Virus record (IMG/VR): IMGVR_UViG_2788500615_000003
Span: 1,196 to 65,195 of that record
Reading direction: 5' to 3' (one strand)
Length of the DNA stretch: 64,000 bases
Source: a virus
Taxonomy: Duplodnaviria > Caudoviricetes
Position 1 is the stretch's first letter. Every line of letters starts with the position of its first letter. Below, in pieces: positions 1 through 64,000 of the stretch. The position numbers were made by a program, and so were the translations under genes. The notes below the pieces were generated by a model. It was given only the letters and a program-made list of their open reading frames with translations, ran no database searches and was not told the DNA's origin.

Positions 1-190
1 ATTTCGTCGTTGCATGCGAAGCAGGGAAGAATGGCGCGCCGCAGTAGCTACGGCACAGGGGAAATCCTCCCAATGGGTTGTGCATCCCTGTAAGAGAATG
101 TTCCAACACTGGTTCGTTGCCCCCTGCACCGCCAGCCCGCCGTTCTTCTCGCACTGCCGCAAAAAATTGAACTCCACTTACATCCCAAGC

Positions 191-931
191 ATGTACCCGC
201 ACATCGTTTCGCTGCGACCAGCGAATGGCGGCGTCAATAATCTTGGATTTGGCAAAGATACCCAAAATCAAGAATATTTGTTAAAGGCGGGCGCGCAAGT
301 TTGCATTGCGGAGTTTGTCGGGGCTGCTCTTTGTGAAGCAGTGGGAATAGAGCACTGCCAGCCTAAAGTTGTGACAATGACCAATTTGGATGGAGCCAAA
401 GTGCATGTATTTGGCTCAGTGCTCGAACCAAGTTTGCTCAACTTCAACATGCGGGATATCGCGGAATGGCAAACAGTTTTGGCAATGATGCCGAGAAGCC
501 CGTTCTTTACCAAAGTGCTCGCTGTTGACTTATCGCTCGGCAATGATGACCGCCATCAAGACAATTGGCTTGTGAGGGCACCATCAAAAGATTCATTTCA
601 ACACGAAATGCTTGCGATGGATTTTTCGAATTCGTGGCCGGTTTGCATACCCCCGCACCATCCCCGCAAACACCCGGCGCCGAATACGTGGAGATTTGTC
701 CGACTTTGGAGCATCCTGGGAATTACGTTTGATCACGAGCATTTTCGCTCGATTTGTGCGAAAATCTCGTCTCTTGACTCCGCATGGATAGCGGGTGTTC
801 TTACCCCACTTGTTGGCATTTGGCTTACACACTCTGACCAGCAGCAAATCATAGACTGGTGGAATTCCAAGTGGCAGGCGCATCTGATTGATGTGATTAA
901 TGCTCTTGAAACTGATGGAGATTGGCAATGA
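191..931 (+). CDS. HipA-like / PI3K-like kinase (HipA_2 type)
   Basis: Motifs YLLK, IAEFVG, catalytic loop GNDDRHQDNW and metal-binding MDFS. Start at ATG 191 is preferred over 14. Lower GC than the phage. Confidence 0.8.
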   Translation: MYPHIVSLRPANGGVNNLGFGKDTQNQEYLLKAGAQVCIAEFVGAALCEAVGIEHCQPKVVTMTNLDGAKVHVFGSVLEPSLLNFNMRDIAEWQTVLAMMPRSPFFTKVLAVDLSLGNDDRHQDNWLVRAPSKDSFQHEMLAMDFSNSWPVCIPPHHPRKHPAPNTWRFVRLWSILGITFDHEHFRSICAKISSLDSAWIAGVLTPLVGIWLTHSDQQQIIDWWNSKWQAHLIDVINALETDGDWQ

Positions 932-1785
932 CCGAGGTCTATCACTACGTCGTTCTTCGCCTCGCACCGGATTTTCTCCGCGGAGAGGCGTTAAATGTTG
1001 GCATCGTTTTGTTCCCGATGGACAAACGGAAAGTTCCGAGCGTCATTATGATGGCGGCACTTAATAAATTGCGCGCCGTCGATGCGACTTGGGATGCAGA
1101 GCGTCTGCGTAAATGGGCAAAGAATATTGAAACGATATTACGCACCGAAATCAATCCGCAGCAAGCAGTGAATTCGCTCGGAAGTTTTGGCTTTTGCGAC
1201 CCAAAAGCAATCGGCATGTTTACAGCCGATTCAGCGACGGAAGTAACGCAAAAAGTTGCTGAAATCAAAATAACATACGTTTCAAACAAAACTAGCACTG
1301 ATCGCCAAAAGAGAGAAAAGAAAACTCGATTACAAACCGCCCTTCGTGACCAATTCAAGAAGATGCAGGTTCTTGGCGACGCTGTAGACGATATCGCGGA
1401 GCACCTAGTAGTTGCAAACGTTCCCGTTCCAGATTACCCAGAATTAAAGACTGATTTTTTGTACAAGAATGGGGTCTATCGAGTAACCCAAACTATTGAT
1501 TATCGAGTTGCGCCGGATTCATTGCACAATAAACTTTCGGAAGCGTGCGTCAAAAGCACTGCCGCAGAGCTTGCACTTAAATCGTACGGCGACGACACGC
1601 TTCGATTGGCTGTTCTCGATATCCCGGATGAATTTCGCGATGCTGCGGATAATCACGTAGATTTATTGTTATCACAGGGATTTGAAGTCTTTGACTTCAA
1701 CGATCAGCAACAAATGCTGCGATTTTATGAACTTGGTGCTCCGCCACCAAAGGGGTTGGCGCTGGATCTGCCACCGCATACATAG
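928..1785 (+). CDS. DUF3037-domain protein, partner of the kinase
   Basis: N-terminal YHYVVLRLAPDFLRGEALNVGIVL matches the DUF3037 pattern. ATGA overlap with the kinase stop. Confidence 0.8.
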   Translation: MTEVYHYVVLRLAPDFLRGEALNVGIVLFPMDKRKVPSVIMMAALNKLRAVDATWDAERLRKWAKNIETILRTEINPQQAVNSLGSFGFCDPKAIGMFTADSATEVTQKVAEIKITYVSNKTSTDRQKREKKTRLQTALRDQFKKMQVLGDAVDDIAEHLVVANVPVPDYPELKTDFLYKNGVYRVTQTIDYRVAPDSLHNKLSEACVKSTAAELALKSYGDDTLRLAVLDIPDEFRDAADNHVDLLLSQGFEVFDFNDQQQMLRFYELGAPPPKGLALDLPPHT

Positions 1786-1877
1786 AGCACGAACCACGCT
1801 TTGACACCGCTTCGCTCCCTCCCGGACTGGAGCGCTACAGTGCTTAAAGTTGGCGTGAATTTTCGGAGAGGATCGAT

Positions 1878-2405
1878 ATGGCTCCAGGTGCCCCGCGCGT
1901 GTACCTTGCAGGACCCGACGTGTTCCGACGTGATGCCGCCGCACGCTTCGCGCTGCTCACCGAAGCCTGCGACAGGCTAGGGCTGCAGGCGCTGACTCCC
2001 TCGGATGGGCTCATGCCTGCTTGGTTCACTCTCGATGAAATCGCGCGGGGCATTTGCAAGGAAAACATGGAGCTGATCCGGCAGTCGCGAGGGGTCATCG
2101 CAAACTTGGCGCCATTTCGCGGCCTGGAACCCGATTCGGGGACTGTCTTCGAAGTGGGTGTCGCCGTGGCGATGGGTCTGCCGGTGATTGCGTACGGAGT
2201 GCCGGCTGGAGCCTATGCGGATCGCGTCGGCGACGCTCTTGAACTCACACGCGCTGAAGATGGCACGCTGCGCGACCCGGAGGGGTGCATCGTGGAAGAC
2301 CTAGGCCTGCCCCTGAACCTGATGATTTCCTGCTCCGTTCGAATTGCAGCGTCGGCAGATGACGCCATCAAAGAAATGGCCGCGCTGCTGGACCAGCGAA
2401 GCTAG
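1878..2405 (+). CDS. Nucleoside 2-deoxyribosyltransferase family protein
   Basis: VYLAGPDVF and DSGTVFEVG motifs. GAGAGGA Shine-Dalgarno upstream. Confidence 0.88.
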   Translation: MAPGAPRVYLAGPDVFRRDAAARFALLTEACDRLGLQALTPSDGLMPAWFTLDEIARGICKENMELIRQSRGVIANLAPFRGLEPDSGTVFEVGVAVAMGLPVIAYGVPAGAYADRVGDALELTRAEDGTLRDPEGCIVEDLGLPLNLMISCSVRIAASADDAIKEMAALLDQRS

Positions 2406-2439
2406 CCAATCAGGTCCGCCTGCCCATATCCTTCAGGAC

Positions 2440-3165
2440 ATGTGCAGCAACTACGAAGCCGTGACTCGCGCCGACAGGCTGCTGTCCTTCTTCGGCGTAG
2501 TGCGCGAGGGCGACGAAAAGCCTGTGATCGCATGGCCGACCGGCATGGCGCCGTTCATCAGGCTGGCGGAAGATGGCTCGGGCAATCGACGCGTGGACGA
2601 TGGTGCTTTCGGTCTGGTGCCAGCGTTCGCGAAGGAGCTGGCGTACGGACGCCGGACCTACAACGCGAAGTCGGAAACCGTCTCGAAGCTGCCGAGCTTT
2701 CGCAATGCCTGGCGCCGTGGGCAGCGTTGCATCGTGCCCGCCGAAGGCATCTTCGAACCCTACTACGAGACAGCTGATGCGAAGCCGGTCCGCTGGCGAA
2801 TCCAGCAGCCTGGCGAGGTGCCGTTTGCCATCGCCGGCATCTGGGAGAAGTGGGTGGATACTGAGACTGGCGAAGATGTGTTCAGCTTCGCGATGCTGAC
2901 GGTGAACGCTGATGGGCACCCGGTGATGTCGCGCTTTCACAAATGGGGGGAAGAAAAGCGCATGGTCATCATCCTCGACCACGACCAGCAAGACGAGTGG
3001 CTCACCTGCCCTGTGCAGCAAGCGCCCAAGTTCTTCCGGCGGTGGATGGGCCAGATGGAGACGTTCCCAGCACCGTTGCCGCCTCGCGCGAAAAAGGCAA
3101 CGACGCCTTCTCCCCCGCTGGCAGTCGAGCCACCTGACGGACCTGAAAAACCCGAGCTGTTCTAG
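2440..3165 (+). CDS. SOS response-associated peptidase (SRAP/YedK/HMCES family)
   Basis: Starts MCSNY (Cys2). TYNAKSET, RCIVPAEGIFEP and FH...KRM motifs. Confidence 0.92.
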   Translation: MCSNYEAVTRADRLLSFFGVVREGDEKPVIAWPTGMAPFIRLAEDGSGNRRVDDGAFGLVPAFAKELAYGRRTYNAKSETVSKLPSFRNAWRRGQRCIVPAEGIFEPYYETADAKPVRWRIQQPGEVPFAIAGIWEKWVDTETGEDVFSFAMLTVNADGHPVMSRFHKWGEEKRMVIILDHDQQDEWLTCPVQQAPKFFRRWMGQMETFPAPLPPRAKKATTPSPPLAVEPPDGPEKPELF

Positions 3166-3542
3166 CTGCGAAGGCCGGCGGTAGGAACGTCCGACAGAGC
3201 ACGGACCGGCAATCCGATGAGGGGGGAGGCGGCTACCGCGTCCTGCTTGGCGGCCTGCCCCTTCTGGAAGGGCATCCAGGTGCAGAACGCCTCCGCCGGG
3301 CGGTCGCCGGTCAGCTCTTCGTGCACGAGTCGCACGCTTGTTCGGCTATGGCTTGCGCCATTGGCGTCGAACACGGCAAGGTTCACCATGGTTTCGCTCC
3401 AGACGTGAGCAATGATGGCCGCGAGAGGCGCGTCACACTTAGGGGACGCGAAGCCAGCCTCACCTGTCAGCAGTGAAGGAAAGAACCAGACGACGCGACC
3501 CACGGTGGGATTGATGAGGGGTTGGGACATGAAGACTTTCAC
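3162..3542 (-). CDS. Phage hypothetical protein
   Basis: PTVGRVVWF start typical of small phage proteins. GTGA overlap with the upstream gene; alternative ATG at 3530. Confidence 0.75.
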   Translation of the reverse strand: MKVFMSQPLINPTVGRVVWFFPSLLTGEAGFASPKCDAPLAAIIAHVWSETMVNLAVFDANGASHSRTSVRLVHEELTGDRPAEAFCTWMPFQKGQAAKQDAVAASPLIGLPVRALSDVPTAGLRS

Positions 3543-3838
3543 TGCATGCCGGCGTCCGGCCGGCGCGGTTTGATGGGCGTGCGGCAGTTCTCCAGGGCTG
3601 TGAGCAGCTCGCCCTCATAGCCCTCGCGCCGCTCCAGCTCGGCTAGTGCCGCGCGTACGAAGTCGTCCACGGTGACGCCGAGACGCAGCGCTTCGGTTGG
3701 CATAGCCGGCCGCGCCGGCACCGGTTCCTTGCACTCCACTGGAACGGCGACATTCACCTGCTGCAGCTCCACACGCGCCCGCGGCGCGGTGCAGCCGGCT
3801 ACAAACACGACGGCCGCAAGAAGGCATAGGCGCTTCAT
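3539..3838 (-). CDS. o-spanin-like lipoprotein (Rz1-like)
   Basis: MKRLCLLAAVVFVAG-C lipobox, Pro-rich, last gene of the lysis cassette. Confidence 0.75.
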   Translation of the reverse strand: MKRLCLLAAVVFVAGCTAPRARVELQQVNVAVPVECKEPVPARPAMPTEALRLGVTVDDFVRAALAELERREGYEGELLTALENCRTPIKPRRPDAGMQ

Positions 3839-4200
3839 GGCGTTGCCCTCGCCTTCAACCAGCCGTCGATACGCGCCTGTGCGCTCGCGCAAACGTTGCC
3901 CGGTACCGCCGGCGGCGCGCTCAGGATCTGGTCGGCGCGCTGCTTGTGCTGGTCGGAGCGACCGGCCGCTGCCGTGCGCGCAGCCGACGCCTCGCGGCCT
4001 CGCTGGTCGGCCAAGGTGCGCAGGTCATCGAGCGCATCGCTGCAGGCGCTCGCGGCCGCGCGCGCGCCGTCGCGTTGTTCTGTTGCCTGACCGGCATTCG
4101 CAACCGCGGCCACTGTGTCGTCACGCTGGCCGAGGTACAGCCACCCCAGCAGGCCGTTGCAGGCCAGGCTGACGACAAGGGCGATCAGCACCGGGTTCAC
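3835..4200 (-). CDS. i-spanin-like protein (Rz-like)
   Basis: GTG start, N-terminal TM helix (PVLIALVVSLACNGLLGWLY), Ala-rich coiled region, directly after the endolysin. Confidence 0.75.
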   Translation of the reverse strand: MNPVLIALVVSLACNGLLGWLYLGQRDDTVAAVANAGQATEQRDGARAAASACSDALDDLRTLADQRGREASAARTAAAGRSDQHKQRADQILSAPPAVPGNVCASAQARIDGWLKARATP

Positions 4201-4733
4201 GGCTGCGCGCCCCAGTTCAGGCACAGTTCTTCGGTGGTGCCGCGACGGTCTAACAGGCCTGGCAGCTGGACCAACTGGCCCTTGACGCGGCCGCTCACCC
4301 AGCGGGAAAGCTCGTCGCAGCCGCCCGCGATGTCTCCGCGGTTGAACTTCGCACGCAGCGTGGAATTCAGCGTCTTCTCGTTGGCGCCCAGGTTGTAGAA
4401 CCAATCGATGAGTGCGGCCTGCTGCCACTTGTTGAGCCGGTCGAAGTTGTTGATGTAGCGCCGCGCGGCCGCCTCGGCGATGGCAAGGTGCTTGCGCTCC
4501 AACACATCGCACTCGGCCCGCGTGTACAGCTTGCCGGACACGACCTCGGCGCCGGTGACACCGCGGCAGACGGTGGGCACGCCTCCGGTGTCCTTGTAGA
4601 CACGGTGGTACGTGACGCCATCGCGCACCACTGTCGGGCCATCGCCCTCGTACCAGTCTCGCAGCACTCCGGCGATGGCGAGCGCGCCTGCGCCGCCGGC
4701 CAGGATCAAGCGATTTCGCAGCGTCGCGTTCAC
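4197..4733 (-). CDS. Endolysin, GH24 lysozyme with probable SAR anchor
   Basis: YEG...YKDTGGVPTVCRG catalytic E-D-T triad, FYNLG and RW...LPGL..RR motifs. Gly/Ala-rich N-terminal anchor. Confidence 0.92.
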   Translation of the reverse strand: MNATLRNRLILAGGAGALAIAGVLRDWYEGDGPTVVRDGVTYHRVYKDTGGVPTVCRGVTGAEVVSGKLYTRAECDVLERKHLAIAEAAARRYINNFDRLNKWQQAALIDWFYNLGANEKTLNSTLRAKFNRGDIAGGCDELSRWVSGRVKGQLVQLPGLLDRRGTTEELCLNWGAQP

Positions 4734-5044
4734 TTGAACACGCCCTTGAATGCCGCCCACAAGCTCAATGCGGCGGCGCCCAAGCCCAGAATCGCCGCGA
4801 CCGGCTTGGCGAGCTTGCCCAAGCCTTCCAGTGCCTTAAAGCCATTGGCGGCGAGCGCGAACAGGCTGATGACCTCGCGCGTGTTCGATTCCACGCGTTC
4901 GGTGGCTTCGGTGTTGGCCTTCAGACTCTGCTCGATGCGCGCCATGCGGGCGTCGCCGGCATCCAGCCGCGCGTGGATCGCAGCGATTTCCTCGCTGTGC
5001 GTACCGGGCGCGGCCGGCGAATCGGGTTGGTTGCCTGTTGACAT
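4730..5044 (-). CDS. Putative holin/lysis membrane protein
   Basis: Coiled N-terminus plus a C-terminal TM helix. First gene of the lysis cassette. Confidence 0.6.
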   Translation of the reverse strand: MSTGNQPDSPAAPGTHSEEIAAIHARLDAGDARMARIEQSLKANTEATERVESNTREVISLFALAANGFKALEGLGKLAKPVAAILGLGAAALSLWAAFKGVFK

Positions 5045-5052
5045 GGACCGCT

Positions 5053-5096
5053 ACTCTGAGCGGCCTACGTAACTTTGCGAAACCCTACAAGGGGTT
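5053..5096 (-). promoter_or_regulatory. Late promoter box 1 (CCCCTTGTAGGGTT-N22-CAGAGT) for the lysis cassette
   Basis: Copy of the repeated box. ATG lies 8 nt after the -10 hexamer. Confidence 0.7.
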
Positions 5097-8000
5097 CACG
5101 GCCAGTTCTGCACGGGTGCGCGCCAGGTCCTCACGCATCTGCGAGCGCATGGCCTTCGGCGCCGTGTCGGCGATGCGTTGGTCCTTGGACTTCGACATTT
5201 CGCGGACGCGCTTCATGATGTCCGGCACCCGGACGACCATCAGTTGATCGGGATTCTTCGCGTTCCAGTCCGCGATGGCGGCCCTGGCCGCCTGCACCTT
5301 GTCGTCGTCCTTCTCGAAGATGCCGGCCGCCCACTGCGCGCGGATCTCCTGCGCCCGCAGGTTGTAGAAGCCCTTCGCGCGCTGGTTCAAGCTGTTCGCC
5401 TCCTGGATTGTCGCCACGCTCTGCGGCTGGAAGCCAATGGCCTTCAGCGCCGCTTCCATGTGGCTGGTGTCCAGCACCTTGTAGCCCTTCGCGTCGCGGT
5501 ACATGCCGGTCGCAGCCATGTCAGCGCCCTTGGCGGCGTTGCGCACCGCGGCGGGCGACATCTCCAGCAAGCCGGCACCGATGTCTCCCGTAAGCACGTT
5601 GCGTCCACCGGACAGGATTCGGCTCGCGAAGTCGCCGGCAGGCCCCGCGATCTCCAGCACGTCGCGCGTGTGGCTGGTCTTCTCCTGCAGCAGGCCGGTG
5701 CCGGGGATCAGGTTGCCCATGCCCAGGCGGCCGGACACATCGAGCGGTGCTCCGGGCAAGCCGCTGATGCCCTTGTCCAAGAAGTCGGCGATGCCCTTGG
5801 GCAGCATTGCCTCCAGCACCTCCTGCCGCGCCTTCTTCGCCGAGAAGTTGTAGCCGAGCATCTGTGCCAGCGCATCGGCCACATCGTCCAGGTCTTCCGC
5901 GAACGGCAGTCCGCCGGCGCCGCCCATCACCATGAGCATGCCCAGAGCCAGCAGCGCAGCTTTCTTGCCCTCGGGGCCGCCCTGCGTGTACATGCGGTGC
6001 AGCAGCTCCAGATAGGCCACGCTGTACGTCTTGAACGTCATCAGCGTGCCGCCGACCGCGCCGCGCGCCCAGCTCATCTTGTTGGCCTTGCTGTAGAGGA
6101 ACTGGGTTTCGGTCACGGCCTGCTTCGCGAAGCCCGCCGGATCTTCCGCGCCGCGCTCGCGCGCCATGCGGTACGCGGCGATGAAGGTGATGCGCCGATT
6201 GACCTGCTCGGCCGCGCCGAAGACCTTGCCCCACGCCAGCGACAGGCGCGACAGCGCGTTCTGGCCGACGGCGCGTGCATCGCCGAGCCGCGTACCATCG
6301 CCCGACCGCAGCGAGCCAGAGCCGCGCGCCTGCGCCATCAGCTGGTGCACCTCTTGCGGGCTGACCGTGCCATCGTCTTCCGCATCCTTCAGCGCCATTG
6401 CCAAGTCGGCTTCGTAGCTGAAGCCCTTCGTCGCCATCTGCTTCGCGGCGGTGGCCAGCGCGCCGGCAGCCTTGCGGGCGCCGCCGAACTGACTGAGCCA
6501 CGGAAAGGTCACGGCGGCCGGCTGCGTCATGTTCACGAACGCCGAAGCGATGGAGCCACCCAGATACTGCGCGAACAGCAGCCCGCGCACGGCCTGCGCT
6601 TCCTCTTGTGGGTTCTTCACGTACTCGGCAAGGCGCACCGCCACGTCCTTCAGCTCGCCCTGCTCCTTCGGGATGTTGTTGACCGCATCGCCAAGATCGC
6701 CCATGTGCAGGCCCGCGGCGGTCTGGCGCGAGTTGGAGTAGATGAACGACGCCAGCACGCGGCCCACGTCCTCGCTGAAGCCAGCGATGCCCTGCCGATG
6801 GATCAGGCGCCGCATGGCGCTGCGGTTGGTCTTGGTCAGGCGCAGGTACTCCTGGAAGGCGTGGTCCTGCGCGCTGTCGCCCGTCGAGTCGAGGCCCAGC
6901 ATGTTGCCGAACACCTCCAGGCTCTCCGGCGTCACGCCGGCGAAGAGCTTGAAAGCCTCGTTCGACAGCGTGCCCTGGCTCACCGCGGCATCGCCGAACT
7001 CGGTGCGCATCTTGGCCGCCATCACGTTGGCCTCGCGCGCCGTCTCAAACAGGCCGAAATACTGACGCTCGCCATCAGCCACCACATCCACGGTGTACTG
7101 CCCGAAGCGCGACAGCGGCGCATACCCGCGACCCTGCAGCTCCGCCACCTTGTCGGCGCGGTCGATGATGCCGTTTGCCGCGTTGAGCAGTTGCGTGGCG
7201 CGGTCGGGCTGCTCGTTTGACAGGTCGATCAGGTGGTCACGGATCATGACAGCGGCAGCCTGCGCATCCGCCGCGTCCATCACCTGATCCTTGATCGCCT
7301 TCACGTCGTCGCCGCCGAAGCGCAGCATGTCGGCTCGGGCCATCGTGTCCAGGCTGCGGTCGGTCGCGGCACGGAACTCCTTGTAGAGCCCGATCTGCTG
7401 ATCCGTTAGGCCGAACATGCTCTGCAGCTCGCTGTCCGACCACACCACGCCGGGTTGCAGCATTCGCGACTCGTAGCGCGACGTGATCTCCTTTTCGTAG
7501 GACTCCAGGGGCATGCCCTTCCACGCCTTGAGCATGTTGGCATCGATCTGGTTGTTGCGCAGGAGGCGCTGCGCCTTCTGGTCCACCGTCATCGCGGCTG
7601 CTGCATCGACCAGGCTCTGCACCGGCACGGCCTTGCCCGACTCGTCGCGCGCCCAAGACAGCGTGCCCTCGAACACCGGGCGCGCCAGCGCCTTGTTGTC
7701 GGCCGCGGTGATGGGCGACTTCGTGATGTCGCGCCACGCCTCCAACTTCGGAAGCAGCCGCGGCGCCAGCTCAGACGCATCGGTGGCGAAGTGGCTCACG
7801 TCGTCCACAAAGCCCTGGGCCGCCTCGAACACCGGCTTGAACGCCGGCGCGCGCTCGGCGAGGTTGTACATCGTGCCAATGGTCTTGTGCCACCAGGAAA
7901 TCTTGCCCGGCGCCGAGAACGTTTTGTTCAGCTCGGCGGTGGCAGTCCGCGCATATTCCGACATCTTCGAGCGGCTGAACATGGCTTCGGGCTCGGAGGC

Positions 8001-11000
8001 CTCCGCCACGTCGCGACTGAATGCCGCGCCGCGCACGCCACCGCCGCCGTTCGGACCGCCCTGCTCCACGAAGCGCCGTGCCGGCAGGATGTAGTTCCGG
8101 ATGATCTCGTCGTCGGACAGCCGCAGGTTGCGGAAACCGGGCACTTTCTCGCGCAACCAGGTGCGGATCGCTGCGACGGCGCGGCGCACAAAGTGCACTT
8201 CGGGCGTGTCCTGCGCCATCTCGGCCAGCACTTCTTCTGCGGCCGCTCGGCGGTCCAGCTTGTTGACGCCGCGCAACCCGTATTCCTTGACCTTCGCGTC
8301 AACGTCGGCGCGGCGCATTGTGGCGACCTGGTTCAGGATGCCGTTCAAGTCCTTCCCAAACACTCCGCGCAGACCGTGATGGCCGAGCGCCTCGTGGAAG
8401 AGCACCCGGGCAGCGTCCGCCGGCGTCGCTAGGCGCGATGCCATCAGGTAGACCTTCCCGCGGTAGTAGAAGCCCTCCGGCGCGCCGCGGGCGCCGCCGC
8501 TACGCTGCTTCAGGTCGGCGCGCCGCGCGGCCTCCGGAATGACCGGATCGCCCATGTCGAACGCCACCACCACCTCAGGGCCATTGGCCCAGGCATTGCG
8601 GATCGCATCCGTGGTGCGCTCCACCGACTGCACCGCCTGCATGCGCGCGGCCGGGCTGAATGCCGAGCTGGTGCGAGACTTCGGGCGGCTGTACGCTGGC
8701 ATCGGCTCGGGCGCTGCCTGTCGCGCTTCACGCCCCTGCACGAACTGGCGGGCCGGCAGCAGGTAGCCCTGCACGATGTCCGCATCCGTCAGTGCAAGCT
8801 GGCCGAAGCCAGGCACATTGACGCGCAACCAGTTCCGGATGGCTGCGATGGCGCGCTCCACCAAACCCAGCGTCGGCTCCGTCTGTGCCATCTCCGCCAG
8901 CACTTCCTCGGCCGCATTGAGGCGCTGCGCGACATTGTCAAAGTCGAGGCCGTACTGCTCGGCCTTGGCGCGTACGTCGGCCTCGCGCAAAGTCGCCACC
9001 TGCTGCAGCACCGGATCCAGCGCCTTGCCGAAGACACCCCGCAGACCGTAGTGGCCCAGGGACTCGTGCAGCAGCACACGCGCCACGTCCTCCTGCGACG
9101 ACAGCTGGCCGGCGACGACGTAGGCTTTGCCGCCGAAGAAGAAGCCCTCGGGCTCACCCTCGGCGCCCTGTGACTTTTGCTCGGCGTCGTGCTCGCGCAC
9201 GCGCTGCGGCACGGCTGGGTCCTGCATGCTCTGCACCACGACCACCTCGGGGCCGTTCGCCCAGGCGCTGCGGATGGCGTCGGTAGTGCGCTTCGCGTCG
9301 GCAACCGACATGCCCGCGCCGCCGCCGTTGCTGAAGGCTGGGTTATTCGCGCGGCGGTAGCCACCCAGCTGCTTCTCCGTTAAAATCTTTTGGCGCCCTC
9401 GAAGCGCAGCCTGTCCGGGGAATTGGCCCCCGGCGCGCTGCCAAACTTCGGGGGCGTTTTTCGTATCCACGTACAGAAGCTGCCCGCTGGTCGCCAGGTA
9501 GCCCGGCGACGGCAGGCCGCCGGTGGTCTTTGCATAGGCCGTCACCAACAGCTGGAACGGCTCGGAGTGACCGCGGCGTGCAGGTGTCGGGTTCGGCTCC
9601 ACCACCAGCATTACCGGGTAGCCAGCGATGGTCTCGGGCGCGATCACGATCAGGCGATCCGATTTGCCGCCATCGCGATACACAGCAGCTGGGCTCTCCA
9701 GCCAATCCGGCACCTTCTTCCACGCCGCCGCCGTCATCTCGGGGTGCGTGGTCATGCTCTCGCGCAGGTGCGACTCGTTGAGCATCATCGGCACCTTCGG
9801 GTAGCCCAGCAGGCCCATCACGTCCGAGGAATCGAGGATGCGCGTGCCCGTGGCAGCGTGGCCGCCGGCAAACAGCGCATCGATGCGCGCTTCGAATGCG
9901 CCGCGCGTGTTGTTCGAGCGGCTGAACAGCGCCACGTTTCCGTCGTCGCCCTCTCGCGTCTGGATGATGCCCACGAGCTTGTCGAGCGCCTGGTTGATCG
10001 CCACGCGCTCGGCGCCGTGCGGAAAGGGGCGCTTGACCCCCCAGGGCGTCAAGATGCCGGCGTTCTCCGGACCGTAGTTCAGGAACGGACTTGTGCCACC
10101 ACGCTCCGCGATCTTGTCCTCCACGTAGCCCTGGAAGGCTCGCGCGGCCATCTCGTGCGGCGTGGTCCAGTAGTCCTGCCCGCGGCCCTGGTCCAGCTCG
10201 CGCGCATCCATGGCGAAACTGGTTGGCACAGCGCGTGTCTTCTCGGTGCTCTCCTGCGCGTCGGCCAGCATCTTCAGGCGCTGGCTGTAGCGCTGCATGT
10301 CGCCGCGCAGAGCATCCAGTGTGCCTTTCTGATCTGCGCTGAACCCAGCCTGGCCGCGCACAGCCTTCAGGATGCCGCTCATCTTCTCCAGCACGTCATT
10401 GGTCCAGCGGAAGCCGGACAAACGCGCGGCGGCCTTGGGGTTCTTCGACTGCACTCGCAGTTCCAGCGCCTCGCCGTTGACGATCTGTTGGGCCAGCGTG
10501 TCGAACTCTGCCAACTGCTCGGCCGTGGCCGGCTTGTTGTTGCGCTTGAAGTAGTCGGGCAGCTTCTCCGAGAGGTTTTTCCGAATGCTCGCCAGCCGGT
10601 CCTCGACCTCGTTGCGCGACGTCGCGACGAACTTGTCCGCCCTGGCCGTGTCTTCGGTGTACTGCTCGGCCTTCCGCGTGATGGTGTTCATCAGGTCGCG
10701 GTAGGCATCCTGGACCTCTGCGCGCATGCCCGAGCGCTCCCCGCGCGTGCCACCGCTGGCCGCATTGCGCTCGAAGTCACTGTTCACCTCGAGCGAGCGT
10801 GTGCCATCCTTGCCCGTCACCCACTCGGTGGGCGCCTTGCCATCCTGTCGCCCGAAGTAGTGGTCCATGGCATGGAACCATTCGTGTGCCAGGGAGCCAG
10901 CGCCGTTCATCTTCGTCAGGTTGATGACGGCCTTTTCAGGTTCGTAGTGGGCGCGCGCGCCGCTCAAGCCACTGCCTCGGGCGCCGAACGCCAAGGCAAG

Positions 11001-14000
11001 TTCACCGTCGAGGCTGATGGCCCGAGGTGGGATGCCCATGACATCGGCCAGGTCCAGCAGGCCGTCGTATGCATCGTTCAGCAACTGCTGGCGGTCGGCC
11101 TGGTTGTTCCAGTTGCCGAACTCCACGCCGCGGAAGCCGAAGGTGTCGCCGAAGTCGCCATCCTTCACGTCGCCCGTGCGGCGCTCTGCTCCGACACGCT
11201 GCTCGCTTGCGGGGCGCGGCAGGTCCGCTTCTCCGAACGTGGTGTTGGTCTCGATGATCGCTGGAGCGTTCTCGGACATGTATCGCAGAGCATCCTCGCG
11301 CGTGTCGAAGGACTGTTCAACCACCTTCACGCGCTTGCGGTCGGTCACGTCACGCCAGATCTCGAACTTACCGTCTCGGGTGTACGTCACGCGGTGCTTC
11401 AGAGTGACGGCTGCCAACGGAATCGCGGCCTCCGCGTCCTCGCGGGTCGCGTAGGTATCGCGACCGACCTGCCGAGGCTGCTTCATAAAGTCGAGCGAGC
11501 GCGTATCGCGGATGACCCAGCGCCCGTCTTCGCCGGCATTGCGGCTCTTCGCAATCTGCGATACCTCGAAACGGCGAGCCCATGCCGGACGGTCATCTTT
11601 CGGCGCGGCCGCGGAACGCGCGCCGGTCTTCTCCGCGCGATCCTTACGAGCGCCGCCGATCTTCTCGCCGAAGTCCACGATCTTGCCGCTGTCCGGCGCG
11701 GCCACTGCGGAGGCGGGTGCGGGTGCCGTAGCCGGTGCCTTCGCCTCCTGCGGCTCCGCCTGGGCGGCCGGCGCACGCTCGCCCGCGGCTGCAACTCGCG
11801 GAAGCGCGGCGATGCGTGCCGCTGGACCGACCTTCAGTTCACGCTCGCTGGGCTGCGTGCTGTGCGTACGCTCCCGCTCGCCTGGGATAGCCTCGAACTT
11901 TGCCGGACCGACCTTGCGCGCGGCGCGCACCGTGACTGACCAGTTGCCCTCCTGGTCGGCGGGCTTGTATCTGATGACCTGATCGAAGCCTTCGCCGTAG
12001 CTGCGTACCACGTTGCCGGGCGTGAAGTAGGAAACCCTGGCTTCCTCCGCCTCGCGGGCGATGCGGTCGGCCTTCAGTTCGCGCTTGGGCTTCGGATCCT
12101 TGGCCGCTGCCATCTTCGCAAGCACACCGCGCGGCTGCTTCTTCGCGGTCGCAGGTGGACCCGCCGGTGCTGCCGGTGCTGCCGGTGCTGCCGGTGCTGC
12201 CGGTGCTGCCGGTGCGTCGGCGACAGGCTGAAGTGTGTTCCCTTCCTTCAGCCACGTCTTGAACTCGGCCATGTCCATCGCGCGCACAGGCCCGACCTTC
12301 CAGCCGGCATCGAAGTTCGAGCGATACGCCTGTTCGGCCGCTGCCTGGCTATCGAAGCCGAGCATCACCTTGTGCTCATCGAACCCACCGGACTGCTGAT
12401 CAAGTTGGTCCACCACAAATACCCGCTGGGCGTCTGGGTTCGGACCGATGTACGCATCCACCTGCTCGCCGTCGGCCCCCTCCGTGCGACGGATGTAGCC
12501 ATAGTGGTCGCTCATGCTGTGACGCCACTCCGTTCCATCGGGGCGCGTGCCGGTACGGTCCGAGCCGCGCGGGTTCTCCACTGTGATGTCCAGACCTTGC
12601 ACCCGAACGTGGCCCTTGACGTAGTTGCCGGCCTCCTTCTGCGCCTGCGTGGGCGCGGGCAGATCGTTCTGCGGGCTCGTGGCTGCCGCATGCGCCGCCG
12701 CGTCCAGGTCCGTGGATTCGCCGGTGGCCGCAGTACCGCCATTGAGCGGCTTCAGCAACTGGCGCGGGACGGCCGGCTGTTCGCCGAACAGGTATTCCTC
12801 GGCACTGTCCTTGTCGGCCTGCTGTGGCCACGCGAGAGCTGCCTCGAACTGCCGTGCATTGAACTCGTCGCCGCGCGCCCGTGCCTCGTCCATGGCGTTC
12901 TGCACCAGCCAGCGATCTACTGCCTTCAGTGTTGTGCCAGCCTTGCGGTCGGTGTCCACTGCCACCTTGGGGAATGGGGTGGTATCGCGGCCCGACGCGG
13001 TGCGCACGACCTCGCCGGAAGCCATCTTGCCGCGCACCTCGCCCTGCCGAGCCGGCTGCATGGCCTGAGTGAGCTTGCGCTGCACATCGACGTTGAGGTT
13101 CTCCCATTGCGCCCGCGGCACGTTTTTGCGCAGCACGAGCTTCAGATCGGTCTGAGAGGCCAAGGCCCGGCGCTCGGCCTCGGGCATGCGCGTCCAGCGC
13201 TCACCGGCGGCGGCGAGATCTGCGACCGCTGGAGCTGCCGACGGCGCGGCCTGGTCGGCGGCCTCGCGCCGAAGCGAAATTTCCTCGCGCACACGACGCT
13301 TCACCTCGGGGTTCTGCGCGCCCTTGAGCTGCGCAGTGAGCTGTTCGTCCGACCAGGAAGCGAGTCCCGGCGTGTTTTCGGGGCTGTCGATCACTCCGTC
13401 CGCACTCACGGCCGGCGTTGCCTGCGCGGGCTGCGATACCTGCGCGGCCTGGGTGAGCGTGCCGCCCTTGGGCTGCGTTTTCCCCGTCGCCGGCGCGGCA
13501 GCCTCTTGCATCGCAGTCATCTGATCGGCGGCGCCGTTGTCCACGGCGTGCGCAGCGGCGGCGCTCAGAGGCCCGGCCGCCGGATCCAACCCCATCTTCT
13601 GCGAGGGCGACTGGCTCTCCGGGACCGGGGTGACATCGACAACATCGCCGGCTTCGATGCGCTGACGGCGCGCGATGCGATCAGCGAGGCTCTGCTGCGC
13701 TTCAGCATTGCGGTCCGCGCCAGTTTCGGCGTTGCCTGCCCCATCCACGTTGATGACCGGAGGCGCAAGCGCGCGCGGTGCCTCGGGCACGAACTCGGGC
13801 GTGGCCGCCACTGGCGTGATGTCGGCGAACTCCCCATTGCGCGAACGCTGCAGCTCCGCATTGCGGTCCTGCGTGGTGCGTGCCACGCCGTCCTCTCCAA
13901 CGATGATGGCCGGCGGAGGCAATGCCACCGGGTCTGCGGCTGGGCCGGCAGGAGCACCTGGCAGAGCTTCAGCACCCGGCACGTCTACCCGGCGGCGGAG

Positions 14001-14882
14001 CGCAGCGCCAGCGCCACCCAACCCACCACCCACGGCGCCCAGCGCCGCCGAGTCCACGTAGTCACGGATAGCGTCCTCGTTCGTCAGATCCTGCTGCGCA
14101 CCCCAGCGCTCGATACCAGTCTGCACGCCTTCCGTAAGACCTTCGCGCGCCATGCTGGCAGGCACAGTGCGCACCGCGCGCGCCGCGATGTTCGAAGCGG
14201 ACGATCCCCCATGCGCCAAGCCCTTGAACATGAGTGCGTCGGCGGCGGTGTCCACGGCCGCTGCCCCAACCGCTGCACCAGCGACACGCGCCAGGTCGCC
14301 GCCGGTCAGGGTTCTGCCATCGTGCTGCGCCTGCTCGACCGCCTCGGGGTAGATAGAGCCGGCTTCCTGCACGACGTTGCTGCCGCCCATCGCGGCACCG
14401 GCGCCGATCTGCGCGCCACGCCGCGCCGCGAGTTGCGCCGCTTCCTCGCCCACCGCCTTCGCGATGCCGCGCTGCGCGATCTTCTTACCGACGAAGCCGC
14501 CCACACCGCCAGTGCCCAGCGCGGTCAGCGCTTGCCCGCCCACGTAGCCGGCGCCGTACTTGAGGAACTCAGTCGGATCGGCCTCGCCCTTCAGCACGTT
14601 GGAGAACGAATCACTATCTCTCGACAGGTCCTTGATCTGCTCCGTCTGCCGGTTGTAGATGTCCATGCCGTAGTTGCGCACGGCATCCGAGCCCACTGCA
14701 TCACCGACCAAGCCGATGGTGCCGCCGATGGTCTGTGGAATCTGGCGCATCGCGGTCTTGAAACCGCGCGCGAGCGAGCCGTCATCGTTCGGCGGCTTGA
14801 TCTGGCCGCGCTCCCAATCCGTGGGAGCACTGTCCGCCGGCGGCGTGATGGAACCCTTATCCCAGTCGATCTTTTCAGCCAT
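5085..14882 (-). CDS. Giant polyvalent / internal virion (ejected) protein, 3265 aa
   Basis: Inorganic-pyrophosphatase-like domain (ENPRGS..HYGYI..DGEQVD), zincin HEWFH motif, two HExxGH domains and a C-terminal PLxRFG motif (YAPLSRFG). Confidence 0.85.
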   Translation of the reverse strand: MAEKIDWDKGSITPPADSAPTDWERGQIKPPNDDGSLARGFKTAMRQIPQTIGGTIGLVGDAVGSDAVRNYGMDIYNRQTEQIKDLSRDSDSFSNVLKGEADPTEFLKYGAGYVGGQALTALGTGGVGGFVGKKIAQRGIAKAVGEEAAQLAARRGAQIGAGAAMGGSNVVQEAGSIYPEAVEQAQHDGRTLTGGDLARVAGAAVGAAAVDTAADALMFKGLAHGGSSASNIAARAVRTVPASMAREGLTEGVQTGIERWGAQQDLTNEDAIRDYVDSAALGAVGGGLGGAGAALRRRVDVPGAEALPGAPAGPAADPVALPPPAIIVGEDGVARTTQDRNAELQRSRNGEFADITPVAATPEFVPEAPRALAPPVINVDGAGNAETGADRNAEAQQSLADRIARRQRIEAGDVVDVTPVPESQSPSQKMGLDPAAGPLSAAAAHAVDNGAADQMTAMQEAAAPATGKTQPKGGTLTQAAQVSQPAQATPAVSADGVIDSPENTPGLASWSDEQLTAQLKGAQNPEVKRRVREEISLRREAADQAAPSAAPAVADLAAAGERWTRMPEAERRALASQTDLKLVLRKNVPRAQWENLNVDVQRKLTQAMQPARQGEVRGKMASGEVVRTASGRDTTPFPKVAVDTDRKAGTTLKAVDRWLVQNAMDEARARGDEFNARQFEAALAWPQQADKDSAEEYLFGEQPAVPRQLLKPLNGGTAATGESTDLDAAAHAAATSPQNDLPAPTQAQKEAGNYVKGHVRVQGLDITVENPRGSDRTGTRPDGTEWRHSMSDHYGYIRRTEGADGEQVDAYIGPNPDAQRVFVVDQLDQQSGGFDEHKVMLGFDSQAAAEQAYRSNFDAGWKVGPVRAMDMAEFKTWLKEGNTLQPVADAPAAPAAPAAPAAPAAPAGPPATAKKQPRGVLAKMAAAKDPKPKRELKADRIAREAEEARVSYFTPGNVVRSYGEGFDQVIRYKPADQEGNWSVTVRAARKVGPAKFEAIPGERERTHSTQPSERELKVGPAARIAALPRVAAAGERAPAAQAEPQEAKAPATAPAPASAVAAPDSGKIVDFGEKIGGARKDRAEKTGARSAAAPKDDRPAWARRFEVSQIAKSRNAGEDGRWVIRDTRSLDFMKQPRQVGRDTYATREDAEAAIPLAAVTLKHRVTYTRDGKFEIWRDVTDRKRVKVVEQSFDTREDALRYMSENAPAIIETNTTFGEADLPRPASEQRVGAERRTGDVKDGDFGDTFGFRGVEFGNWNNQADRQQLLNDAYDGLLDLADVMGIPPRAISLDGELALAFGARGSGLSGARAHYEPEKAVINLTKMNGAGSLAHEWFHAMDHYFGRQDGKAPTEWVTGKDGTRSLEVNSDFERNAASGGTRGERSGMRAEVQDAYRDLMNTITRKAEQYTEDTARADKFVATSRNEVEDRLASIRKNLSEKLPDYFKRNNKPATAEQLAEFDTLAQQIVNGEALELRVQSKNPKAAARLSGFRWTNDVLEKMSGILKAVRGQAGFSADQKGTLDALRGDMQRYSQRLKMLADAQESTEKTRAVPTSFAMDARELDQGRGQDYWTTPHEMAARAFQGYVEDKIAERGGTSPFLNYGPENAGILTPWGVKRPFPHGAERVAINQALDKLVGIIQTREGDDGNVALFSRSNNTRGAFEARIDALFAGGHAATGTRILDSSDVMGLLGYPKVPMMLNESHLRESMTTHPEMTAAAWKKVPDWLESPAAVYRDGGKSDRLIVIAPETIAGYPVMLVVEPNPTPARRGHSEPFQLLVTAYAKTTGGLPSPGYLATSGQLLYVDTKNAPEVWQRAGGQFPGQAALRGRQKILTEKQLGGYRRANNPAFSNGGGAGMSVADAKRTTDAIRSAWANGPEVVVVQSMQDPAVPQRVREHDAEQKSQGAEGEPEGFFFGGKAYVVAGQLSSQEDVARVLLHESLGHYGLRGVFGKALDPVLQQVATLREADVRAKAEQYGLDFDNVAQRLNAAEEVLAEMAQTEPTLGLVERAIAAIRNWLRVNVPGFGQLALTDADIVQGYLLPARQFVQGREARQAAPEPMPAYSRPKSRTSSAFSPAARMQAVQSVERTTDAIRNAWANGPEVVVAFDMGDPVIPEAARRADLKQRSGGARGAPEGFYYRGKVYLMASRLATPADAARVLFHEALGHHGLRGVFGKDLNGILNQVATMRRADVDAKVKEYGLRGVNKLDRRAAAEEVLAEMAQDTPEVHFVRRAVAAIRTWLREKVPGFRNLRLSDDEIIRNYILPARRFVEQGGPNGGGGVRGAAFSRDVAEASEPEAMFSRSKMSEYARTATAELNKTFSAPGKISWWHKTIGTMYNLAERAPAFKPVFEAAQGFVDDVSHFATDASELAPRLLPKLEAWRDITKSPITAADNKALARPVFEGTLSWARDESGKAVPVQSLVDAAAAMTVDQKAQRLLRNNQIDANMLKAWKGMPLESYEKEITSRYESRMLQPGVVWSDSELQSMFGLTDQQIGLYKEFRAATDRSLDTMARADMLRFGGDDVKAIKDQVMDAADAQAAAVMIRDHLIDLSNEQPDRATQLLNAANGIIDRADKVAELQGRGYAPLSRFGQYTVDVVADGERQYFGLFETAREANVMAAKMRTEFGDAAVSQGTLSNEAFKLFAGVTPESLEVFGNMLGLDSTGDSAQDHAFQEYLRLTKTNRSAMRRLIHRQGIAGFSEDVGRVLASFIYSNSRQTAAGLHMGDLGDAVNNIPKEQGELKDVAVRLAEYVKNPQEEAQAVRGLLFAQYLGGSIASAFVNMTQPAAVTFPWLSQFGGARKAAGALATAAKQMATKGFSYEADLAMALKDAEDDGTVSPQEVHQLMAQARGSGSLRSGDGTRLGDARAVGQNALSRLSLAWGKVFGAAEQVNRRITFIAAYRMARERGAEDPAGFAKQAVTETQFLYSKANKMSWARGAVGGTLMTFKTYSVAYLELLHRMYTQGGPEGKKAALLALGMLMVMGGAGGLPFAEDLDDVADALAQMLGYNFSAKKARQEVLEAMLPKGIADFLDKGISGLPGAPLDVSGRLGMGNLIPGTGLLQEKTSHTRDVLEIAGPAGDFASRILSGGRNVLTGDIGAGLLEMSPAAVRNAAKGADMAATGMYRDAKGYKVLDTSHMEAALKAIGFQPQSVATIQEANSLNQRAKGFYNLRAQEIRAQWAAGIFEKDDDKVQAARAAIADWNAKNPDQLMVVRVPDIMKRVREMSKSKDQRIADTAPKAMRSQMREDLARTRAELAVNPL
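12163..12215. repeat. In-frame 9-bp tandem repeat (GCCGGTGCT x~6) encoding an (APA)n linker
   Basis: Directly visible in the sequence. Confidence 0.95.
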
Positions 14883-14891
14883 TTTTTGCCT

Positions 14892-16430
14892 TTAGCGGGG
14901 AACCCACTTGCTGCCATCCCACACGGCGGTCTTGCCATTCACGGTGGAGGTTGATCCGACGGCGCGGGCGGCCTGCGGCGCGCCAGCGCCAGGGGCCTGC
15001 ATGAACTCGCCGGTTTGGTTATTGAGGACGCGCGATGGCACGTTGCGCATGGCCATTGCCTGCTGGTCCCACTCCTGTCCGCCGGGCACCACCGTGAAAC
15101 GGTTCGGGTTCTCCTTGCCCTGGAAGTCGCGAATCTGCTGTGCGATGGCAGAGCGCTCCGCCGGCTTGGCCGCCTCGTACTGCTGCTGTAGGCGCTCTAG
15201 GCGCTGCGCCGAGCGGGTCTGAAAACCTTGCGCCGTGCCTTCGAGGTTGAGGCGGCCCTGTGCAATCGCAGTGCTCGCTGCAGCACGCTGCGTGTCACCC
15301 GCTTCGCGCATCTGCGCAATCTCTCGCTGCTGGTCGGATGTGTAGCGCGTGGTGTCGTCGCGGCGCTCACCTTCCAGCATGCCCTGCGCCGTGCGGATCT
15401 GGTTAGCTGTCAACTGGCCATTGCGGGAGCCCGGCATCGGAGAAAGTGCCGCGCTCATCACGGCGCTGCGTTCGCGGTCCGCTCGCGACGTGTCTGCGAA
15501 GACACTCAAGCCGCCACCCGGGCGGAATCCCGCGGGCACGCCGCCCGCGGCCTGTGCCGCGGACTCGGCGGCATAGCGATCGGACAGCGACTGCGCGGCC
15601 GCATCGTTTTGCGCGGTCGGCGCACTGCGAGGCATGAACCCTGCGACCGCACCTTCGCGGCTATCCGCGTAGCTATTCCCTTGCCGGTAGACGCCGGGCA
15701 TCACCTGCTGCGCGCCGGGCGCCTCGGTGGCGGATACCGGGGTCGGGATCACCGCGGCCGGAGCGGGAGCCGGCGTGGGCGCAGGAGCGGCGGCAGCTGC
15801 GCGGGCGCCAGCTCCCCAACCCTCACCCACGCCGGCGTATGGGCGTGCAATGCCAGGCACAGCCGCGCTGGGGTTGTAGCTGAGAGAGCGAGGGTCGGTC
15901 TCCGCATTGAGGCGCCCCGATCCCTGCTGCACGGTCGCAGGCTCGAACGTCGAAGGACCCGTCGCCACGTAGGGCTGCATCATTCCGCCACGAGAGCCTG
16001 CAGTGGGTTCCCGGCGGAATACACCAAACGCAGCCCCCTGGGTCTGGGCAAGCGGGTCGCGGCGGGTCTCGTCGTCAGGAACGACGCCACCGTTCGCGAA
16101 AAACAGGTCGGACAGGTCATCATGGCGCTGCTCGGCGACGGGAGCATGCGTGGCCGCCTTCATCTCATCCAGCGCCCGAACGCCGATGGCGTGCACCTGC
16201 TCCGGAGGCAGTTGGTATTCGCCATTGCTCAGGTTCACAGGAACTGGCGCCCCCAGACCGGCGAGGTTGTCCTCACCAACCTCGGCAGTCGAATCGGCCG
16301 GCATGATGTAGCTGCCGGCAGGCACTTCAGCCTCGATGTCGTCGGACGTGCCGGTGCCGGGTCCGCGGACCTTGCCACCGTCGGCCAACCGTTGAACTTT
16401 GGGCTTGGCGCCCTTCTTGAATCCATGCAT
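14892..16430 (-). CDS. Putative internal virion/ejection protein
   Basis: GGKVRGPGTGTSDD...LSNGEY motif, seen in phage tape-measure/internal proteins. Lies next to the giant protein. Confidence 0.65.
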   Translation of the reverse strand: MHGFKKGAKPKVQRLADGGKVRGPGTGTSDDIEAEVPAGSYIMPADSTAEVGEDNLAGLGAPVPVNLSNGEYQLPPEQVHAIGVRALDEMKAATHAPVAEQRHDDLSDLFFANGGVVPDDETRRDPLAQTQGAAFGVFRREPTAGSRGGMMQPYVATGPSTFEPATVQQGSGRLNAETDPRSLSYNPSAAVPGIARPYAGVGEGWGAGARAAAAAPAPTPAPAPAAVIPTPVSATEAPGAQQVMPGVYRQGNSYADSREGAVAGFMPRSAPTAQNDAAAQSLSDRYAAESAAQAAGGVPAGFRPGGGLSVFADTSRADRERSAVMSAALSPMPGSRNGQLTANQIRTAQGMLEGERRDDTTRYTSDQQREIAQMREAGDTQRAAASTAIAQGRLNLEGTAQGFQTRSAQRLERLQQQYEAAKPAERSAIAQQIRDFQGKENPNRFTVVPGGQEWDQQAMAMRNVPSRVLNNQTGEFMQAPGAGAPQAARAVGSTSTVNGKTAVWDGSKWVPR

Positions 16431-16444
16431 AGGGGTGCCCTCGG

Positions 16445-16482
16445 AAAAACGGCCTGATACGGGTCATCTTCCGCATCAGGCC
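16445..16482 (-). terminator. Intrinsic terminator overlapping late promoter 2
   Basis: GGCCTGATGCGG-loop-CCGTATCAGGCC followed by GTTTTT on the minus strand. Confidence 0.6.
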
Positions 16483-16507
16483 GCCAAGTAGCCAACCCCA
16501 CAGGGGG
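16466..16507 (-). promoter_or_regulatory. Late promoter box 2 (CCCCCTGTGGGGTT-N22-GAAGAT)
   Basis: Motif copy with the exact 22-nt spacer. Confidence 0.65.
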
Positions 16508-16521
16508 TCAACCCCACGCGT

Positions 16522-18417
16522 TTAATACTGGTAGTTGTAGCTGGTCGAAGTGCTTTCGCTACGGCTGTCGGACGAACTGGCGCTGCCGGAGCCACTGACG
16601 CTGGCGGAGACGTGCGCCGCGGACATCGCGCCGGCCGCGAGCTGTGCCGTGAACTGGCCCAGTGCCTTGGCGGCCTCCAGCGCAATCTGCGCCTGCTGGA
16701 CAGCGTTCTGCATCTTCGCGGTGTACTCGCTCATCTGCATCTCGGCATACGCGATGTTGGTGCGCGTGTTCATGTCCGAGAAGCGCGACTGCATCTCCGC
16801 GTCGGCCACCGTGGCGCCTGCCTTCGCGCGCCAGGCTTCCACCTGCGCCTGGAATGCCGATGTCGAATACTGCACCGCGCTCAGGCTCGCTTGGAGCGTC
16901 GCCTTGAAAGCGTCCACGTCAGCCAGGAACTTCGACACCTTTGTGCGCGCGGCTTCCATCTTGATCTGCGCGCCCTTGACCTTGATCTCGGCCTTGTTCG
17001 CCAGGCCTTGAATGGTCGATGCGTACGCGCGGGCCTGCGAATCCAGCACGTTGGCCTTGGCCGCCTCACCCTTCACGCGCGCCTCGTACGCATCGAACTT
17101 CACCTTCTCGGCGCCGATCTGCTCGGCGTATGCCTGCACATCCGCGCGATAGGCATCGAACTGGTTCTTGAGGGTGTCGGCGCGCACCGAAGCACCCTGC
17201 ATCAGGGCCTTGTAGACCTCGACGTTCGACTGCACTGCCTCCAGTTTGGCCTTGAACACCTCCACGCGCTGCTGGTTGATCTGTCCCAGGGCCACCTGCC
17301 CCTCCACGGCGGTCTTATACGCCGTGAGCTTGGAGACAGCCGCGTCCAGCTTGGTCCGGTAGACCTGCGCGAGCGTCTGGAAGGCGGCGTTCTGCGCGTT
17401 GAAGAGGCTGATCTGCGCGTTGAACACGTTGATCTGACTTTCGGCCTGAAAGCGCGCCACCTCGAACAGGCGCTTCGCCATGTTCTGGTGCAGGTTCTCC
17501 GTCAGCTGCTCCAGCGCCATGCCCTGCTGCACCGCGAAACGGATGTTCTCGATCTCCCATTGCGCAGCCTGCACAAGGACATCTCGGTTCAGCTCGGCGG
17601 CCTTGAGGCGCCCCTGCTCACGGATCACGTCCGCCTGCTTTACCAGCATGCCTGGCGGCATCGAGAAGTTGCGCGCTGCCCAGGTGTCCACGGCCTCCTG
17701 CACCGCGCGCTGGGTCTCGGCGCTGTTGCGCTCGCGTGTGCGCGCGAACAGTGCATCCTCGATGGGCGCAGGCAGCCCGGTCCCGCCCGCCATCATCCCC
17801 TTCACCTTGGCCTGCAGCTCGTCCAGCAGCTCCGATGCGTAAGCCGGCTCGCTCCAGTTGATGAAGACGTTCGGCACGGTGATGCCGCTGGCGTCCGGCG
17901 CCACGGCGTCGAAGTTCGGCAGCTCCGGAAACACGAAGTCCGGCAGCCGGATTTGCTCCAGCGCCTCCATGTCCGGCATGGTGATGGTCGGCGCGTCCGG
18001 GATTACCACATTGGTGTCGATGGCTGGCCGCGCCGGCGCCGGAATGTCGGCCATGGCCGGGGCGTCGGGGATGTTGATTGGGATCGCGGTTGGCGGCGCG
18101 GGCAAGTCGTCCATGTCGCCCACATCCAGATCACTCAACAGGTCATCGATGTTGATTCCGTCCGGGAGGTTCGGCAGCTGCAAAGCGGGCGGCGAGAAAG
18201 TCGGTGCATCGCCGAGCTGCACCGGCGGCGGAGTGGCAACGGGCGCGGCGGGGCGCGTCGGGGCCGGCACGTCGGCCACCTCGATGGCACCGATCTGCGC
18301 CAGCGCTGCGCTCAATTGCGAGCTGTAGCGCTGCGCCAGCGTGTCCAGGTCGTTGATCTTGTCTGTGACGATTTCGACCGCCTGGCCGAGGATGCTGTCA
18401 GGTGCGATACCCATCAC
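16522..18417 (-). CDS. Virion structural protein (Pro-rich N-terminus, long coiled coil)
   Basis: 631-aa ORF coupled within the structural operon. Confidence 0.75.
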   Translation of the reverse strand: MMGIAPDSILGQAVEIVTDKINDLDTLAQRYSSQLSAALAQIGAIEVADVPAPTRPAAPVATPPPVQLGDAPTFSPPALQLPNLPDGINIDDLLSDLDVGDMDDLPAPPTAIPINIPDAPAMADIPAPARPAIDTNVVIPDAPTITMPDMEALEQIRLPDFVFPELPNFDAVAPDASGITVPNVFINWSEPAYASELLDELQAKVKGMMAGGTGLPAPIEDALFARTRERNSAETQRAVQEAVDTWAARNFSMPPGMLVKQADVIREQGRLKAAELNRDVLVQAAQWEIENIRFAVQQGMALEQLTENLHQNMAKRLFEVARFQAESQINVFNAQISLFNAQNAAFQTLAQVYRTKLDAAVSKLTAYKTAVEGQVALGQINQQRVEVFKAKLEAVQSNVEVYKALMQGASVRADTLKNQFDAYRADVQAYAEQIGAEKVKFDAYEARVKGEAAKANVLDSQARAYASTIQGLANKAEIKVKGAQIKMEAARTKVSKFLADVDAFKATLQASLSAVQYSTSAFQAQVEAWRAKAGATVADAEMQSRFSDMNTRTNIAYAEMQMSEYTAKMQNAVQQAQIALEAAKALGQFTAQLAAGAMSAAHVSASVSGSGSASSSDSRSESTSTSYNYQY

Positions 18418-19565
18418 ACTCTCCTTTTCGTGGGCGCCGTTTCGACGCGCAAATCGTTGACCAAGGCGCGCTGCCCGATGAGGCGCAGCACGAAGCTGAA
18501 ATGGCGGCCACGGAGTCCGCGGCCGAAGATGAATCGCCCGTTGGTCAGCTCGCCGGCTGGCTCTTCGGCCAAGGGGTAGCCGTACGTCTCGGCTGTGCCG
18601 CTCTGCGTGGTGGTCACATCCATTTTGGCAGTGCCATCCAGCTCGTATTCAAGGTAGGCTGCGAGCGGGTGCACCAGCACGCCCTGCCCGATGTCCAGCT
18701 TGCCGGTGGCAACGCGTCCGGTGATGGGGTCGGTGCCGCCGTCCAGCGCGTGCACGCCGTCTTCGGCGACGCCGTAGAGCACGCCGTCGATCACCGCTAC
18801 GCTGGTGAAGGTGTACGGCGCATATCGACTCATGGCCCAGGTTTCGGTGTTCGCCGTCCAGGCCTGGCCGGCGCCCTCGCCCATCGGCCCGCCCTCCGCC
18901 ACTGCAACGTCGATCACCAAGTCTCGCGCGTGCAGGTGGTCCAGCACCGCAGAGGTGATGCCCACGCGCTCGATCACCATGGCCGCAGCAGCTTGGCGCG
19001 CGTCAAACGTCTCATCGGCGAGCACTGCGGTGTCCACCGCAAGCGATTGCGCGTGCACACGACCGCCAGCCCAGTCGGACGCGACCGCCTGGTCCACCAC
19101 CATCACAGAGGCAAACTGCCCGCTGAAATCGTAGATCTTCGCCGCATCGATGACCAGTGTGCGCACGCGCCGCTGGCCCAGCGCTTCGTCGCTGATGCGC
19201 GCGGTGTCGGCGACAAGCGCGCCCGCCCGGTCGATGACGGAATCCGCGGCAGCGGCCGAGTCCAGATGAAGCACCCGCAGGCGCTCGGTCAACCGCTCGC
19301 CCACCGCTACCGACTCGCTGACAACATCTCGCGCGCGCAGCCCATCCAACACTGCGTCGCTGGCGAACACCTGCTCATGCGCGATGTAGCGCGTGCTGCC
19401 GGATTCCTCATCGCTCGCCGTCGCGCTGTCGGTATGGATAGCCAGCAGCCCGAATAGCACCAAGCTGACGATCTTTGCGGCGTCCTCTGTGATGGCCGTC
19501 AAGCGAATCCAGGTGGAGTCGCTGGCGACCGCCGTGTCCTGGCTGTCGTCGCGATAGTTACTCAT
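18414..19565 (-). CDS. Virion structural/tail protein with D-x-A-x-A-S-D repeats
   Basis: Short periodic repeats and operon context. Confidence 0.75.
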   Translation of the reverse strand: MSNYRDDSQDTAVASDSTWIRLTAITEDAAKIVSLVLFGLLAIHTDSATASDEESGSTRYIAHEQVFASDAVLDGLRARDVVSESVAVGERLTERLRVLHLDSAAAADSVIDRAGALVADTARISDEALGQRRVRTLVIDAAKIYDFSGQFASVMVVDQAVASDWAGGRVHAQSLAVDTAVLADETFDARQAAAAMVIERVGITSAVLDHLHARDLVIDVAVAEGGPMGEGAGQAWTANTETWAMSRYAPYTFTSVAVIDGVLYGVAEDGVHALDGGTDPITGRVATGKLDIGQGVLVHPLAAYLEYELDGTAKMDVTTTQSGTAETYGYPLAEEPAGELTNGRFIFGRGLRGRHFSFVLRLIGQRALVNDLRVETAPTKRRV

Positions 19566-22158
19566 TGATGACTCCTACGAAATGGTGAGCGGTCTCGTGG
19601 TCAGCGAGAGAGGTGTGCCCCCAGCGCCGCCGTAGCTTGTTCTGGTCCTGTTCGTAGATGCTGGCGTAGCTGGCATCACCGATGGCGATGTGGATGGCAT
19701 CGCGGTAGAAGTAGGTGTCGTCCTCCGGCGAAAAGCCGAAGTACCAAGAATGGGGAATGTCGCGCTGCGCGATGGTGGATCCGGCCGCCTTCATGCTCAC
19801 GCTCAGGCGCCCAGAAGACTCCGCGGGGTATTCCTTGAGGCTCGAAAAGGGCTCGAAACCCGGCGCCTCGCCACCGATGACGACACCCCCGGCATGCTGC
19901 GTGCCCGACGAGCGCGAGGTGTACGGGCCGCAGATGGCGGTCACATCAAGGAAGCCACCCGGCGGCAGGTTGTACCAATTGCCGCTGTCGGCATAGTCGC
20001 TCAACTCCGTCGGCGAATACACCAGCGTGTCGATGTAGACGGGCACACCGTCCTTCGATGGCGGAAACCCCTTGTTGTGGTTGTCCGTCTGGCCCATCCA
20101 GTGGAACAGGTTGTCGTAGCACCACAGCTGGTACGAGGTCGGGTCCGCCATCGCGAACTGCTCAGTCTTCTCGGACTCGGACCGGCCCGAAGTGCTGTCC
20201 GTGTAGGGATAGAGGATGCAGTCACGCTCGAACACCGGCACGCAAGCAGCCACATCGATGCCGAAGCCCGACGTGCTCTTCACCTTGGTGCGGTGCATGT
20301 AGTAGCGAGCGCGGGAGAGCGAGCCAACGCAGTACAAGATCGGGGGCGTGGCAAATGCCGGCTGCCCGTAGCCCATGTCGGTCCCCGTGACGTTCGTGGT
20401 GGTGGTGACGGGTGGCGCCTCCTGCCGGTCATCGAACGCCGAGGTGTAGAAGTAGCCCATCAAGCCGGAGAGCCCGGTGGTTACAGTCTTCTCCCACTGC
20501 CCGACGATCATGTACTTCTCGAAGGTGGTCTGCTCCTTTTCCTGGAACTTGCGCTCGTCATAGAAATACTTCACAACCTGCAGTTCGTCATCGACATAGC
20601 AGCCGAACACGATGGTGTCGCACTTCACGGCCGGTCCCGCATAGTCCTCGGAGATCATCACAAACGATTCGCACCCCTTTCCGCTTTGCTCAGGAAATTT
20701 GAGGCGCCCCATGGACTTTGGGTTCTTGCCCGGCCAGTAGAGAGGCCCGCTGCCCACGCGCGCGACATTGCCGCCGTGCGAGGCAATCGGTGGCATTTCG
20801 AGCCTGTCCCAATACTCCAGATCGGAACCGGTCGCAGCGGCGGCGCGCGCGAGAACGGCCGCCGCGGATGCGCGGCGCACCTTGTACTTGATCGCCAACG
20901 ACCGCGCCGAGCTTCCGGTCAACGCGTTGAAGACGCCTGTCAGGTAGGCATTGACTCGATCCGCAGATTCTTGGTCTTGGAACTCCCAACTGTTCTTGAG
21001 CATCCCTCGGTTCGTGGCAGCATCCAGGCGCAGCTTCATCTTGTAAGCGTGCCCCTGCAGGAGGCCCGCGGCATTCCGGCTCCAGCACGTATTGAAGCCC
21101 TCGCTTCCTCGGCTGTTCAGCGACCATCCGCTGGCCGAGTAGAAGGCGCTGTGGGCGTAAAAGTCTGCGCAGTCGCACACCTTCACGATCACGCCAGCGC
21201 GGCGCCATGCCTCGAAGTCCTCCATCACTTCGGGAAACGCCTCTCCTGTCGGCATGCCGCCGAATCGGTCCAACAATTTCAGGATCTCCCCATCCCCTTT
21301 CTGTTCGACGTACTTGCGAAATGCCGCCGTCGTCGTCGCGGGGACCACGGGCAGCGGCATGGCGAAGACGCCACGCGCACCGATCTGCAGCAGCCACGGA
21401 GCGCCGTCGGTATCGAACGCCACGGCATTGCACTTCGAGGCCTTGTAGTCGCAGAGGAACTGTCCCTTCTTGTCGGGAAAGCCCGTGTAGCCTGGAAGAC
21501 GGACGTTGCCAAGCTGTGAGCGAACGTCACGCATGAAGCGCTCAGGAACCAGCATGCGTGCCCGCTCGATGGGGTCATCCGGCAGGTCGGCGAGCACCTG
21601 CCGGCCATACCCGCCGACCACCTGCATCACCTCGGACATAGCACCGCTGTACCAGGTCGGCCGGTGCTTCACGAACTGCGTGAAGGTGTAGATGCCGGTG
21701 TTCTCCGGCTTGAAATACTCGAACGCCGGGGCGTACTCGATCCGAAAGCGCTGCAGCGCCACATCTTTCGGAGGCAGCGCGTCAGCGTCCTCCGAATAGG
21801 CCGCCAAGCGCCGGCGCGCCTGCTCCGTCAGCTTGATGCCCACGCCCTCCCCTTCAAGCACCTGGGCCTTCGTGACCACGCCCGAAAACAGCATTGGAAT
21901 GTTCGTCTCGGCCAAGCCGTTGAGCTGGTGTTCGGGGTTCTCGTACCGTTCCAGGACCAGGATGCGGAACACGCCGCCCATGTCGATGGCCACCGCCTGG
22001 CGGCCGCTGGGCAGGTCCATGACGCGCTTCATGCTGTCGAGGTTCGACAGCTGTTTGAAGTTGGTCACGGTCCGGGCCAGCCGCTCTACGGCGGCGGCAT
22101 CATCGTGGGACAGCTCGGCCTGTTCGGCGAAGCGCCCGTATGGGCGCGGCGACAGCAT
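19558..22158 (-). CDS. Virion structural/tail protein (~866 aa)
   Basis: Likely start MLSPRPYGRF at 22158, right after the upstream stop codon. Confidence 0.75.
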   Translation of the reverse strand: MLSPRPYGRFAEQAELSHDDAAAVERLARTVTNFKQLSNLDSMKRVMDLPSGRQAVAIDMGGVFRILVLERYENPEHQLNGLAETNIPMLFSGVVTKAQVLEGEGVGIKLTEQARRRLAAYSEDADALPPKDVALQRFRIEYAPAFEYFKPENTGIYTFTQFVKHRPTWYSGAMSEVMQVVGGYGRQVLADLPDDPIERARMLVPERFMRDVRSQLGNVRLPGYTGFPDKKGQFLCDYKASKCNAVAFDTDGAPWLLQIGARGVFAMPLPVVPATTTAAFRKYVEQKGDGEILKLLDRFGGMPTGEAFPEVMEDFEAWRRAGVIVKVCDCADFYAHSAFYSASGWSLNSRGSEGFNTCWSRNAAGLLQGHAYKMKLRLDAATNRGMLKNSWEFQDQESADRVNAYLTGVFNALTGSSARSLAIKYKVRRASAAAVLARAAAATGSDLEYWDRLEMPPIASHGGNVARVGSGPLYWPGKNPKSMGRLKFPEQSGKGCESFVMISEDYAGPAVKCDTIVFGCYVDDELQVVKYFYDERKFQEKEQTTFEKYMIVGQWEKTVTTGLSGLMGYFYTSAFDDRQEAPPVTTTTNVTGTDMGYGQPAFATPPILYCVGSLSRARYYMHRTKVKSTSGFGIDVAACVPVFERDCILYPYTDSTSGRSESEKTEQFAMADPTSYQLWCYDNLFHWMGQTDNHNKGFPPSKDGVPVYIDTLVYSPTELSDYADSGNWYNLPPGGFLDVTAICGPYTSRSSGTQHAGGVVIGGEAPGFEPFSSLKEYPAESSGRLSVSMKAAGSTIAQRDIPHSWYFGFSPEDDTYFYRDAIHIAIGDASYASIYEQDQNKLRRRWGHTSLADHETAHHFVGVINE

Positions 22159-22160
22159 GC

Positions 22161-22736
22161 TTAGACGGTCAGGCTCAGGCGGTAGCCAATGTCGTACACG
22201 TCGGCGTTCTGGAAAACGCGCGCGGCAGCGTACTTCGTCGCCGACACCAGCGCGCCGGTGGTGCCGCCCTTGGCGTTGTTCGTCAGGATCGCGGCGCCGG
22301 TAACGTTGAGCTGCGCTGCGGTAGCGATGGTCACGCTCGCCACGGCCGCCATGTTGTCGATGGACCCGGTGTTGGTGTTGGCAGAGGTCCAGGCCGGCCG
22401 GGTCGGGCTCGTGTAGCCCTCGGTCAGGCTGACGATCTCCGACGCGACAGCTGCGAAGTTCGCCGCGGTCCAGTTCGCGACCGGCGCGGCCGCGCCGCTG
22501 AACAGCGCCAGGAAGTAGCCCGCGGGCTTTGGCGTACTGCCCAGCGCGACGTTCAAGATATGCGCCAGGCCTTCGGTGACGATCAGGTTCGGCGTGCGCG
22601 ACCACGCGCCGCCGTTCACGCGGTCGAAGTATTCGCCGCGGGCCAGCACGCCCTGGCGCGGAAAGTAGATGCCGCCTTCGCTGACATCGAATTGTTCTTT
22701 GTGAATGGCCGCGGCCAGCTCGTTGCGCAGAGTCAT
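22161..22736 (-). CDS. Virion structural protein (tail-associated)
   Basis: NLIVTEG..FLALF..EGYT motif typical of small phage tail proteins. AGGAG Shine-Dalgarno. Confidence 0.75.
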   Translation of the reverse strand: MTLRNELAAAIHKEQFDVSEGGIYFPRQGVLARGEYFDRVNGGAWSRTPNLIVTEGLAHILNVALGSTPKPAGYFLALFSGAAAPVANWTAANFAAVASEIVSLTEGYTSPTRPAWTSANTNTGSIDNMAAVASVTIATAAQLNVTGAAILTNNAKGGTTGALVSATKYAAARVFQNADVYDIGYRLSLTV

Positions 22737-22761
22737 AGGAAGCTCCTGTGGAAGTCCTATG

Positions 22762-22775
22762 GCGCACTCCTGCGC
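22762..22775 (-). promoter_or_regulatory. GGA-loop RNA hairpin GCGCA-GGAG-TGCGC (site A)
   Basis: One of three identical 12-nt cores. Lies in the 5' leader of the gene starting at 22736. Confidence 0.6.
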
Positions 22776-22808
22776 ACCGGTTGGAAAGCCCGCAGATGCG
22801 GGAAAGTC

Positions 22809-23999
22809 TCAGACTACAGCGGTCAGCAGCCGCCGATCAAACACTACAGAGGTGCCGCCGCGCGCGGCGATGCCGCTCATCACGCCGGCCTGCACCTCAA
22901 CCACCTGCCCTGAATGCGTGCCGGCCACATAGCCGTTCTCCGCCAGCCAGATCGCAGTGCCGCCGCCACCTTGCGACAGGTCGCTTCCCACCGTGTCCGA
23001 ATCGACCAGGATGGCGCTCCCCGGCACCGGCGCCCGGGCGGTCTTGCGCACCATGTTCAGGGCCTCGGGCGCCGCGCCCTCCAAGAAGGCAACATGATCG
23101 ACTTGGCCGACCCAGATGCCGCCGTCCACCGGCTGCACGAAGGTGATGCGCTGCGGCATCTGGACGAAGCCATGGCGCTCGTTGTGCAGGTGGTAGGCAA
23201 GCGCCTCGGAGAAGCGCAGAACGTTGGCTCTGGCCGTCAGCAGGCGGCCGCGCCAGTATTTGAGGTACTTGCCCGTCGGCATGGGAGAGAGGTTGAGGAA
23301 CTGCGGCGGCCGGCCCAGCTCCGGAAGCCGGGGCACCGACATGGTGGCGCCGCTCACTGCGTGGTCTCCGGCGCGCGCCAACTCGCCCCCGTTGGGCCGC
23401 GTCAGGTACAGCCGCATGCCCGTCACGCTCGGATCCAAGCAGAGCGGCGGCGTGATCTCCAACGCACCGCCCTCGCCAAGTTCGGTGAAGCTGATGGCCG
23501 ACGGCGCCGACTCCAACGCGCCGCGCAGCCACGCCACGGCAGCACCATAGGTGCCCGCGCTCATCGAACCGGCACCGGCCACCACCAGCGGCGCGGCCGG
23601 CGTGTCCAGCGTCAAGCGCGCCGCGCGCGCACCGTCGAACGTGAAGATGCCCGCCGGCGCCGCGACGCACACCAGGGTGTTCAGCACCGCGTGCGACACG
23701 TCGCCATCGCCGACCGCCAGGAGCGCTTCGCTGATCCAGGTCATCGGATCGATCTTCACCCACTGGCCGGCGAGCGTGCCGAAGGTGTCACGGTGCAGCG
23801 GGCTCTGCCACAGATCGCGGTAGCGGATGGCGGTCACGCGCCGCGTGCCCGCTCGCAGCGAGGGCTGGCCGGCAGGTGAAACGTTTACGTTCACCGCATC
23901 GCGCACGAACAGCCGCGGGCTGTCTCCGCCGCGCTGCAGGGCCGCGTCCTCCGCCACCACGTTCATGCCGGCCAGCGGCATCAGGGCAATGTCTGCCAT
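22809..23999 (-). CDS. Virion structural protein (tail tube/nozzle-like)
   Basis: Start MADIALMP overlaps the upstream TGA. Beta-rich sequence. Confidence 0.7.
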   Translation of the reverse strand: MADIALMPLAGMNVVAEDAALQRGGDSPRLFVRDAVNVNVSPAGQPSLRAGTRRVTAIRYRDLWQSPLHRDTFGTLAGQWVKIDPMTWISEALLAVGDGDVSHAVLNTLVCVAAPAGIFTFDGARAARLTLDTPAAPLVVAGAGSMSAGTYGAAVAWLRGALESAPSAISFTELGEGGALEITPPLCLDPSVTGMRLYLTRPNGGELARAGDHAVSGATMSVPRLPELGRPPQFLNLSPMPTGKYLKYWRGRLLTARANVLRFSEALAYHLHNERHGFVQMPQRITFVQPVDGGIWVGQVDHVAFLEGAAPEALNMVRKTARAPVPGSAILVDSDTVGSDLSQGGGGTAIWLAENGYVAGTHSGQVVEVQAGVMSGIAARGGTSVVFDRRLLTAVV

Positions 24000-26908
24000 C
24001 AGAAGGCTCCTTTTCGGTACTGGTCCGCGTTGCCATCCGGGCGGATGTAGTGCACTGCGGGCTTGGCATTGGGCACGCCCATGTCCGGCAGGTCCACACC
24101 TACAGGCGCCAGTGTGCGCGGCGCCGGGCCAGGCGGGACATAGGCATTGCGGACACGCATGCGCTCGGCGAAGTGCTCTGGGTCGTACTCGCTCAACATG
24201 CTGTCGAAGCCGCCTGGCTCCAGCCCACGAATGCGCAGCGAGATCCACGTCACGCCGAAGCGCTGAGCGTCGAAGCCGCCGGGGATGGTGGGCATAGGCG
24301 GTCCGACGTGCAGCGACTGCCACTGGTACGGCGGTTCGCCGCGCGAAGAGCCCATACCCAGGGCGTTGAACCCCACAAGGTGGAAGCTCCTGTGCAGCAG
24401 TGAGATCCACGTCACGCCGAAGTCCGGCGGCGCCAAGCCCACCGGCTTCACGGTCTCGGGGCCGAGATATGGCCCGCGGGCAACGCTTGGCTGCCCGAGC
24501 ACCTGCATGTCGGCCGCCCCGTACTGCTTCACGAACTGCGTGCCGTCTCCCAAAATGACCCAGCCCATGCGATAGGCCTGAATGCCAGCCGGCTCCAGGT
24601 AGCGGCGGTGCAGTTGCACGGACGCGGAGCCGACCTGCGCGGTGTTGCCCAACGAGTAAGGTTCCAGGACTCCACGGTAGGTACGAACGGAATGCCGCCC
24701 GAAGCGCGCGCCCGGCCCGTACTCCACCGTCTGGCCGACGTAGTGCAGGTTGGTTGCGCCGTGGTTGCGGATGGCTTGAGCCGGCGCCTCCACCACGGCC
24801 CAGATCGTGTGCGGCGTGACGCGCGCAGGGGAAGGTTCGAACACCTCGGCGCCCGGCCACTCCTGAACCGTGAGCACCCGCCTCTTCAGGCCGACGGTCG
24901 GCACGCCGTAGCCGTCCACCTTGATGCCGGCATCGACCATGATTCCGTTGCTGCGAACCGTGGCGTCGCCGACCTTCAGCGCGTCAATGCCGAGGGGGTA
25001 CAGGACGTACTGATTGAGCCCCGGCTTGCCGAATGCGCTCAACGAGTCCACCGGTTCGCCATCCTGAATAATCCACTGCGGCGAGTACGGCGGCGCGCCG
25101 GTCCGGGTCACCACCAGCTTGTCGCCGATGCGCATGAAATTGTTACCCGGCACCGCGATGCTCTGCTTCCGGTCCGCGATCTTGGCCTGGCCGAACAGCT
25201 GCATGCTGTTGCCATCAGGCCCCACCGGCCGAAACTGCAGGCGAACGAAGGCGTCCCCGAACTCCTCTGCGTTCCATCCGTAGCCGCGCATCTCCGGTGT
25301 CACGTTGTGCACGCGCGGCTCGCCGAAGATGTCCTGGTGCGCCCACTTCGGCGCCACGATGTTGAAGTGGATGGACAGCGCGGCCAGGCCAAGGCGCACC
25401 ATGTCATCGCCCTTCGGATCGACGTAGCGTGTGTACAGCTTGACCTCTGGCAGCGGGACGTCGGGCGGCTGGATGGCATACCGCGGCTCTAGTGCCACCG
25501 TCCGAATGGCGAAGTCGATGAAGGCGACGCCGAACGCCGCGGAGTCGATGCCACCGATGCGCTGGTAGTAGCGCCGCGTGTTCTCCAGCGCGGCCGTGCC
25601 GAACAACTGCGCACCAGCACCAGCGGGCGCGAGCACCCGCGCGGCGTTGTAGACCGCGGTCCAGCTGAGCACCGGCGGCGGCTCGATGCCGTCCATCGGG
25701 AAGCGCCGCACGCCGTAGGCCACCAGGCCGGCGGGCGTGGTGCCCGGGAAACCAGGTGGGGTCATGCCCGCCGGCGCGATCACCCGCGCGTTGTTGTAGA
25801 TCAGCGGCTCGCCCGGCCGCGGCGGCGCCGTGCTGAAGGTCGCGACCGTCTTGTTCCTGTTCTCGATGGCGGTCCACTGCGACCACGCGGGCGGGTTCAG
25901 CCCGTCGTTCGGGTCGTAGGCCTGCAGCACGAACTGGCGCAGGTTGTAGGCCTGGGCGCGCCCCCAGCGGTACTGCTCCTGCACGTTCGTCTCGAAGCCA
26001 GGCGGCTGCACGAAGGTCAGGTAGTTCTTGATCGTCGTCGCGCCCCACACTTCGCGGAAGCCCTGCGGCGCCACCGTCTGCGAGACGGGGACGATGCGCG
26101 TGCCGAAGGCCAACGAGTCCCACCCCAGCGGCGAGAGGAACCGCGTGCCACCCACGTTCGGCCGGGCCACGGCATCGAGGAAAGCGCCCGCCGGCGCCAG
26201 CACGCGCGTGCCCTGGCTGATCCAGGCTGTGCCGAAGCCCGGTGTTGGAATGCCTGCGGCGAGTTGCACGTACTGCCGGTCGTGACTGACGCGGTTCGTG
26301 CTGGAAATGCTGGTGGCCACCAGCCCGGTCGGCAGCAGGTAGCGCGTGTAGAGCCAGACTGTCGAGTTCGTGCCCAATCCTGGCGGCACGATGTTCCCAG
26401 CCGCGATGTAGCGGTTGCGGTTGATGATGGTCGGGTTGCCGCCGGCCATCGCGTCGAAGCCGACCGGCACCACCGGACGGTGCTTCAGCTGCGCGTTGGT
26501 CGCGCCGAATGCCGAAGCGTTGAACCCAGCCACTGCAACGTAGGTGTGATACCTCCATGCAGTGGCAACACCGAACGCCTGGAACGCAGAGCCCGTCGGC
26601 CGAACGAACTCACGTCCGTTGCGCACGGCAGGCACACCAGCCGGCGCCTCGGCGATGGTCGCGGGAAACAGGTACTGGGTATCTCCGCCTGGGCCTTCGT
26701 CCTGAACGAACTCAAGGCCGACAACTCTGCCCGCGGGCGGAACGTAGCCCGACGGCCCGAAATCGAGTGCTACGTTCTTGCCCAGCGGAGGCTGATACGG
26801 GGGACGGTCGACAAAGTTGAACGCGGCCGCCGCACCATCCGGCGCGACATACCCCGGCCCCACAAAATTGAACGTGAGTGCGTCCGACGCTGGCGGGGTA
26901 TAGGGCAT
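23999..26908 (-). CDS. Repetitive tail/fibre-like virion protein
   Basis: 969 aa with recurring PxGFDxxxFG units. A 21-bp exact repeat occurs at 24240 and 24402. Confidence 0.7.
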   Translation of the reverse strand: MPYTPPASDALTFNFVGPGYVAPDGAAAAFNFVDRPPYQPPLGKNVALDFGPSGYVPPAGRVVGLEFVQDEGPGGDTQYLFPATIAEAPAGVPAVRNGREFVRPTGSAFQAFGVATAWRYHTYVAVAGFNASAFGATNAQLKHRPVVPVGFDAMAGGNPTIINRNRYIAAGNIVPPGLGTNSTVWLYTRYLLPTGLVATSISSTNRVSHDRQYVQLAAGIPTPGFGTAWISQGTRVLAPAGAFLDAVARPNVGGTRFLSPLGWDSLAFGTRIVPVSQTVAPQGFREVWGATTIKNYLTFVQPPGFETNVQEQYRWGRAQAYNLRQFVLQAYDPNDGLNPPAWSQWTAIENRNKTVATFSTAPPRPGEPLIYNNARVIAPAGMTPPGFPGTTPAGLVAYGVRRFPMDGIEPPPVLSWTAVYNAARVLAPAGAGAQLFGTAALENTRRYYQRIGGIDSAAFGVAFIDFAIRTVALEPRYAIQPPDVPLPEVKLYTRYVDPKGDDMVRLGLAALSIHFNIVAPKWAHQDIFGEPRVHNVTPEMRGYGWNAEEFGDAFVRLQFRPVGPDGNSMQLFGQAKIADRKQSIAVPGNNFMRIGDKLVVTRTGAPPYSPQWIIQDGEPVDSLSAFGKPGLNQYVLYPLGIDALKVGDATVRSNGIMVDAGIKVDGYGVPTVGLKRRVLTVQEWPGAEVFEPSPARVTPHTIWAVVEAPAQAIRNHGATNLHYVGQTVEYGPGARFGRHSVRTYRGVLEPYSLGNTAQVGSASVQLHRRYLEPAGIQAYRMGWVILGDGTQFVKQYGAADMQVLGQPSVARGPYLGPETVKPVGLAPPDFGVTWISLLHRSFHLVGFNALGMGSSRGEPPYQWQSLHVGPPMPTIPGGFDAQRFGVTWISLRIRGLEPGGFDSMLSEYDPEHFAERMRVRNAYVPPGPAPRTLAPVGVDLPDMGVPNAKPAVHYIRPDGNADQYRKGAF

Positions 26909-26919
26909 GCGCTACCCGC

Positions 26920-27297
26920 TCACATAGCCTTTGGCGAGACGTTGGCCAAGATCATGTCGTTGTAGCCGTCATGCCGGCACACCACGTCGAATCGCAAGGC
27001 CGTGCTCAGTCCGTCGATGCGCCAAGTGCCATCAACGCCGGACATCACCGACGCAACCAACATCCCATCGCCCATCGCGCCCGTGACCGTCCGAAGCAGC
27101 ACACGGATCTCCGCCGAGCCGGGCACGCCCTCGATCTTCGTGATGCCAGCTGGATAGGTGCCGGCCAGATACCCGGCGCCGGCCACGTAGGCGTCGCCGC
27201 CCGGCAGGTCGGCGTTCACCAGGTTCGCCGCCGGCACCACATAACCGGCGGTGAGCAGTCGCCCGGCGCGCATGCCGGTAGGTGGTCCGTACCCCAT
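26920..27297 (-). CDS. Small tail-associated beta-sandwich protein (paralog of 27970-28308)
   Basis: Shared GAGYLAG...GDG..VA.V.S..DGTWR.DGL...FDVV...ND.I.ANVSP pattern. Confidence 0.75.
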   Translation of the reverse strand: MGYGPPTGMRAGRLLTAGYVVPAANLVNADLPGGDAYVAGAGYLAGTYPAGITKIEGVPGSAEIRVLLRTVTGAMGDGMLVASVMSGVDGTWRIDGLSTALRFDVVCRHDGYNDMILANVSPKAM

Positions 27298-27300
27298 GGA

Positions 27301-27960
27301 TCAGACCTCCACAGGGGTGATCGGGCCGTCAGCGATTGGGCGATACCCGGAGGGCCCCAGATGCGTGACCAGCACCTGATCAACGCTCGGCGCCGGCCAC
27401 GACCAGGTGCCATTGGTCGCCGGAGTCAGCGAAGCCAAAAGAGCACCGGTGGCCCAGTTCTGAATCAGCACGCGGGTTGCGGCCACGCCGCCTTCCAGAC
27501 GCGACGTGCCACGCACTTGCGTCCAGATCGTGCTCATCTTCGTGGTCGGGCCGCCTGTGACCATGAAGTCCACGAACGAGACTATGGTTGTCCACGCACT
27601 CCCGTCGTTCGAGCCTTGCAACTCGAAGTCGCGCGGATATTCCAACGGCTGCGCGGTCGAAACGAGACGCAGGGACCGCACGACCACGGGAGCAGGCAGC
27701 TCCACGGTCAGCAGCGACGGAGTGCCCGCCACCACGCGGTTGTCCGATTCCCAATAGGTGGCCGCATTGCCGTCATTGGCGTTGGCCGGCACGAAGGACT
27801 GGTAGATCCCGTTCGAGGACATGGTGCCGCTGCGCATCACGTCCAGTCCGGTTGCGTCAGCTGCCTCGAACATCGACCAATCCGCCACGCAGTAGTAGCG
27901 CAGATCGGCGCTTGAGTTCTTCGTGAACTTCAGCCTGTAGAACTTGAAAGCTGTCGCCAT
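27301..27960 (-). CDS. Discoidin/F5-8 type C carbohydrate-binding domain protein (putative receptor binding)
   Basis: ANANDGNAATYWES and PRDFELQGSNDGSAWT motifs. Confidence 0.8.
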   Translation of the reverse strand: MATAFKFYRLKFTKNSSADLRYYCVADWSMFEAADATGLDVMRSGTMSSNGIYQSFVPANANDGNAATYWESDNRVVAGTPSLLTVELPAPVVVRSLRLVSTAQPLEYPRDFELQGSNDGSAWTTIVSFVDFMVTGGPTTKMSTIWTQVRGTSRLEGGVAATRVLIQNWATGALLASLTPATNGTWSWPAPSVDQVLVTHLGPSGYRPIADGPITPVEV

Positions 27961-27969
27961 GCTTGGCTC

Positions 27970-28308
27970 CTAGGTGCTCGGCGAGACATTCGCAACGATC
28001 ACGTCGTTGTGCCCGTTCTTGCGCCCAACGACATCGAATTTCAAGCCCGGATTGAGGCCATCCACGCGCCAAGTGCCATCGGCGGCAGACACAACCTCGG
28101 CAACCACTGCACCGTCGCCATCAGTCCCTGCGGCGGGCCTATACAGCACGCGAACGGTTGCACTTTTTGGCACTCCATCGACGGTCGTAGTGCCGCCCGG
28201 CGCCTCGCCCGCCAGATAGCCCGCGCCCACGCTCGGCAGCATGAAGGGCACGTATTCGCGCTTCCACCCGAAGCGGGCTTCTTCCATCGCGTCGATCACG
28301 TATGGCAT
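27970..28308 (-). CDS. Small tail-associated beta-sandwich protein
   Basis: Paralog of 26920-27297. Confidence 0.75.
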   Translation of the reverse strand: MPYVIDAMEEARFGWKREYVPFMLPSVGAGYLAGEAPGGTTTVDGVPKSATVRVLYRPAAGTDGDGAVVAEVVSAADGTWRVDGLNPGLKFDVVGRKNGHNDVIVANVSPST

Positions 28309-28311
28309 GGC

Positions 28312-29316
28312 TTAACCCCACGGCAACAGCGGCACGGAATACGAATCCGCAGGCATCCGGTAATAGCACGGGCTGCATGGACCTAAGCCGAAACAGGTTC
28401 GGAAAACCCGCTGCCCGCCGCCATCGAGATCGAACGTAATCAGCGTGTCATCCACGCCACCATTGCGCACCATGAACCCAAGATTGAAGCGGTGCCGCTT
28501 CCCATCGAGAATCTTCGAGGCTCGGACAATGCGAACGCCTTCGCTGGTGGTGCTCGCCTGAGGGTCGAAGACAAACCCCGCGCTGGTCTGCAACTGGGTT
28601 GCCCAAATACCAGCAGCGCAAGTCCAGTACCTCGTACCAATCAAGCTTGTGTCCGCCAGCGAAACCCCATAGACCGATGAACTCGCTATCGTTTCGGGGG
28701 AAGTGGCAACCAAGAACACATTGTTCGCAACATCGCTGCGAAAGATGCCAAGGGTGAACAGCGATCCGCTGTCCGGGTAGGTGGCCTGGTTTCCGGATAA
28801 AGCCGTCAGGTAGCTCTTTGAATGGTGAATCCAAAAATGGTCTGCGCCGCAGCTCGCGGAAATCGGTGTCTCGGTGATGGGAACGATGTTTGCCGACCAC
28901 TGGTAGGTTGTCTGTTGGGTAGCGCTGAGAATGCTCTCGCTCAGCTTGTTTGATGTAAGAACCCCACCCAACAGCTCCATTCCAATTCGGCAATGCCAGT
29001 ACGCATGGCGGCTTGACGTACTCACTTGGGCCTGCCGGAAGAAAACTTGAAGGTACAGTTCCAGTGACGGGTGCTTGTAGAGCTTGTAGCCATCCGCGTT
29101 GAAGCCGCTCACTGTCGCGGAGGTCACTGCAGTTTCGCCAGCAGCAGGTGCGCCAGCGACGAAGGTTCCAGCCTGCCCCGCGAAGCTCGCAGCAGGCACC
29201 TGCTGCATCCCGGAGGCGACGATGGTGTTGTGCACCGTGTTGTGCGCCAACGCAATAGAGTCCAGCGAGCCGAAGATCGCATCGCGTGCTCGCACGCTGT
29301 TTCGAGCGGTTCCCAT
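28312..29316 (-). CDS. Variable tail/receptor-binding protein
   Basis: Lower GC than its neighbours, Ser/Thr-rich and beta-rich, inside the tail operon. Confidence 0.55.
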   Translation of the reverse strand: MGTARNSVRARDAIFGSLDSIALAHNTVHNTIVASGMQQVPAASFAGQAGTFVAGAPAAGETAVTSATVSGFNADGYKLYKHPSLELYLQVFFRQAQVSTSSRHAYWHCRIGMELLGGVLTSNKLSESILSATQQTTYQWSANIVPITETPISASCGADHFWIHHSKSYLTALSGNQATYPDSGSLFTLGIFRSDVANNVFLVATSPETIASSSVYGVSLADTSLIGTRYWTCAAGIWATQLQTSAGFVFDPQASTTSEGVRIVRASKILDGKRHRFNLGFMVRNGGVDDTLITFDLDGGGQRVFRTCFGLGPCSPCYYRMPADSYSVPLLPWG

Positions 29317-29319
29317 CTT

Positions 29320-29655
29320 CTATTCCTTCAATTCGCCAAAGGGCGTTTCATTGGCCCAGTAGCCCTTCGCGGTGTGCCAGTCGGTGTACTCACGCAAAAG
29401 CGCATCGTTGCCACGCTGGCCCGCGTAGCGCAGCGCGTAGTCGATGGCCCATTGCTGGGTGTCGCGGTTTGGCGGGCAAGGTGCCAGCTCGTGCACGAAC
29501 ATCTGGAACGGCGGCAGCGCGCCGACCTTGCGCCAGTCGATAGCGACGGGCGACGCCGGCGTGAGCTCAATGGGCTTTGGGGCGATGCCCTCCACGCCGA
29601 CGCGCTGCGGCGCCGGCTTCTGCGGCTCGGCCGCGGCAAATTGCGTGTCTTGCAC
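29320..29655 (-). CDS. Phage hypothetical protein
   Basis: GTG start preceded by GGGAG. Ends in YWANETPFGE. Confidence 0.7.
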   Translation of the reverse strand: MQDTQFAAAEPQKPAPQRVGVEGIAPKPIELTPASPVAIDWRKVGALPPFQMFVHELAPCPPNRDTQQWAIDYALRYAGQRGNDALLREYTDWHTAKGYWANETPFGELKE

Positions 29656-29663
29656 TCCTGCGC
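29652..29663 (-). promoter_or_regulatory. GGA-loop motif GCGCAGGAGTGC (site B) overlapping a GTG start
   Basis: Identical 12-nt core. Confidence 0.55.
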
Positions 29664-29672
29664 TCCCGGTCT

Positions 29673-30080
29673 TCAGACCTTGAAGATCTTGTTGGTGCCG
29701 TTGTCCCAGGTGACGATGATGTCGCCGCCGTTGGGCGTGATGGGCAGGCCGGTGGCCGTGTCGATGTAGGCGATCAGCGGCGAGGTGGACTCGGTGCCGG
29801 TGTCGCGATAGATCACGATGGCCTCGATGCTGGCGCCCGACACCGCAGTGAAGGTCACGTCCGCGCCGTCGGCCGCGCCACCCGTAGTGGTCTTCGCCGT
29901 CAGCGTCACCGGCCCGGCGATGCGCGCCGAGGTCGGGATGTCGGACAGATACTGGTGGATGGCCGTCTGCGGCGTGTACGCGCCGGTGTCCACCAAGATG
30001 ATCTTGATGGTGTCGGTCAGCCAGTTGAACTGGCCTTCGAGGAAACGCTGACGCGCAGCGTCATAGAGCGTGTTTGCCAT
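29673..30080 (-). CDS. Virion structural protein
   Basis: MANTLYDAARQRFL...LPITPNGGDI..W, a familiar small phage structural family. AAGGAG Shine-Dalgarno. Confidence 0.8.
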   Translation of the reverse strand: MANTLYDAARQRFLEGQFNWLTDTIKIILVDTGAYTPQTAIHQYLSDIPTSARIAGPVTLTAKTTTGGAADGADVTFTAVSGASIEAIVIYRDTGTESTSPLIAYIDTATGLPITPNGGDIIVTWDNGTNKIFKV

Positions 30081-30297
30081 GGGTGTGCTCCTTCGCAATG
30101 GGCAAAGAAGCGCACTCCTGCGCGCTGGGTTGGGTTTGGGCCTTGCGGCCCGGTCGGTCGATAGCCACGCTGGCGTCGGCCAGCACCACAAGGCGAGCGC
30201 GCTGGCCGGACTTTTCGGCGAGCGTGACCGTGGCGCCGTTGATCGTGAAGGTCTCCCCCACGCGCAATTCGATGTGCAGCTTCTTGGGCTGGTTCAT
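30061..30297 (-). CDS. CsrA/RsmA-like RNA-binding protein
   Basis: LHIELRVGETFTING-ATVTLAEKSGQRARLVVLADASVAIDR aligns by eye with CsrA (LILTRRVGETLMIG..VTVTVL...GNQVRIGVNAPKEVSVHR). Confidence 0.6.
   Translation of the reverse strand: MNQPKKLHIELRVGETFTINGATVTLAEKSGQRARLVVLADASVAIDRPGRKAQTQPSAQECASLPIAKEHTHGKHAL
30110..30123 (-). promoter_or_regulatory. GGA-loop RNA hairpin GCGCA-GGAG-TGCGC (site C)
   Basis: Identical core, about 30 nt upstream of the ATG at 30080. Confidence 0.6.
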
Positions 30298-30971
30298 AGT
30301 GGGTACACCACCGTCGTCTGGTCGGTGTCCTCGCGGGTGATGCGCCGCATGTCGGCGTCAGGCATGGGGCCGAAGTAGGCGGTGAATTCGCCCTCGGCAA
30401 TCGCAGCTCGGTTGGGGTCGAATGCCTGCGAGTCCGGGATGCTGAATGCGCGATGCAGCGGCCACTGAATCAGCTTCTCGTGGTGCGCCTTGTGGATCTC
30501 GGGCACATCGTCGTTCGCCGTCATCGTGGCGAGCGGGAGGCGGTAACCCTCGATGAACAGCGTACCGGCCGCGGTCGGCGTGTTCACCAGTCGCAACGTG
30601 GTGTCGCCTTGCAGGGCGTAGCGCAGCTCTCCAGCCGGCACCCCTTCGCCCACACGCCAGCCCGGTGCCTCGCGGTCTAGCCAGCCACGCGACACCAGCT
30701 TCAGCTCCACAGGCTCTGGCACCGCGTCCACCAAATGCAGGTTCGTCAGCTCGTAGAGGCTGGCGTGCAGCGGGTAGGTGTGGCGGCCAGCCTCCATCAC
30801 GATCTGGCACACCGCCGGAAGCGAGTCTTCGAGCAGCAGCCGCGCGCGCACCGCGGCCTGGGCCTGCGCATCGTTGAACCAGTCGCGCACGTCCTCATCA
30901 GCCCACAGGTAGGGCGCAACGGTGTCGCGAGCAAGCACACGGAAACGGCGGATGAGCTGCTGAAGCGTCAT
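30294..30971 (-). CDS. Head-tail adaptor protein
   Basis: D...PYLW.D...FNDAQ and PEIH..HH..L..W motifs, located after the capsid genes. Confidence 0.7.
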   Translation of the reverse strand: MTLQQLIRRFRVLARDTVAPYLWADEDVRDWFNDAQAQAAVRARLLLEDSLPAVCQIVMEAGRHTYPLHASLYELTNLHLVDAVPEPVELKLVSRGWLDREAPGWRVGEGVPAGELRYALQGDTTLRLVNTPTAAGTLFIEGYRLPLATMTANDDVPEIHKAHHEKLIQWPLHRAFSIPDSQAFDPNRAAIAEGEFTAYFGPMPDADMRRITREDTDQTTVVYPL

Positions 30972-30974
30972 GGA

Positions 30975-31412
30975 TCAGGGCGCGCCGAATTGGTCGAGCA
31001 GCTCCACCACCTTCGCGCGCATGTTGTCCACGCTCAGGTTCTTGGGCACCTTCTGGCTGAACTTCTCCAGCGCGAACGCCTGCAGGGCGTCCTTGTCCAT
31101 CGCGTTCAGCGATTCCACCAGATCCATGCGACGGTTCTCCGTCTCCTGCAGCGCCTTCTTGTTCTTGTCCGCGTCCTTCAGAAGAGCGGCGGTGTCGTCG
31201 CCCTCGGGCTTCGTCGGCTCGGGTGCCGGCGCGCTGTCCTCGCCGCGCGTGAACACATCCTCGTGGCGCAGCAGCTTGGCGGCCAGTTCGAGGTCGGTGA
31301 CCACACGGGTCTGGCCCGGATTGAAGGGCAAGCTGGAGCCGTACAGGCGGTCGATGAACGGCGTTTCGCGGCCGGTGTACTTCACGGGCACGCCAGGGTT
31401 CGAAGTGGTCAT
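30975..31412 (-). CDS. Phage hypothetical protein (head region)
   Basis: ORF with a GAGGA Shine-Dalgarno. Confidence 0.7.
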   Translation of the reverse strand: MTTSNPGVPVKYTGRETPFIDRLYGSSLPFNPGQTRVVTDLELAAKLLRHEDVFTRGEDSAPAPEPTKPEGDDTAALLKDADKNKKALQETENRRMDLVESLNAMDKDALQAFALEKFSQKVPKNLSVDNMRAKVVELLDQFGAP

Positions 31413-31470
31413 GTGGTGTCCTCGGGGGGTTGCCATCGGGGGAAGGCGTTGCCGCCCTCCCCCATCCGGT

Positions 31471-31950
31471 TTACTGCGCGCCCAGGCGCTCGCCGTGCAC
31501 GATCACGTCCACGCGGCCGGCCTTGGCATTGGCCGCGCCGGCGATGGTCAGCACCAGGAACGCTTCCTTGGCGAGCGTCACCGGGGCCTTGGCGACTGCG
31601 TTGCGGAGGCGGCCCGTGGCGTTGAGCACCAGGCCGGCGCCGAAGTACGCTGCGTCCTGCGGCACCTCGGGGCTGTCCACGCCGTCGATGTACTCGAAGC
31701 CGAGCGAACCGGTGACGGCCGCAGTCAGCGCGGTGGACACAATGACCTGCGAATCTTCCAGACGGAAGCCCGCCGGCAGAGTCTGCAGATACACCTTGTC
31801 GCCCACGCCGAGCGGCGCGTCCGAATTCGAGCGCACGGCAGCGCCGGCAGCGTTGGTTTCGAGGGTGCCGCGCAGCGTGGTGACGTTGCCGTAGGGGGCC
31901 ATGCCGCCGAACTGGTTGATGCCCAGTCCCTTGAGTTTGATGGTGGCCAT
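31471..31950 (-). CDS. Capsid decoration/cement-like protein
   Basis: Beta-rich 159-aa gene directly after the major capsid gene. Confidence 0.6.
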   Translation of the reverse strand: MATIKLKGLGINQFGGMAPYGNVTTLRGTLETNAAGAAVRSNSDAPLGVGDKVYLQTLPAGFRLEDSQVIVSTALTAAVTGSLGFEYIDGVDSPEVPQDAAYFGAGLVLNATGRLRNAVAKAPVTLAKEAFLVLTIAGAANAKAGRVDVIVHGERLGAQ

Positions 31951-32012
31951 GTGAGGCTCCTATGAATTTGGGATGTGAGGGAAGACGGGCCGGGTTGCCC
32001 CGGCCCAGGACA

Positions 32013-33302
32013 TCAGCCGCGCGGCTTGATGATCGGCACAGCGGTATCGAGCACCGTGACGCCGTGGTCGGTGAACTGCACCTCGTCGCCGTGGTCCACG
32101 GCGAAGCGGATCTTCGACATGCCCAGGATCGCGCCGATCAGCAGTTCCAGCTTGTCGCCGTGGTCACCGGGCTCTTCGCTCCAGAAGAACGGCATGCCGC
32201 TGTGCTCGGAAGCTGCGAAGGCCTGCGCCAGCGCCTGGCCGCCGAGCAGGATGGCTCGGTCGATGGCGAACTTGTCGGCAAATGCGGCCGGCACCAGGGC
32301 GTCGGTCTCCACTTCCGAGTCGTAGGCCGCGCAGTAGCGCAGAACGTCACCCGCATAGAAGCGGATTGGCTTCGGCATCTTCACCAGCAGGATGCCTTGC
32401 CACAGGCCGGCATCGCCGAGGAACAGCGGGTGGTCCTTGGCGAGGCGAGCGCGAGCGCTGGCGGCCGCCTGGAAGTTGCGGAATGCCGGGTCGGTCGCGA
32501 AGCCGCTGTACTGCGCTGGCGACAGCAGCATTACGCGCAGCGGGCTGTCGGTTGCGGCTTGGTCACCATCGAACTGCACCGGGGGCGGCGGCAGCGCGAT
32601 CTGGTCGATGTAGGCGCGCACGGCATCCACGGTTCCCATCTTCAGCAGGTCGGTCGAAGCGATGTCCACCTCGCCAGCGTTGACCTTGAGTTGGTCGATG
32701 CCGCCGGCCTTTGCCATGAAGTGGCGGTTCTTGGTCGGCGCCTTCACGCGGTTGACCATGATCTTCTTGAAGCCGGGGTGCGTCTCAACCGGAACCCGCC
32801 ATTCGATGTTGTCGTGGAAACCGCGGGCACCACCCATGTGAACGAGGATCGACTGGTCGATGTAGTCGTTCATCTTCTGCTGCGCGAGCGGGCGGCCCAC
32901 GCGGCGCAGGTCCACAGGGCTGCGGATCTGGCTCATCACATCGCCCATGTCGATGGGGAAGCGGGCCTGGTTCACGCGCAGGCGGTCTTCGGACAGCTTC
33001 ACGCCGACACCCTTGCCCTGGGCAATCTCGCTGCCCATGATGGGGTAGCCGCCGCTGGGGTTGATGAGGTTGAAGACCACCTCGTCGCCCTTGCCCTTGC
33101 CCAGGTCCTGCGCCTGCACGATGGGCATGTGGTTGCTCGACTGCTTCTTGATCGTCGCGATGGCGCCTTCGAGCTTGCGCATCTTGCCCGTGAGGCGGTT
33201 GAGCGTGGTGTTGCGCTGCTGGCAGACGGCGAAGACACCAGCGGCTTGCTGGATCATTGCCTTCGGGTCGCCATACTGCATCTGCGTTTTGGTCGCGGTC
33301 AT
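32013..33302 (-). CDS. Major capsid protein, N4-gp56/DUF4043 family
   Basis: DLGKGKGDEV.F, MGGARG, HPLF.G and RAILLGGQALA motifs. Strong AAGGAGG Shine-Dalgarno. Confidence 0.9.
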   Translation of the reverse strand: MTATKTQMQYGDPKAMIQQAAGVFAVCQQRNTTLNRLTGKMRKLEGAIATIKKQSSNHMPIVQAQDLGKGKGDEVVFNLINPSGGYPIMGSEIAQGKGVGVKLSEDRLRVNQARFPIDMGDVMSQIRSPVDLRRVGRPLAQQKMNDYIDQSILVHMGGARGFHDNIEWRVPVETHPGFKKIMVNRVKAPTKNRHFMAKAGGIDQLKVNAGEVDIASTDLLKMGTVDAVRAYIDQIALPPPPVQFDGDQAATDSPLRVMLLSPAQYSGFATDPAFRNFQAAASARARLAKDHPLFLGDAGLWQGILLVKMPKPIRFYAGDVLRYCAAYDSEVETDALVPAAFADKFAIDRAILLGGQALAQAFAASEHSGMPFFWSEEPGDHGDKLELLIGAILGMSKIRFAVDHGDEVQFTDHGVTVLDTAVPIIKPRG

Positions 33303-33343
33303 CTAGACCTCCTTGTGATGTGGTTCTTCGTGCGCCTCGCGGC

Positions 33344-34450
33344 TCACAGTTGACGGTTCAGAAACGCCTCGATCTGCTCGGGCGACATGCCCTGCATGGC
33401 CTCCGCCATCGAGACGCCTTCCATGGCAGCCAAGCGCTCGTGCGGCGACAGCGCGTCCGCACGACCGCCCGGAATGTCCGAGAGGGATGCGGGTACGGCC
33501 GGAGCTGCAGCTGCGATGGCGGCCTGCGCCGCCGCCTTGGGATCGGTCGCGGCGGTCTGACTCTTTCCAGAGGCCGGGGCCGGCGCCGGTGCGGGTGCGC
33601 TGGCTCCGCCCTTCTTGAAGTTGTCGAACAGCTCGATGACCTGCTCGGTCGAACCCTTCTCCAGTACGGCACGCAGCGTGGGCTGCATGTAGCTGGGGTG
33701 CTGGCCGATCCAGGCCTGCAGCTCGGCGCTCTCCACAATGGAGTCCGCGTCGGGGTGCTTGCCGTAGATCGCCGAGTAGTGGGCTTCCTGGGCGGTCTGC
33801 TGCTGGCGCTGCTGAATCGGCGCAAGCGCCTTTCCGACTTGCGCTTGCACCTGGGCCTGCACCTGCTGGGCCACCAGCGTGCCGATGCCCTTTGCGAGCG
33901 CCTCTTCGGAGAAGTCTCCGAAGATCCCCGGATCGACACCCTGTTCGATGGCTGCCTGTGCGGCGGCCACTTGGTTGTCGGTCTTCGTGGGCGCCTGGCC
34001 GGCATCGGCACGCTGCTGTGCCTGGGCCTGCAGGTCAGCGAGCTGGCGCTGCGCGGTCTCGGCCTGCGCCTTCCAGTGCTGCTCACCCTCGCGGGCCTGC
34101 ACCAGCTTCTCGTAGGGGATGGTGTGCTTTCCATCCTTCGCGAGCACGACAGCGTTGGACGCATCGTGCTCGGTCGCGGGAGCTGCTGCAGGCGCCGCGG
34201 CGGGCGCAGGTGCTGGAGCGGGTGCGACGGCCGGGGTCGTTGCTGCGCCGTTCGTCACTTCGGTGGACTTGTCCACCACGGTCGTGGTGGCTGCGTCGGA
34301 TGCGGGGGTGGTCGTGGGCGCGCCACCGTTGTCCAGCGTGGTGCTGGTGTCGCCCGTTTCGCCCAGCTCCAGGAGCTGCGCGGCCTGCTCCGGCGTCAGT
34401 GCGCCGTTGATCTCGGTGTTCTGGAAAAAGTCGTTGGTTGATGTCGTCAT
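33344..34450 (-). CDS. Scaffolding protein
   Basis: Acidic and Ala/Pro-rich, DGKHTIPYEKL motif, directly upstream of the capsid gene. Confidence 0.75.
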   Translation of the reverse strand: MTTSTNDFFQNTEINGALTPEQAAQLLELGETGDTSTTLDNGGAPTTTPASDAATTTVVDKSTEVTNGAATTPAVAPAPAPAPAAAPAAAPATEHDASNAVVLAKDGKHTIPYEKLVQAREGEQHWKAQAETAQRQLADLQAQAQQRADAGQAPTKTDNQVAAAQAAIEQGVDPGIFGDFSEEALAKGIGTLVAQQVQAQVQAQVGKALAPIQQRQQQTAQEAHYSAIYGKHPDADSIVESAELQAWIGQHPSYMQPTLRAVLEKGSTEQVIELFDNFKKGGASAPAPAPAPASGKSQTAATDPKAAAQAAIAAAAPAVPASLSDIPGGRADALSPHERLAAMEGVSMAEAMQGMSPEQIEAFLNRQL

Positions 34451-34454
34451 GCCT

Positions 34455-34588
34455 GTCCCGCCACATATCGCCGTGGCCGCAAGGGCCAGCAATCCGGTGC
34501 AGAACCTGAACGGCCCTGCTCCATCTGCTATGGAGACTCACGCCCTTTCGGTCGTGACCTTCGCAACTGCACTCGCGCGCGGTTGCTT
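34455..34588 (-). ncRNA. Candidate structured leader RNA of the scaffold/capsid operon
   Basis: About five consecutive hairpins, including GNRA loops (GCGA, GAAA), between promoter 3 and the ATG. Confidence 0.4.
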
Positions 34589-34594
34589 GGGGGC

Positions 34595-34637
34595 AGTGTG
34601 GGAAGACAGGCTTAAAAGACGAAACCCTACAGGGGGG
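34595..34637 (-). promoter_or_regulatory. Late promoter box 3 (CCCCCCTGTAGGGTT-N22-CACACT)
   Basis: Motif copy with the exact spacer. Confidence 0.7.
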
Positions 34638-34639
34638 CG

Positions 34640-35578
34640 TTACGCCGCGGGTAGGTCGATGAACGACATGCTGAAGTGCTCTCGATCAACTTGCGCAGAC
34701 TGCAGCTGGATGTGCTGCGCCTCTGGGTCGGATGCGAGCCGACGAATGCTCTCGACAACAGCCATCGTGGCATTGGCGCCACCAATGACCCTGCGCACCG
34801 CGGCCTTCGGTATTGGCCATAGGTGCAGGGGGAACCGATAAGGTCCTCTGTATTGAGTTTGGCTGTAGCTAAGGGGCATGAACATGCGCCATTCACGCTC
34901 GTAGCTCCAGCAAGTGCCCTTCACCTCGAAAATTCCGAAACTCATTTGCGTGAGGACGACGGCGGGGCGGGAATCTGAGTAGCTCACCGGACGAAGGAAT
35001 CCATACTCGGCGGCAAATTCCGCGGCCTCCTGCGCGTCTGCGTTCGCGTGGGCGGGCGGGACCTTGCTCTGAAAAAACTCGTGCGCTGTGTCGAATTCCA
35101 CTACGAAGCCTGTGTGGCTCTCGCCGTAGTGCGACCACATCAGGAGATTGGCCGGATCTTCGGTCAGGCAGAACACTCCGATGCCAGCATTCGCCATGTC
35201 GGTGACTCCGCTCGCCATCTCGGGATACGCCTTTCCCCGGATCGCCTTCAACTCCTGTTCGACGTCCGCTGCCTTCGATAGCCGAAGCTTCGTGAGAAAT
35301 TGGTCTTGGCTGACACGGGCTCGAAACCCAGGCCGTTGCTTGGCGTAGGCCTCGACCATCCTCTCTTCCCACACCTTGCCTGCCTGCGCTTCCTCTTCTT
35401 CCGCCGTTCCCCAACCGGCAACGTGCGGGCTGAATTCAAAGGGGTCATTCATCGCACCCGGTTGGCTGAACCGAACATGCCAGTTACCGAAGAATCTAGT
35501 TCCGGAGGGTGAAAAATACTTGAACAAGCTCCGCGGAGGCGCGGGGCGAGCATTGGCTGCGGGTAGCTGGTCTGTCAT
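34640..35578 (-). CDS. DUF2971-domain protein (moron)
   Basis: NDPFE, VFCLTE...LLMWSHYG..HTGF.VEFD and K...WSYEREWR motifs. Confidence 0.85.
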   Translation of the reverse strand: MTDQLPAANARPAPPRSLFKYFSPSGTRFFGNWHVRFSQPGAMNDPFEFSPHVAGWGTAEEEEAQAGKVWEERMVEAYAKQRPGFRARVSQDQFLTKLRLSKAADVEQELKAIRGKAYPEMASGVTDMANAGIGVFCLTEDPANLLMWSHYGESHTGFVVEFDTAHEFFQSKVPPAHANADAQEAAEFAAEYGFLRPVSYSDSRPAVVLTQMSFGIFEVKGTCWSYEREWRMFMPLSYSQTQYRGPYRFPLHLWPIPKAAVRRVIGGANATMAVVESIRRLASDPEAQHIQLQSAQVDREHFSMSFIDLPAA

Positions 35579-35678
35579 AGGCCCACCAGGATTTTTGAAG
35601 GCCCTGAATGTACGCGCTGCCTGCCTCTGCTTGCCACGCCGATTCGCTAGGTGGCTTCGCATGCCGCAGAATTGCTGC

Positions 35679-36509
35679 ATGGACCAGAACCAGCCACCTC
35701 CCGACAAGCTCGTGCCCGACAGGATCCACGCCGCCGTCCAGGCCAACAAGGCTGCTCTTCAGGGACTGCTGAACGCCGTAAGGAACACCCTCGAAACCCT
35801 CCGTCCTGAGTTGGAATATCTCCGCGACTCGTGGGTGAAGATGGCGCCGTCGCTTGCCGACCTGATAGTGGCTTGGGACAAGATGCCGGGCGAGTACCGC
35901 GACGCGTTGATGGTCGTTGCGAACGAAGGCTGGTATCTCGACCCGGACGAGATGGCGTTTGACGAACCGGCCAGAATTGCACGCGCCTACTCAGACGGTC
36001 GTCACCAGGAGGCCGAGAACCAGTTGCTGGCGCACTTCAGGGCACGGCTCCCGGGCATTGAGGATGCCCTTATTCAGCAGTTCCCGGCTCGCACTGCGAT
36101 CCTGAGGCAAGCGTTTGAAGCCCACCGTCAGGGGCTGTACTTCGTATCAGTGCCTACGCTGTTCACGCAGATCGACGGCGTGTGCATGGATATCTCAACC
36201 CACCACCTCTTCATGAAGGGTCGGGGCGAAACGAGAACAGGCGTCGCACCATATGTCGATCAGATCGCCGACAACGCCCTCTCGCAGGCGATGTTGGCGC
36301 CGTTCCTGGAGCCTCACGCCGTTATGCTCAGTGAGAAGCAGAGGGCGCCAGGCTTTTCGAAGTTGAATCGCCATATGGTGCTCCACGGCGAGTCGTTCGA
36401 CTATGGCACGGAGGCCAACAGCCTCCGCGCCGTCTCGCTGCTGTTCTATGCCGCACGCGCACTCAGCGAGTTCGGCACAACCCCGACAGCTGCACCGAAA
36501 ACCCCTTAG
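35679..36509 (+). CDS. Putative HEPN-like protein (moron, opposite to the late operon)
   Basis: Helical protein with LNRHMVLHG (Rx4H) near the C-terminus. Confidence 0.6.
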   Translation: MDQNQPPPDKLVPDRIHAAVQANKAALQGLLNAVRNTLETLRPELEYLRDSWVKMAPSLADLIVAWDKMPGEYRDALMVVANEGWYLDPDEMAFDEPARIARAYSDGRHQEAENQLLAHFRARLPGIEDALIQQFPARTAILRQAFEAHRQGLYFVSVPTLFTQIDGVCMDISTHHLFMKGRGETRTGVAPYVDQIADNALSQAMLAPFLEPHAVMLSEKQRAPGFSKLNRHMVLHGESFDYGTEANSLRAVSLLFYAARALSEFGTTPTAAPKTP

Positions 36510-38848
36510 ACCTGGGCCGGGGCGCGCTCCAAGTTGTCCGCGGTACGCGCAGTTTCGATTCCGTGCATCCCACGTTGGGGTTGCTGCGGAACCGGCGGGA
36601 AACCAGGGCTCGTGTTCTCCCGCACCGGTGCTCCATCAGCCTCTTCCGCGGCCAGTGCTGGCCGGCCCTGGCCCTGGATGTAGGGATCCTTCATCTGCAC
36701 CGCAGCGGTCTCTCCCGGCACGGGGAAGTTCGGATCATCGCCACCCGGGCTCGGCTGCTTGTAGCCCGCGCCCTGCATGATGCGGTCCGCGATGGGAGCG
36801 ATCATCGGCATCGTGGCCACCTGGGCGCCGCCCTGCATCGCGGAGAACGCGGCCTGCACTCCGATCTGTACGGCCTGGGCCATGATCTTCTTGATCTCGG
36901 CGTCGTTGCGCGCCTCCTTCATGTCCAGCTCGCGCGCCTTCAGCTCGTTGCCCGCCTGCGCCAGCGCCTGCTTCACGGCATCGTTGATGCGCTGGTCGAT
37001 CTCTTCCGGCGTCGGCTGTTGGCCGGCCGCGCGCAGCGCCGCCACCAGGTCGCGCTTGAACGGCACGTCCATGAGGCTCGCGAGGAACGGCATCGCCGCG
37101 GCCTGGTACTGCGGCGGCAGGCTCTTCACCGCCTCGCTCATCGCGTTCAGCTGCTGGCCGCGATAGCTGGAGGTGCTCGGCACGTCTTCGAGCGCAACCT
37201 TCAGGCGGGTGCGCTGCAGGTCGTTGCTGAGGTAGGCCGTGCCAGTCGCCGGATCCGTTTCCGGCTTGTTGAGGAACACCGTGCGGTCAGGCGTGATGGC
37301 ATCACCTTCGATCACCACGGTATGCGGCTCGCGCCCCATGTCCTCCACGATCATCGCCAGCAGCAGCTCGCCGACCTGCGTGCGTGCGGCCTTGAAGTTG
37401 TCCATGAGGCGCGCCAGGCTCTGGTTCGCCTGCTCCACCTGCGTCTGCTCCTGCAGGCCACTGGTCGCGGTGCCGCGCCGACCGGAGAAAGCGCCAGCGG
37501 CCGCCGGCGACACGCGCTCCAGCGCCATACGGGCGTCGGCCAGCATCTGCAGCTGCTGGTCGGTCAGCTGCACGTCGCGCTTCACTTCGAAGCGTGCGCC
37601 AGGCTGGGCCATGTGAGCGGCGTTGAGCACGATGTCGGCATTGCGCCGGCCCACCTGGCGACGCACCTGCTCATCGGTCATGTCTGTCGCACCCTTTGTG
37701 CGCTCTACGCGGTAGGCCGTCATGCCCCAGGTCATCGCGGCGGTGCCGCTGTTGAGTCGGTCCTGCTGGAAGATCATGCCACGCACGATGCCGTACGGGA
37801 CGCGCGTGTTGTCTTCGCGGAATCCCCAGAAGGGCACATAAGGGAAGTGCCGGTGCGTGTAAGGGCTCGGTCCGTCGTGCAGGCAGTGCGGGCCGAGCCA
37901 GAAGCTGCGACGCACGCGAGCGATTACGGAGCGCTGCGGGCGCACCAGTCCGCGGGCCAGCGCATAGTTGTGCGTCTCGTTCGCTTCGTCGTACTCCACC
38001 ACGCGGCCGTCGGGCGCGCGCAGCACCACCACGTTCACCCAACGGCGATACCACAGCTCGGCCAGGCACACGTCCTTGCTCACCGGGTCGTACCAGTGAT
38101 GCTCGGCTACGGTCCAGGCGCGCGCGGCGTCCCATGCGCCTGACGTGAGGCCTGTTGAGGTGCCACCGTCGAACGTGTCCGGCGAGTAGTTGACCCACCA
38201 AGACTGGCCGTGCTTGCCGCATTCGCGGATGAGATCCTTGTGCTTCGGAAACACCTTCACGAGCCGGCTGGGGTGCAGCCACCGCTTGCGACGCAGGAAG
38301 CGCGCATCGCTCAGGTCGTCCTCCGTGGCGTAGAAGTCCCAGTGGATCTCATTGCGGTGCACGGCGCTGCAGCGATACGCATACTTGAAGGGGTCGGACT
38401 CGCGCGACACCTCCACCCAGCCCAGGCCTACCGCCGTCTGGGGCCGGAACGCATCCGAGCATGCGCGGTCCGCCTTCGCGTGGCGCTCGGCTTCATTGAG
38501 GCGGAAGTTCAAGGCATCCGCCACGTCCTGACCGTCCGGCTGCCCGTTCGGCGTTACGCGCCAGTCCGTGCGCACCGTGGCCTCATAGCCCTGGATCGCC
38601 AGCAGTGCCGGGCCGATCAGGTCTTCCTTCGCCGGCGGGATGCCGAGTTCGCGTTGGGCCGCCAGTAGCTCGGTGTCGAGCTGGTTGCCGTCGGCATAGT
38701 CCAGCTCCTTGTCGGCCACCGCGCGCCAGGCGGGCTGTTCCTCGATCTCGCACAGGAACTGCCGGTACTCCGCCAGCGAAAGCGCGCCCTCGGCTTCGAA
38801 GTCATCTGCGGTGCCCTCTTCAGGGATGGTGTCGGTGTTGGGGGTCAT
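36506..38848 (-). CDS. Portal protein (P22-like)
   Basis: DYADGNQ, GLGWVEV and FPYVPFWG motifs. 780 aa, directly after the terminase. Confidence 0.88.
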   Translation of the reverse strand: MTPNTDTIPEEGTADDFEAEGALSLAEYRQFLCEIEEQPAWRAVADKELDYADGNQLDTELLAAQRELGIPPAKEDLIGPALLAIQGYEATVRTDWRVTPNGQPDGQDVADALNFRLNEAERHAKADRACSDAFRPQTAVGLGWVEVSRESDPFKYAYRCSAVHRNEIHWDFYATEDDLSDARFLRRKRWLHPSRLVKVFPKHKDLIRECGKHGQSWWVNYSPDTFDGGTSTGLTSGAWDAARAWTVAEHHWYDPVSKDVCLAELWYRRWVNVVVLRAPDGRVVEYDEANETHNYALARGLVRPQRSVIARVRRSFWLGPHCLHDGPSPYTHRHFPYVPFWGFREDNTRVPYGIVRGMIFQQDRLNSGTAAMTWGMTAYRVERTKGATDMTDEQVRRQVGRRNADIVLNAAHMAQPGARFEVKRDVQLTDQQLQMLADARMALERVSPAAAGAFSGRRGTATSGLQEQTQVEQANQSLARLMDNFKAARTQVGELLLAMIVEDMGREPHTVVIEGDAITPDRTVFLNKPETDPATGTAYLSNDLQRTRLKVALEDVPSTSSYRGQQLNAMSEAVKSLPPQYQAAAMPFLASLMDVPFKRDLVAALRAAGQQPTPEEIDQRINDAVKQALAQAGNELKARELDMKEARNDAEIKKIMAQAVQIGVQAAFSAMQGGAQVATMPMIAPIADRIMQGAGYKQPSPGGDDPNFPVPGETAAVQMKDPYIQGQGRPALAAEEADGAPVRENTSPGFPPVPQQPQRGMHGIETARTADNLERAPAQV

Positions 38849-38861
38849 GGGTACGGTGCTC

Positions 38862-40469
38862 CTACACGCGCCAGTCCGGCGCGGGTGCTTCTTGATATGC
38901 GTTGGCTTCGGTCATCGAGGCAAGCAGGCCGTTCTCTTTGGCTTGCGCCCACTGGCGCAGCGCGTCGGCGCCTTCGCTGCATCCGTTGCTCTTGTCTGGC
39001 TGGTCCAGGTAGCGGTTTTCGGAACGGCTGAACTTCTTCTTGTAGCCCTGGAGCCGCTTCACTCCCTCGGCACAGCGGTCCTGGTCGAAGTAGGCGCCCT
39101 TCAGGTGCTTGCGGGTCATGTTGATGCCGGCGATCAGTTCTGTGATGCGCGGCACGATGAAGAAGGTCTGCCCGGGCAGCAACGTCTGCAGCTGCTCGCG
39201 GGTGCTCTTGTTGTAGTCGCCGAGGCGCTTGTGGTCGGCGTCGTGCGGGAGGAAGTGCGCGCCGAACAAGTAGCCGGTGGTCTGCAGGTGCGTGGCGTAG
39301 TGGCGCAGGTCCTCGTTGTGCTCTTCGTAGTAGCCGATGAAGCGCGCCTCGCCGCGCAGCTCCTGCATGAACCAGATCGCGCAGCCATCGCTGTTGCCGA
39401 TGTCCCAGAAGGTGTAGACGGGCAGGTCGAGCACGGGCACCAGCGTGATGCCGCCACGCTGGCGCAGCTTCGTCATGTCCTTCGCGTAGTAGTTGCCCTC
39501 GGTGCTGACCTGGAACGCTTCGTCGGGCGTGGAGGGGTACTCCTGCCACATCCGCTCTTCCTTGCCCGGGAAGTCCGCCAGCTGCGTCGCGACATACCAG
39601 GCCCGCTGGCCCATGTCGATCTTGCAGCCCATCTCTTCTTCGATGCGCTCGAAGTATTCGTGCTGCTCTACCGTGATGGGCACCAGGCCCGGGTCCATCG
39701 TGTAGTTCGGCTCCTGCCACCACGCATAGAAGTGGAAGCGGTAGTCCCGCTCCGTCAGGCGGCGGTGCCCGAAGTGCAGCGCCTGGGCGCGCTTGGCAAT
39801 GTCGTAAAACTCGCCTTCCTGGCCTTCGGCGGTGCTCTCGATCACCAAGATGCCGTTCTTCGGCACGGCCGGGATGGAGCCGGTGACAACCTCCTGCGCC
39901 TTCTCCGGGTACTTTGCGCAGATCTTGCCGAACTCGCTGATGTGCAGCCGGTGGATGGTGCCGGAGCGCATCGACGTTGCGACGCGCACGCTGCTGTTGT
40001 TGTGCGCGAACAGCAGCTCCACCGCGCTGTCTCGCGCCAGCGGGAAACGCTGCCGGATTTCCTCGGGCAGGTTGTCGTAGGCGAACTTCACCTTGTCGCG
40101 GAAGATCGCCTCGGCCGCCTCGCGGTCCTGCGCGATGATGCCGCAGCGCTGGTCGGCGTTGAACAGCGCGTGGTCCAGCCACAGGATGGCGATGAGCGTG
40201 GTGAAGCCGAGCTGGCGTGCCTTGAGGATCAGGTTCCGATGCCACAGGCGCTTGAGGAACCGCCGCTGTGCGCCGTTGGGTTTGAACGGCAGCACGAACG
40301 ATTCGGCCGGCTCGCCCTCTTCCGCGTCGTCGCCCTTCACCATGATCTTGTAGAGGCACCCGCTGAACAGGCGCCACTCAGGGTCGGCCAGGCAGCGCTG
40401 CAGTTCCTCCGCGTTCGTGGGCAGAGGACGCAGCGGGGTGTCGTGGGCAATCCGCGTGCGGCCGGCCAC
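38862..40469 (-). CDS. terL: Terminase large subunit
   Basis: LKARQLGFTT Walker A, LHISE Walker B, IESTAEG, and WDIG/LPHD nuclease motifs. GTG start at 40469. Confidence 0.95.
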   Translation of the reverse strand: MAGRTRIAHDTPLRPLPTNAEELQRCLADPEWRLFSGCLYKIMVKGDDAEEGEPAESFVLPFKPNGAQRRFLKRLWHRNLILKARQLGFTTLIAILWLDHALFNADQRCGIIAQDREAAEAIFRDKVKFAYDNLPEEIRQRFPLARDSAVELLFAHNNSSVRVATSMRSGTIHRLHISEFGKICAKYPEKAQEVVTGSIPAVPKNGILVIESTAEGQEGEFYDIAKRAQALHFGHRRLTERDYRFHFYAWWQEPNYTMDPGLVPITVEQHEYFERIEEEMGCKIDMGQRAWYVATQLADFPGKEERMWQEYPSTPDEAFQVSTEGNYYAKDMTKLRQRGGITLVPVLDLPVYTFWDIGNSDGCAIWFMQELRGEARFIGYYEEHNEDLRHYATHLQTTGYLFGAHFLPHDADHKRLGDYNKSTREQLQTLLPGQTFFIVPRITELIAGINMTRKHLKGAYFDQDRCAEGVKRLQGYKKKFSRSENRYLDQPDKSNGCSEGADALRQWAQAKENGLLASMTEANAYQEAPAPDWRV

Positions 40470-40471
40470 GA

Positions 40472-41434
40472 TCAGTCCTCTTCCGGGTCGTCGGCGCGCG
40501 GCATGAACGCGCTCGGCGCCGCGGACGCTGCGGTGCGCTCCGGATCCTCGGCCACCGGCTTGAAGGCATTGCCACTGCCCTTGGCGATGGCGTGCAGCAG
40601 TGCGGCCAAGGGGTCGGTCTTCTGCTGGTTGTCCTTCTCGTACAGGCCCAGGTGCTTGAACAGCTTCTCGGCGAACACGCCCTTGTCGTGCATCAGGACC
40701 TCGATGCCGTACTTGCCCTGCTTGGCGCCGGCGTACAGCGCAAGCGCCTGGGGCGAGAGGTAGCGCGTGTCCTTCAGCGTCGTGCGTGCGTGACCGTCGC
40801 CGCTGCAGTCCGGGCAGCTGGGGTGCGGGTCCTTCAGCGGGTCGAAGCCGATGCCGCCCTTCTCTTCCCACTCTTCGTCGGGCTTGCCTTCGGCGCGATG
40901 CAGCTCACGCTCCCGGTTGTATTCCGCGAGTGTGCGCTGGTACTTGTGACCTTCGCCCCAGCAATGCCGGCAGCAACCGACTTTCACCTCGACCAGTTCG
41001 CGGGGGTCGGCCGTCACGATGTTCCAAGCTTCCGTGACCACGCGGTCGGCGCTGATCTGGGTTCGCTCCTGCTGCGCCTTCCGGCCAGCGGCCACGGCCG
41101 TCTGAATACTAAGTTTTGCTAAGAGCTGCGCGCCCTGCTCGTTGGCGGTGGCGGCGCTATACCCGGCCCGGATTGCTGCCTGCGTGGCGTTCAAGTCCAC
41201 CAGGTACTCGTCCACGAAGCGCTGCTGCTTCTCGGTGAGCGGAACCACGGGTACGACAGCAGGCGCCTCGGGCTTGGACGCACGCTTGCGCGGGGCAGGC
41301 TTCACCGGAGCCTTCGCCTTGGCGGGTGCCTTCTTGCGTGCAGGCGCAACTACGCCCACAGTCTTCTTCTTGACTGCGGGCTTCGATGGGATCTTGCGGG
41401 GCGCGGGCTTCTTTCCCGCCGGGGGTTTTGCCAT
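40472..41434 (-). CDS. terS: Terminase small subunit with Zn-finger insert and Lys/Pro-rich N-terminal tail
   Basis: LTEKQQRFVDEYLVDLNATQAAIRAGYS motif and CRHC...CPDC. Confidence 0.93.
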   Translation of the reverse strand: MAKPPAGKKPAPRKIPSKPAVKKKTVGVVAPARKKAPAKAKAPVKPAPRKRASKPEAPAVVPVVPLTEKQQRFVDEYLVDLNATQAAIRAGYSAATANEQGAQLLAKLSIQTAVAAGRKAQQERTQISADRVVTEAWNIVTADPRELVEVKVGCCRHCWGEGHKYQRTLAEYNRERELHRAEGKPDEEWEEKGGIGFDPLKDPHPSCPDCSGDGHARTTLKDTRYLSPQALALYAGAKQGKYGIEVLMHDKGVFAEKLFKHLGLYEKDNQQKTDPLAALLHAIAKGSGNAFKPVAEDPERTAASAAPSAFMPRADDPEED

Positions 41435-41441
41435 GCCCGGC

Positions 41442-41484
41442 AGTGTTCCGGGCGTGGGGGGTTGCGTCGAACCCTACAGGGTGG
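41442..41484 (-). promoter_or_regulatory. Late promoter box 4 (CCACCCTGTAGGGTT-N22-AACACT); probably leaderless terS mRNA
   Basis: Exact spacer. ATG lies 7 nt after the -10 hexamer and no Shine-Dalgarno is present. Confidence 0.7.
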
Positions 41485-41487
41485 CGC

Positions 41488-42072
41488 CTACGCGCTAGCG
41501 ATGGCGCCCATGATCGTGGCAATGGATGCCGCCACCTCCAAGGCCTTGGGCAATCCATTCAACAACGAGCGAACCACCGACCGCTTTGGCGCACCCGACG
41601 CGAACTGGCTCTTCACCTCTTCGACCGCCTCAAGCGCTTCTGCCTTCTCGTTTTCCGACAGATCGGCCGTGCGGATGGCAGCCATGATCGTGTCGATCTG
41701 CTCCGCAACATCGGATTGGATGTGCACCACGTTGGTCGAGTTGTCCACCGAGTTGACGTTGACGCGGGCATTGTTGCCGGTCAAGTTGTACGTGATGTGC
41801 TGCACTGCAGCTTTCGCCTCCGGAAGGCCCAGCTTCTTGACCTGCAGCTGGTAATGCGGTCCGATCATTCCAGTGTCGTAGAACACCGGATCGATCACTT
41901 GGTAGGTTTCCTCCGCGCCCGTCGCGATGGTTCGGATGATCAGGTCCCCAGGGTCAACGCGATGATTCTTTCCTCCGATGTAGATGCCGGTCGAACTACC
42001 GACGGTTCCTCGAATGCTGATGCGTGTGCCGTCCGTCTTGAGAAGGTCCAGGGGCTCTCGGTCGAAGTTCAT
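41488..42072 (-). CDS. Hypothetical moron protein with an Asn-rich beta motif
   Basis: 194-aa ORF between the tRNA terminator and the terS promoter. Confidence 0.7.
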   Translation of the reverse strand: MNFDREPLDLLKTDGTRISIRGTVGSSTGIYIGGKNHRVDPGDLIIRTIATGAEETYQVIDPVFYDTGMIGPHYQLQVKKLGLPEAKAAVQHITYNLTGNNARVNVNSVDNSTNVVHIQSDVAEQIDTIMAAIRTADLSENEKAEALEAVEEVKSQFASGAPKRSVVRSLLNGLPKALEVAASIATIMGAIASA

Positions 42073-42132
42073 CAGGCTTGCCTTTCGCTACCAGCTATCG
42101 GGTGGAGATCCATCAAGTCTACGGCGAGAACG

Positions 42133-42163
42133 AAAAAAGCCCGCTCGGGCGAACCCGGCGGGC
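42133..42163 (-). terminator. Intrinsic terminator after the tRNA
   Basis: GCCCGCCGGG-TTCG-CCCGAGCGGGC followed by TTTTTT. Confidence 0.8.
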
Positions 42164-42200
42164 GAAGCGTTCGCAATGAGGCAAACGTGGAGACAACTGC

Positions 42201-42276
42201 TGGTTGCAGGGGGCGGATTCGAACCGCCGACAACCGGGTTATGGGCCCGGTGATCTACCGCCTGATCTACCCTGCG
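42201..42276 (-). tRNA. tRNA-fMet (CAT), initiator type, with atypical C33
   Basis: 76-nt cloverleaf with encoded CCA, C1xA72 mismatch, A11-U24, GGG/CCC anticodon stem and TTCGAAT T-loop. Confidence 0.93.
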
Positions 42277-42285
42277 ATGGGATTG

Positions 42286-42329
42286 ATGATTCCTGGGATC
42301 GAGTGAGTGGACGAACCCTACAGGGGGTT
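42286..42329 (-). promoter_or_regulatory. Late promoter box 5 (CCCCCTGTAGGGTT-N22-AATCAT) driving the tRNA
   Basis: Exact spacer. The tRNA begins 9 nt after the -10 hexamer. Confidence 0.7.
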
Positions 42330-42613
42330 CAGACCGAAGGGCACATGCGCCACTGGCTGCGCACATGCGGGCGCTCGCGCTTCGCGAGGCCCAGGGCGTG
42401 GGCACAGGCCTGGACCAGCTCCGCCGGATGCGGGAGCGCGACCAGGCGCGGCTGTTCGAATACCGCGGGCACGCCGGCAACGAAATCGCGGGCGAAGCAG
42501 TAGACGGCAGTGCAAGCGGCTGCCACCCGGTCGTAGCCGACGCTGATGGTGCTGCTGACGAGCGCGGCGGCGGCCAGGCCGAGGATGATGAAGCGGGAGC
42601 GGATGGTTGCCAT
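42329..42613 (-). CDS. Phage hypothetical protein with hydrophobic N-terminus
   Basis: 94-aa ORF downstream of box 6. Confidence 0.5.
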   Translation of the reverse strand: MATIRSRFIILGLAAAALVSSTISVGYDRVAAACTAVYCFARDFVAGVPAVFEQPRLVALPHPAELVQACAHALGLAKRERPHVRSQWRMCPSV

Positions 42614-42645
42614 GGAGGGGCCTTGAAGTGGATTGAAGGAGCCCT

Positions 42646-42690
42646 AATCTTCTTGGGTACCCGGCCCGCATCCCAATCCCTACAGGGGGT
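42646..42690 (-). promoter_or_regulatory. Late promoter box 6 (CCCCCTGTAGGGAT-N24-AAGATT)
   Basis: The core is conserved but the spacer is 2 nt longer. Confidence 0.5.
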
Positions 42691-42730
42691 AGCCGCTGCT
42701 GTCGGAAAGACCAACTTAGAACGGAGACAT

Positions 42731-43207
42731 ATGAGCCATTCCATTTTTTCTATCAACGGCCTGCCTCGGCCCTTTTTTCGCGACGCCTACCTAGTGGTCT
42801 CCGTCTGGCGCCCGACCCCGACTTCCTGGCGCGCCGAGTACTACATCCTGACGAGGCGGCCGGACGAACATGTCTTCTGCGGCCAGGTGGACATCGATCC
42901 GACGACTTTCCCGGCCGAAGTACAGGATGAGCTGTCCATTGACGAGAAGTACATGATCAACGAGGCGAAGCAGCAAGCTGAGATCGTTGTCATCGAAGAG
43001 CTGAGCAAACTTGCTCAGCAGCAGCAAGATCCCGAGTTGGAATACCTGCCGACAGGCCTGGAATCCACCATCATGACTTTGGGCACTCTCTGGCGCCTGG
43101 GCACTTATAAAGCTGCGCTTCAAAAGATTGCCAGCACTACCGGCTCGAAGGAGCTGAAGCTCCATCTGAGCATTGCATTCTCCATTCGGCTGGGGAGCAA
43201 CGCCTGA
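42731..43207 (+). CDS. Hypothetical moron protein
   Basis: GGAG Shine-Dalgarno plus ATG. Opposite orientation to the flanking operon. Confidence 0.65.
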   Translation: MSHSIFSINGLPRPFFRDAYLVVSVWRPTPTSWRAEYYILTRRPDEHVFCGQVDIDPTTFPAEVQDELSIDEKYMINEAKQQAEIVVIEELSKLAQQQQDPELEYLPTGLESTIMTLGTLWRLGTYKAALQKIASTTGSKELKLHLSIAFSIRLGSNA

Positions 43208-43230
43208 GCACGCCCCAAGCTGTCCTGCGA

Positions 43231-43716
43231 CTACCCCTCCGCTAGCCCTCGCAACTCGTCGCGCTGCATAGCCACCTTATTGCGCGCCGTCCTCAAGTCC
43301 CGGAGCAGCACGCGCAGTTCGTCGTGCGTGCGCTGCTTCAATGACTCTTCGCCGCCGGAGATCACCGGCTGCGCGGCCTGCAGCAGGCCTTCCGCCGTGA
43401 TTCGCTTGCCCTCGCATTCATTGAGAATCAGCGCGACGGAGGAATTGTTGTACGAACCGCTCTTGATCTCCAGCACCTTGGCGCGCTGCTTGGTCTTGAC
43501 GACATCACCGCCATGAAGGCGCACGTCGTCAGAGAGTCCATGTGCTTCCAGAATCACGTCATCAACCAGCCGGCGGCGCTCGGCCGCCTCGCTCAGTTCC
43601 TCGGCCCGCTTCTCTGCGTTCGCAGCACGGCCATTCGCAAAGTACGACTGGAAACCCGCCCCGATGCTGACCAGGAGCGCGAGGCCAGAAATCACGTCAC
43701 CTGGGGAAATGGTCAC
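43231..43716 (-). CDS. Membrane-anchored hypothetical protein (moron)
   Basis: N-terminal TM helix followed by a coiled region. Confidence 0.65.
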   Translation of the reverse strand: MTISPGDVISGLALLVSIGAGFQSYFANGRAANAEKRAEELSEAAERRRLVDDVILEAHGLSDDVRLHGGDVVKTKQRAKVLEIKSGSYNNSSVALILNECEGKRITAEGLLQAAQPVISGGEESLKQRTHDELRVLLRDLRTARNKVAMQRDELRGLAEG

Positions 43717-43760
43717 AGCGAAAGTCCTTTAGAGGCCTGCGCCAGCCGGCGCCTGCTAGA

Positions 43761-43961
43761 TCAGGGGTTTTGGGGGCCGCCCATTGTCTTCGATGCCGGC
43801 AGCTTCGCAAGAACCATGATCCAGTCCGGTAGCGCGCCCCCGAAGAATTGCCGCAGGTCCGCCTCGGCGCTCGCCGGGATGAGGTAGACGGTCCGGTCCC
43901 CCTCGGGTCCGCCGGGGTCGATGCCCCGCCAAGTCGTCTGATCCAGACCCTGTTCCATCAC
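43761..43961 (-). CDS. Small hypothetical protein
   Basis: GTGA overlap with the upstream gene and a GGAGG Shine-Dalgarno. Confidence 0.5.
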   Translation of the reverse strand: MMEQGLDQTTWRGIDPGGPEGDRTVYLIPASAEADLRQFFGGALPDWIMVLAKLPASKTMGGPQNP

Positions 43962-44440
43962 GCCTCCAGCAGCGAGCGCTGCGACGGGTCGTGGCGTTCC
44001 TTCAGGGCTGCCACCTCGCGCGTCAGCTTGCGCACCTGGTCGGCCAGCTCGGTGTTGACGCGCAGCGCCTGCTGGCCCAGGTCGATGGAAGCGAACTGCG
44101 CCGCGGCGCCCGCCTGCAGGCCGGCCAGCATGCGGTCCTCGCGCGGCGTCAGCATGAACACGTCGTCCCCGATCTCCAGCTTGACCATGCCGTCCGGCAT
44201 GAGCGTCTTCGACATGGCGCGCGCCGGCGGGTGCACCGCGGCCGGCACGAACACCCCGCGCTGCACGCGCAGGATCTTCCCGTCGTCCACCAGCACGCCG
44301 AGGCGGTCATCGATCACGGTCAGCTTCAGGCCGGTCACCTGCGCCAGCGTCTCGCGCGTGACGATCTGCTCCTGGTTGTGCAGGTCCTGCACGGCTTCGA
44401 GCACCTGCTGCGTGCTCGTCTTCGGGGTTGTTGTGTTCAT
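43958..44440 (-). CDS. Winged-helix DNA-binding protein (candidate late regulator)
   Basis: TRETLAQVTGLKLTVIDDRL..LVDDGKILRVQRGVF wHTH pattern. Occupies the position of lambda Q. Confidence 0.6.
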   Translation of the reverse strand: MNTTTPKTSTQQVLEAVQDLHNQEQIVTRETLAQVTGLKLTVIDDRLGVLVDDGKILRVQRGVFVPAAVHPPARAMSKTLMPDGMVKLEIGDDVFMLTPREDRMLAGLQAGAAAQFASIDLGQQALRVNTELADQVRKLTREVAALKERHDPSQRSLLEA

Positions 44441-44937
44441 GGTCTCCACTTCGGCAAGTTCACGGGCCACAGGCCCTGGGATTCGATGTGCTGGCGGGTG
44501 TCGTGTCCCCATTCGTCCGCCCGCCGCGCGGCCAGCTCGCGCGGGAACAGCTTGTATTGGTCAAAGCGCGTGTGGCAGCCCAGCACGCCCGGCCGGTCGG
44601 CGCACAGCGGGAAGCAGGTCCGGTCGTCGGTCTTGCCGCCCTTGGCCTTGCCCTTGTTCGCATGGGCGGCCTGGCTGTGTCCGTGCAGTCCGCAGTGCGC
44701 GCACGGAAGTGCGGCCACCAGGCGCAGGTAGGGCTCGCTGCGCTGCGGCAGCGTCTTCGGGATGGCGCGGATCACGGCTGGCGGCCGTGCCATGACAGCG
44801 TGCCGCGGCTTCGCGGCGGTCATCGCGGCCGCGGCACGGGTGGCCAGCCGCTCTTCGCGCTCAGCGGTCCAGGACGACTCTGGCGCGGCCGGGCGCGGCC
44901 AGGGCGTGCGCTTCATGGGCGTGCGGCGCAGCGTCAT
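44437..44937 (-). CDS. DUF968-like Zn-binding/HNH-related protein
   Basis: RSEPYLRLVAALPCAHCG..QAAH...DD...FPLC...CH motif. Confidence 0.75.
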   Translation of the reverse strand: MTLRRTPMKRTPWPRPAAPESSWTAEREERLATRAAAAMTAAKPRHAVMARPPAVIRAIPKTLPQRSEPYLRLVAALPCAHCGLHGHSQAAHANKGKAKGGKTDDRTCFPLCADRPGVLGCHTRFDQYKLFPRELAARRADEWGHDTRQHIESQGLWPVNLPKWRP

Positions 44938-45455
44938 TCCCGGAATTCCCCCAGCACCGTCTCGATCATCTGGATGCGCATGGGCGTGGACAGGTGGCGC
45001 CAAAGCGTCTTTCCCGCGTGCTCGGTGCGCAGGAAGGCGACGGCGTTGGCGTGGAACACCTCCATCTCGCCCTGCTCCATCTTCGAGTAGCTGATGCTCT
45101 TCGGCACGGGGAACACGCCGCCCTTCGGGCCCGGATACCACTCGACGTGCCCGGCTCCGACCTTCAGCCAGTCGCGGAAGGGCTCGAAGGCTTCGAAACG
45201 CTCCTGGGCCTGGAACACGGCCTGCTCGAGCGCCATGTGCTTGCGGTGGTACCAGCCCAGGCGCTGCTGGTGGGTCTTCACCTCCATCATTTCGCCCGGC
45301 TCCAGCCGCATGAGGCCGGAGAGAAAACGGCGCCAGCGGTTCTGGTTCTGCTGGCCCAGGCCATCGACGTGGCCGGTGAACACCTCGCGCGCGATGGCGC
45401 GCTTCTCTTCAGGCAGTTCGACGGGTTGCTGGCGCACCAGCACGATGTCAGCCAT
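44934..45455 (-). CDS. DUF1367-like (nin region) protein
   Basis: R...HRK..AL, FRDWLKVGAGH and PKSISY..M motifs. Confidence 0.7.
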   Translation of the reverse strand: MADIVLVRQQPVELPEEKRAIAREVFTGHVDGLGQQNQNRWRRFLSGLMRLEPGEMMEVKTHQQRLGWYHRKHMALEQAVFQAQERFEAFEPFRDWLKVGAGHVEWYPGPKGGVFPVPKSISYSKMEQGEMEVFHANAVAFLRTEHAGKTLWRHLSTPMRIQMIETVLGEFRE

Positions 45456-45879
45456 GACGCGCCCTCCGGTACGGCCACGCCACCATGGCGGCATCGCGCT
45501 CGTGTTGGTTGCTCCGCTCGGCCCAGCCGGTAGCGGCGGCGAACTGTGCCGCGTTCAGCTTGGCGCCCTTGGCGGTCGGGCTGATGCCGTGCGCCGGAAT
45601 GCCGAGGTCTGCACACACCGAGGTGATGAGGCCGCACCACGCATCAACCTGCCCTACGTTACGAGCGATCTTCAGCGCTGCCGCGCGGCTGCCCGCGGTC
45701 GTCCACACCTTCGACTCCAGCCGGCTGTCCTCGAACACCACGCGCGCTGGCATGTAGCTGCGCAGCATGTGCTCGATGGTGTGCGGCTCCACAGTGCGAA
45801 GGAACTGCAGCGCGCCACCGTCGAAGGCTGCAAGGCCTGTGCTCGCGCCCGGGTCGATACCGAGGATGTGCACCGTCAC
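45448..45879 (-). CDS. RuvC-like Holliday junction resolvase
   Basis: ILGIDPG, VVFE and NQHERDAA acidic motifs. Confidence 0.75.
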   Translation of the reverse strand: MTVHILGIDPGASTGLAAFDGGALQFLRTVEPHTIEHMLRSYMPARVVFEDSRLESKVWTTAGSRAAALKIARNVGQVDAWCGLITSVCADLGIPAHGISPTAKGAKLNAAQFAAATGWAERSNQHERDAAMVAWPYRRARHG

Positions 45880-46145
45880 AGCAAGGCTCCTTGTGGTGCG
45901 GCGCGCATCTGGCCGAGCTGCTGGGCGGCGAGCTTGACGGCCTCGTGCCCCTTCTTCCAGTCGTCGCCCCAGATGTTCCGGAGCGCGGCCTTGTACTCGT
46001 CGCGCAGCGTGCCGTCCTGGCGAGAGCGCCAGAATTCGGGACCATTGGCGATGCCGCGGGTCAGGCACTCGCGGCAGTTGGCCGTGTAGCCGGGCCAGTC
46101 CGCCCGGATAGCCGCCTTGGCGCAGTTGGGGCAGGTCATGGGCAT
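45876..46145 (-). CDS. Small Zn-finger protein
   Basis: CPNC and CREC pairs. Confidence 0.65.
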   Translation of the reverse strand: MPMTCPNCAKAAIRADWPGYTANCRECLTRGIANGPEFWRSRQDGTLRDEYKAALRNIWGDDWKKGHEAVKLAAQQLGQMRAAPQGALL

Positions 46146-46669
46146 GCTCCTTCACGCGCACCGAGGCCGGTGAACACGCCCTTGCTGGCAAAGCTCTTCA
46201 GCTCGCCGCGGCGCGCGCGGCTGACCAGCGTGGTACCGATGCCCAGCCGCTTCGCGATGGCGCGCCCCGTCTCCCGGCTGGACTGGATCTCCACGATCAG
46301 CGCCGGCGTCACCTTCGAGCGCGCGCGGGCGATGGCGCGGTTCGCGAGGATGCGCGTGGTCTTGCCCTTGTACACACCGGTCTTCGTCTGCCAGCGGCCG
46401 AAGGCGGCGTCGCTCGTGCAAGCGATGTGATCCGGGTTGCAGCACGCGCGCTCGTCGCAGGTGCCGTAGGCGCGCCAACCGTTCGGGATGGGCTTGCCCG
46501 TCGTGCAGTGCGTCACCGCCCGCGGCCCGCTCTGTACCGTCATCCCGCCCTTGGTGTAGTCCGGCGCCCAGATGTTGGCGCGGCCGTCCGGGCGCAGCGA
46601 ACCGTCCCACAGCCAGTGGCCTTCGGGCGTGATCTTGCAGCGCCCCTTGATCTCTTCGATGGTCTTCAT
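46136..46669 (-). CDS. Degenerate HNH endonuclease-like protein with C-terminal HTH
   Basis: HWLWDG, CDERACCNPDHI and GRAIAKRLGIGTTLVSR. Confidence 0.7.
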   Translation of the reverse strand: MKTIEEIKGRCKITPEGHWLWDGSLRPDGRANIWAPDYTKGGMTVQSGPRAVTHCTTGKPIPNGWRAYGTCDERACCNPDHIACTSDAAFGRWQTKTGVYKGKTTRILANRAIARARSKVTPALIVEIQSSRETGRAIAKRLGIGTTLVSRARRGELKSFASKGVFTGLGAREGACP

Positions 46670-47457
46670 GCTTCGGATTCCTGCTCGGCGGCCAGGCGTT
46701 CGTCCACCCGGCGCTGCGCGTCCGCCTGTCGGGCGGCCCACGCTTCGTTTCGGTGCTGCACGGCGGCAGCGCTCTCGGCGGCACGCGCCTTCGCGCGGCT
46801 GGCCAGTTCCTCGCGCAGCGCGGTCAGCCGGCGGCGCATTTCTGGGGAGGCCTGTGCTGTCGCCTCGACCTTGCCGGCCAGCAGCGCCACGGGGTTGAGT
46901 ACCGGCGGCGCCAGCTCCAGCGCCGTGCCGCGCATGGCCGCAGCCGCTTCATGACCCAGGCGCCCGTACTGCACGGCGCGGTCCAGCGCGGCATCGCGTG
47001 CGGCACCGTCCCAGCCCACCGACACCAGCACCTCGGGCGCTTCGCGGCGGTCGCGCGCATCACGCACCAGGCGCTCGTAGGCGGAGAGGAACGCCATGCG
47101 CGCGCCCACCTTGTCGCCGCCGACTGCAATGGGGCGGGCGATCTGCCACGCCAGCGACACTTCGCTGGTCCACACCACGGTGGCGCGCTCGTCCAGCGCT
47201 TCCAAGGCCATGGCCCAGGCTTCGTTCGGCGCCGGGCGGCCCATCACCTCATCGACGCGATCCAGCACGGCCTTCGGCGTCAGCTTGCCGGTGTGCTCCG
47301 TGCGAACGCGCCGCAGCGCGCGATCCAGGGCCTCGCGCGGAAAAGCGCTCAGGTCCTCGGCCATCAGGGCGGCCGCCGTCGGCGACATCTGCTGGCCCAG
47401 CAGCTCGGCCGTGCCGATCAGCTGCTGCACCAGCCATTGCAGGTCGGAGTCACGCAT
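46666..47457 (-). CDS. Replication accessory protein (P-like helicase loader position)
   Basis: Follows the initiator gene. RPAPNEAWA and ARMAFLSAYERL motifs. Confidence 0.65.
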   Translation of the reverse strand: MRDSDLQWLVQQLIGTAELLGQQMSPTAAALMAEDLSAFPREALDRALRRVRTEHTGKLTPKAVLDRVDEVMGRPAPNEAWAMALEALDERATVVWTSEVSLAWQIARPIAVGGDKVGARMAFLSAYERLVRDARDRREAPEVLVSVGWDGAARDAALDRAVQYGRLGHEAAAAMRGTALELAPPVLNPVALLAGKVEATAQASPEMRRRLTALREELASRAKARAAESAAAVQHRNEAWAARQADAQRRVDERLAAEQESEA

Positions 47458-48646
47458 TGCTGCCCCCCTCCAGTTCGCCGCGGCGCTGGCGCAAGATGGC
47501 CATCGCTTCCTCGGCCGCGTCGAAGTTCGCCTGAGACTGGTCCATCTGGCGCGCCCGCGTGCTGGTCATCGCGTGCCCGGCAGCCCACTGCGTGCGGTAG
47601 CCCTCCGCCTTCTGCAGCAGCGTGCCCACCGGGTGGCACTCGCGCGTCACATAGGCGTCGGCGACGCGCTCGACGTAGAACTTCGCCACCGCCGGTGCCT
47701 CGTCGTAGCCGATGCGCTGGACGAACTGCTTCACCTTCGCGTTGACCTGGGCGTTGCGCACCGGGCGCGCGCCGTAGCGGGCTCCGTAGGCCTCGGCATA
47801 GGCGGCCCAGGTGGCGCGGCAGGCGGCCTGCAACGCGGTTTCCTCGGCCTCCCCGCCCTTCGCCTTGTCGGCGCGGCCCTTCGCGGCGACCGGCGGCGCA
47901 GCTGCCGGTAATGGTTCTCTTGACGGTTCTACTGATGGTTCATTGATGGTTCCGGGTGCAGATGCCGCACCGTCGAGGTGCAGATGCTGCGGGGTTGACG
48001 GCGCAGATGCTGCGGGGTGGGGTGCGCCATTTGCGGGTGCAGGAGCTGCGGGTGCAGCATCTGCGGGGTCAGCCACGACATGCCGGCCGTGGGTCGCAGA
48101 GCCCGGGGCACTGACCTTGCGATTCAGGCACCTCGGGTTCTGGATCGCCAGAGCAATCTCCGCCGTTTCGAACTGCGCGGCCTGGTGCCGGTGCTCGAAG
48201 CTGGCCACGATCTCCTTGACGCAATCAGCCTTCCGCTTCGCCAGCCACTCGGCCGACACACCCGAGCCGAAGTAGCTGCTGTCTTCGAGCGGATCCCCGC
48301 CGCAGGTGCGCAAGCCGATGTAGAACTGTCCCGACGGGGTGTGCGTGATGCGATAGACGTAGTGCACCGTGCGCGTGATCTCGCCGACCAGTGCCTGCGG
48401 CGTCACGGTGTACATGGTGGAGCGCTGCGAACGGTGGTCACGCAGCAAGGCGCCCTGCTCTTCCAGCCACTTCAGCGCGGCTTGAACAGCGCGCTCGGAC
48501 AAGCAGGTGCGCAGCCCGATGGTGTTGACGGACGGCCAGCAGACGCCATCGTCGTTCGCCTGGTCCGCGAGCGAGATCAGCACCGCCTTCTGCGCGGGCG
48601 ACATTCCTTGGAGCGGCCAGCAGGCCGCCATGATGATCGTGCTCAT
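47450..48646 (-). CDS. Replication initiator (O-like, N-terminal HTH) with inserted GIY-YIG domain
   Basis: KAVLISLADQANDDGVCWPSV HTH, YVYRITH...FYIG motif, and internal iterons. Confidence 0.85.
   Translation of the reverse strand: MSTIIMAACWPLQGMSPAQKAVLISLADQANDDGVCWPSVNTIGLRTCLSERAVQAALKWLEEQGALLRDHRSQRSTMYTVTPQALVGEITRTVHYVYRITHTPSGQFYIGLRTCGGDPLEDSSYFGSGVSAEWLAKRKADCVKEIVASFEHRHQAAQFETAEIALAIQNPRCLNRKVSAPGSATHGRHVVADPADAAPAAPAPANGAPHPAASAPSTPQHLHLDGAASAPGTINEPSVEPSREPLPAAAPPVAAKGRADKAKGGEAEETALQAACRATWAAYAEAYGARYGARPVRNAQVNAKVKQFVQRIGYDEAPAVAKFYVERVADAYVTRECHPVGTLLQKAEGYRTQWAAGHAMTSTRARQMDQSQANFDAAEEAMAILRQRRGELEGGSNA
47953..48069. repeat. Iteron cluster / probable replication origin
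   Basis: About six copies of GGTGCAGATGCTGCGGGG-like units inside the initiator gene. Confidence 0.75.
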
Positions 48647-49008
48647 TGCGTCGTGCGAGCCTTTCCCGGCGCATACAACTTCCCGCCGGCCGAACCATGG
48701 CCGCGCACGCGCGCCACGGTGCCCACTACACGGATGTCGCCAGCGCGGATCGCCTTCGCGTAGATCGGGCCGAAGCTGCGGTCATCCTTCGGGCGGATGC
48801 CGGCCAGGCAGCATGCGAGCGTGACGCTCTCGCCCGGCACGCGGCGACGCTTGCGGACGTAGGCGACGATGAACTGGTAGGCCTTCGCGCCGAAGTCCGG
48901 GTCATCCTGCTCCGCCAGCGCAAGGCTGGCCTGACCGGCTTCCTCGCCGAGGCGGCGCGCGGTAGCGACGCGCTTGGCGTGCGCGGGCATGGTGGTCGCC
49001 GTCTTCAT
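48643..49008 (-). CDS. Phage hypothetical protein
   Basis: Translationally coupled ORF in the cro operon. Confidence 0.7.
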   Translation of the reverse strand: MKTATTMPAHAKRVATARRLGEEAGQASLALAEQDDPDFGAKAYQFIVAYVRKRRRVPGESVTLACCLAGIRPKDDRSFGPIYAKAIRAGDIRVVGTVARVRGHGSAGGKLYAPGKARTTQ

Positions 49009-49268
49009 GCCAGCGCTCCTGTCTGCGAAGTTGCCGACAAAGTGCGGACCATAGACAGGCGGCGTTCATGGACCATACGGACATGCTCAACGCCGTAGCA
49101 ATCCACCGTCGCAAGGTATTCGAGGTACTGGCTCTCGGACTCGAAGCCGAGGTCCACCCAGCGGCGGCGCACGGTTTCCTTCAGGTCGTCGGAAACGCGG
49201 GCTTCGAGCTTGGCGGTCTTCTTTCCGCCCAGCACGGAGCGGGCGAACATGGGGATGTCGTCGGTCAC
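49005..49268 (-). CDS. Ribbon-helix-helix-like regulator (cII position)
   Basis: KLEARVSDDLK...SESQYL pattern, directly after cro. Confidence 0.55.
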   Translation of the reverse strand: MTDDIPMFARSVLGGKKTAKLEARVSDDLKETVRRRWVDLGFESESQYLEYLATVDCYGVEHVRMVHERRLSMVRTLSATSQTGALA

Positions 49269-49468
49269 TGCGACACCTCCTTGCCGGTGCTGGCGGCCGG
49301 GTACTGGGCAGCCAGAGCAGCGAGCTTCAGGGCCTCTTCGGCGCCAGCGGCCACCTTGCCGGCCTCCCAGCGGGAAATCTTCGGTTGCGCAATGCCCGTC
49401 AGGCGAGATATCTCTGATTGCGACAGATGGCTGCGCAGCTTCCGGATAACGGCTTGGATCTGAGTCAT
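49265..49468 (-). CDS. cro: Cro-like HTH repressor
   Basis: LSQSEISRLTGIAQPKISRWE. Divergent from cI. Confidence 0.9.
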   Translation of the reverse strand: MTQIQAVIRKLRSHLSQSEISRLTGIAQPKISRWEAGKVAAGAEEALKLAALAAQYPAASTGKEVSQ

Positions 49469-49474
49469 GCCGTC

Positions 49475-49532
49475 ATTATGCAGTTCTGCATTGCTTTATC
49501 AAGCAGACATGCATTACTCATTTATGCATAGT
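49475..49532. promoter_or_regulatory. OR-like region: cro promoter (TTGATA-N16-CATAAT, minus strand), cI -10 (CATAGT), operators ATGCAGTTCTGCAT (49478) and AAGCAGACATGCAT (49501)
   Basis: ATGCA-N4-TGCAT palindromes also occur at 50880 and 50904. Both ATGs lie 6-7 nt after their -10 hexamers. Confidence 0.8.
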
Positions 49533-49539
49533 TCAATCC

Positions 49540-50286
49540 ATGGACGGCCCTACCCTCTTTGACAAACTACTCGCCAAGCGCGGCTTGAACCCCAACTCCC
49601 TGGCCGGCGCGATCAAGAGGCCGTCTGCTCAGTCCGGTTTCGACCGGTTCAAGAAGGGGCTCATCAAGCAGCCCAAGCGCAGCGAAGCGCTCGAACTGGC
49701 GGCAAAGCACCTCGGCGTGGATGTGCTGGCCTTCTACGACGAGGCTCTGGCCGCGAGCGAATGGGCCCGCATTTCCGGCGAAGCGCCACCGCCCGCCACG
49801 CAGTCGTCATCGTCGCCTTCCGTATCCGGCGACGAGGTGGTCATCGTTCAATACGACGTTGCCGGCGGCATGGATACGCGCGGCAAGCTGCTCCTGGAGG
49901 CAGAGCCGCCCGGCATCATCAAGAGCTGGAAGGTGGATCGCGAGTGGCTGCAGCTCAACGTGCGGTCGTACACGAGCCTGGCGAATCTCTGCATCGTCAC
50001 CGGGTTCGGCCCGTCGATGAAGGGCATGTTCAACCCAGGCGACCCGCTGCTGATGGACCGCGGCGTGAACCGCGTTGATCATGAAGGCGTCTACTTCTTC
50101 CGCGTCGGCGATGAGGGCTACATCAAGATCCTTCAGCGCGTGCCCGAATTCAATGGGCCTGGCTTCGTCCTTCGCGTGATCTCGAAGAACAAGGACGACT
50201 TCCCGCCCTACGACATCTCACCCAAAAACCCGCACCTGCACATCATCGGCAAGATCTTGACGGTGTGGAAGAGCGAGCAGTATTAA
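49540..50286 (+). CDS. cI: CI-like repressor with S24 peptidase domain
   Basis: N-terminal HTH, AG cleavage site (VAGG), catalytic GPSM Ser and YIK Lys. Confidence 0.92.
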   Translation: MDGPTLFDKLLAKRGLNPNSLAGAIKRPSAQSGFDRFKKGLIKQPKRSEALELAAKHLGVDVLAFYDEALAASEWARISGEAPPPATQSSSSPSVSGDEVVIVQYDVAGGMDTRGKLLLEAEPPGIIKSWKVDREWLQLNVRSYTSLANLCIVTGFGPSMKGMFNPGDPLLMDRGVNRVDHEGVYFFRVGDEGYIKILQRVPEFNGPGFVLRVISKNKDDFPPYDISPKNPHLHIIGKILTVWKSEQY

Positions 50287-50342
50287 TCAGGGAGCACAAG
50301 AGACGCGCTTGAGCGCGCAAGCAGCACCACATGAGGAAAAAA

Positions 50343-50567
50343 ATGTCTGTCTATGGCCGTCTGCTCTACAACGCAAGCAACCAGTTTGGTCAACCCTGGT
50401 ACTGGAACGTCGCGTCATATGGCAATCATGAAGAACTTGCCCGTAGCAGCGAAACATACAAGAACCGCGCTGACTGTATTCATTGCTACGACTTGGTAGT
50501 CGATCGCAAGCGCGCGCCGCTATTCGAATTCAAGGACGGCAAGACGGCTTCGGCTGTCACGGATTGA
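50343..50567 (+). CDS. DUF1508/YegP-like small protein
   Basis: WYW....NHEELARSSETYKNRADC pattern. Confidence 0.7.
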   Translation: MSVYGRLLYNASNQFGQPWYWNVASYGNHEELARSSETYKNRADCIHCYDLVVDRKRAPLFEFKDGKTASAVTD

Positions 50568-50570
50568 TCT

Positions 50571-50798
50571 TTACGTGCCTATGCGTGGGAACCCAGTCGT
50601 ATCGACTGGGTTGTCCATGATGATCACGTTCGCGCAGGTGATCTTGCTGCGCAACCAGGACAGGACGGCCTCCCCCTCCTCAACGGGCAGGCCAGTCAGG
50701 GCACGCAGTAGAGCGGCACTACGCTCCTGAACAATCTGCCTCGGATGCGTCGCCCGCTCACTCATCTGCTCGCTGGTAGCGTGTAGTTCGGTACCCAT
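50571..50798 (-). CDS. Small hypothetical protein
   Basis: AAGGAG Shine-Dalgarno before ATG 50798. Confidence 0.45.
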   Translation of the reverse strand: MGTELHATSEQMSERATHPRQIVQERSAALLRALTGLPVEEGEAVLSWLRSKITCANVIIMDNPVDTTGFPRIGT

Positions 50799-50815
50799 CT
50801 GCAACTCCTTCTCTA

Positions 50816-50838
50816 AGCCCGCCACGCGCGGGCTTTTT
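50816..50838 (+). terminator. Intrinsic terminator of the immunity region
   Basis: AAGCCCGC-CACGC-GCGGGCTTTTT. Confidence 0.75.
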
Positions 50839-50879
50839 GCGTCCGCCGACATGGCGTGGAGGAAGTATCGCAAAAAATC

Positions 50880-50920
50880 ATGCACTACTGCATTGACTAT
50901 CCAATGCAGTTCTGCATAAT
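50880..50920 (+). promoter_or_regulatory. OL/pL-like region: TTGACT-N16-CATAAT with two ATGCA-N4-TGCAT operators
   Basis: Same architecture as the cro promoter. Confidence 0.8.
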
Positions 50921-51529
50921 GCAGTCCATCGCAGCACACACAGCGAAACGACCCCGGCAAGCGACACGAAGCCGGCAAAGCCAACAGGAAGCAGAGGCGG
51001 GTCCAGCTCTTCGGAGCGCAGCAGGTGGTGCACCACGCGATGGGGTCGCTGTCATCGCACTGCCTCCCGTCACGGTCTTTAAAACCGATATCGGATATCC
51101 CAGGCGCACAGCAGTTGAAAGCGCCCTGCACCGCCGCCCGAGCAGAAAGAGAAAGGGGTGAAGTCTGGTTCTTCCAGTCGCAGAGCGTGCCGCGTGGTGC
51201 GTGATGAAGCGACAGGGCCAGTTCGCGCACACACAACAGCGCGGCGCCAAACCGACCGATGGCGAGGTAATCGGCGGTCGAAGCCTCAGAGCGTGACAGC
51301 TTGGGCACAACTCTTCCCATCGTGGAGCCGGATCGAGTTACCGGCATGCCCTCTACAGAGGGCCATCACATCAGCGGCGGCGTGGAGGGACACGCATCGC
51401 ATCAAGGGCGATATCTCAGGCACTGGACGCTGTAAGCCAGCGAGCCCAGGACCAACGGGCGGCACAGTACGCCCGCTGAGATAGCCAGTTATCGAGCGTG
51501 GCCCGCTTATGCAATGGACTAAAGCGCAT

Positions 51530-52291
51530 TCAGCAGCGCTTGAAAAATCTACCAATTGTGCAGTTGATTGGATCGCGAAGAATCTTGGCACCCTCACCGT
51601 TATCCGATTTTGGAACAATTCCATCGCGAAGGTTTTGAACGATTTCTACGGTGCGCTTGCCAGGATCACGGATCAAAAGCGCTATTTCTCCCGTTTCACC
51701 GGGCGGAATGAATGCATCACGAATCGCCGGCAGTAGCCCGAAAGTAAAAAAATCAAGGGGTTTATCGGCTAAGACTCGGAAGAATGATTCAATTGGAAAA
51801 CCGTTTACAGTTACAGGATCTTGATCCTTTTCTTCCTTATTGAAGCCCGGACCGAGCGCTGAGGAGTAGGTCTTAGTAAAGAAAAACATTTCAGTTATAG
51901 CGTCAATTGGCACGCATTCCGCTTCAGCCTTGCACACTTTTGGCTCTACCGCATTCAGTTTGTACCCCTGGGATACAAGCTCCTTTACTTTCGCCTCTGC
52001 AACGGCATAAGGAGCGAGAAGCTTTTTCACGTTCTCCATATCAGCTTCAGCTTCCAAATACCCCGGCAGGCTGTTCGCAGCAATGGCCGCCGTTTTTCGC
52101 TCTCCAGTTTCAGTCATCACTTCATTGATTCTCTTCATCAGTGCAATGTGTCGTTTGACTTGATCTGCAAATGGAAGGTCTTGTGAAATATTCCATTCTT
52201 GAGGGGTAAGCGGTGGGACGGCGGCCGCCGCTCCAATGGCGGGCAGGAGAAAAAAAAGAAATTTCGCGAGCGCTACAAGAGGCTTTGGCAT
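51530..52291 (-). CDS. Secreted/periplasmic hypothetical protein (low-GC moron)
   Basis: Signal peptide, AT-rich DNA, antisense to the early operon. Confidence 0.75.
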   Translation of the reverse strand: MPKPLVALAKFLFFLLPAIGAAAAVPPLTPQEWNISQDLPFADQVKRHIALMKRINEVMTETGERKTAAIAANSLPGYLEAEADMENVKKLLAPYAVAEAKVKELVSQGYKLNAVEPKVCKAEAECVPIDAITEMFFFTKTYSSALGPGFNKEEKDQDPVTVNGFPIESFFRVLADKPLDFFTFGLLPAIRDAFIPPGETGEIALLIRDPGKRTVEIVQNLRDGIVPKSDNGEGAKILRDPINCTIGRFFKRC

Positions 52292-52670
52292 GGTTCTGCT
52301 CCAGTTTCTAAAAAGTGATTAGGTCCGATCCCTGAAAGCCGGAATCTATCGACCAGCACTTGGCTGTCAAGAAGGTACCCCACAGAGCAGCACATGCATC
52401 GCAAGCCCGCGCAGGGCGTGACCGGGCGCGCTGAAACAGCACCGGCAGAGTGGTGGAAGTCCATGACGCAAGCCGCAGCCCGGCCTCTGCGAGCCGAAGC
52501 CGCCTTGCAATTGAGGCGGTCAAAGGCAGCTCCGTGGAACCCGGGGCACCTATTCGGGTGAAAGCGGATGCCACGCGCAGCGGGCGGGAGCCGCCCAGTG
52601 CCGCACGACGGACGCAGCGAGTAACCCCCCTCCCCCCGCCGCACGCCGGCAATCCCCCTGGAGTCATTCG

Positions 52671-52862
52671 ATGTCCTTCGGAGCACCTTCGACGGTGAGC
52701 CGCGTGCCGTGCACGCCTCAACGTCTTCCCGACCTGCCCAACTTCACCGAGGAACAGCGGCTGGCGTTCGACCGCGCCCGCAACGATGCCAAGGGCTCGC
52801 CGGACTACCGCGCGCCCTCGGACCGCTTCGCGCTCGAACAGCAGATCGGACGTGCAGCGTGA
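52671..52862 (+). CDS. Small early protein
   Basis: GGAG Shine-Dalgarno. First of a chain of coupled ORFs. Confidence 0.55.
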   Translation: MSFGAPSTVSRVPCTPQRLPDLPNFTEEQRLAFDRARNDAKGSPDYRAPSDRFALEQQIGRAA

Positions 52863-52981
52863 AAAACCTCGTGCTCGCCCAGGGCCTGGAGATCCAGCGC
52901 CAAATCGCCGCGCTGCGGCACCGCTACGCCGAGGCACGCGCCGCGCGAGCCGCATCCACCTTCGCATGGTGCGCAGCATGA
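52859..52981 (+). CDS. Small early protein
   Basis: GTGA and ATGA overlaps on both sides. Confidence 0.5.
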   Translation: MKNLVLAQGLEIQRQIAALRHRYAEARAARAASTFAWCAA

Positions 52982-53271
52982 ACGCCGCACAGCGCCGCAA
53001 ACACTGCCGCCGCGTGTGGGGCGATCACTTCCGCTGGCCGCTCGGCATGCCGGTGATCGTCAAGCCCGGCCACCACAGCCCCGCCGCGGTCGGCCTCGTC
53101 GGTCGCGTCGTGAAACACGGTCGGCCCTGCACCCACCGCGTGGACTGCATCGTGCAGTTCCCCGAGGTGGTGCCCGACATGACATGCGAAGGGGTGGCGC
53201 GGTACGGCCACTACGTGAAGTTCCGCCACCTCCGCAAGACGAAACCCACCAGGAGCAGACGCAATGCCTAA
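52978..53271 (+). CDS. Small early protein
   Basis: ATGA overlap with the upstream ORF. Confidence 0.55.
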   Translation: MNAAQRRKHCRRVWGDHFRWPLGMPVIVKPGHHSPAAVGLVGRVVKHGRPCTHRVDCIVQFPEVVPDMTCEGVARYGHYVKFRHLRKTKPTRSRRNA

Positions 53272-53518
53272 GCGCCTTTCTTCCCCCAAGCTCAACACAC
53301 GCGGCTGGCGCATGGATGGCGTCATGTCAGCCGACAGCCGACGCAGCGGGCAGGAGCCGCTGCGCCAGTCGGTCCGATACAACGAGGCAGAGGACCGCGA
53401 CCTGCTCGCCCAGCATGAAGCTGGCGCGCGCATCGAGGACATCGCCGCATGGCATCAGCGCGGCGCCAATGGCGTCAGCCTGCGGCTGGAGCACCTGACC
53501 GCCGGGAGCCCGGCGTGA
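53264..53518 (+). CDS. Small HTH-like early protein
   Basis: YNEAEDRDL...IEDIAAWHQRGANGVSLRL. AGGAG Shine-Dalgarno. Confidence 0.6.
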   Translation: MPKRLSSPKLNTRGWRMDGVMSADSRRSGQEPLRQSVRYNEAEDRDLLAQHEAGARIEDIAAWHQRGANGVSLRLEHLTAGSPA

Positions 53519-53775
53519 GCACCGCAACGCTCCCCGAGTCCTACTGCCCGCCACGCGTCGTCAACGGCCGCGTGCAGACCTGCCGCCTGCTCCAGATCGG
53601 CTGCGCATACACGCCGCCGGCACCAGAGCCCAGCCACGACGCGGAGCGCGTCCAGGCCGCTCTGCTGGAGAAACCCGCCGCCGCGCCGGCCCGCTGGCTC
53701 GACGGGCATCGCTGGATCGTGCCGTCCTGCCTCGTCGCAGGCCTGGCGCTCATCCCCATCCTTCGCCTGCACTGA
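53515..53775 (+). CDS. Small early membrane protein
   Basis: LQIGCAYTPP motif and hydrophobic C-terminus. Confidence 0.6.
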   Translation: MSTATLPESYCPPRVVNGRVQTCRLLQIGCAYTPPAPEPSHDAERVQAALLEKPAAAPARWLDGHRWIVPSCLVAGLALIPILRLH

Positions 53776-53777
53776 CC

Positions 53778-53972
53778 ATGAACGACAGCCTCATCACGCG
53801 CGACGTGTTCGCGCGCCACACCGACAAGGACGGCAACGTCCATGTCTCGCAACACCTCGTCTGGGACTCCGACCGCTTCTTCACCGCACGCCGCGCCGAC
53901 GCGGCGAAGGAAGGCGGCAAGGCCGACATCCAGCAGATCACCGCGGAGCAGTACCGCAAGGAACGCAAGTGA
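53778..53972 (+). CDS. Small early protein
   Basis: Coupled to the RecT gene. Confidence 0.6.
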   Translation: MNDSLITRDVFARHTDKDGNVHVSQHLVWDSDRFFTARRADAAKEGGKADIQQITAEQYRKERK

Positions 53973-55108
53973 ACGCCACCACCATCACCGAGAACACTGC
54001 GCTGGCCGTAAGCAGCGCATCCGCCGGCGCCCTGCTGATGGACGCCAGCAGCATGGAACGCCTCGAACGCCTCGCCGACCTGATGGCCGAGGGCAAGGCC
54101 ACTGTCCCGCAGCATCTGCGCGGCAACAAGGGCGACTGCTTCGCGATCTGCCTGCAGTCGATGCAGTGGGGCATGAACCCGTTCGCCGTGGCACAGAAAA
54201 CGCACCTGGTGAACGGCACGCTCGGCTACGAAGCCCAGCTGGTCGCGGCCGTCATCAACTCCAGCGGAGCAGTCAAGGACCGCTTCAAGTTCGAATGGTT
54301 CGGCCCCTGGGAGAAGGTGATCGGCAAGTTCGTCATCAAGAAGAACGCCGAGGGCAAGGAATACCGGCAGCCTGGCTGGTCACTGGCCGACGAAGAAGGC
54401 TGCGGCATCAAGGTATCGGCCACTCTTCGGGGGGAGATGCAGCCCCGTGTGCTCGACCTGCTGCTTGCGCAGGCGCGGGTGCGCAACTCGACGCTGTGGG
54501 CAGACGATCCGAAGCAGCAGTTGGCCTACCTGGCGCAGAAGCGCTGGTCACGCCTCTACGCCCCCGACGTGATCCTGGGCGTGTACACCGCGGACGAGCT
54601 GGCCGAGCCCGGCGAAAAGTTCATGGGCATGGTCGATGAAGTCGCGGCACCTCCCCCGCCGCCCAAGACCTACGACCAGGCGAAGTTCGACGCCAACTTC
54701 CCGGCGTGGGCGGAAACGATCCGAATCCGCCGGAAGACGGCCGACGACTACGTGCAGTTCCTGGCGACACGCGGCGAGCCGCTGACCGAGGAACAGGCCG
54801 CGCGGCTCCGTGCAGTCAAGGTGCCCCCTCCCGCGGCCGAGGCGACCGACGTGGTGGCGAAGGAGAAGCCCGCCGCCGAAGCGCCTGCATCCACTGCAGC
54901 TGCAGCACCGACGCCCGAAGCGGAGCCCGCGGCCGCGTCCGATGGTGCTGTGACGTTCGCCATGGTCGCGGACCGCATCGCCAAGGCGGAGACGCAGGAA
55001 GACCTGAAGGACATGGACGAGTTGATCGGCGCGGTCGCGAACGCCGCACATCGGCAAGAGCTGACCGCGCTGCTCAACAAGCGCGCCGACGAACTGCCTC
55101 CTTTCTGA
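53969..55108 (+). CDS. recT: RecT-family single-strand annealing protein
   Basis: QWGMNPFAVAQKTHLVNGTLGYEAQL and W..DPKQQLAYLA...WSRLY.PDVILGVYT motifs. Confidence 0.9.
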   Translation: MNATTITENTALAVSSASAGALLMDASSMERLERLADLMAEGKATVPQHLRGNKGDCFAICLQSMQWGMNPFAVAQKTHLVNGTLGYEAQLVAAVINSSGAVKDRFKFEWFGPWEKVIGKFVIKKNAEGKEYRQPGWSLADEEGCGIKVSATLRGEMQPRVLDLLLAQARVRNSTLWADDPKQQLAYLAQKRWSRLYAPDVILGVYTADELAEPGEKFMGMVDEVAAPPPPPKTYDQAKFDANFPAWAETIRIRRKTADDYVQFLATRGEPLTEEQAARLRAVKVPPPAAEATDVVAKEKPAAEAPASTAAAAPTPEAEPAAASDGAVTFAMVADRIAKAETQEDLKDMDELIGAVANAAHRQELTALLNKRADELPPF

Positions 55109-55118
55109 GGAATCAATC

Positions 55119-56837
55119 ATGGAAATCGTGAACCTGAAGCAGGGCACGCCGGAATGGCATGCCCACCGCGCCGGCCACCGCAACGCGTCGGACGCCCCCG
55201 TCATGATGGGCGTGAGCCCGTACAAGACACGCGACGAGCTGGTGCGCGAAGCGGCAACCGGCTTCACTGAGGACGTGAGCGCCGGCAAGCAGCGCATCTT
55301 CGATGCCGGGCACCGATTCGAAGCCCTGGCGGGCCCGCTGGCGGAGAAGATCATCGGAGAAGAGATTGCCCCGCTGGTGGGCGTCTCTGGCCGCTATTCG
55401 TCCAGCTACGACGGCTTGACCTTCTTCCAGCAGATCGCGTTCGAGCACAAGAGCCTGAACGATGCGCTCCGCGCTGCAATGGTCGAAGGGTGTACCGGTG
55501 CAGACCTCCCCATGGTCTACCAAGTGCAGATGGAGCATCAGTGCCTCACCTGTCCAACCATCGAACGTGTGCTGTTCATGGCATCAAAGTGGGCCGACGA
55601 CAACACGCTGGTCGAAGAGCGGCACTGCTGGTACGCACCGAACCTGGAGCTGCGGGCACAGATCGAAGCCGGCTGGGACCAGTTCGAGGCTGACGTGGCT
55701 GCCTACGTTGCGCCCGCTAAGGCCGAACCCGTAGCGCCGCGCGTGATGGAGAGCCTGCCGGCCGTAGTGGTGCAGATGTCCGGCCAGATCGCCGTGACTG
55801 GCAACCTGGACAAATTCGGCGAGGCGCTGCGCCGCTTCGTCAGCATGATTCCGGAGAAGCCCGCCACCGATCAGGATTTCGCCGACACCGAGGCGGCATG
55901 CAAGGCCCTCAAGAAGGCGGAGGAAGCCCTGGCCGCGGCCGACGAGAGCACGCTGTCGCAGTTCTCCGACCTGGAGCAGGTGCGCCGCACGATGCGCGAT
56001 CTTCGCGACCTCGCCAGCACCGTTCGCCTCGCGAAGGAGAAGCTGGTCGATGCCCGCAAGAAGGAGATCCGGCTGGAGATCATCACCGACGGCCAAACCA
56101 GGCTGGGCGACCACCTGCGCAGCCTGAACGAACGCATCGGCCGTCCGTTCATGCCCCAGGTGCCTGCCGACTTCGCCGGCGTCATCAAGGGCCTGCGCAC
56201 CCTGGACAGCCTGCGCAATGCCGTGAACACCGAGTTGGCGCGCGCCAAGGTTGCCGCAACCGAGATCGCCATGGGCATCCATGCGAATCTCACGCACCTC
56301 GGCAACGTACAGGTGCAGTACCACGCGCTGTTCCCGGACCTCGCTGCGCTGGTACTGAAGGCACCCGACGACTTCAAGGCGGTGGTGACGGCGCGAGTTT
56401 CCGAGCACGAAGCCACGCTGAAGAAACAGGCCGAGGACGCTGCAGAACGGGAGCGCGAGCGGATCCGCACGGAGGAAGCAGCGAAGCTCGCCGAAGCCTC
56501 GCCCCCCGCCGTTGCAGTAGCGCAGGCAGAGCCGACCGCAGCGGCAGCGCCTGCGCCGCGCCCGGCCACACCATCCGCCGTCGTGACCTCGTTGGCGGCG
56601 CTGCAGGCCACGCCGGCGAACGACGGCGCCACCCTGACGCTGGGTCAGATCAAGACCCGCATCGCGCCCCTGCAGATCGATGCCGCCGGGCTCGAAACGC
56701 TGGGATTCAAGACCCAGAAAGTGCGCGCCGCTGTCGTCATGGCCGCGGCCGACTACCCCCGCCTGTGTGACGCCATCGTGGCCCACATCCAGGCGGCACG
56801 CAACGTCATCAATGAACCCGCCGCTGCTGCGGCATGA
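55119..56837 (+). CDS. YqaJ-like viral recombinase exonuclease
   Basis: QGTPEW..HR....ASD, GH.FE, SYDG, EHK and QMEHQ motifs. Confidence 0.9.
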   Translation: MEIVNLKQGTPEWHAHRAGHRNASDAPVMMGVSPYKTRDELVREAATGFTEDVSAGKQRIFDAGHRFEALAGPLAEKIIGEEIAPLVGVSGRYSSSYDGLTFFQQIAFEHKSLNDALRAAMVEGCTGADLPMVYQVQMEHQCLTCPTIERVLFMASKWADDNTLVEERHCWYAPNLELRAQIEAGWDQFEADVAAYVAPAKAEPVAPRVMESLPAVVVQMSGQIAVTGNLDKFGEALRRFVSMIPEKPATDQDFADTEAACKALKKAEEALAAADESTLSQFSDLEQVRRTMRDLRDLASTVRLAKEKLVDARKKEIRLEIITDGQTRLGDHLRSLNERIGRPFMPQVPADFAGVIKGLRTLDSLRNAVNTELARAKVAATEIAMGIHANLTHLGNVQVQYHALFPDLAALVLKAPDDFKAVVTARVSEHEATLKKQAEDAAERERERIRTEEAAKLAEASPPAVAVAQAEPTAAAAPAPRPATPSAVVTSLAALQATPANDGATLTLGQIKTRIAPLQIDAAGLETLGFKTQKVRAAVVMAAADYPRLCDAIVAHIQAARNVINEPAAAAA

Positions 56838-57133
56838 CCACCACCATGAAGAAGACCTACACCCCGCCGGCGCCCTTCACCGACCCGAAGGAATACCGCC
56901 CGATCCCCCTCGTTCCCGTCAGCTCCGGCCAGGTGAAGGCCATCGGCTACGACGCGCCCACCAAGACGCTGGCCGTGACCTTCAACAGCGGGCCGGGCAC
57001 GGTCTACCACTACCCCGATGTGGAGTCGAAGCTGCACGAGGACTTGATCAACGCCGAGTCCATCGGCACCTTCTTCGGCGCGCACATCAAGCCGCGGTCG
57101 TTCAAGAAGTTCGAGGCGTCGGCCGCAGCCTGA
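56834..57133 (+). CDS. KTSC-domain protein
   Basis: VSSGQVKAIGYD....L.V.F......YHY.DV...SIG.FF...IK. Confidence 0.85.
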   Translation: MTTTMKKTYTPPAPFTDPKEYRPIPLVPVSSGQVKAIGYDAPTKTLAVTFNSGPGTVYHYPDVESKLHEDLINAESIGTFFGAHIKPRSFKKFEASAAA

Positions 57134-57153
57134 GTTGCGCAGCGCCTTCCTCC

Positions 57154-57179
57154 GGCCCGCCGACGCGCGGGCTTTTTTT
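57154..57179 (+). terminator. Intrinsic terminator
   Basis: GCCCGC...GCGGGC followed by TTTTTTT. Confidence 0.75.
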
Positions 57180-57209
57180 CGCCCGTTCGCTCGCAACCGA
57201 AAGGAAATC

Positions 57210-57590
57210 ATGAGCACCACCCTGAAATCGCCGACCCCGGAGGCCAAGCGTAAGAGCTTCACGGAGTTCTTCGAGTCCATCGACTACGGCGCCTTCTCTG
57301 ACGAAGCCACCAGTCAGCTCAACGACCTGGTGCACGCCGTGACCGAAACCGGCAAGTCCGGCCAGATCACCCTCGACATCAAGCTCAAGCCGGTGGGCAA
57401 GGGCGCACAGATGGAGATCGCCACCGACGTGAAGGTGAAGACACCGAAGGCTGCCCGCGGCGTGACCATCATGTTCGCGACGCCCGACAACAACCTGCAG
57501 CGCGAAGACCCGCGCCAGAAGACGCTGGAAGGCCTCAAGACGGCCGACCAGGAAGCTGCCGACAAGGCAGCGCTCCGCGTGGTGGGCTGA
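57210..57590 (+). CDS. Phage protein, usual upstream partner of DUF2303
   Basis: V.ETGKSG.ITL...F.TPDNNLQREDPRQ pattern. Confidence 0.75.
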   Translation: MSTTLKSPTPEAKRKSFTEFFESIDYGAFSDEATSQLNDLVHAVTETGKSGQITLDIKLKPVGKGAQMEIATDVKVKTPKAARGVTIMFATPDNNLQREDPRQKTLEGLKTADQEAADKAALRVVG

Positions 57591-57629
57591 TCCAGCGCAC
57601 CGCTTTCTCAATCACTCGAACTTCAATCC

Positions 57630-58430
57630 ATGAGCAACGACCAAACTACCGAGGCGCAATCGATCGCGTCCATGTCCGCCGCACTGCAGGATGCCCGCCA
57701 CGTCAACGGCGTGCCCTTCGTCATCGTCCCGCAGGACTATCGCTTCCACTCGTTGGAGTCTCAGTTGGGCGCACCGGTGCGCAAGAAGGGCACCACGGTC
57801 TTGACCGACGAAGCCAGCTTCATTGCGGTGCTCAACGACCAGAAGACCAACGACACGCGCCTGTTTTCGACCATCAACCCGCCGACCTTCACGGCGGTCT
57901 TCAACCACATCGCCGAGCTGCCCGGCTGGGGCGACCACCGCGCCGCCTACAACGCACCGCTGTCGCCGGAATGGAAGATCTGGACCGAGAAGAGCGGCCG
58001 CCCGCAGAAGCAGGCCGACTTCGCGCAGTTCATCGAGGACAACCTGCCCGACATCGTGGAGCCGGCCGGCGCCGACCTCCTGGAAGTGGCGCACGGCCTG
58101 ATCGCGAAGAAGAACGTGAAGTTCGCCAGCGCCATTCGCCTGTCGGACGGGTCGAACCAGTTCACCTACGAGGAAGACGTGCAGGGCGCCACCCAGAAGG
58201 GGCAGATGGCGGTTCCCGACCACTTCGTCATCGGCATCCCGGTGTTCGAGGGCGGCGAGGCCTGGCGCGTCGATGCCCGGCTGCGCTACCGGATCTCCGA
58301 AGGCGGCCTCACTCTCTGGTACGAGCTGGTGCGTCCGCACAAGGTGATCGAGACGGCCGTGAACGAACTGCGCAAGCGCATCAGCGACGCCACCACGCTC
58401 GCGATCCTGAGCGGCCTGCCGAGCAGCTGA
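57630..58430 (+). CDS. DUF2303 (YfdQ-like) protein
   Basis: SPEWKIW, QADFAQFIEDN and IPVFEGG...ARLRYR motifs. Confidence 0.85.
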   Translation: MSNDQTTEAQSIASMSAALQDARHVNGVPFVIVPQDYRFHSLESQLGAPVRKKGTTVLTDEASFIAVLNDQKTNDTRLFSTINPPTFTAVFNHIAELPGWGDHRAAYNAPLSPEWKIWTEKSGRPQKQADFAQFIEDNLPDIVEPAGADLLEVAHGLIAKKNVKFASAIRLSDGSNQFTYEEDVQGATQKGQMAVPDHFVIGIPVFEGGEAWRVDARLRYRISEGGLTLWYELVRPHKVIETAVNELRKRISDATTLAILSGLPSS

Positions 58431-58516
58431 CCCCCTCCGCCCCTGCCCCGCGGGGGCATCAGCACAGGGCATGCACCGCGTGCCTTGTCCTGATGAACCA
58501 CCTGTAGAGACACACC

Positions 58517-59134
58517 GTGGAACGACGACAAAAAGACATCACCCTGATGGCCGAACATGCGGGCCTCACCGCCGTGCGGGCCGAGCGGCGCAACGCCCGC
58601 ATCTATCTCGTGTGCTCCGGCGAAAACGGCGCCGAACGCGAGTTTTCCATCAGCCTTGGCAACCGCAGCGACCCGCGCGGCGACCTCAACCAGCTTTCCC
58701 TCATGAAGCGCTTCGCTCGCGAGAACACCGTGGCTCGCGATACCGCGGCCGCGCCCACCACCACCAACCAACCGACCATGACGACGAAGAAGAACACCCG
58801 CACGCCGACCGCCCCCAGCATCGAGCTTTCGCCCCTGGACTTCTATCGCCTTTGCGAGTGGCTGAAGACGAAGGCGAGCGAGATCTCAGCCCTGCCCAGC
58901 TTCGACGCCATGGCACTGGCCATCACCCAGCACATCGGGCAGCCGGTCGAGAACGGCACCATCCAGCAGGCGATGCAGGTCACCGGCGTGGCCGAGCCCG
59001 TGCACTGGAGCGATCCCACCGACCCCACGCTGGTCCTGGCCCGCGAACTCGCCACTCTTATGAAGAGCCTGGGCGCGGCGCAGAGCGCGGCGTTCGCGAA
59101 GCTAGTGGGACAGTTGCACAAGGTGCCCGCATGA
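58517..59134 (+). CDS. Phage hypothetical protein
   Basis: 205-aa ORF with coding-like composition. Confidence 0.6.
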   Translation: MERRQKDITLMAEHAGLTAVRAERRNARIYLVCSGENGAEREFSISLGNRSDPRGDLNQLSLMKRFARENTVARDTAAAPTTTNQPTMTTKKNTRTPTAPSIELSPLDFYRLCEWLKTKASEISALPSFDAMALAITQHIGQPVENGTIQQAMQVTGVAEPVHWSDPTDPTLVLARELATLMKSLGAAQSAAFAKLVGQLHKVPA

Positions 59135-59355
59135 CCAGCGCCGCCTGCACTAGTGGGAGCGCCCACACGTTCGAGTTCGAAAAGAACGTCACGCATCTCC
59201 ACATCTCGAACGACGGCACGGCGGCCGCGCGCGTAGCGGCGAAGTTCGCATGCTCCTGCGGCGCCTTCGAGCTGCGCGACCCCATCGCGCCGAAAACCTG
59301 CCTGGGCTGCGGCGCAAAACAGGCGCCGGACGGCACGCTCCCCTGCGGGCACTGA
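59131..59355 (+). CDS. Small Cys-rich protein
   Basis: CSCG, CLGCG and LPCGH motifs. ATGA overlap. Confidence 0.55.
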   Translation: MTSAACTSGSAHTFEFEKNVTHLHISNDGTAAARVAAKFACSCGAFELRDPIAPKTCLGCGAKQAPDGTLPCGH

Positions 59356-59373
59356 GCCCGCCCCACCCCACCG

Positions 59374-59402
59374 AAGCCCGCACCACGCGGGCTTTCTTCT
59401 TT
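59374..59402 (+). terminator. Intrinsic terminator
   Basis: AAGCCCGC-ACCAC-GCGGGCTTTCTTCTTT. Confidence 0.65.
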
Positions 59403-59412
59403 CGGAGAAGCG

Positions 59413-61218
59413 ATGCGCTCCCCCCAATTCATCCTTGGTCTGGACGACGAACTGCTGGTGGACGAATTCGCCTGCGGCGGCGGCATGTCCGAAGCCATCG
59501 AGCAGGCCACCGGCCGCCACGTTGACATCGCCGTGAACCACGACGAAGACGCCTGCAGCATGCATGCGGCGAACCACCCGCAAACCGAACACTACTGGAA
59601 GGACGTGTTCGAGGTGGATCCGCGCGAAGCCACGGGCAATCGCCCGGTCGGCCTGCTCCACATGTCCCCTGACTGCACGCATCACAGTCAGGCGCGCGGC
59701 GGGCAGCCCCGCAGCAAGAAGCTGCGCGGCCTCTGTTGGATCGGCGCCCGCTGGGCCGGCCAGAAGCGCCCGCGCATCATCACGCTGGAGAACGTGAAGC
59801 AGATCCTGGATTGGGGGCCGCTGATCGCAAAGCGCTGCCCGCGCACCGGCCGCGTCGTGAAGATCGATGGCACCGTGGCGAAGCCGGGCGAGCGCGTGCC
59901 GATGAACCTGCAGCACCTGGTGCCCGACCCGACACGCAAGGGGCGGCATTGGCGGCGGTTCGTCGCCGTGCTGCGCTCAATGGCCTACGAAGTGGACTGG
60001 CAGGTCCTCTGCGCCGCCGACTACGGCGCGCCGACAACGCGCACCCGCCTTTTCATGGTTGCGCGCTGCGACGGTGCTCCCATCGTCTGGCCGGCCCCCA
60101 CGCACTTCAAGCGCCCCGCGAAGGGACAGAAGCGCTGGCGCGCCGCGCACGAGTGCATCGACTGGACCATCAAGGGCCGCAGCATCTTCGAGCGCGAGAA
60201 GCCTCTGGCCGATGCGACGCTGCGCCGCGTGGCGCACGGCCTGAAAAGATACGTGCTGGACAGCGCGGATCCTTTCATCGTGCAGATCGCCAACTGGTCG
60301 CGGGAAGGCACCGCCAGCACGCGCGCGCCACTGTCCACCGTGACGGCGTGGCCGCGCGGCGGCTCCCACGCGGTGGTGGCGCCGGTGATGGTGCAAGCCG
60401 GCCACGGCCAGGGCACGCCAGACGCTCCGCGCTGGAGCTACGGCGCCAAAGATCCGCGCGACCCCGTGGGCACCGTCACAGCCAGCGGCGGCGGCCAGGC
60501 CGTCGCGGTCGGAACCTTGGTTCAGATGGGCTATGGCGAGCGCGAAGGCCAGGCACCGCGCGCGCTGGATGTGCGCGAGCCGCTGGGTACCGTCGTCGGC
60601 GCCGGCAAGTTCGCGGCCGTCACGGCATTCGTGGAGCAAGCCAATGGCGGCTTCAATGCGACGCCGGCGCGAGACGCACGCGAGCCGATGTCCACCAGCA
60701 CGGCCAGCGGCTCGCAGCAACGGGTGGTGACAGCGCACCTCGCAACTCTGCGCCAGAACTGCATCGGCCAGGACCTGCGCGAACCGGTGCCGACGATGAC
60801 CGCCGGCGGCGAGCATCACGCGGTGGTGGAGTACCACCTGTCTCCAGAGGCGGAAGCCGGCGCGCTGCGCATTGCGGCATTCCTGATCCGCTATTACGGT
60901 CAGGGCGGGCAGCTCGGCGACCTGCACGAACCGATGAGCACCAGCACCACGAAGGACCGGCTTGCCCTGGTCACCGTGTGGCTGCGCTGCGAGCCCTATG
61001 TGATCGTGGACATCCAGCTGCGCATGCTCACGCCGCGCGAGCTGTACAACGCCAACGGCTTCGCTCCGACGTACCGTATCGACCACGGACACGACGAGCG
61101 CATCTTCAGCAAGAGCACCCAGGTGCGCATGTGCGGCAACGCCGTCCCGCCCCCGTTGGGCCGCGCGGTCATCGAAGCCAACTGGAACAGCCACGTCGAA
61201 TGGCGCAAGGCCGCATGA
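59413..61218 (+). CDS. DNA cytosine-C5 methyltransferase
   Basis: FACGGG, SPDC, ENV, R.RLF and GNAVPP motifs. Confidence 0.95.
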   Translation: MRSPQFILGLDDELLVDEFACGGGMSEAIEQATGRHVDIAVNHDEDACSMHAANHPQTEHYWKDVFEVDPREATGNRPVGLLHMSPDCTHHSQARGGQPRSKKLRGLCWIGARWAGQKRPRIITLENVKQILDWGPLIAKRCPRTGRVVKIDGTVAKPGERVPMNLQHLVPDPTRKGRHWRRFVAVLRSMAYEVDWQVLCAADYGAPTTRTRLFMVARCDGAPIVWPAPTHFKRPAKGQKRWRAAHECIDWTIKGRSIFEREKPLADATLRRVAHGLKRYVLDSADPFIVQIANWSREGTASTRAPLSTVTAWPRGGSHAVVAPVMVQAGHGQGTPDAPRWSYGAKDPRDPVGTVTASGGGQAVAVGTLVQMGYGEREGQAPRALDVREPLGTVVGAGKFAAVTAFVEQANGGFNATPARDAREPMSTSTASGSQQRVVTAHLATLRQNCIGQDLREPVPTMTAGGEHHAVVEYHLSPEAEAGALRIAAFLIRYYGQGGQLGDLHEPMSTSTTKDRLALVTVWLRCEPYVIVDIQLRMLTPRELYNANGFAPTYRIDHGHDERIFSKSTQVRMCGNAVPPPLGRAVIEANWNSHVEWRKAA

Positions 61219-61517
61219 AGACCTTGCACCTGCCGCTCAAACGCTGCTATTTCGAGCAGATCCGCGACGGTACGAAGACAGAGGAATATCGCCTCTGTAC
61301 GCCCTTCTGGCAGCGTCGCCTGGAGGGCCAAACCTTCGACCGCATCGTGCTCACGCTGGGCTACCCGCCCGCCGCCGACGCTGCGCGCCGCCTGGAGCGG
61401 CCGTGGCGCGGCTTCTCCATCAAGACCATCACCCACCCGCACTTCGGCACTGAGCCAGTGCATGTGTTCGCTATCAATGTTGCGGCAGCGCAGGCTGCCG
61501 AAATAGACACGCAATGA
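61215..61517 (+). CDS. ASCH-domain protein
   Basis: LHLPLK..YFEQI..GTKTEEYR. Confidence 0.85.
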   Translation: MKTLHLPLKRCYFEQIRDGTKTEEYRLCTPFWQRRLEGQTFDRIVLTLGYPPAADAARRLERPWRGFSIKTITHPHFGTEPVHVFAINVAAAQAAEIDTQ

Positions 61518-62275
61518 GTCGTATCGCACCACACATCCTTTCCATCCTCGAACGCGCCGACACCGATGGCGCCGCGCTCCGCTTGACTGGGCAGCTCGAC
61601 CGCAAGAACTACGCCGCGGTCAACGCCGTGCTCGAAGCCGTTGGCGGCAAGTGGAACAAGAAGGCCAAGGCCCATCTGTTCGAATGCGATGCCGACGACG
61701 CTTTGGAGCAGATCCTGCTGACGGGCGAGGTAGTGACCAAGAAGTCAATCCAGCAGGAATTCGGCTTCTTCCCCACCCCCGACAACATCGCGCACGAGGC
61801 AGTGGCGGCCGCCGACATCGAGCCCGGCATGCTGGTGCTGGAACCCTCCGCCGGCCACGGCGCCCTCGCAGAAGCGGTACGCGCCGCGGGCGGCAAAGTG
61901 GAGTGCGTCGAGGTCCTGATGGAGAACGTCGCCGAACTGGAGCGCCGCTGCCTGCACGTCACCGCCGGAGACTTCCTGGAGCAACCGCCCCGGGCCATCT
62001 ACGACCGCGTGGTGATGAACCCGCCCTTCGCCAAGCAAGCGGATATCAAGCACGTCCTGCACGCGCTGAAGTTCGTGAAGCCAGGTGGCCGGCTAGTCGC
62101 GATCATGTCGAACGGCTTGACCTTCCGCAGTGATCGCCGCACCGCTGAATTCAACGCAACGGTCGAATCGCTGGGTGGATCCGTCGCCCGGCTGCCCGAT
62201 GGATCGTTCAAGGCGTCCGGCACGATGGTGAGCACGATCATGGTGGTGCTCGATGTTCCTGGAGGTGCGGCATGA
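61514..62275 (+). CDS. N6-adenine (amino) methyltransferase
   Basis: FFPTP, VLEPSAGHG and MNPPF motifs. Confidence 0.9.
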   Translation: MSRIAPHILSILERADTDGAALRLTGQLDRKNYAAVNAVLEAVGGKWNKKAKAHLFECDADDALEQILLTGEVVTKKSIQQEFGFFPTPDNIAHEAVAAADIEPGMLVLEPSAGHGALAEAVRAAGGKVECVEVLMENVAELERRCLHVTAGDFLEQPPRAIYDRVVMNPPFAKQADIKHVLHALKFVKPGGRLVAIMSNGLTFRSDRRTAEFNATVESLGGSVARLPDGSFKASGTMVSTIMVVLDVPGGAA

Positions 62276-62811
62276 AGATGGCTCGCGCATCGGACGCCGA
62301 CATCGACGCCGCCCTGGCTGTCAGCCGCATCCTCGAAGACCTTGAGAAGCGCTACATGCCCGAAGCGCCAGGAGAAGAGCGGCAGGGAATCGAGTGGTTC
62401 GACCGCGACGATGCCGAGCAGTGCCAGCGCGCTCTGGGCATCCTGCTCGACGCGGCCGCGAAGGGCAGCATCTTCCGTGTCACCTTCGGCATGGCCGTGG
62501 TCCTGGACCCGCGCAACGAGCTGCTGGACCCTGCTGCAGATACGCTGGAGAAACACCCGAAGACCATGGCCGCACTGGCGGCCGTGGATGCTGCGCAAAT
62601 CGCCAAGGGCGATGCCCGAAATCGCGTCTACGCGGACAGCACGTCGCATCTGCACGTCGGCGACTCTTCCTTCGAGGACTGGTTTCAAGCACATCCGAAG
62701 GCGTGCACTGGCGACAAGCAACTGGCTCGCGATGCCTACGCCGCGGGCATGGGCGACCCACTGGTGGTGGCGCGCTCGGTAGCCCGTTCGGGCGAAGGAG
62801 GCTCGACATGA
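62272..62811 (+). CDS. Phage hypothetical protein
   Basis: Coupled ORF with a GGAGG Shine-Dalgarno. Confidence 0.65.
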   Translation: MKMARASDADIDAALAVSRILEDLEKRYMPEAPGEERQGIEWFDRDDAEQCQRALGILLDAAAKGSIFRVTFGMAVVLDPRNELLDPAADTLEKHPKTMAALAAVDAAQIAKGDARNRVYADSTSHLHVGDSSFEDWFQAHPKACTGDKQLARDAYAAGMGDPLVVARSVARSGEGGST

Positions 62812-63050
62812 CCACAAAGACGAAGGTGGCGAACGTGCAAGCCACGGCGGAGATTCAGTTGACCTTGCGGATTAAGGTCAATGGGTCATGGGGAGGCGAC
62901 TGCCCCGCCGAGCAGATTTTCCGGCAAGCCCGTGCCGAGGCAGTGAGCATGATCAACAACGCGCTCTACGAGAGCCGCGACCACCTGCGCAACAGAATCG
63001 CCATCGTGGGCACGCCCGAGATCCTGACCGTGATTGGCGTCCGCAAATGA
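62808..63050 (+). CDS. Small hypothetical protein
   Basis: ATGA overlaps on both sides. Confidence 0.55.
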   Translation: MTTKTKVANVQATAEIQLTLRIKVNGSWGGDCPAEQIFRQARAEAVSMINNALYESRDHLRNRIAIVGTPEILTVIGVRK

Positions 63051-63340
63051 CGGTCTACGTCGATGACATGCGCGCGCCCTTTCGCGGCATGGTGATGTGC
63101 CACCTGGTGGCGGACACCCTTCCCGAACTCCACGCGATGGCGGATCGCATTGGCGTGCGACGGCGCTGGTACCAGGGGCCGCCCGTCACGCGCTGGCCGC
63201 ACTACGACATAGCGTTGACCAAGCGCGCGCTGGCGGTGGCCGCCGGCGCGGTAGAGATTCGCTGGCGCGATGCGCCGGCCGCCGCGCGGCGCTGCCTGGC
63301 CGCGGCGGGAGATGGAGGCCAAGATGCCAATCAAACCTGA
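63047..63340 (+). CDS. DUF4031-domain protein
   Basis: MTVYVDD...MCHLVADT..ELH.MA..IG...HYD. Confidence 0.85.
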   Translation: MTVYVDDMRAPFRGMVMCHLVADTLPELHAMADRIGVRRRWYQGPPVTRWPHYDIALTKRALAVAAGAVEIRWRDAPAAARRCLAAAGDGGQDANQT

Positions 63341-63749
63341 GAACAAGTGCCGCTACCCTGCGGACTGGAAGCAGATTCGGGAGAGCATCCTGCGCCGCGC
63401 CGAGGATCGATGCGAGCAGTGCCGCGCACCGAACCATCTTCGCATCGCGCGCGGTGCCGACCACGACGCCGGCACCTACATGACCGACGACGCCAACGTT
63501 TACGACGCGGCAACTGGAGAACACCTCGGACGATGCCGAATGAGCGACTACAGCGTAGACCGAATGACCAGCGTGGTGCTCACCATCGCTCACCTTGATC
63601 ACATCCCTGAGAACTGCGATCCGTCGAACCTGAAGGCGCTGTGTCAGCGCTGCCACCTCGCGCTCGATGCGGAGCAGCACAAGGCAAACGCTCAGGCAAC
63701 CCGCCGCGCGCGGCTGGCAGTCCGCGACCTGTTTGCAGAAGGCTCCTGA
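63324..63749 (+). CDS. HNH-like Zn-binding protein
   Basis: MPIKPEN..RYP.DW, CEQC and VLTIAHLDH.PENC...NL.ALCQRCH. Confidence 0.8.
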   Translation: MPIKPENKCRYPADWKQIRESILRRAEDRCEQCRAPNHLRIARGADHDAGTYMTDDANVYDAATGEHLGRCRMSDYSVDRMTSVVLTIAHLDHIPENCDPSNLKALCQRCHLALDAEQHKANAQATRRARLAVRDLFAEGS

Positions 63750-63757
63750 CGGCCTGC

Positions 63758-64000
63758 TCAGTCCGCTTCGAGATCGAATTCCATCTGGGTCTGCCGGATC
63801 GCCCTCGCAACCGAGGGGGTGTGCAGGTCCCTGTTCCGAAGGATCGGCACGGTCCAGTTCGCGCCCCCCTCCCCTCCATCCATCCACCGCACGCCGCCCA
63901 GGTGCACATCCGTGACTTGGCCGGCCATGCCCGGCAGAGCCTCGATGCGCTCGATCAGGATCTGCTGCAACTGGCGCGCGGTGCGGGTGGTCTTCGGCAT
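63758..64000 (-). CDS. Small hypothetical protein
   Basis: 80-aa ORF convergent with the early operon, at the window edge. Confidence 0.6.
   Translation of the reverse strand: MPKTTRTARQLQQILIERIEALPGMAGQVTDVHLGGVRWMDGGEGGANWTVPILRNRDLHTPSVARAIRQTQMEFDLEAD

Follow-up and report, generated by a model that had tools for sequence, protein, structure and literature searches.

The window, by which we mean the whole 64,000-nucleotide stretch of viral DNA analyzed here, carries on its minus strand a series of genes in the order adaptor, CsrA-like, phrog_644, phrog_11163 and, farther on, phrog_8123 and phrog_11362 (Table 1). This is the virion block of F116-like (Hollowayvirus-type) phages, and over 54% of 9 kb the window matches Pseudomonas phage F116 at about 74% DNA identity. 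The adaptor gene is directly upstream of the CsrA-like gene, whose start overlaps the adaptor stop by 4 nt and whose last 20 nt overlap phrog_644. The AlphaFold model of the phrog_644 protein (pLDDT 86.6) has as its best PDB match 9d93_Ra, a chain of the mycobacteriophage Bxb1 tail tip (E 3.7e-7, target-normalised TM, or TMt, 0.91), and its homologue in phage 8P is annotated as 'minor tail subunit'; judged by this model and annotation, the product is a virion tail or neck protein. A 1069-aa open reading frame from GTG 22767 is an artefact of high G+C content, as it spans two real genes, phrog_8123 and phrog_11362; the phrog_11362 match covers its residues 204-1069.

Table 1. Genes and RNA features of the block, in window coordinates (R1, structure model of the hairpin)
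Feature	Position	Strand	Evidence
phrog_11362 gene, 866 aa, after phrog_8123	19558 to about 22158	-	phrog_11362 match
phrog_8123 gene, 191 aa, no assigned function	22161-22736	-	phrog_8123, E 5.7e-79
Hairpin 2 of site-A leader, CAUAGGA ... UCCUAUG	22734-22760	-	RNAfold
Hairpin A, GGU-GCGC-[AGGA]-GUGC-GCC	22761-22778	-	R1, 34.5 bits
G+C-rich hairpin CCCGCAUCUGCGGG	22789-22802	-	read off the sequence
phrog_11163 gene, up to 111 aa	29320-29655	-	phrog_11163, E 8.7e-39, residues 10-109
Site B, motif with 4-bp upper stem only	29652-29663	-	R1, 26.5 bits
phrog_644 gene, 135 aa	29673-30080	-	phrog_644, E 9.5e-53
CsrA-like regulator gene, 78 aa	30061-30297	-	phrog_8397, E 1.8e-17
Leader, hairpin C to ATG 30080	30078-30108	-	RNAfold, MFE -24.8 kcal/mol
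Hairpin C, AGC-GCGC-[AGGA]-GUGC-GCU	30109-30126	-	R1, 33.4 bits
Head-to-tail adaptor gene	30294-30971	-	PF24175 SU10_adaptor, E 8.8e-27; phrog_399

The CsrA-like protein and the repeated 12-mer

The resemblance of the 78-aa protein to CsrA, first noticed from the sequence alone, holds up in profile searches. Residues 5-60 correspond to positions 1-56 of the 64 in phrog_8397, a full-length match, and a profile of 16 clade members has only CsrA and RsmE among its best seven matches in the PDB (best E 3e-4). Against Pfam the similarity is lower: CsrA (PF02599) scores 14.5 bits (E 0.036), short of the gathering cut-off of 27, and the top match is a weak one to FlbT (16.6 bits, E 0.0079). Ten of the 16 clade members match Pfam CsrA at E ≤ 1, with 1.4e-4 as the best value, and all 16 stay below the cut-off. 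The structural comparison suggested in the first-pass annotation gave a matching picture: the AlphaFold model (pLDDT 74.8 overall, 83-94 for residues 1-40) had chains of CsrA, RsmA and RsmE as the first Foldseek matches listed, at TMt 0.70-0.76 for the first nine and with an rmsd of 0.9-1.4 Å over 44-47 columns, two chains excepted that aligned over 65 and 34 columns. The protein is thus predicted to have the CsrA fold. It carries Arg48 in the column aligned with R44 of E. coli CsrA, a conserved RNA-contact residue. The arginine noted there is indeed kept in the window protein, but not in the clade, where only 3 of 16 members have it; invariant among the 16 are L26, K29, G31, A34 and R35. We found neither a csrA scoring above the cut-off nor a known sponge RNA in the host genome.

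The 12-mer GCGCAGGAGTGC occurs exactly three times in the window, at 22764-22775, 29652-29663 and 30112-30123 (sites A, B and C), always on the minus strand, just as first reported; the copies span 7.4 kb of the prophage. In the whole genome of 7,015,237 bases there are five, compared with a chance expectation, estimated by hand at 65.1% G+C, of about 3 per genome and about 0.03 per window. The two copies outside the window, which score 20.6 and 14.4 bits with structure model R1 (26.5-34.5 bits for the three window sites), fit chance, given this genome-wide expectation. The evidential weight of the 12-mer comes from the comparison with relatives. The window is rich in G+C, and 118 different 12-mers occur in it at least three times, so that a triple occurrence alone is not rare.

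All three copies had been placed near start codons, which is accurate for two of them: the first base of the motif lies 39 nt before ATG 22736 of phrog_8123 and 43 nt before ATG 30080 of phrog_644. The third proposed start, GTG 29655, falls inside the motif copy of site B and is uncertain, since relatives have an ATG 5-9 nt downstream of the motif where the window has ACG. Site C lies within the 3' end of the 78-aa reading frame, as had been noted, and here that frame overlaps the next gene.

Fold and conservation of the hairpin

Among 71 distinct copies of the motif, from loci with 37% to 69% G+C, 11 of the 12 positions are invariant. The conserved element is GCGCA-N-GAGUGC; it varies only at position 6, where GGA has its first G (G 42, U 19, A 9, C 1). 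A GGA in the hairpin loop, the hallmark of CsrA-type operators, is therefore a property of the three window copies, which all read AGGA, but not a conserved determinant; what the 71 copies keep is the hairpin and its position. The fold originally drawn, GCGCA-GGAG-UGCGC, has no support from covariation. Support exists for a different register, NNN-GCGC-[ANGA]-GUGC-NNN, with an A-N-G-A tetraloop and three flanking pairs that covary across relatives (at one of them, GC 31, CG 13, AU 7, GU 5). The covariation score is 0.221, compared with 0.101 ± 0.014 after shuffling (0 of 500 shuffles reach 0.221) and at most 0.108 in slid controls, and RNAalifold recovers the same fold independently. The invariant upper stem GCGC/GUGC includes a G.U pair and U.G is also frequent. 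As these pairs fit the sense strand only, the element is best read as RNA. Within the CsrA-like reading frame the motif is translated in two different frames (AQEC/AHEC versus RRSA/RMSA/RKSA), and in three loci (L018, L021, L101) it is intergenic, which points to selection on the nucleotides.

The motif lies 33-46 nt before the start, at site B 8-18 nt. At sites A and C a second hairpin, sequestering the Shine-Dalgarno (SD) sequence or the AUG, usually follows directly downstream. Hairpin A has a 7-bp stem in RNAfold and RNAalifold, is paired in 19 of 19 site-A leaders and shows compensating changes at two flanking pairs. The following hairpin 2, already seen as a CATAGGA/TCCTATG stem around the start, is predicted here too and encloses both the SD (AGGAG, 22743-22747) and the AUG. 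In relatives, compensating changes preserve four of its pairs. The consensus helix is closed by a pair with the A of AUG (U-A in 17 of 19 leaders), and double changes number 5, 3 and 3 at the three pairs that follow. In front of hairpin A, at a distance of 10 nt and immediately behind the stop codon (22809-22811) of the gene upstream, stands CCCGCAUCUGCGGG, in whose place relatives have similar CCCG...CGGG hairpins. It could terminate transcription or serve in RNA processing or stabilisation; a terminator scan did not flag it.

In the site-C leader, RNAfold places a stem CUUUGC/GCGAAG next to the SD AAGGAG (30088-30093); in an alternative fold the motif itself pairs with GCACACCCAUGGC around the start codon. 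Of 36 distinct phrog_644 leaders with the motif, 27 have an AUG predicted to be paired (P>0.5), versus 15 of 30 without gene and motif; for phrog_8123 the figures are 22 of 23 distinct motif-bearing leaders versus 8 of 16 motif-free ones. G+C content confounds this enrichment, as the motif-free leaders are mostly from hosts low in G+C. At site B, the AGGAG of the motif is also the SD sequence in relatives, and 11 of the 12 distinct copies carry a G at position 6; in the window, GGGAG (29664-29668) directly precedes the motif.

Distribution in related phages

We compared 109 related loci, 75 with the CsrA-like gene and 34 without. The expectation that the hairpin travels with the gene was borne out: the exact motif is present in 74 of 75 gene-bearing loci and in 1 of 34 gene-free ones, and counting by distinct phrog_644 sequence gives 50 of 51 versus 1 of 32. 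Genomes have one to four copies; of 171 exact copies, 168 are on the coding strand and 3 on the opposite one (1.86 Mb); with the structure model, all 78 matches in the 41 gene-bearing loci searched are on the coding strand. F116 and LKA5 each have exactly three copies, in the same three places, and phage 8P, which had been left out of model building, has all three sites (30.8, 27.8 and 18.4 bits). A structure-model search of the gene-free relatives in the same host genera (517,811 bases) found the element absent from 33 of 34 loci. The sole gene-free locus with the motif (L085) is on a contig that stops 2.6 kb upstream. A relative with about 87% DNA identity to it in two aligned segments (L067) has the same site-C leader, with a CsrA-like gene about 3.5 kb upstream.

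The site C position is occupied in 71 of the 75 gene-bearing loci. Because site C lies in the gene or no more than about 100 nt from it in most loci, linkage largely accounts for their co-occurrence. The remote site A, 6-9 kb from the gene, is found in 48 of 60 gene-bearing loci, being missing in 12, and in 0 of 20 gene-free ones. A tree test of this association is underpowered, with four independent well-supported pairs and joint change in about one. Two loci that lack the gene and all sites (L074, L109) branch beside or within a clade having both. Further deviations are gene-bearing Acinetobacter prophages with site C only, one locus without site C (L084) and one in which the gene is present and all motif copies have one mismatch (L072).

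A role in setting tail-protein stoichiometry, as first proposed, finds no support here; in some relatives the element stands before the major capsid gene. Two loci (L018, L101) have the CsrA-like gene and the same hairpin there, 36 nt ahead of the capsid ATG in the former and followed by an SD-sequestering stem in the latter. Related hairpins also precede the major head gene, just after the CsrA-like gene, in Bcep22 (GCGC-AGGAU-GUGC) and in Claudette (ACGC-AGGA-GUGU, a G-C to A-U double change).

Interpretation and known systems

We consider it probable, at roughly 60%, that the hairpin is an RNA operator via which the phage CsrA-like protein controls the translation of virion genes. The three 12-mers would then be copies of this operator carried on the late mRNA of a temperate F116-like podovirus, and the divergent CsrA-fold protein that the phage itself encodes would bind them. 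At sites A and C, the hairpin lies about 20 nt upstream of the SD, directly ahead of a structure sequestering the SD or the AUG, and at site B over the SD itself. The genes downstream are those of a tail or neck protein, two virion proteins of no assigned role and, in some relatives, the major capsid protein. Binding would alter ribosome access to the start sites; we somewhat favor repression as its effect, since CsrA, FlbT and the coat-protein operators of RNA phages offer analogies and site B has the SD in the loop. As the host itself lacks csrA, the phage circuit could plausibly be self-contained. The specificity of the protein would, to our knowledge, have to differ from that of every CsrA studied so far, as the hairpins do not need a GGA and the clade does not conserve the R44 equivalent.

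The hairpin could instead act in cis without the protein, as a 5' stabiliser, an RNase site, one half of a self-pairing switch or a site bound by a host factor; gene and hairpin would then occur jointly only because site C is in or beside the gene. In line with this, the site-C motif can pair with the start region in many leaders (CAUGAGUG with CACUCAUG; GGAGUGC with GCACUCC), a G+C-rich hairpin stands ahead of site A, as at an operon junction, and a test by independent contrasts does not establish that the gene and the remote site A are linked. Yet the 11 invariant nucleotides, including the loop and the G.U pair, persist across hosts of 37-69% G+C while the downstream pairing partners vary, a pattern that points to a sequence-specific trans factor, and the gene-free relatives in the same host genera lack the element in all but one locus. 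We regard an element acting in cis only as unlikely.

An action of the protein mainly on host mRNAs or host defence, with the phage hairpins as incidental or secondary targets, would agree with the available text of two reports, one suggesting that a phage RsmA might repress CRISPR-Cas (PMC8450108) and the other describing smaller plaques upon knockdown of a phage csrA homologue (PMC11879866). Those proposals, however, were made for phage proteins that closely resemble bacterial CsrA and whose hosts possess csrA, whereas the present clade is divergent (below the Pfam cut-off), is encoded in a virion block and occurs in a host without csrA, where the motif is no commoner than chance; we find this quite improbable as the main role, although roles on host targets and on phage leaders do not exclude each other.

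It is very improbable that the motif is read as duplex DNA, whether within a late promoter or as the operator of a late regulator that binds DNA: this would suit the distance of 33-46 nt to the starts, the terminator-like hairpin before site A and the A+T-rich, -10-like stretch 15-20 nt upstream of the related hairpin in Bcep22 and Claudette, but the flanks covary as pairs including G.U and U.G, needlessly for double-stranded DNA recognition, site B is 8-18 nt before the start and acts as SD, site C is within a translated frame, a search for sigma-70-like promoters in 18000-37000 found none, and the linked candidate factor has a predicted RNA-binding fold.

Beyond the translational operator itself, one may speculate that the phage clade has acquired a new RNA specificity of the CsrA fold (A-N-G-A on GCGC/GUGC, not GGA) and uses it for an autonomous, host-independent translational checkpoint on virion genes (capsid, neck/tail and others), comparable to the assembly checkpoint of CsrA-FliW-flagellin, with protein and operator co-diverging between lineages into an F116 type, a Bcep22 type (pentaloop) and a Claudette type (A-U closing pair). 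This extended proposal is doubtful at present.

Phages, plasmids and integrative elements widely carry genes for relatives of CsrA, and published ideas favor host manipulation. In its accessible text, one study says of their role in the phage life cycle that it "has not been previously tested" (PMC11879866), and another calls for loss-of-function experiments (PMC7366521). For the divergent clade described here there is now a precise candidate target on the late mRNA of the phage itself, and the host has no csrA. The question of what this long-unexplained gene does comes down to an 18-nt hairpin, a 78-aa protein and two or three leaders. If the operator reading is true, the CsrA fold can be retuned away from GGA, which bears on sequence-based prediction of CsrA regulons. 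The system had been taken to be undescribed: we found no published description of the cis hairpin element in the literature, but the gene (phrog_8397) is already annotated as 'CsrA-like regulator' in F116 (F116p47), H66, Bcep22 (gp54), BcepIL02, BcepMigl, 8P and Ralstonia phages. These records hold the gene name only, with no target or function annotated; the F116 group shares the order adaptor, CsrA-like gene, phrog_644.

The closest known system is CsrA/RsmA/RsmE (PF02599; for instance the RsmE-hcnA SD hairpin, PDB 2jpp), with which the phage system shares a small protein of predicted CsrA fold and a short 5'-leader hairpin near or over the SD, sometimes joined by another purine-rich site at the SD, about 20 nt away, which fits the two-site geometry usual for CsrA dimers. 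It differs in that the protein is below the Pfam cut-off, the loop is A-N-G-A rather than GGA and the R44 equivalent is not conserved, and in that the gene resides in a phage virion block, in a host without csrA or a known sponge RNA.

Control of an abundant structural protein from its leader by an RNA-binding protein is known from CsrA-FliW-flagellin in Bacillus subtilis and FlbT-flagellin in Caulobacter, which the element before the major capsid gene in L018, L101, Bcep22 and Claudette resembles. We identified no FliW-like antagonist in the phage system, and a link to assembly as in CsrA-FliW-flagellin is speculation by analogy. Phage proteins that regulate translation at start-site RNA include the MS2/R17 coat protein, with its hairpin at the replicase start, and T4 RegA; their folds are unrelated to that of the present protein, and their regulation was shown by experiment where ours is inferred.

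A further parallel is the Start-Associated Sequence (SAS) of Cluster K mycobacteriophages, which, in the accessible text of Pope et al. 2011 (PMC3203893), is a 13-bp sequence that contains the SD, has 11-19 copies per genome, occurs almost always in one orientation just before several starts and across subclusters, is rare in the host and is suspected of a role in translation initiation; that text, on actinophages, names no hairpin or candidate trans factor. The window motif is not an SAS (GGGATAGGAGCCC-type, 3-8 bp before starts), from which it differs in sequence, spacing and copy number, so that the relation is one of analogy only. Both are short asymmetric motifs upstream of phage start codons in a nearly single orientation, as far as the accessible SAS description goes; the motif described here has one to four copies per genome, a covarying hairpin and a linked candidate protein.

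The CsrA-like protein and its gene block

A block of virion genes from a temperate podovirus of F116 (Hollowayvirus) type occupies 18000-36000 of the window, with every gene on the minus strand. The host genome containing it comprises 7.0 Mb at 65% G+C in two contigs, and among named relatives the one nearest to the prophage block is a Variovorax paradoxus locus (L004). A megablast search with 22000-31000 matched 37 Pseudomonas phage records; F116, LKA5, H66 and others aligned at about 74% identity over 54% of the query. The order of F116p46-p54, which runs adaptor (Pfam SU10_adaptor), 78-aa ORF, phrog_644, phrog_11163 ... phrog_8123, phrog_11362, is also that of the window. Between the homologues of p50 and p51, three genes absent from F116 (26920-28308) encode two paralogous phrog_38322 proteins and a protein with a discoidin domain, and may form a host-recognition cassette.

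The 78-aa ORF, likened to CsrA in the first-pass annotation, matches phrog_8397, 'CsrA-like regulator', with an E-value of 1.8e-17, and remains below the Pfam thresholds (CsrA 14.5 bits, cut-off 27; FlbT 16.6 bits). With a profile built from the alignment A1 of 16 clade members, the seven best PDB matches were all to CsrA or RsmE (top match 2jpp, E 3e-4). Residues 1-50 of its AlphaFold model are predicted with confidence, and the top-listed Foldseek matches to this model were all CsrA, RsmA or RsmE chains, with an rmsd mostly of 0.9-1.4 Å and with target-normalised TM-scores of 0.70-0.76 in the first nine, one NMR model scoring 0.67. On these profile matches and the predicted fold, the ORF encodes a divergent protein of modelled CsrA fold, and the original assignment stands. 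The arginine equivalent to CsrA R44 is indeed present in the window protein, but only 3 of the 16 clade members have it, so that the argument built on this residue falls; invariant in A1 are the residues K-S-G-Q-x-A-R-L.

The host genome contains no CsrA above cut-off, its best match being the prophage 78-aa gene itself, and a search of the whole genome with the clade profile gives a single copy. Several neighbours of the CsrA-like gene are labelled structural in the LKA5 and Bcep22 records and the gene itself is not, a weak, annotation-level indication that its product is not a virion component. According to passages of PMC7366521, F116 (NC_006552.1) has a different, RsmM-type gene (YP_164288.1) elsewhere in its genome; if this holds, F116 would have two CsrA-family proteins of differing specificity. 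No canonical RsmM-type gene was found in the window prophage or its host.

Downstream, phrog_644 encodes a tail or neck component of the virion: the structure it matches best is a Bxb1 tail tip chain (E 3.7e-7, TMt 0.91), followed by weaker matches to neck and connector chains, and its homologue in phage 8P is annotated 'minor tail subunit'. Profile matches of the phrog_11163 and phrog_8123 proteins gave no function. phrog_644 stands out by its conservation, with 75-99% identity among the prophages from Moraxellaceae, Pseudomonas, Comamonadaceae and Dyella and 54-62% in assemblies of Neisseriaceae, Kapaibacterium and Chloroflexia; its neighbours have diverged much faster.

Features of the window discussed in the text
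Feature	Positions	Strand	Remarks
12-mer, site A	22764-22775	-	leader of phrog_8123
12-mer, site B	29652-29663	-	before phrog_11163
12-mer, site C	30112-30123	-	before phrog_644, within 3' end of CsrA-like ORF
CsrA-like ORF	30061-30297	-	78 aa
phrog_644	29673-30080	-	
phrog_38322, first paralogue	27970-28308	-	extra relative to F116
219-aa protein	27301-27960	-	F5/8 type C (discoidin, carbohydrate-binding) domain, Pfam E 7e-11; extra relative to F116
phrog_38322, second paralogue	26920-27297	-	extra relative to F116
Spurious 1069-aa ORF	19558-22767	-	GTG inside hairpin A; high-G+C DNA
9-nt tandem array	12163-12215	+	five copies, GCCGGTGCT-type unit

The motif and its fold

The 12-mer GCGCAGGAGTGC occurs three times in the window, always on the minus strand, exactly where it had been reported. 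The whole genome has five copies. Since base composition predicts about 3 per genome and 0.03 per window (an estimate), the two copies outside the prophage are at chance level; they also score poorly with R1, our structure model of the hairpin. As many as 118 different 12-mers occur at least three times in this G+C-rich window (the list is topped by the 9-nt tandem array, probably a Gly/Ala/Pro-rich coding repeat), so a count of three is unremarkable by itself and we put weight on synteny and relatives. F116 and LKA5, at about 26% DNA divergence, have exactly three copies each, all syntenic with those of the window: one in the 3' end of the CsrA-like gene, one in the spacer that precedes the next gene but one, and one in the phrog_8123 leader. 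Phage 8P, which was left out of model building, has all three sites.

The structure model gave no further site above 16.5 bits in the window; matches at 51008 and 60137 lie inside ORFs and not near starts. No Rfam family fits the element, a promoter scan of 18000-37000 returned 0 promoter-like sites, and the 10 terminator-like sites, hairpin C among them, compare with 11.7 expected by chance. The start codons assigned at 22736 and 30080 are correct; the GTG at 29655 is possible only, as the ATG that relatives have a few bases 3' of the motif is ACG here. A 1069-aa ORF beginning at GTG 22767 was rejected as a gene: the frame of phrog_11362 (866 aa) is open upstream across all of phrog_8123 (191 aa).

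In the alignment A2 of 71 distinct copies, the true motif is GCGCA-N-GAGTGC, with 11 of 12 positions invariant. Position 6 can be any base (G 42, T 19, A 9, C 1), which overturns the proposal of GGA as the determinant, its first G being the sole unconstrained base. At site B, where the motif's AGGAG acts as the Shine-Dalgarno (SD) sequence, position 6 is G in 11 of the 12 distinct copies assigned to that site; sites A and C have no fixed base there, not even within one phage. Coding constraint cannot explain the invariance, because relatives read the motif within the CsrA-like ORF in two frames (A-Q/H-E-C or R-R/M/K-S-A) and because it is intergenic in L018 (Dyella), L021 (Corticibacter) and L101 (an IMG/VR phage contig).

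We measured covariation over A2 with 8-nt flanks. The fold first put forward, GCGCA-GGAG-UGCGC, shows no covariation and is rejected: it reached 0.039, a value attained by 500 of 500 shuffles, against a shuffled mean of 0.055; sliding its register by -2 leads to the supported one, which scores 0.183 in that test. There, the invariant pairs G-C, C-G, G.U and C-G close an A-N-G-A tetraloop and three flanking pairs covary (CG 27, UG 17, AU 6, UA 3, GC 2; GC 31, CG 13, AU 7, GU 5; GC 32, AU 9, GU 3, UA 2, UG 2, CG 1). Covariation in the supported register was 0.221 against 0.101 ± 0.014, with 0 of 500 shuffles reaching it and slid controls at or below 0.108, a significance that the shuffle control overstates since A2 rows share descent. 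Many unpaired cells of A2 stem from site B, whose flanks are mostly unpaired (upper stem only). An independent RNAalifold run on 19 site-A leaders returned the same 7-bp hairpin, with 19 of 19 paired at each pair.

Relatives and the position of the hairpin

Related loci were gathered via the well conserved phrog_644 protein, and the sample is therefore conditioned on it. Reference genomes supplied 26 loci and IMG/VR contigs another 80; with the window, F116 and LKA5, these total 109 loci (1.86 Mb). Hosts known by name include Pseudomonas, Variovorax, Acidovorax, Aquabacterium, Corticibacter, Dyella, Acinetobacter, Psychrobacter and Alkanindiges. Searched with an HMM built from A1, 75 of the 109 have a CsrA-like ORF. 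The exact motif is present in 74/75 loci with the gene and 1/34 without it (50/51 and 1/32 when counted by distinct phrog_644 sequence), a comparison limited by the physical linkage of site C to the gene; for the remote site A, the counts are 48/60 and 0/20. R1, run over the 517,811 bases of the 34 loci without the gene, found nothing but two sites in L085, whose contig stops 2.6 kb upstream of phrog_644; the related L067, with an identical site-C leader, has the CsrA-like gene about 3.5 kb upstream. All 78 hits in 41 of the 75 gene-bearing loci (near-duplicates avoided, Bcep22 included) are on the coding strand, and exact copies number 168 on this strand and 3 on the opposite one. Acinetobacter prophages that have the gene carry no site other than C, all copies in L072 have one mismatch, and site C is missing from L084.

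The element is a conserved RNA hairpin of the sense strand, invariant in loop and upper stem, at a fixed distance to virion-gene starts. The motif begins 33-46 nt 5' of the phrog_644 ATG (L102 is the one exception, at 61 nt) and 34-46 nt 5' of that of phrog_8123, about 20 nt ahead of the SD in both cases; at site B it begins 8-18 nt ahead of the start codon. The hairpin also adjoins structures that close start sites. At site A, a second hairpin follows after 0-1 nt, with the AUG or the SD in its 3' arm. Its sequence depends on the clade and its pairing is retained (CAUAGGA/UCCUAUG, CCUUGG/CCAAGG, CAUGA-UUACC/GGUAAUCAUG, CCUUC/GAAGG); of the four consensus pairs in the 19 site-A leaders, three show 5, 3 and 3 double changes. 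The AUG is predicted to be paired in 22/23 (site A) and 27/36 (site C) distinct motif-bearing leaders, against 8/16 and 15/30 in leaders without gene and motif, a contrast confounded by G+C content.

Other arrangements occur. In L018 and L101, the CsrA-like gene precedes the major capsid gene and the hairpin follows; it lies 36 nt ahead of the capsid ATG in L018, and in L101 a CCUUGG/CCAAGG stem 3' of it covers the SD. L101 has two CsrA-like genes (5203-5440 and 9797-9955); the major capsid gene is preceded by one of them and phrog_644 by the other, with a hairpin copy after each. The L101 phrog_8123 leader has tandem hairpins 66 and 36 nt ahead of the ATG.

Bcep22 (L002) and Ralstonia phage Claudette (L114) have the CsrA-like gene ahead of the major head gene. 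The F116-type model gave nothing convincing in either, and the hairpins there are variants. In Bcep22, the sequence GCGC-AGGAU-GUGC, found in one exact copy, lies about 55 nt 5' of the major head gene ATG; a copy with one mismatch sits some 880 nt into the giant gene gp75, and no second copy was found at a Bcep22 gene start. Claudette has ACGC-AGGA-GUGU, in which both bases of the outer invariant pair have changed (G-C to A-U), and which can alternatively pair with CACACUCC immediately 5' of the ATG. On the opposite strand of Claudette, an HNH endonuclease gene (9186-9671) sits between the CsrA-like gene and the major head gene and parts the regulator from its presumed operator. Both phages share AAUCGGACCAG (Bcep22 9200-9235, Claudette 9790-9815) 10-20 nt 5' of the major-head-gene hairpin, preceded by an A+T-rich, -10-like stretch; together, these may be a late promoter that sets the hairpin at the transcript 5' end.

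Proposed binding by the CsrA-like protein and its alternatives

We infer that the CsrA-like protein binds the hairpin and thereby would alter ribosome access. Repression is the favoured effect, because the SD of site B lies in the loop, because sites A and C have a GGAG-type second site at the SD about 20 nt away, and by analogy with CsrA, FlbT and MS2 coat protein. At site C, where the minimum-energy fold often pairs the motif with bases around the start codon, the protein may instead activate by keeping the motif off the start region.

An RNA element that works independently of the protein is unlikely. Among the sampled loci, the L085 contig aside, the hairpin occurs only alongside a CsrA-fold gene, all lineages with site A have this gene, and L074 and L109, which sit beside or within a clade having both, are without the gene and without any site. 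On a tree of phrog_644 and phrog_8123, the gene state undergoes at least 10 changes and site A at least 5; just 4 independent pairs of gene and site A fall on well-supported branches, so the comparison is statistically underpowered and we make no claim from it.

That the CsrA-like protein acts mainly on the host, a role compatible with a phage-internal one, has little probability. Passages of Campa et al. 2021 propose repression of host CRISPR-Cas (PMC8450108); Adler et al. 2025, in the part consulted, state that the role was previously untested and give a small-plaque phenotype for one homologue (PMC11879866); and the DC1 gene is mentioned solely with regard to biofilm in the portion consulted of a review (PMC8310193). 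Least probable is a DNA-level site, as the G.U and U.G pairs fit the sense strand alone, which argues for RNA.

The observation of the first-pass annotation holds and is extended here, and its interpretation is partly supported overall; the phage-internal post-transcriptional circuit that it proposed stands as an idea. Phage csrA genes were catalogued by Sobrero and Valverde 2020, and in passages of that work Bcep22 and DC1 are weak hits (PMC7366521). Our search of published text returned no paper that describes a cis-acting target for any phage CsrA-like protein; the supplementary tables of PMC7366521 and PMC8450108 may list the clade. Within the published text consulted, the Start-Associated Sequence described in Cluster K mycobacteriophages (PMC3203893) comes closest in pattern to the hairpin element.
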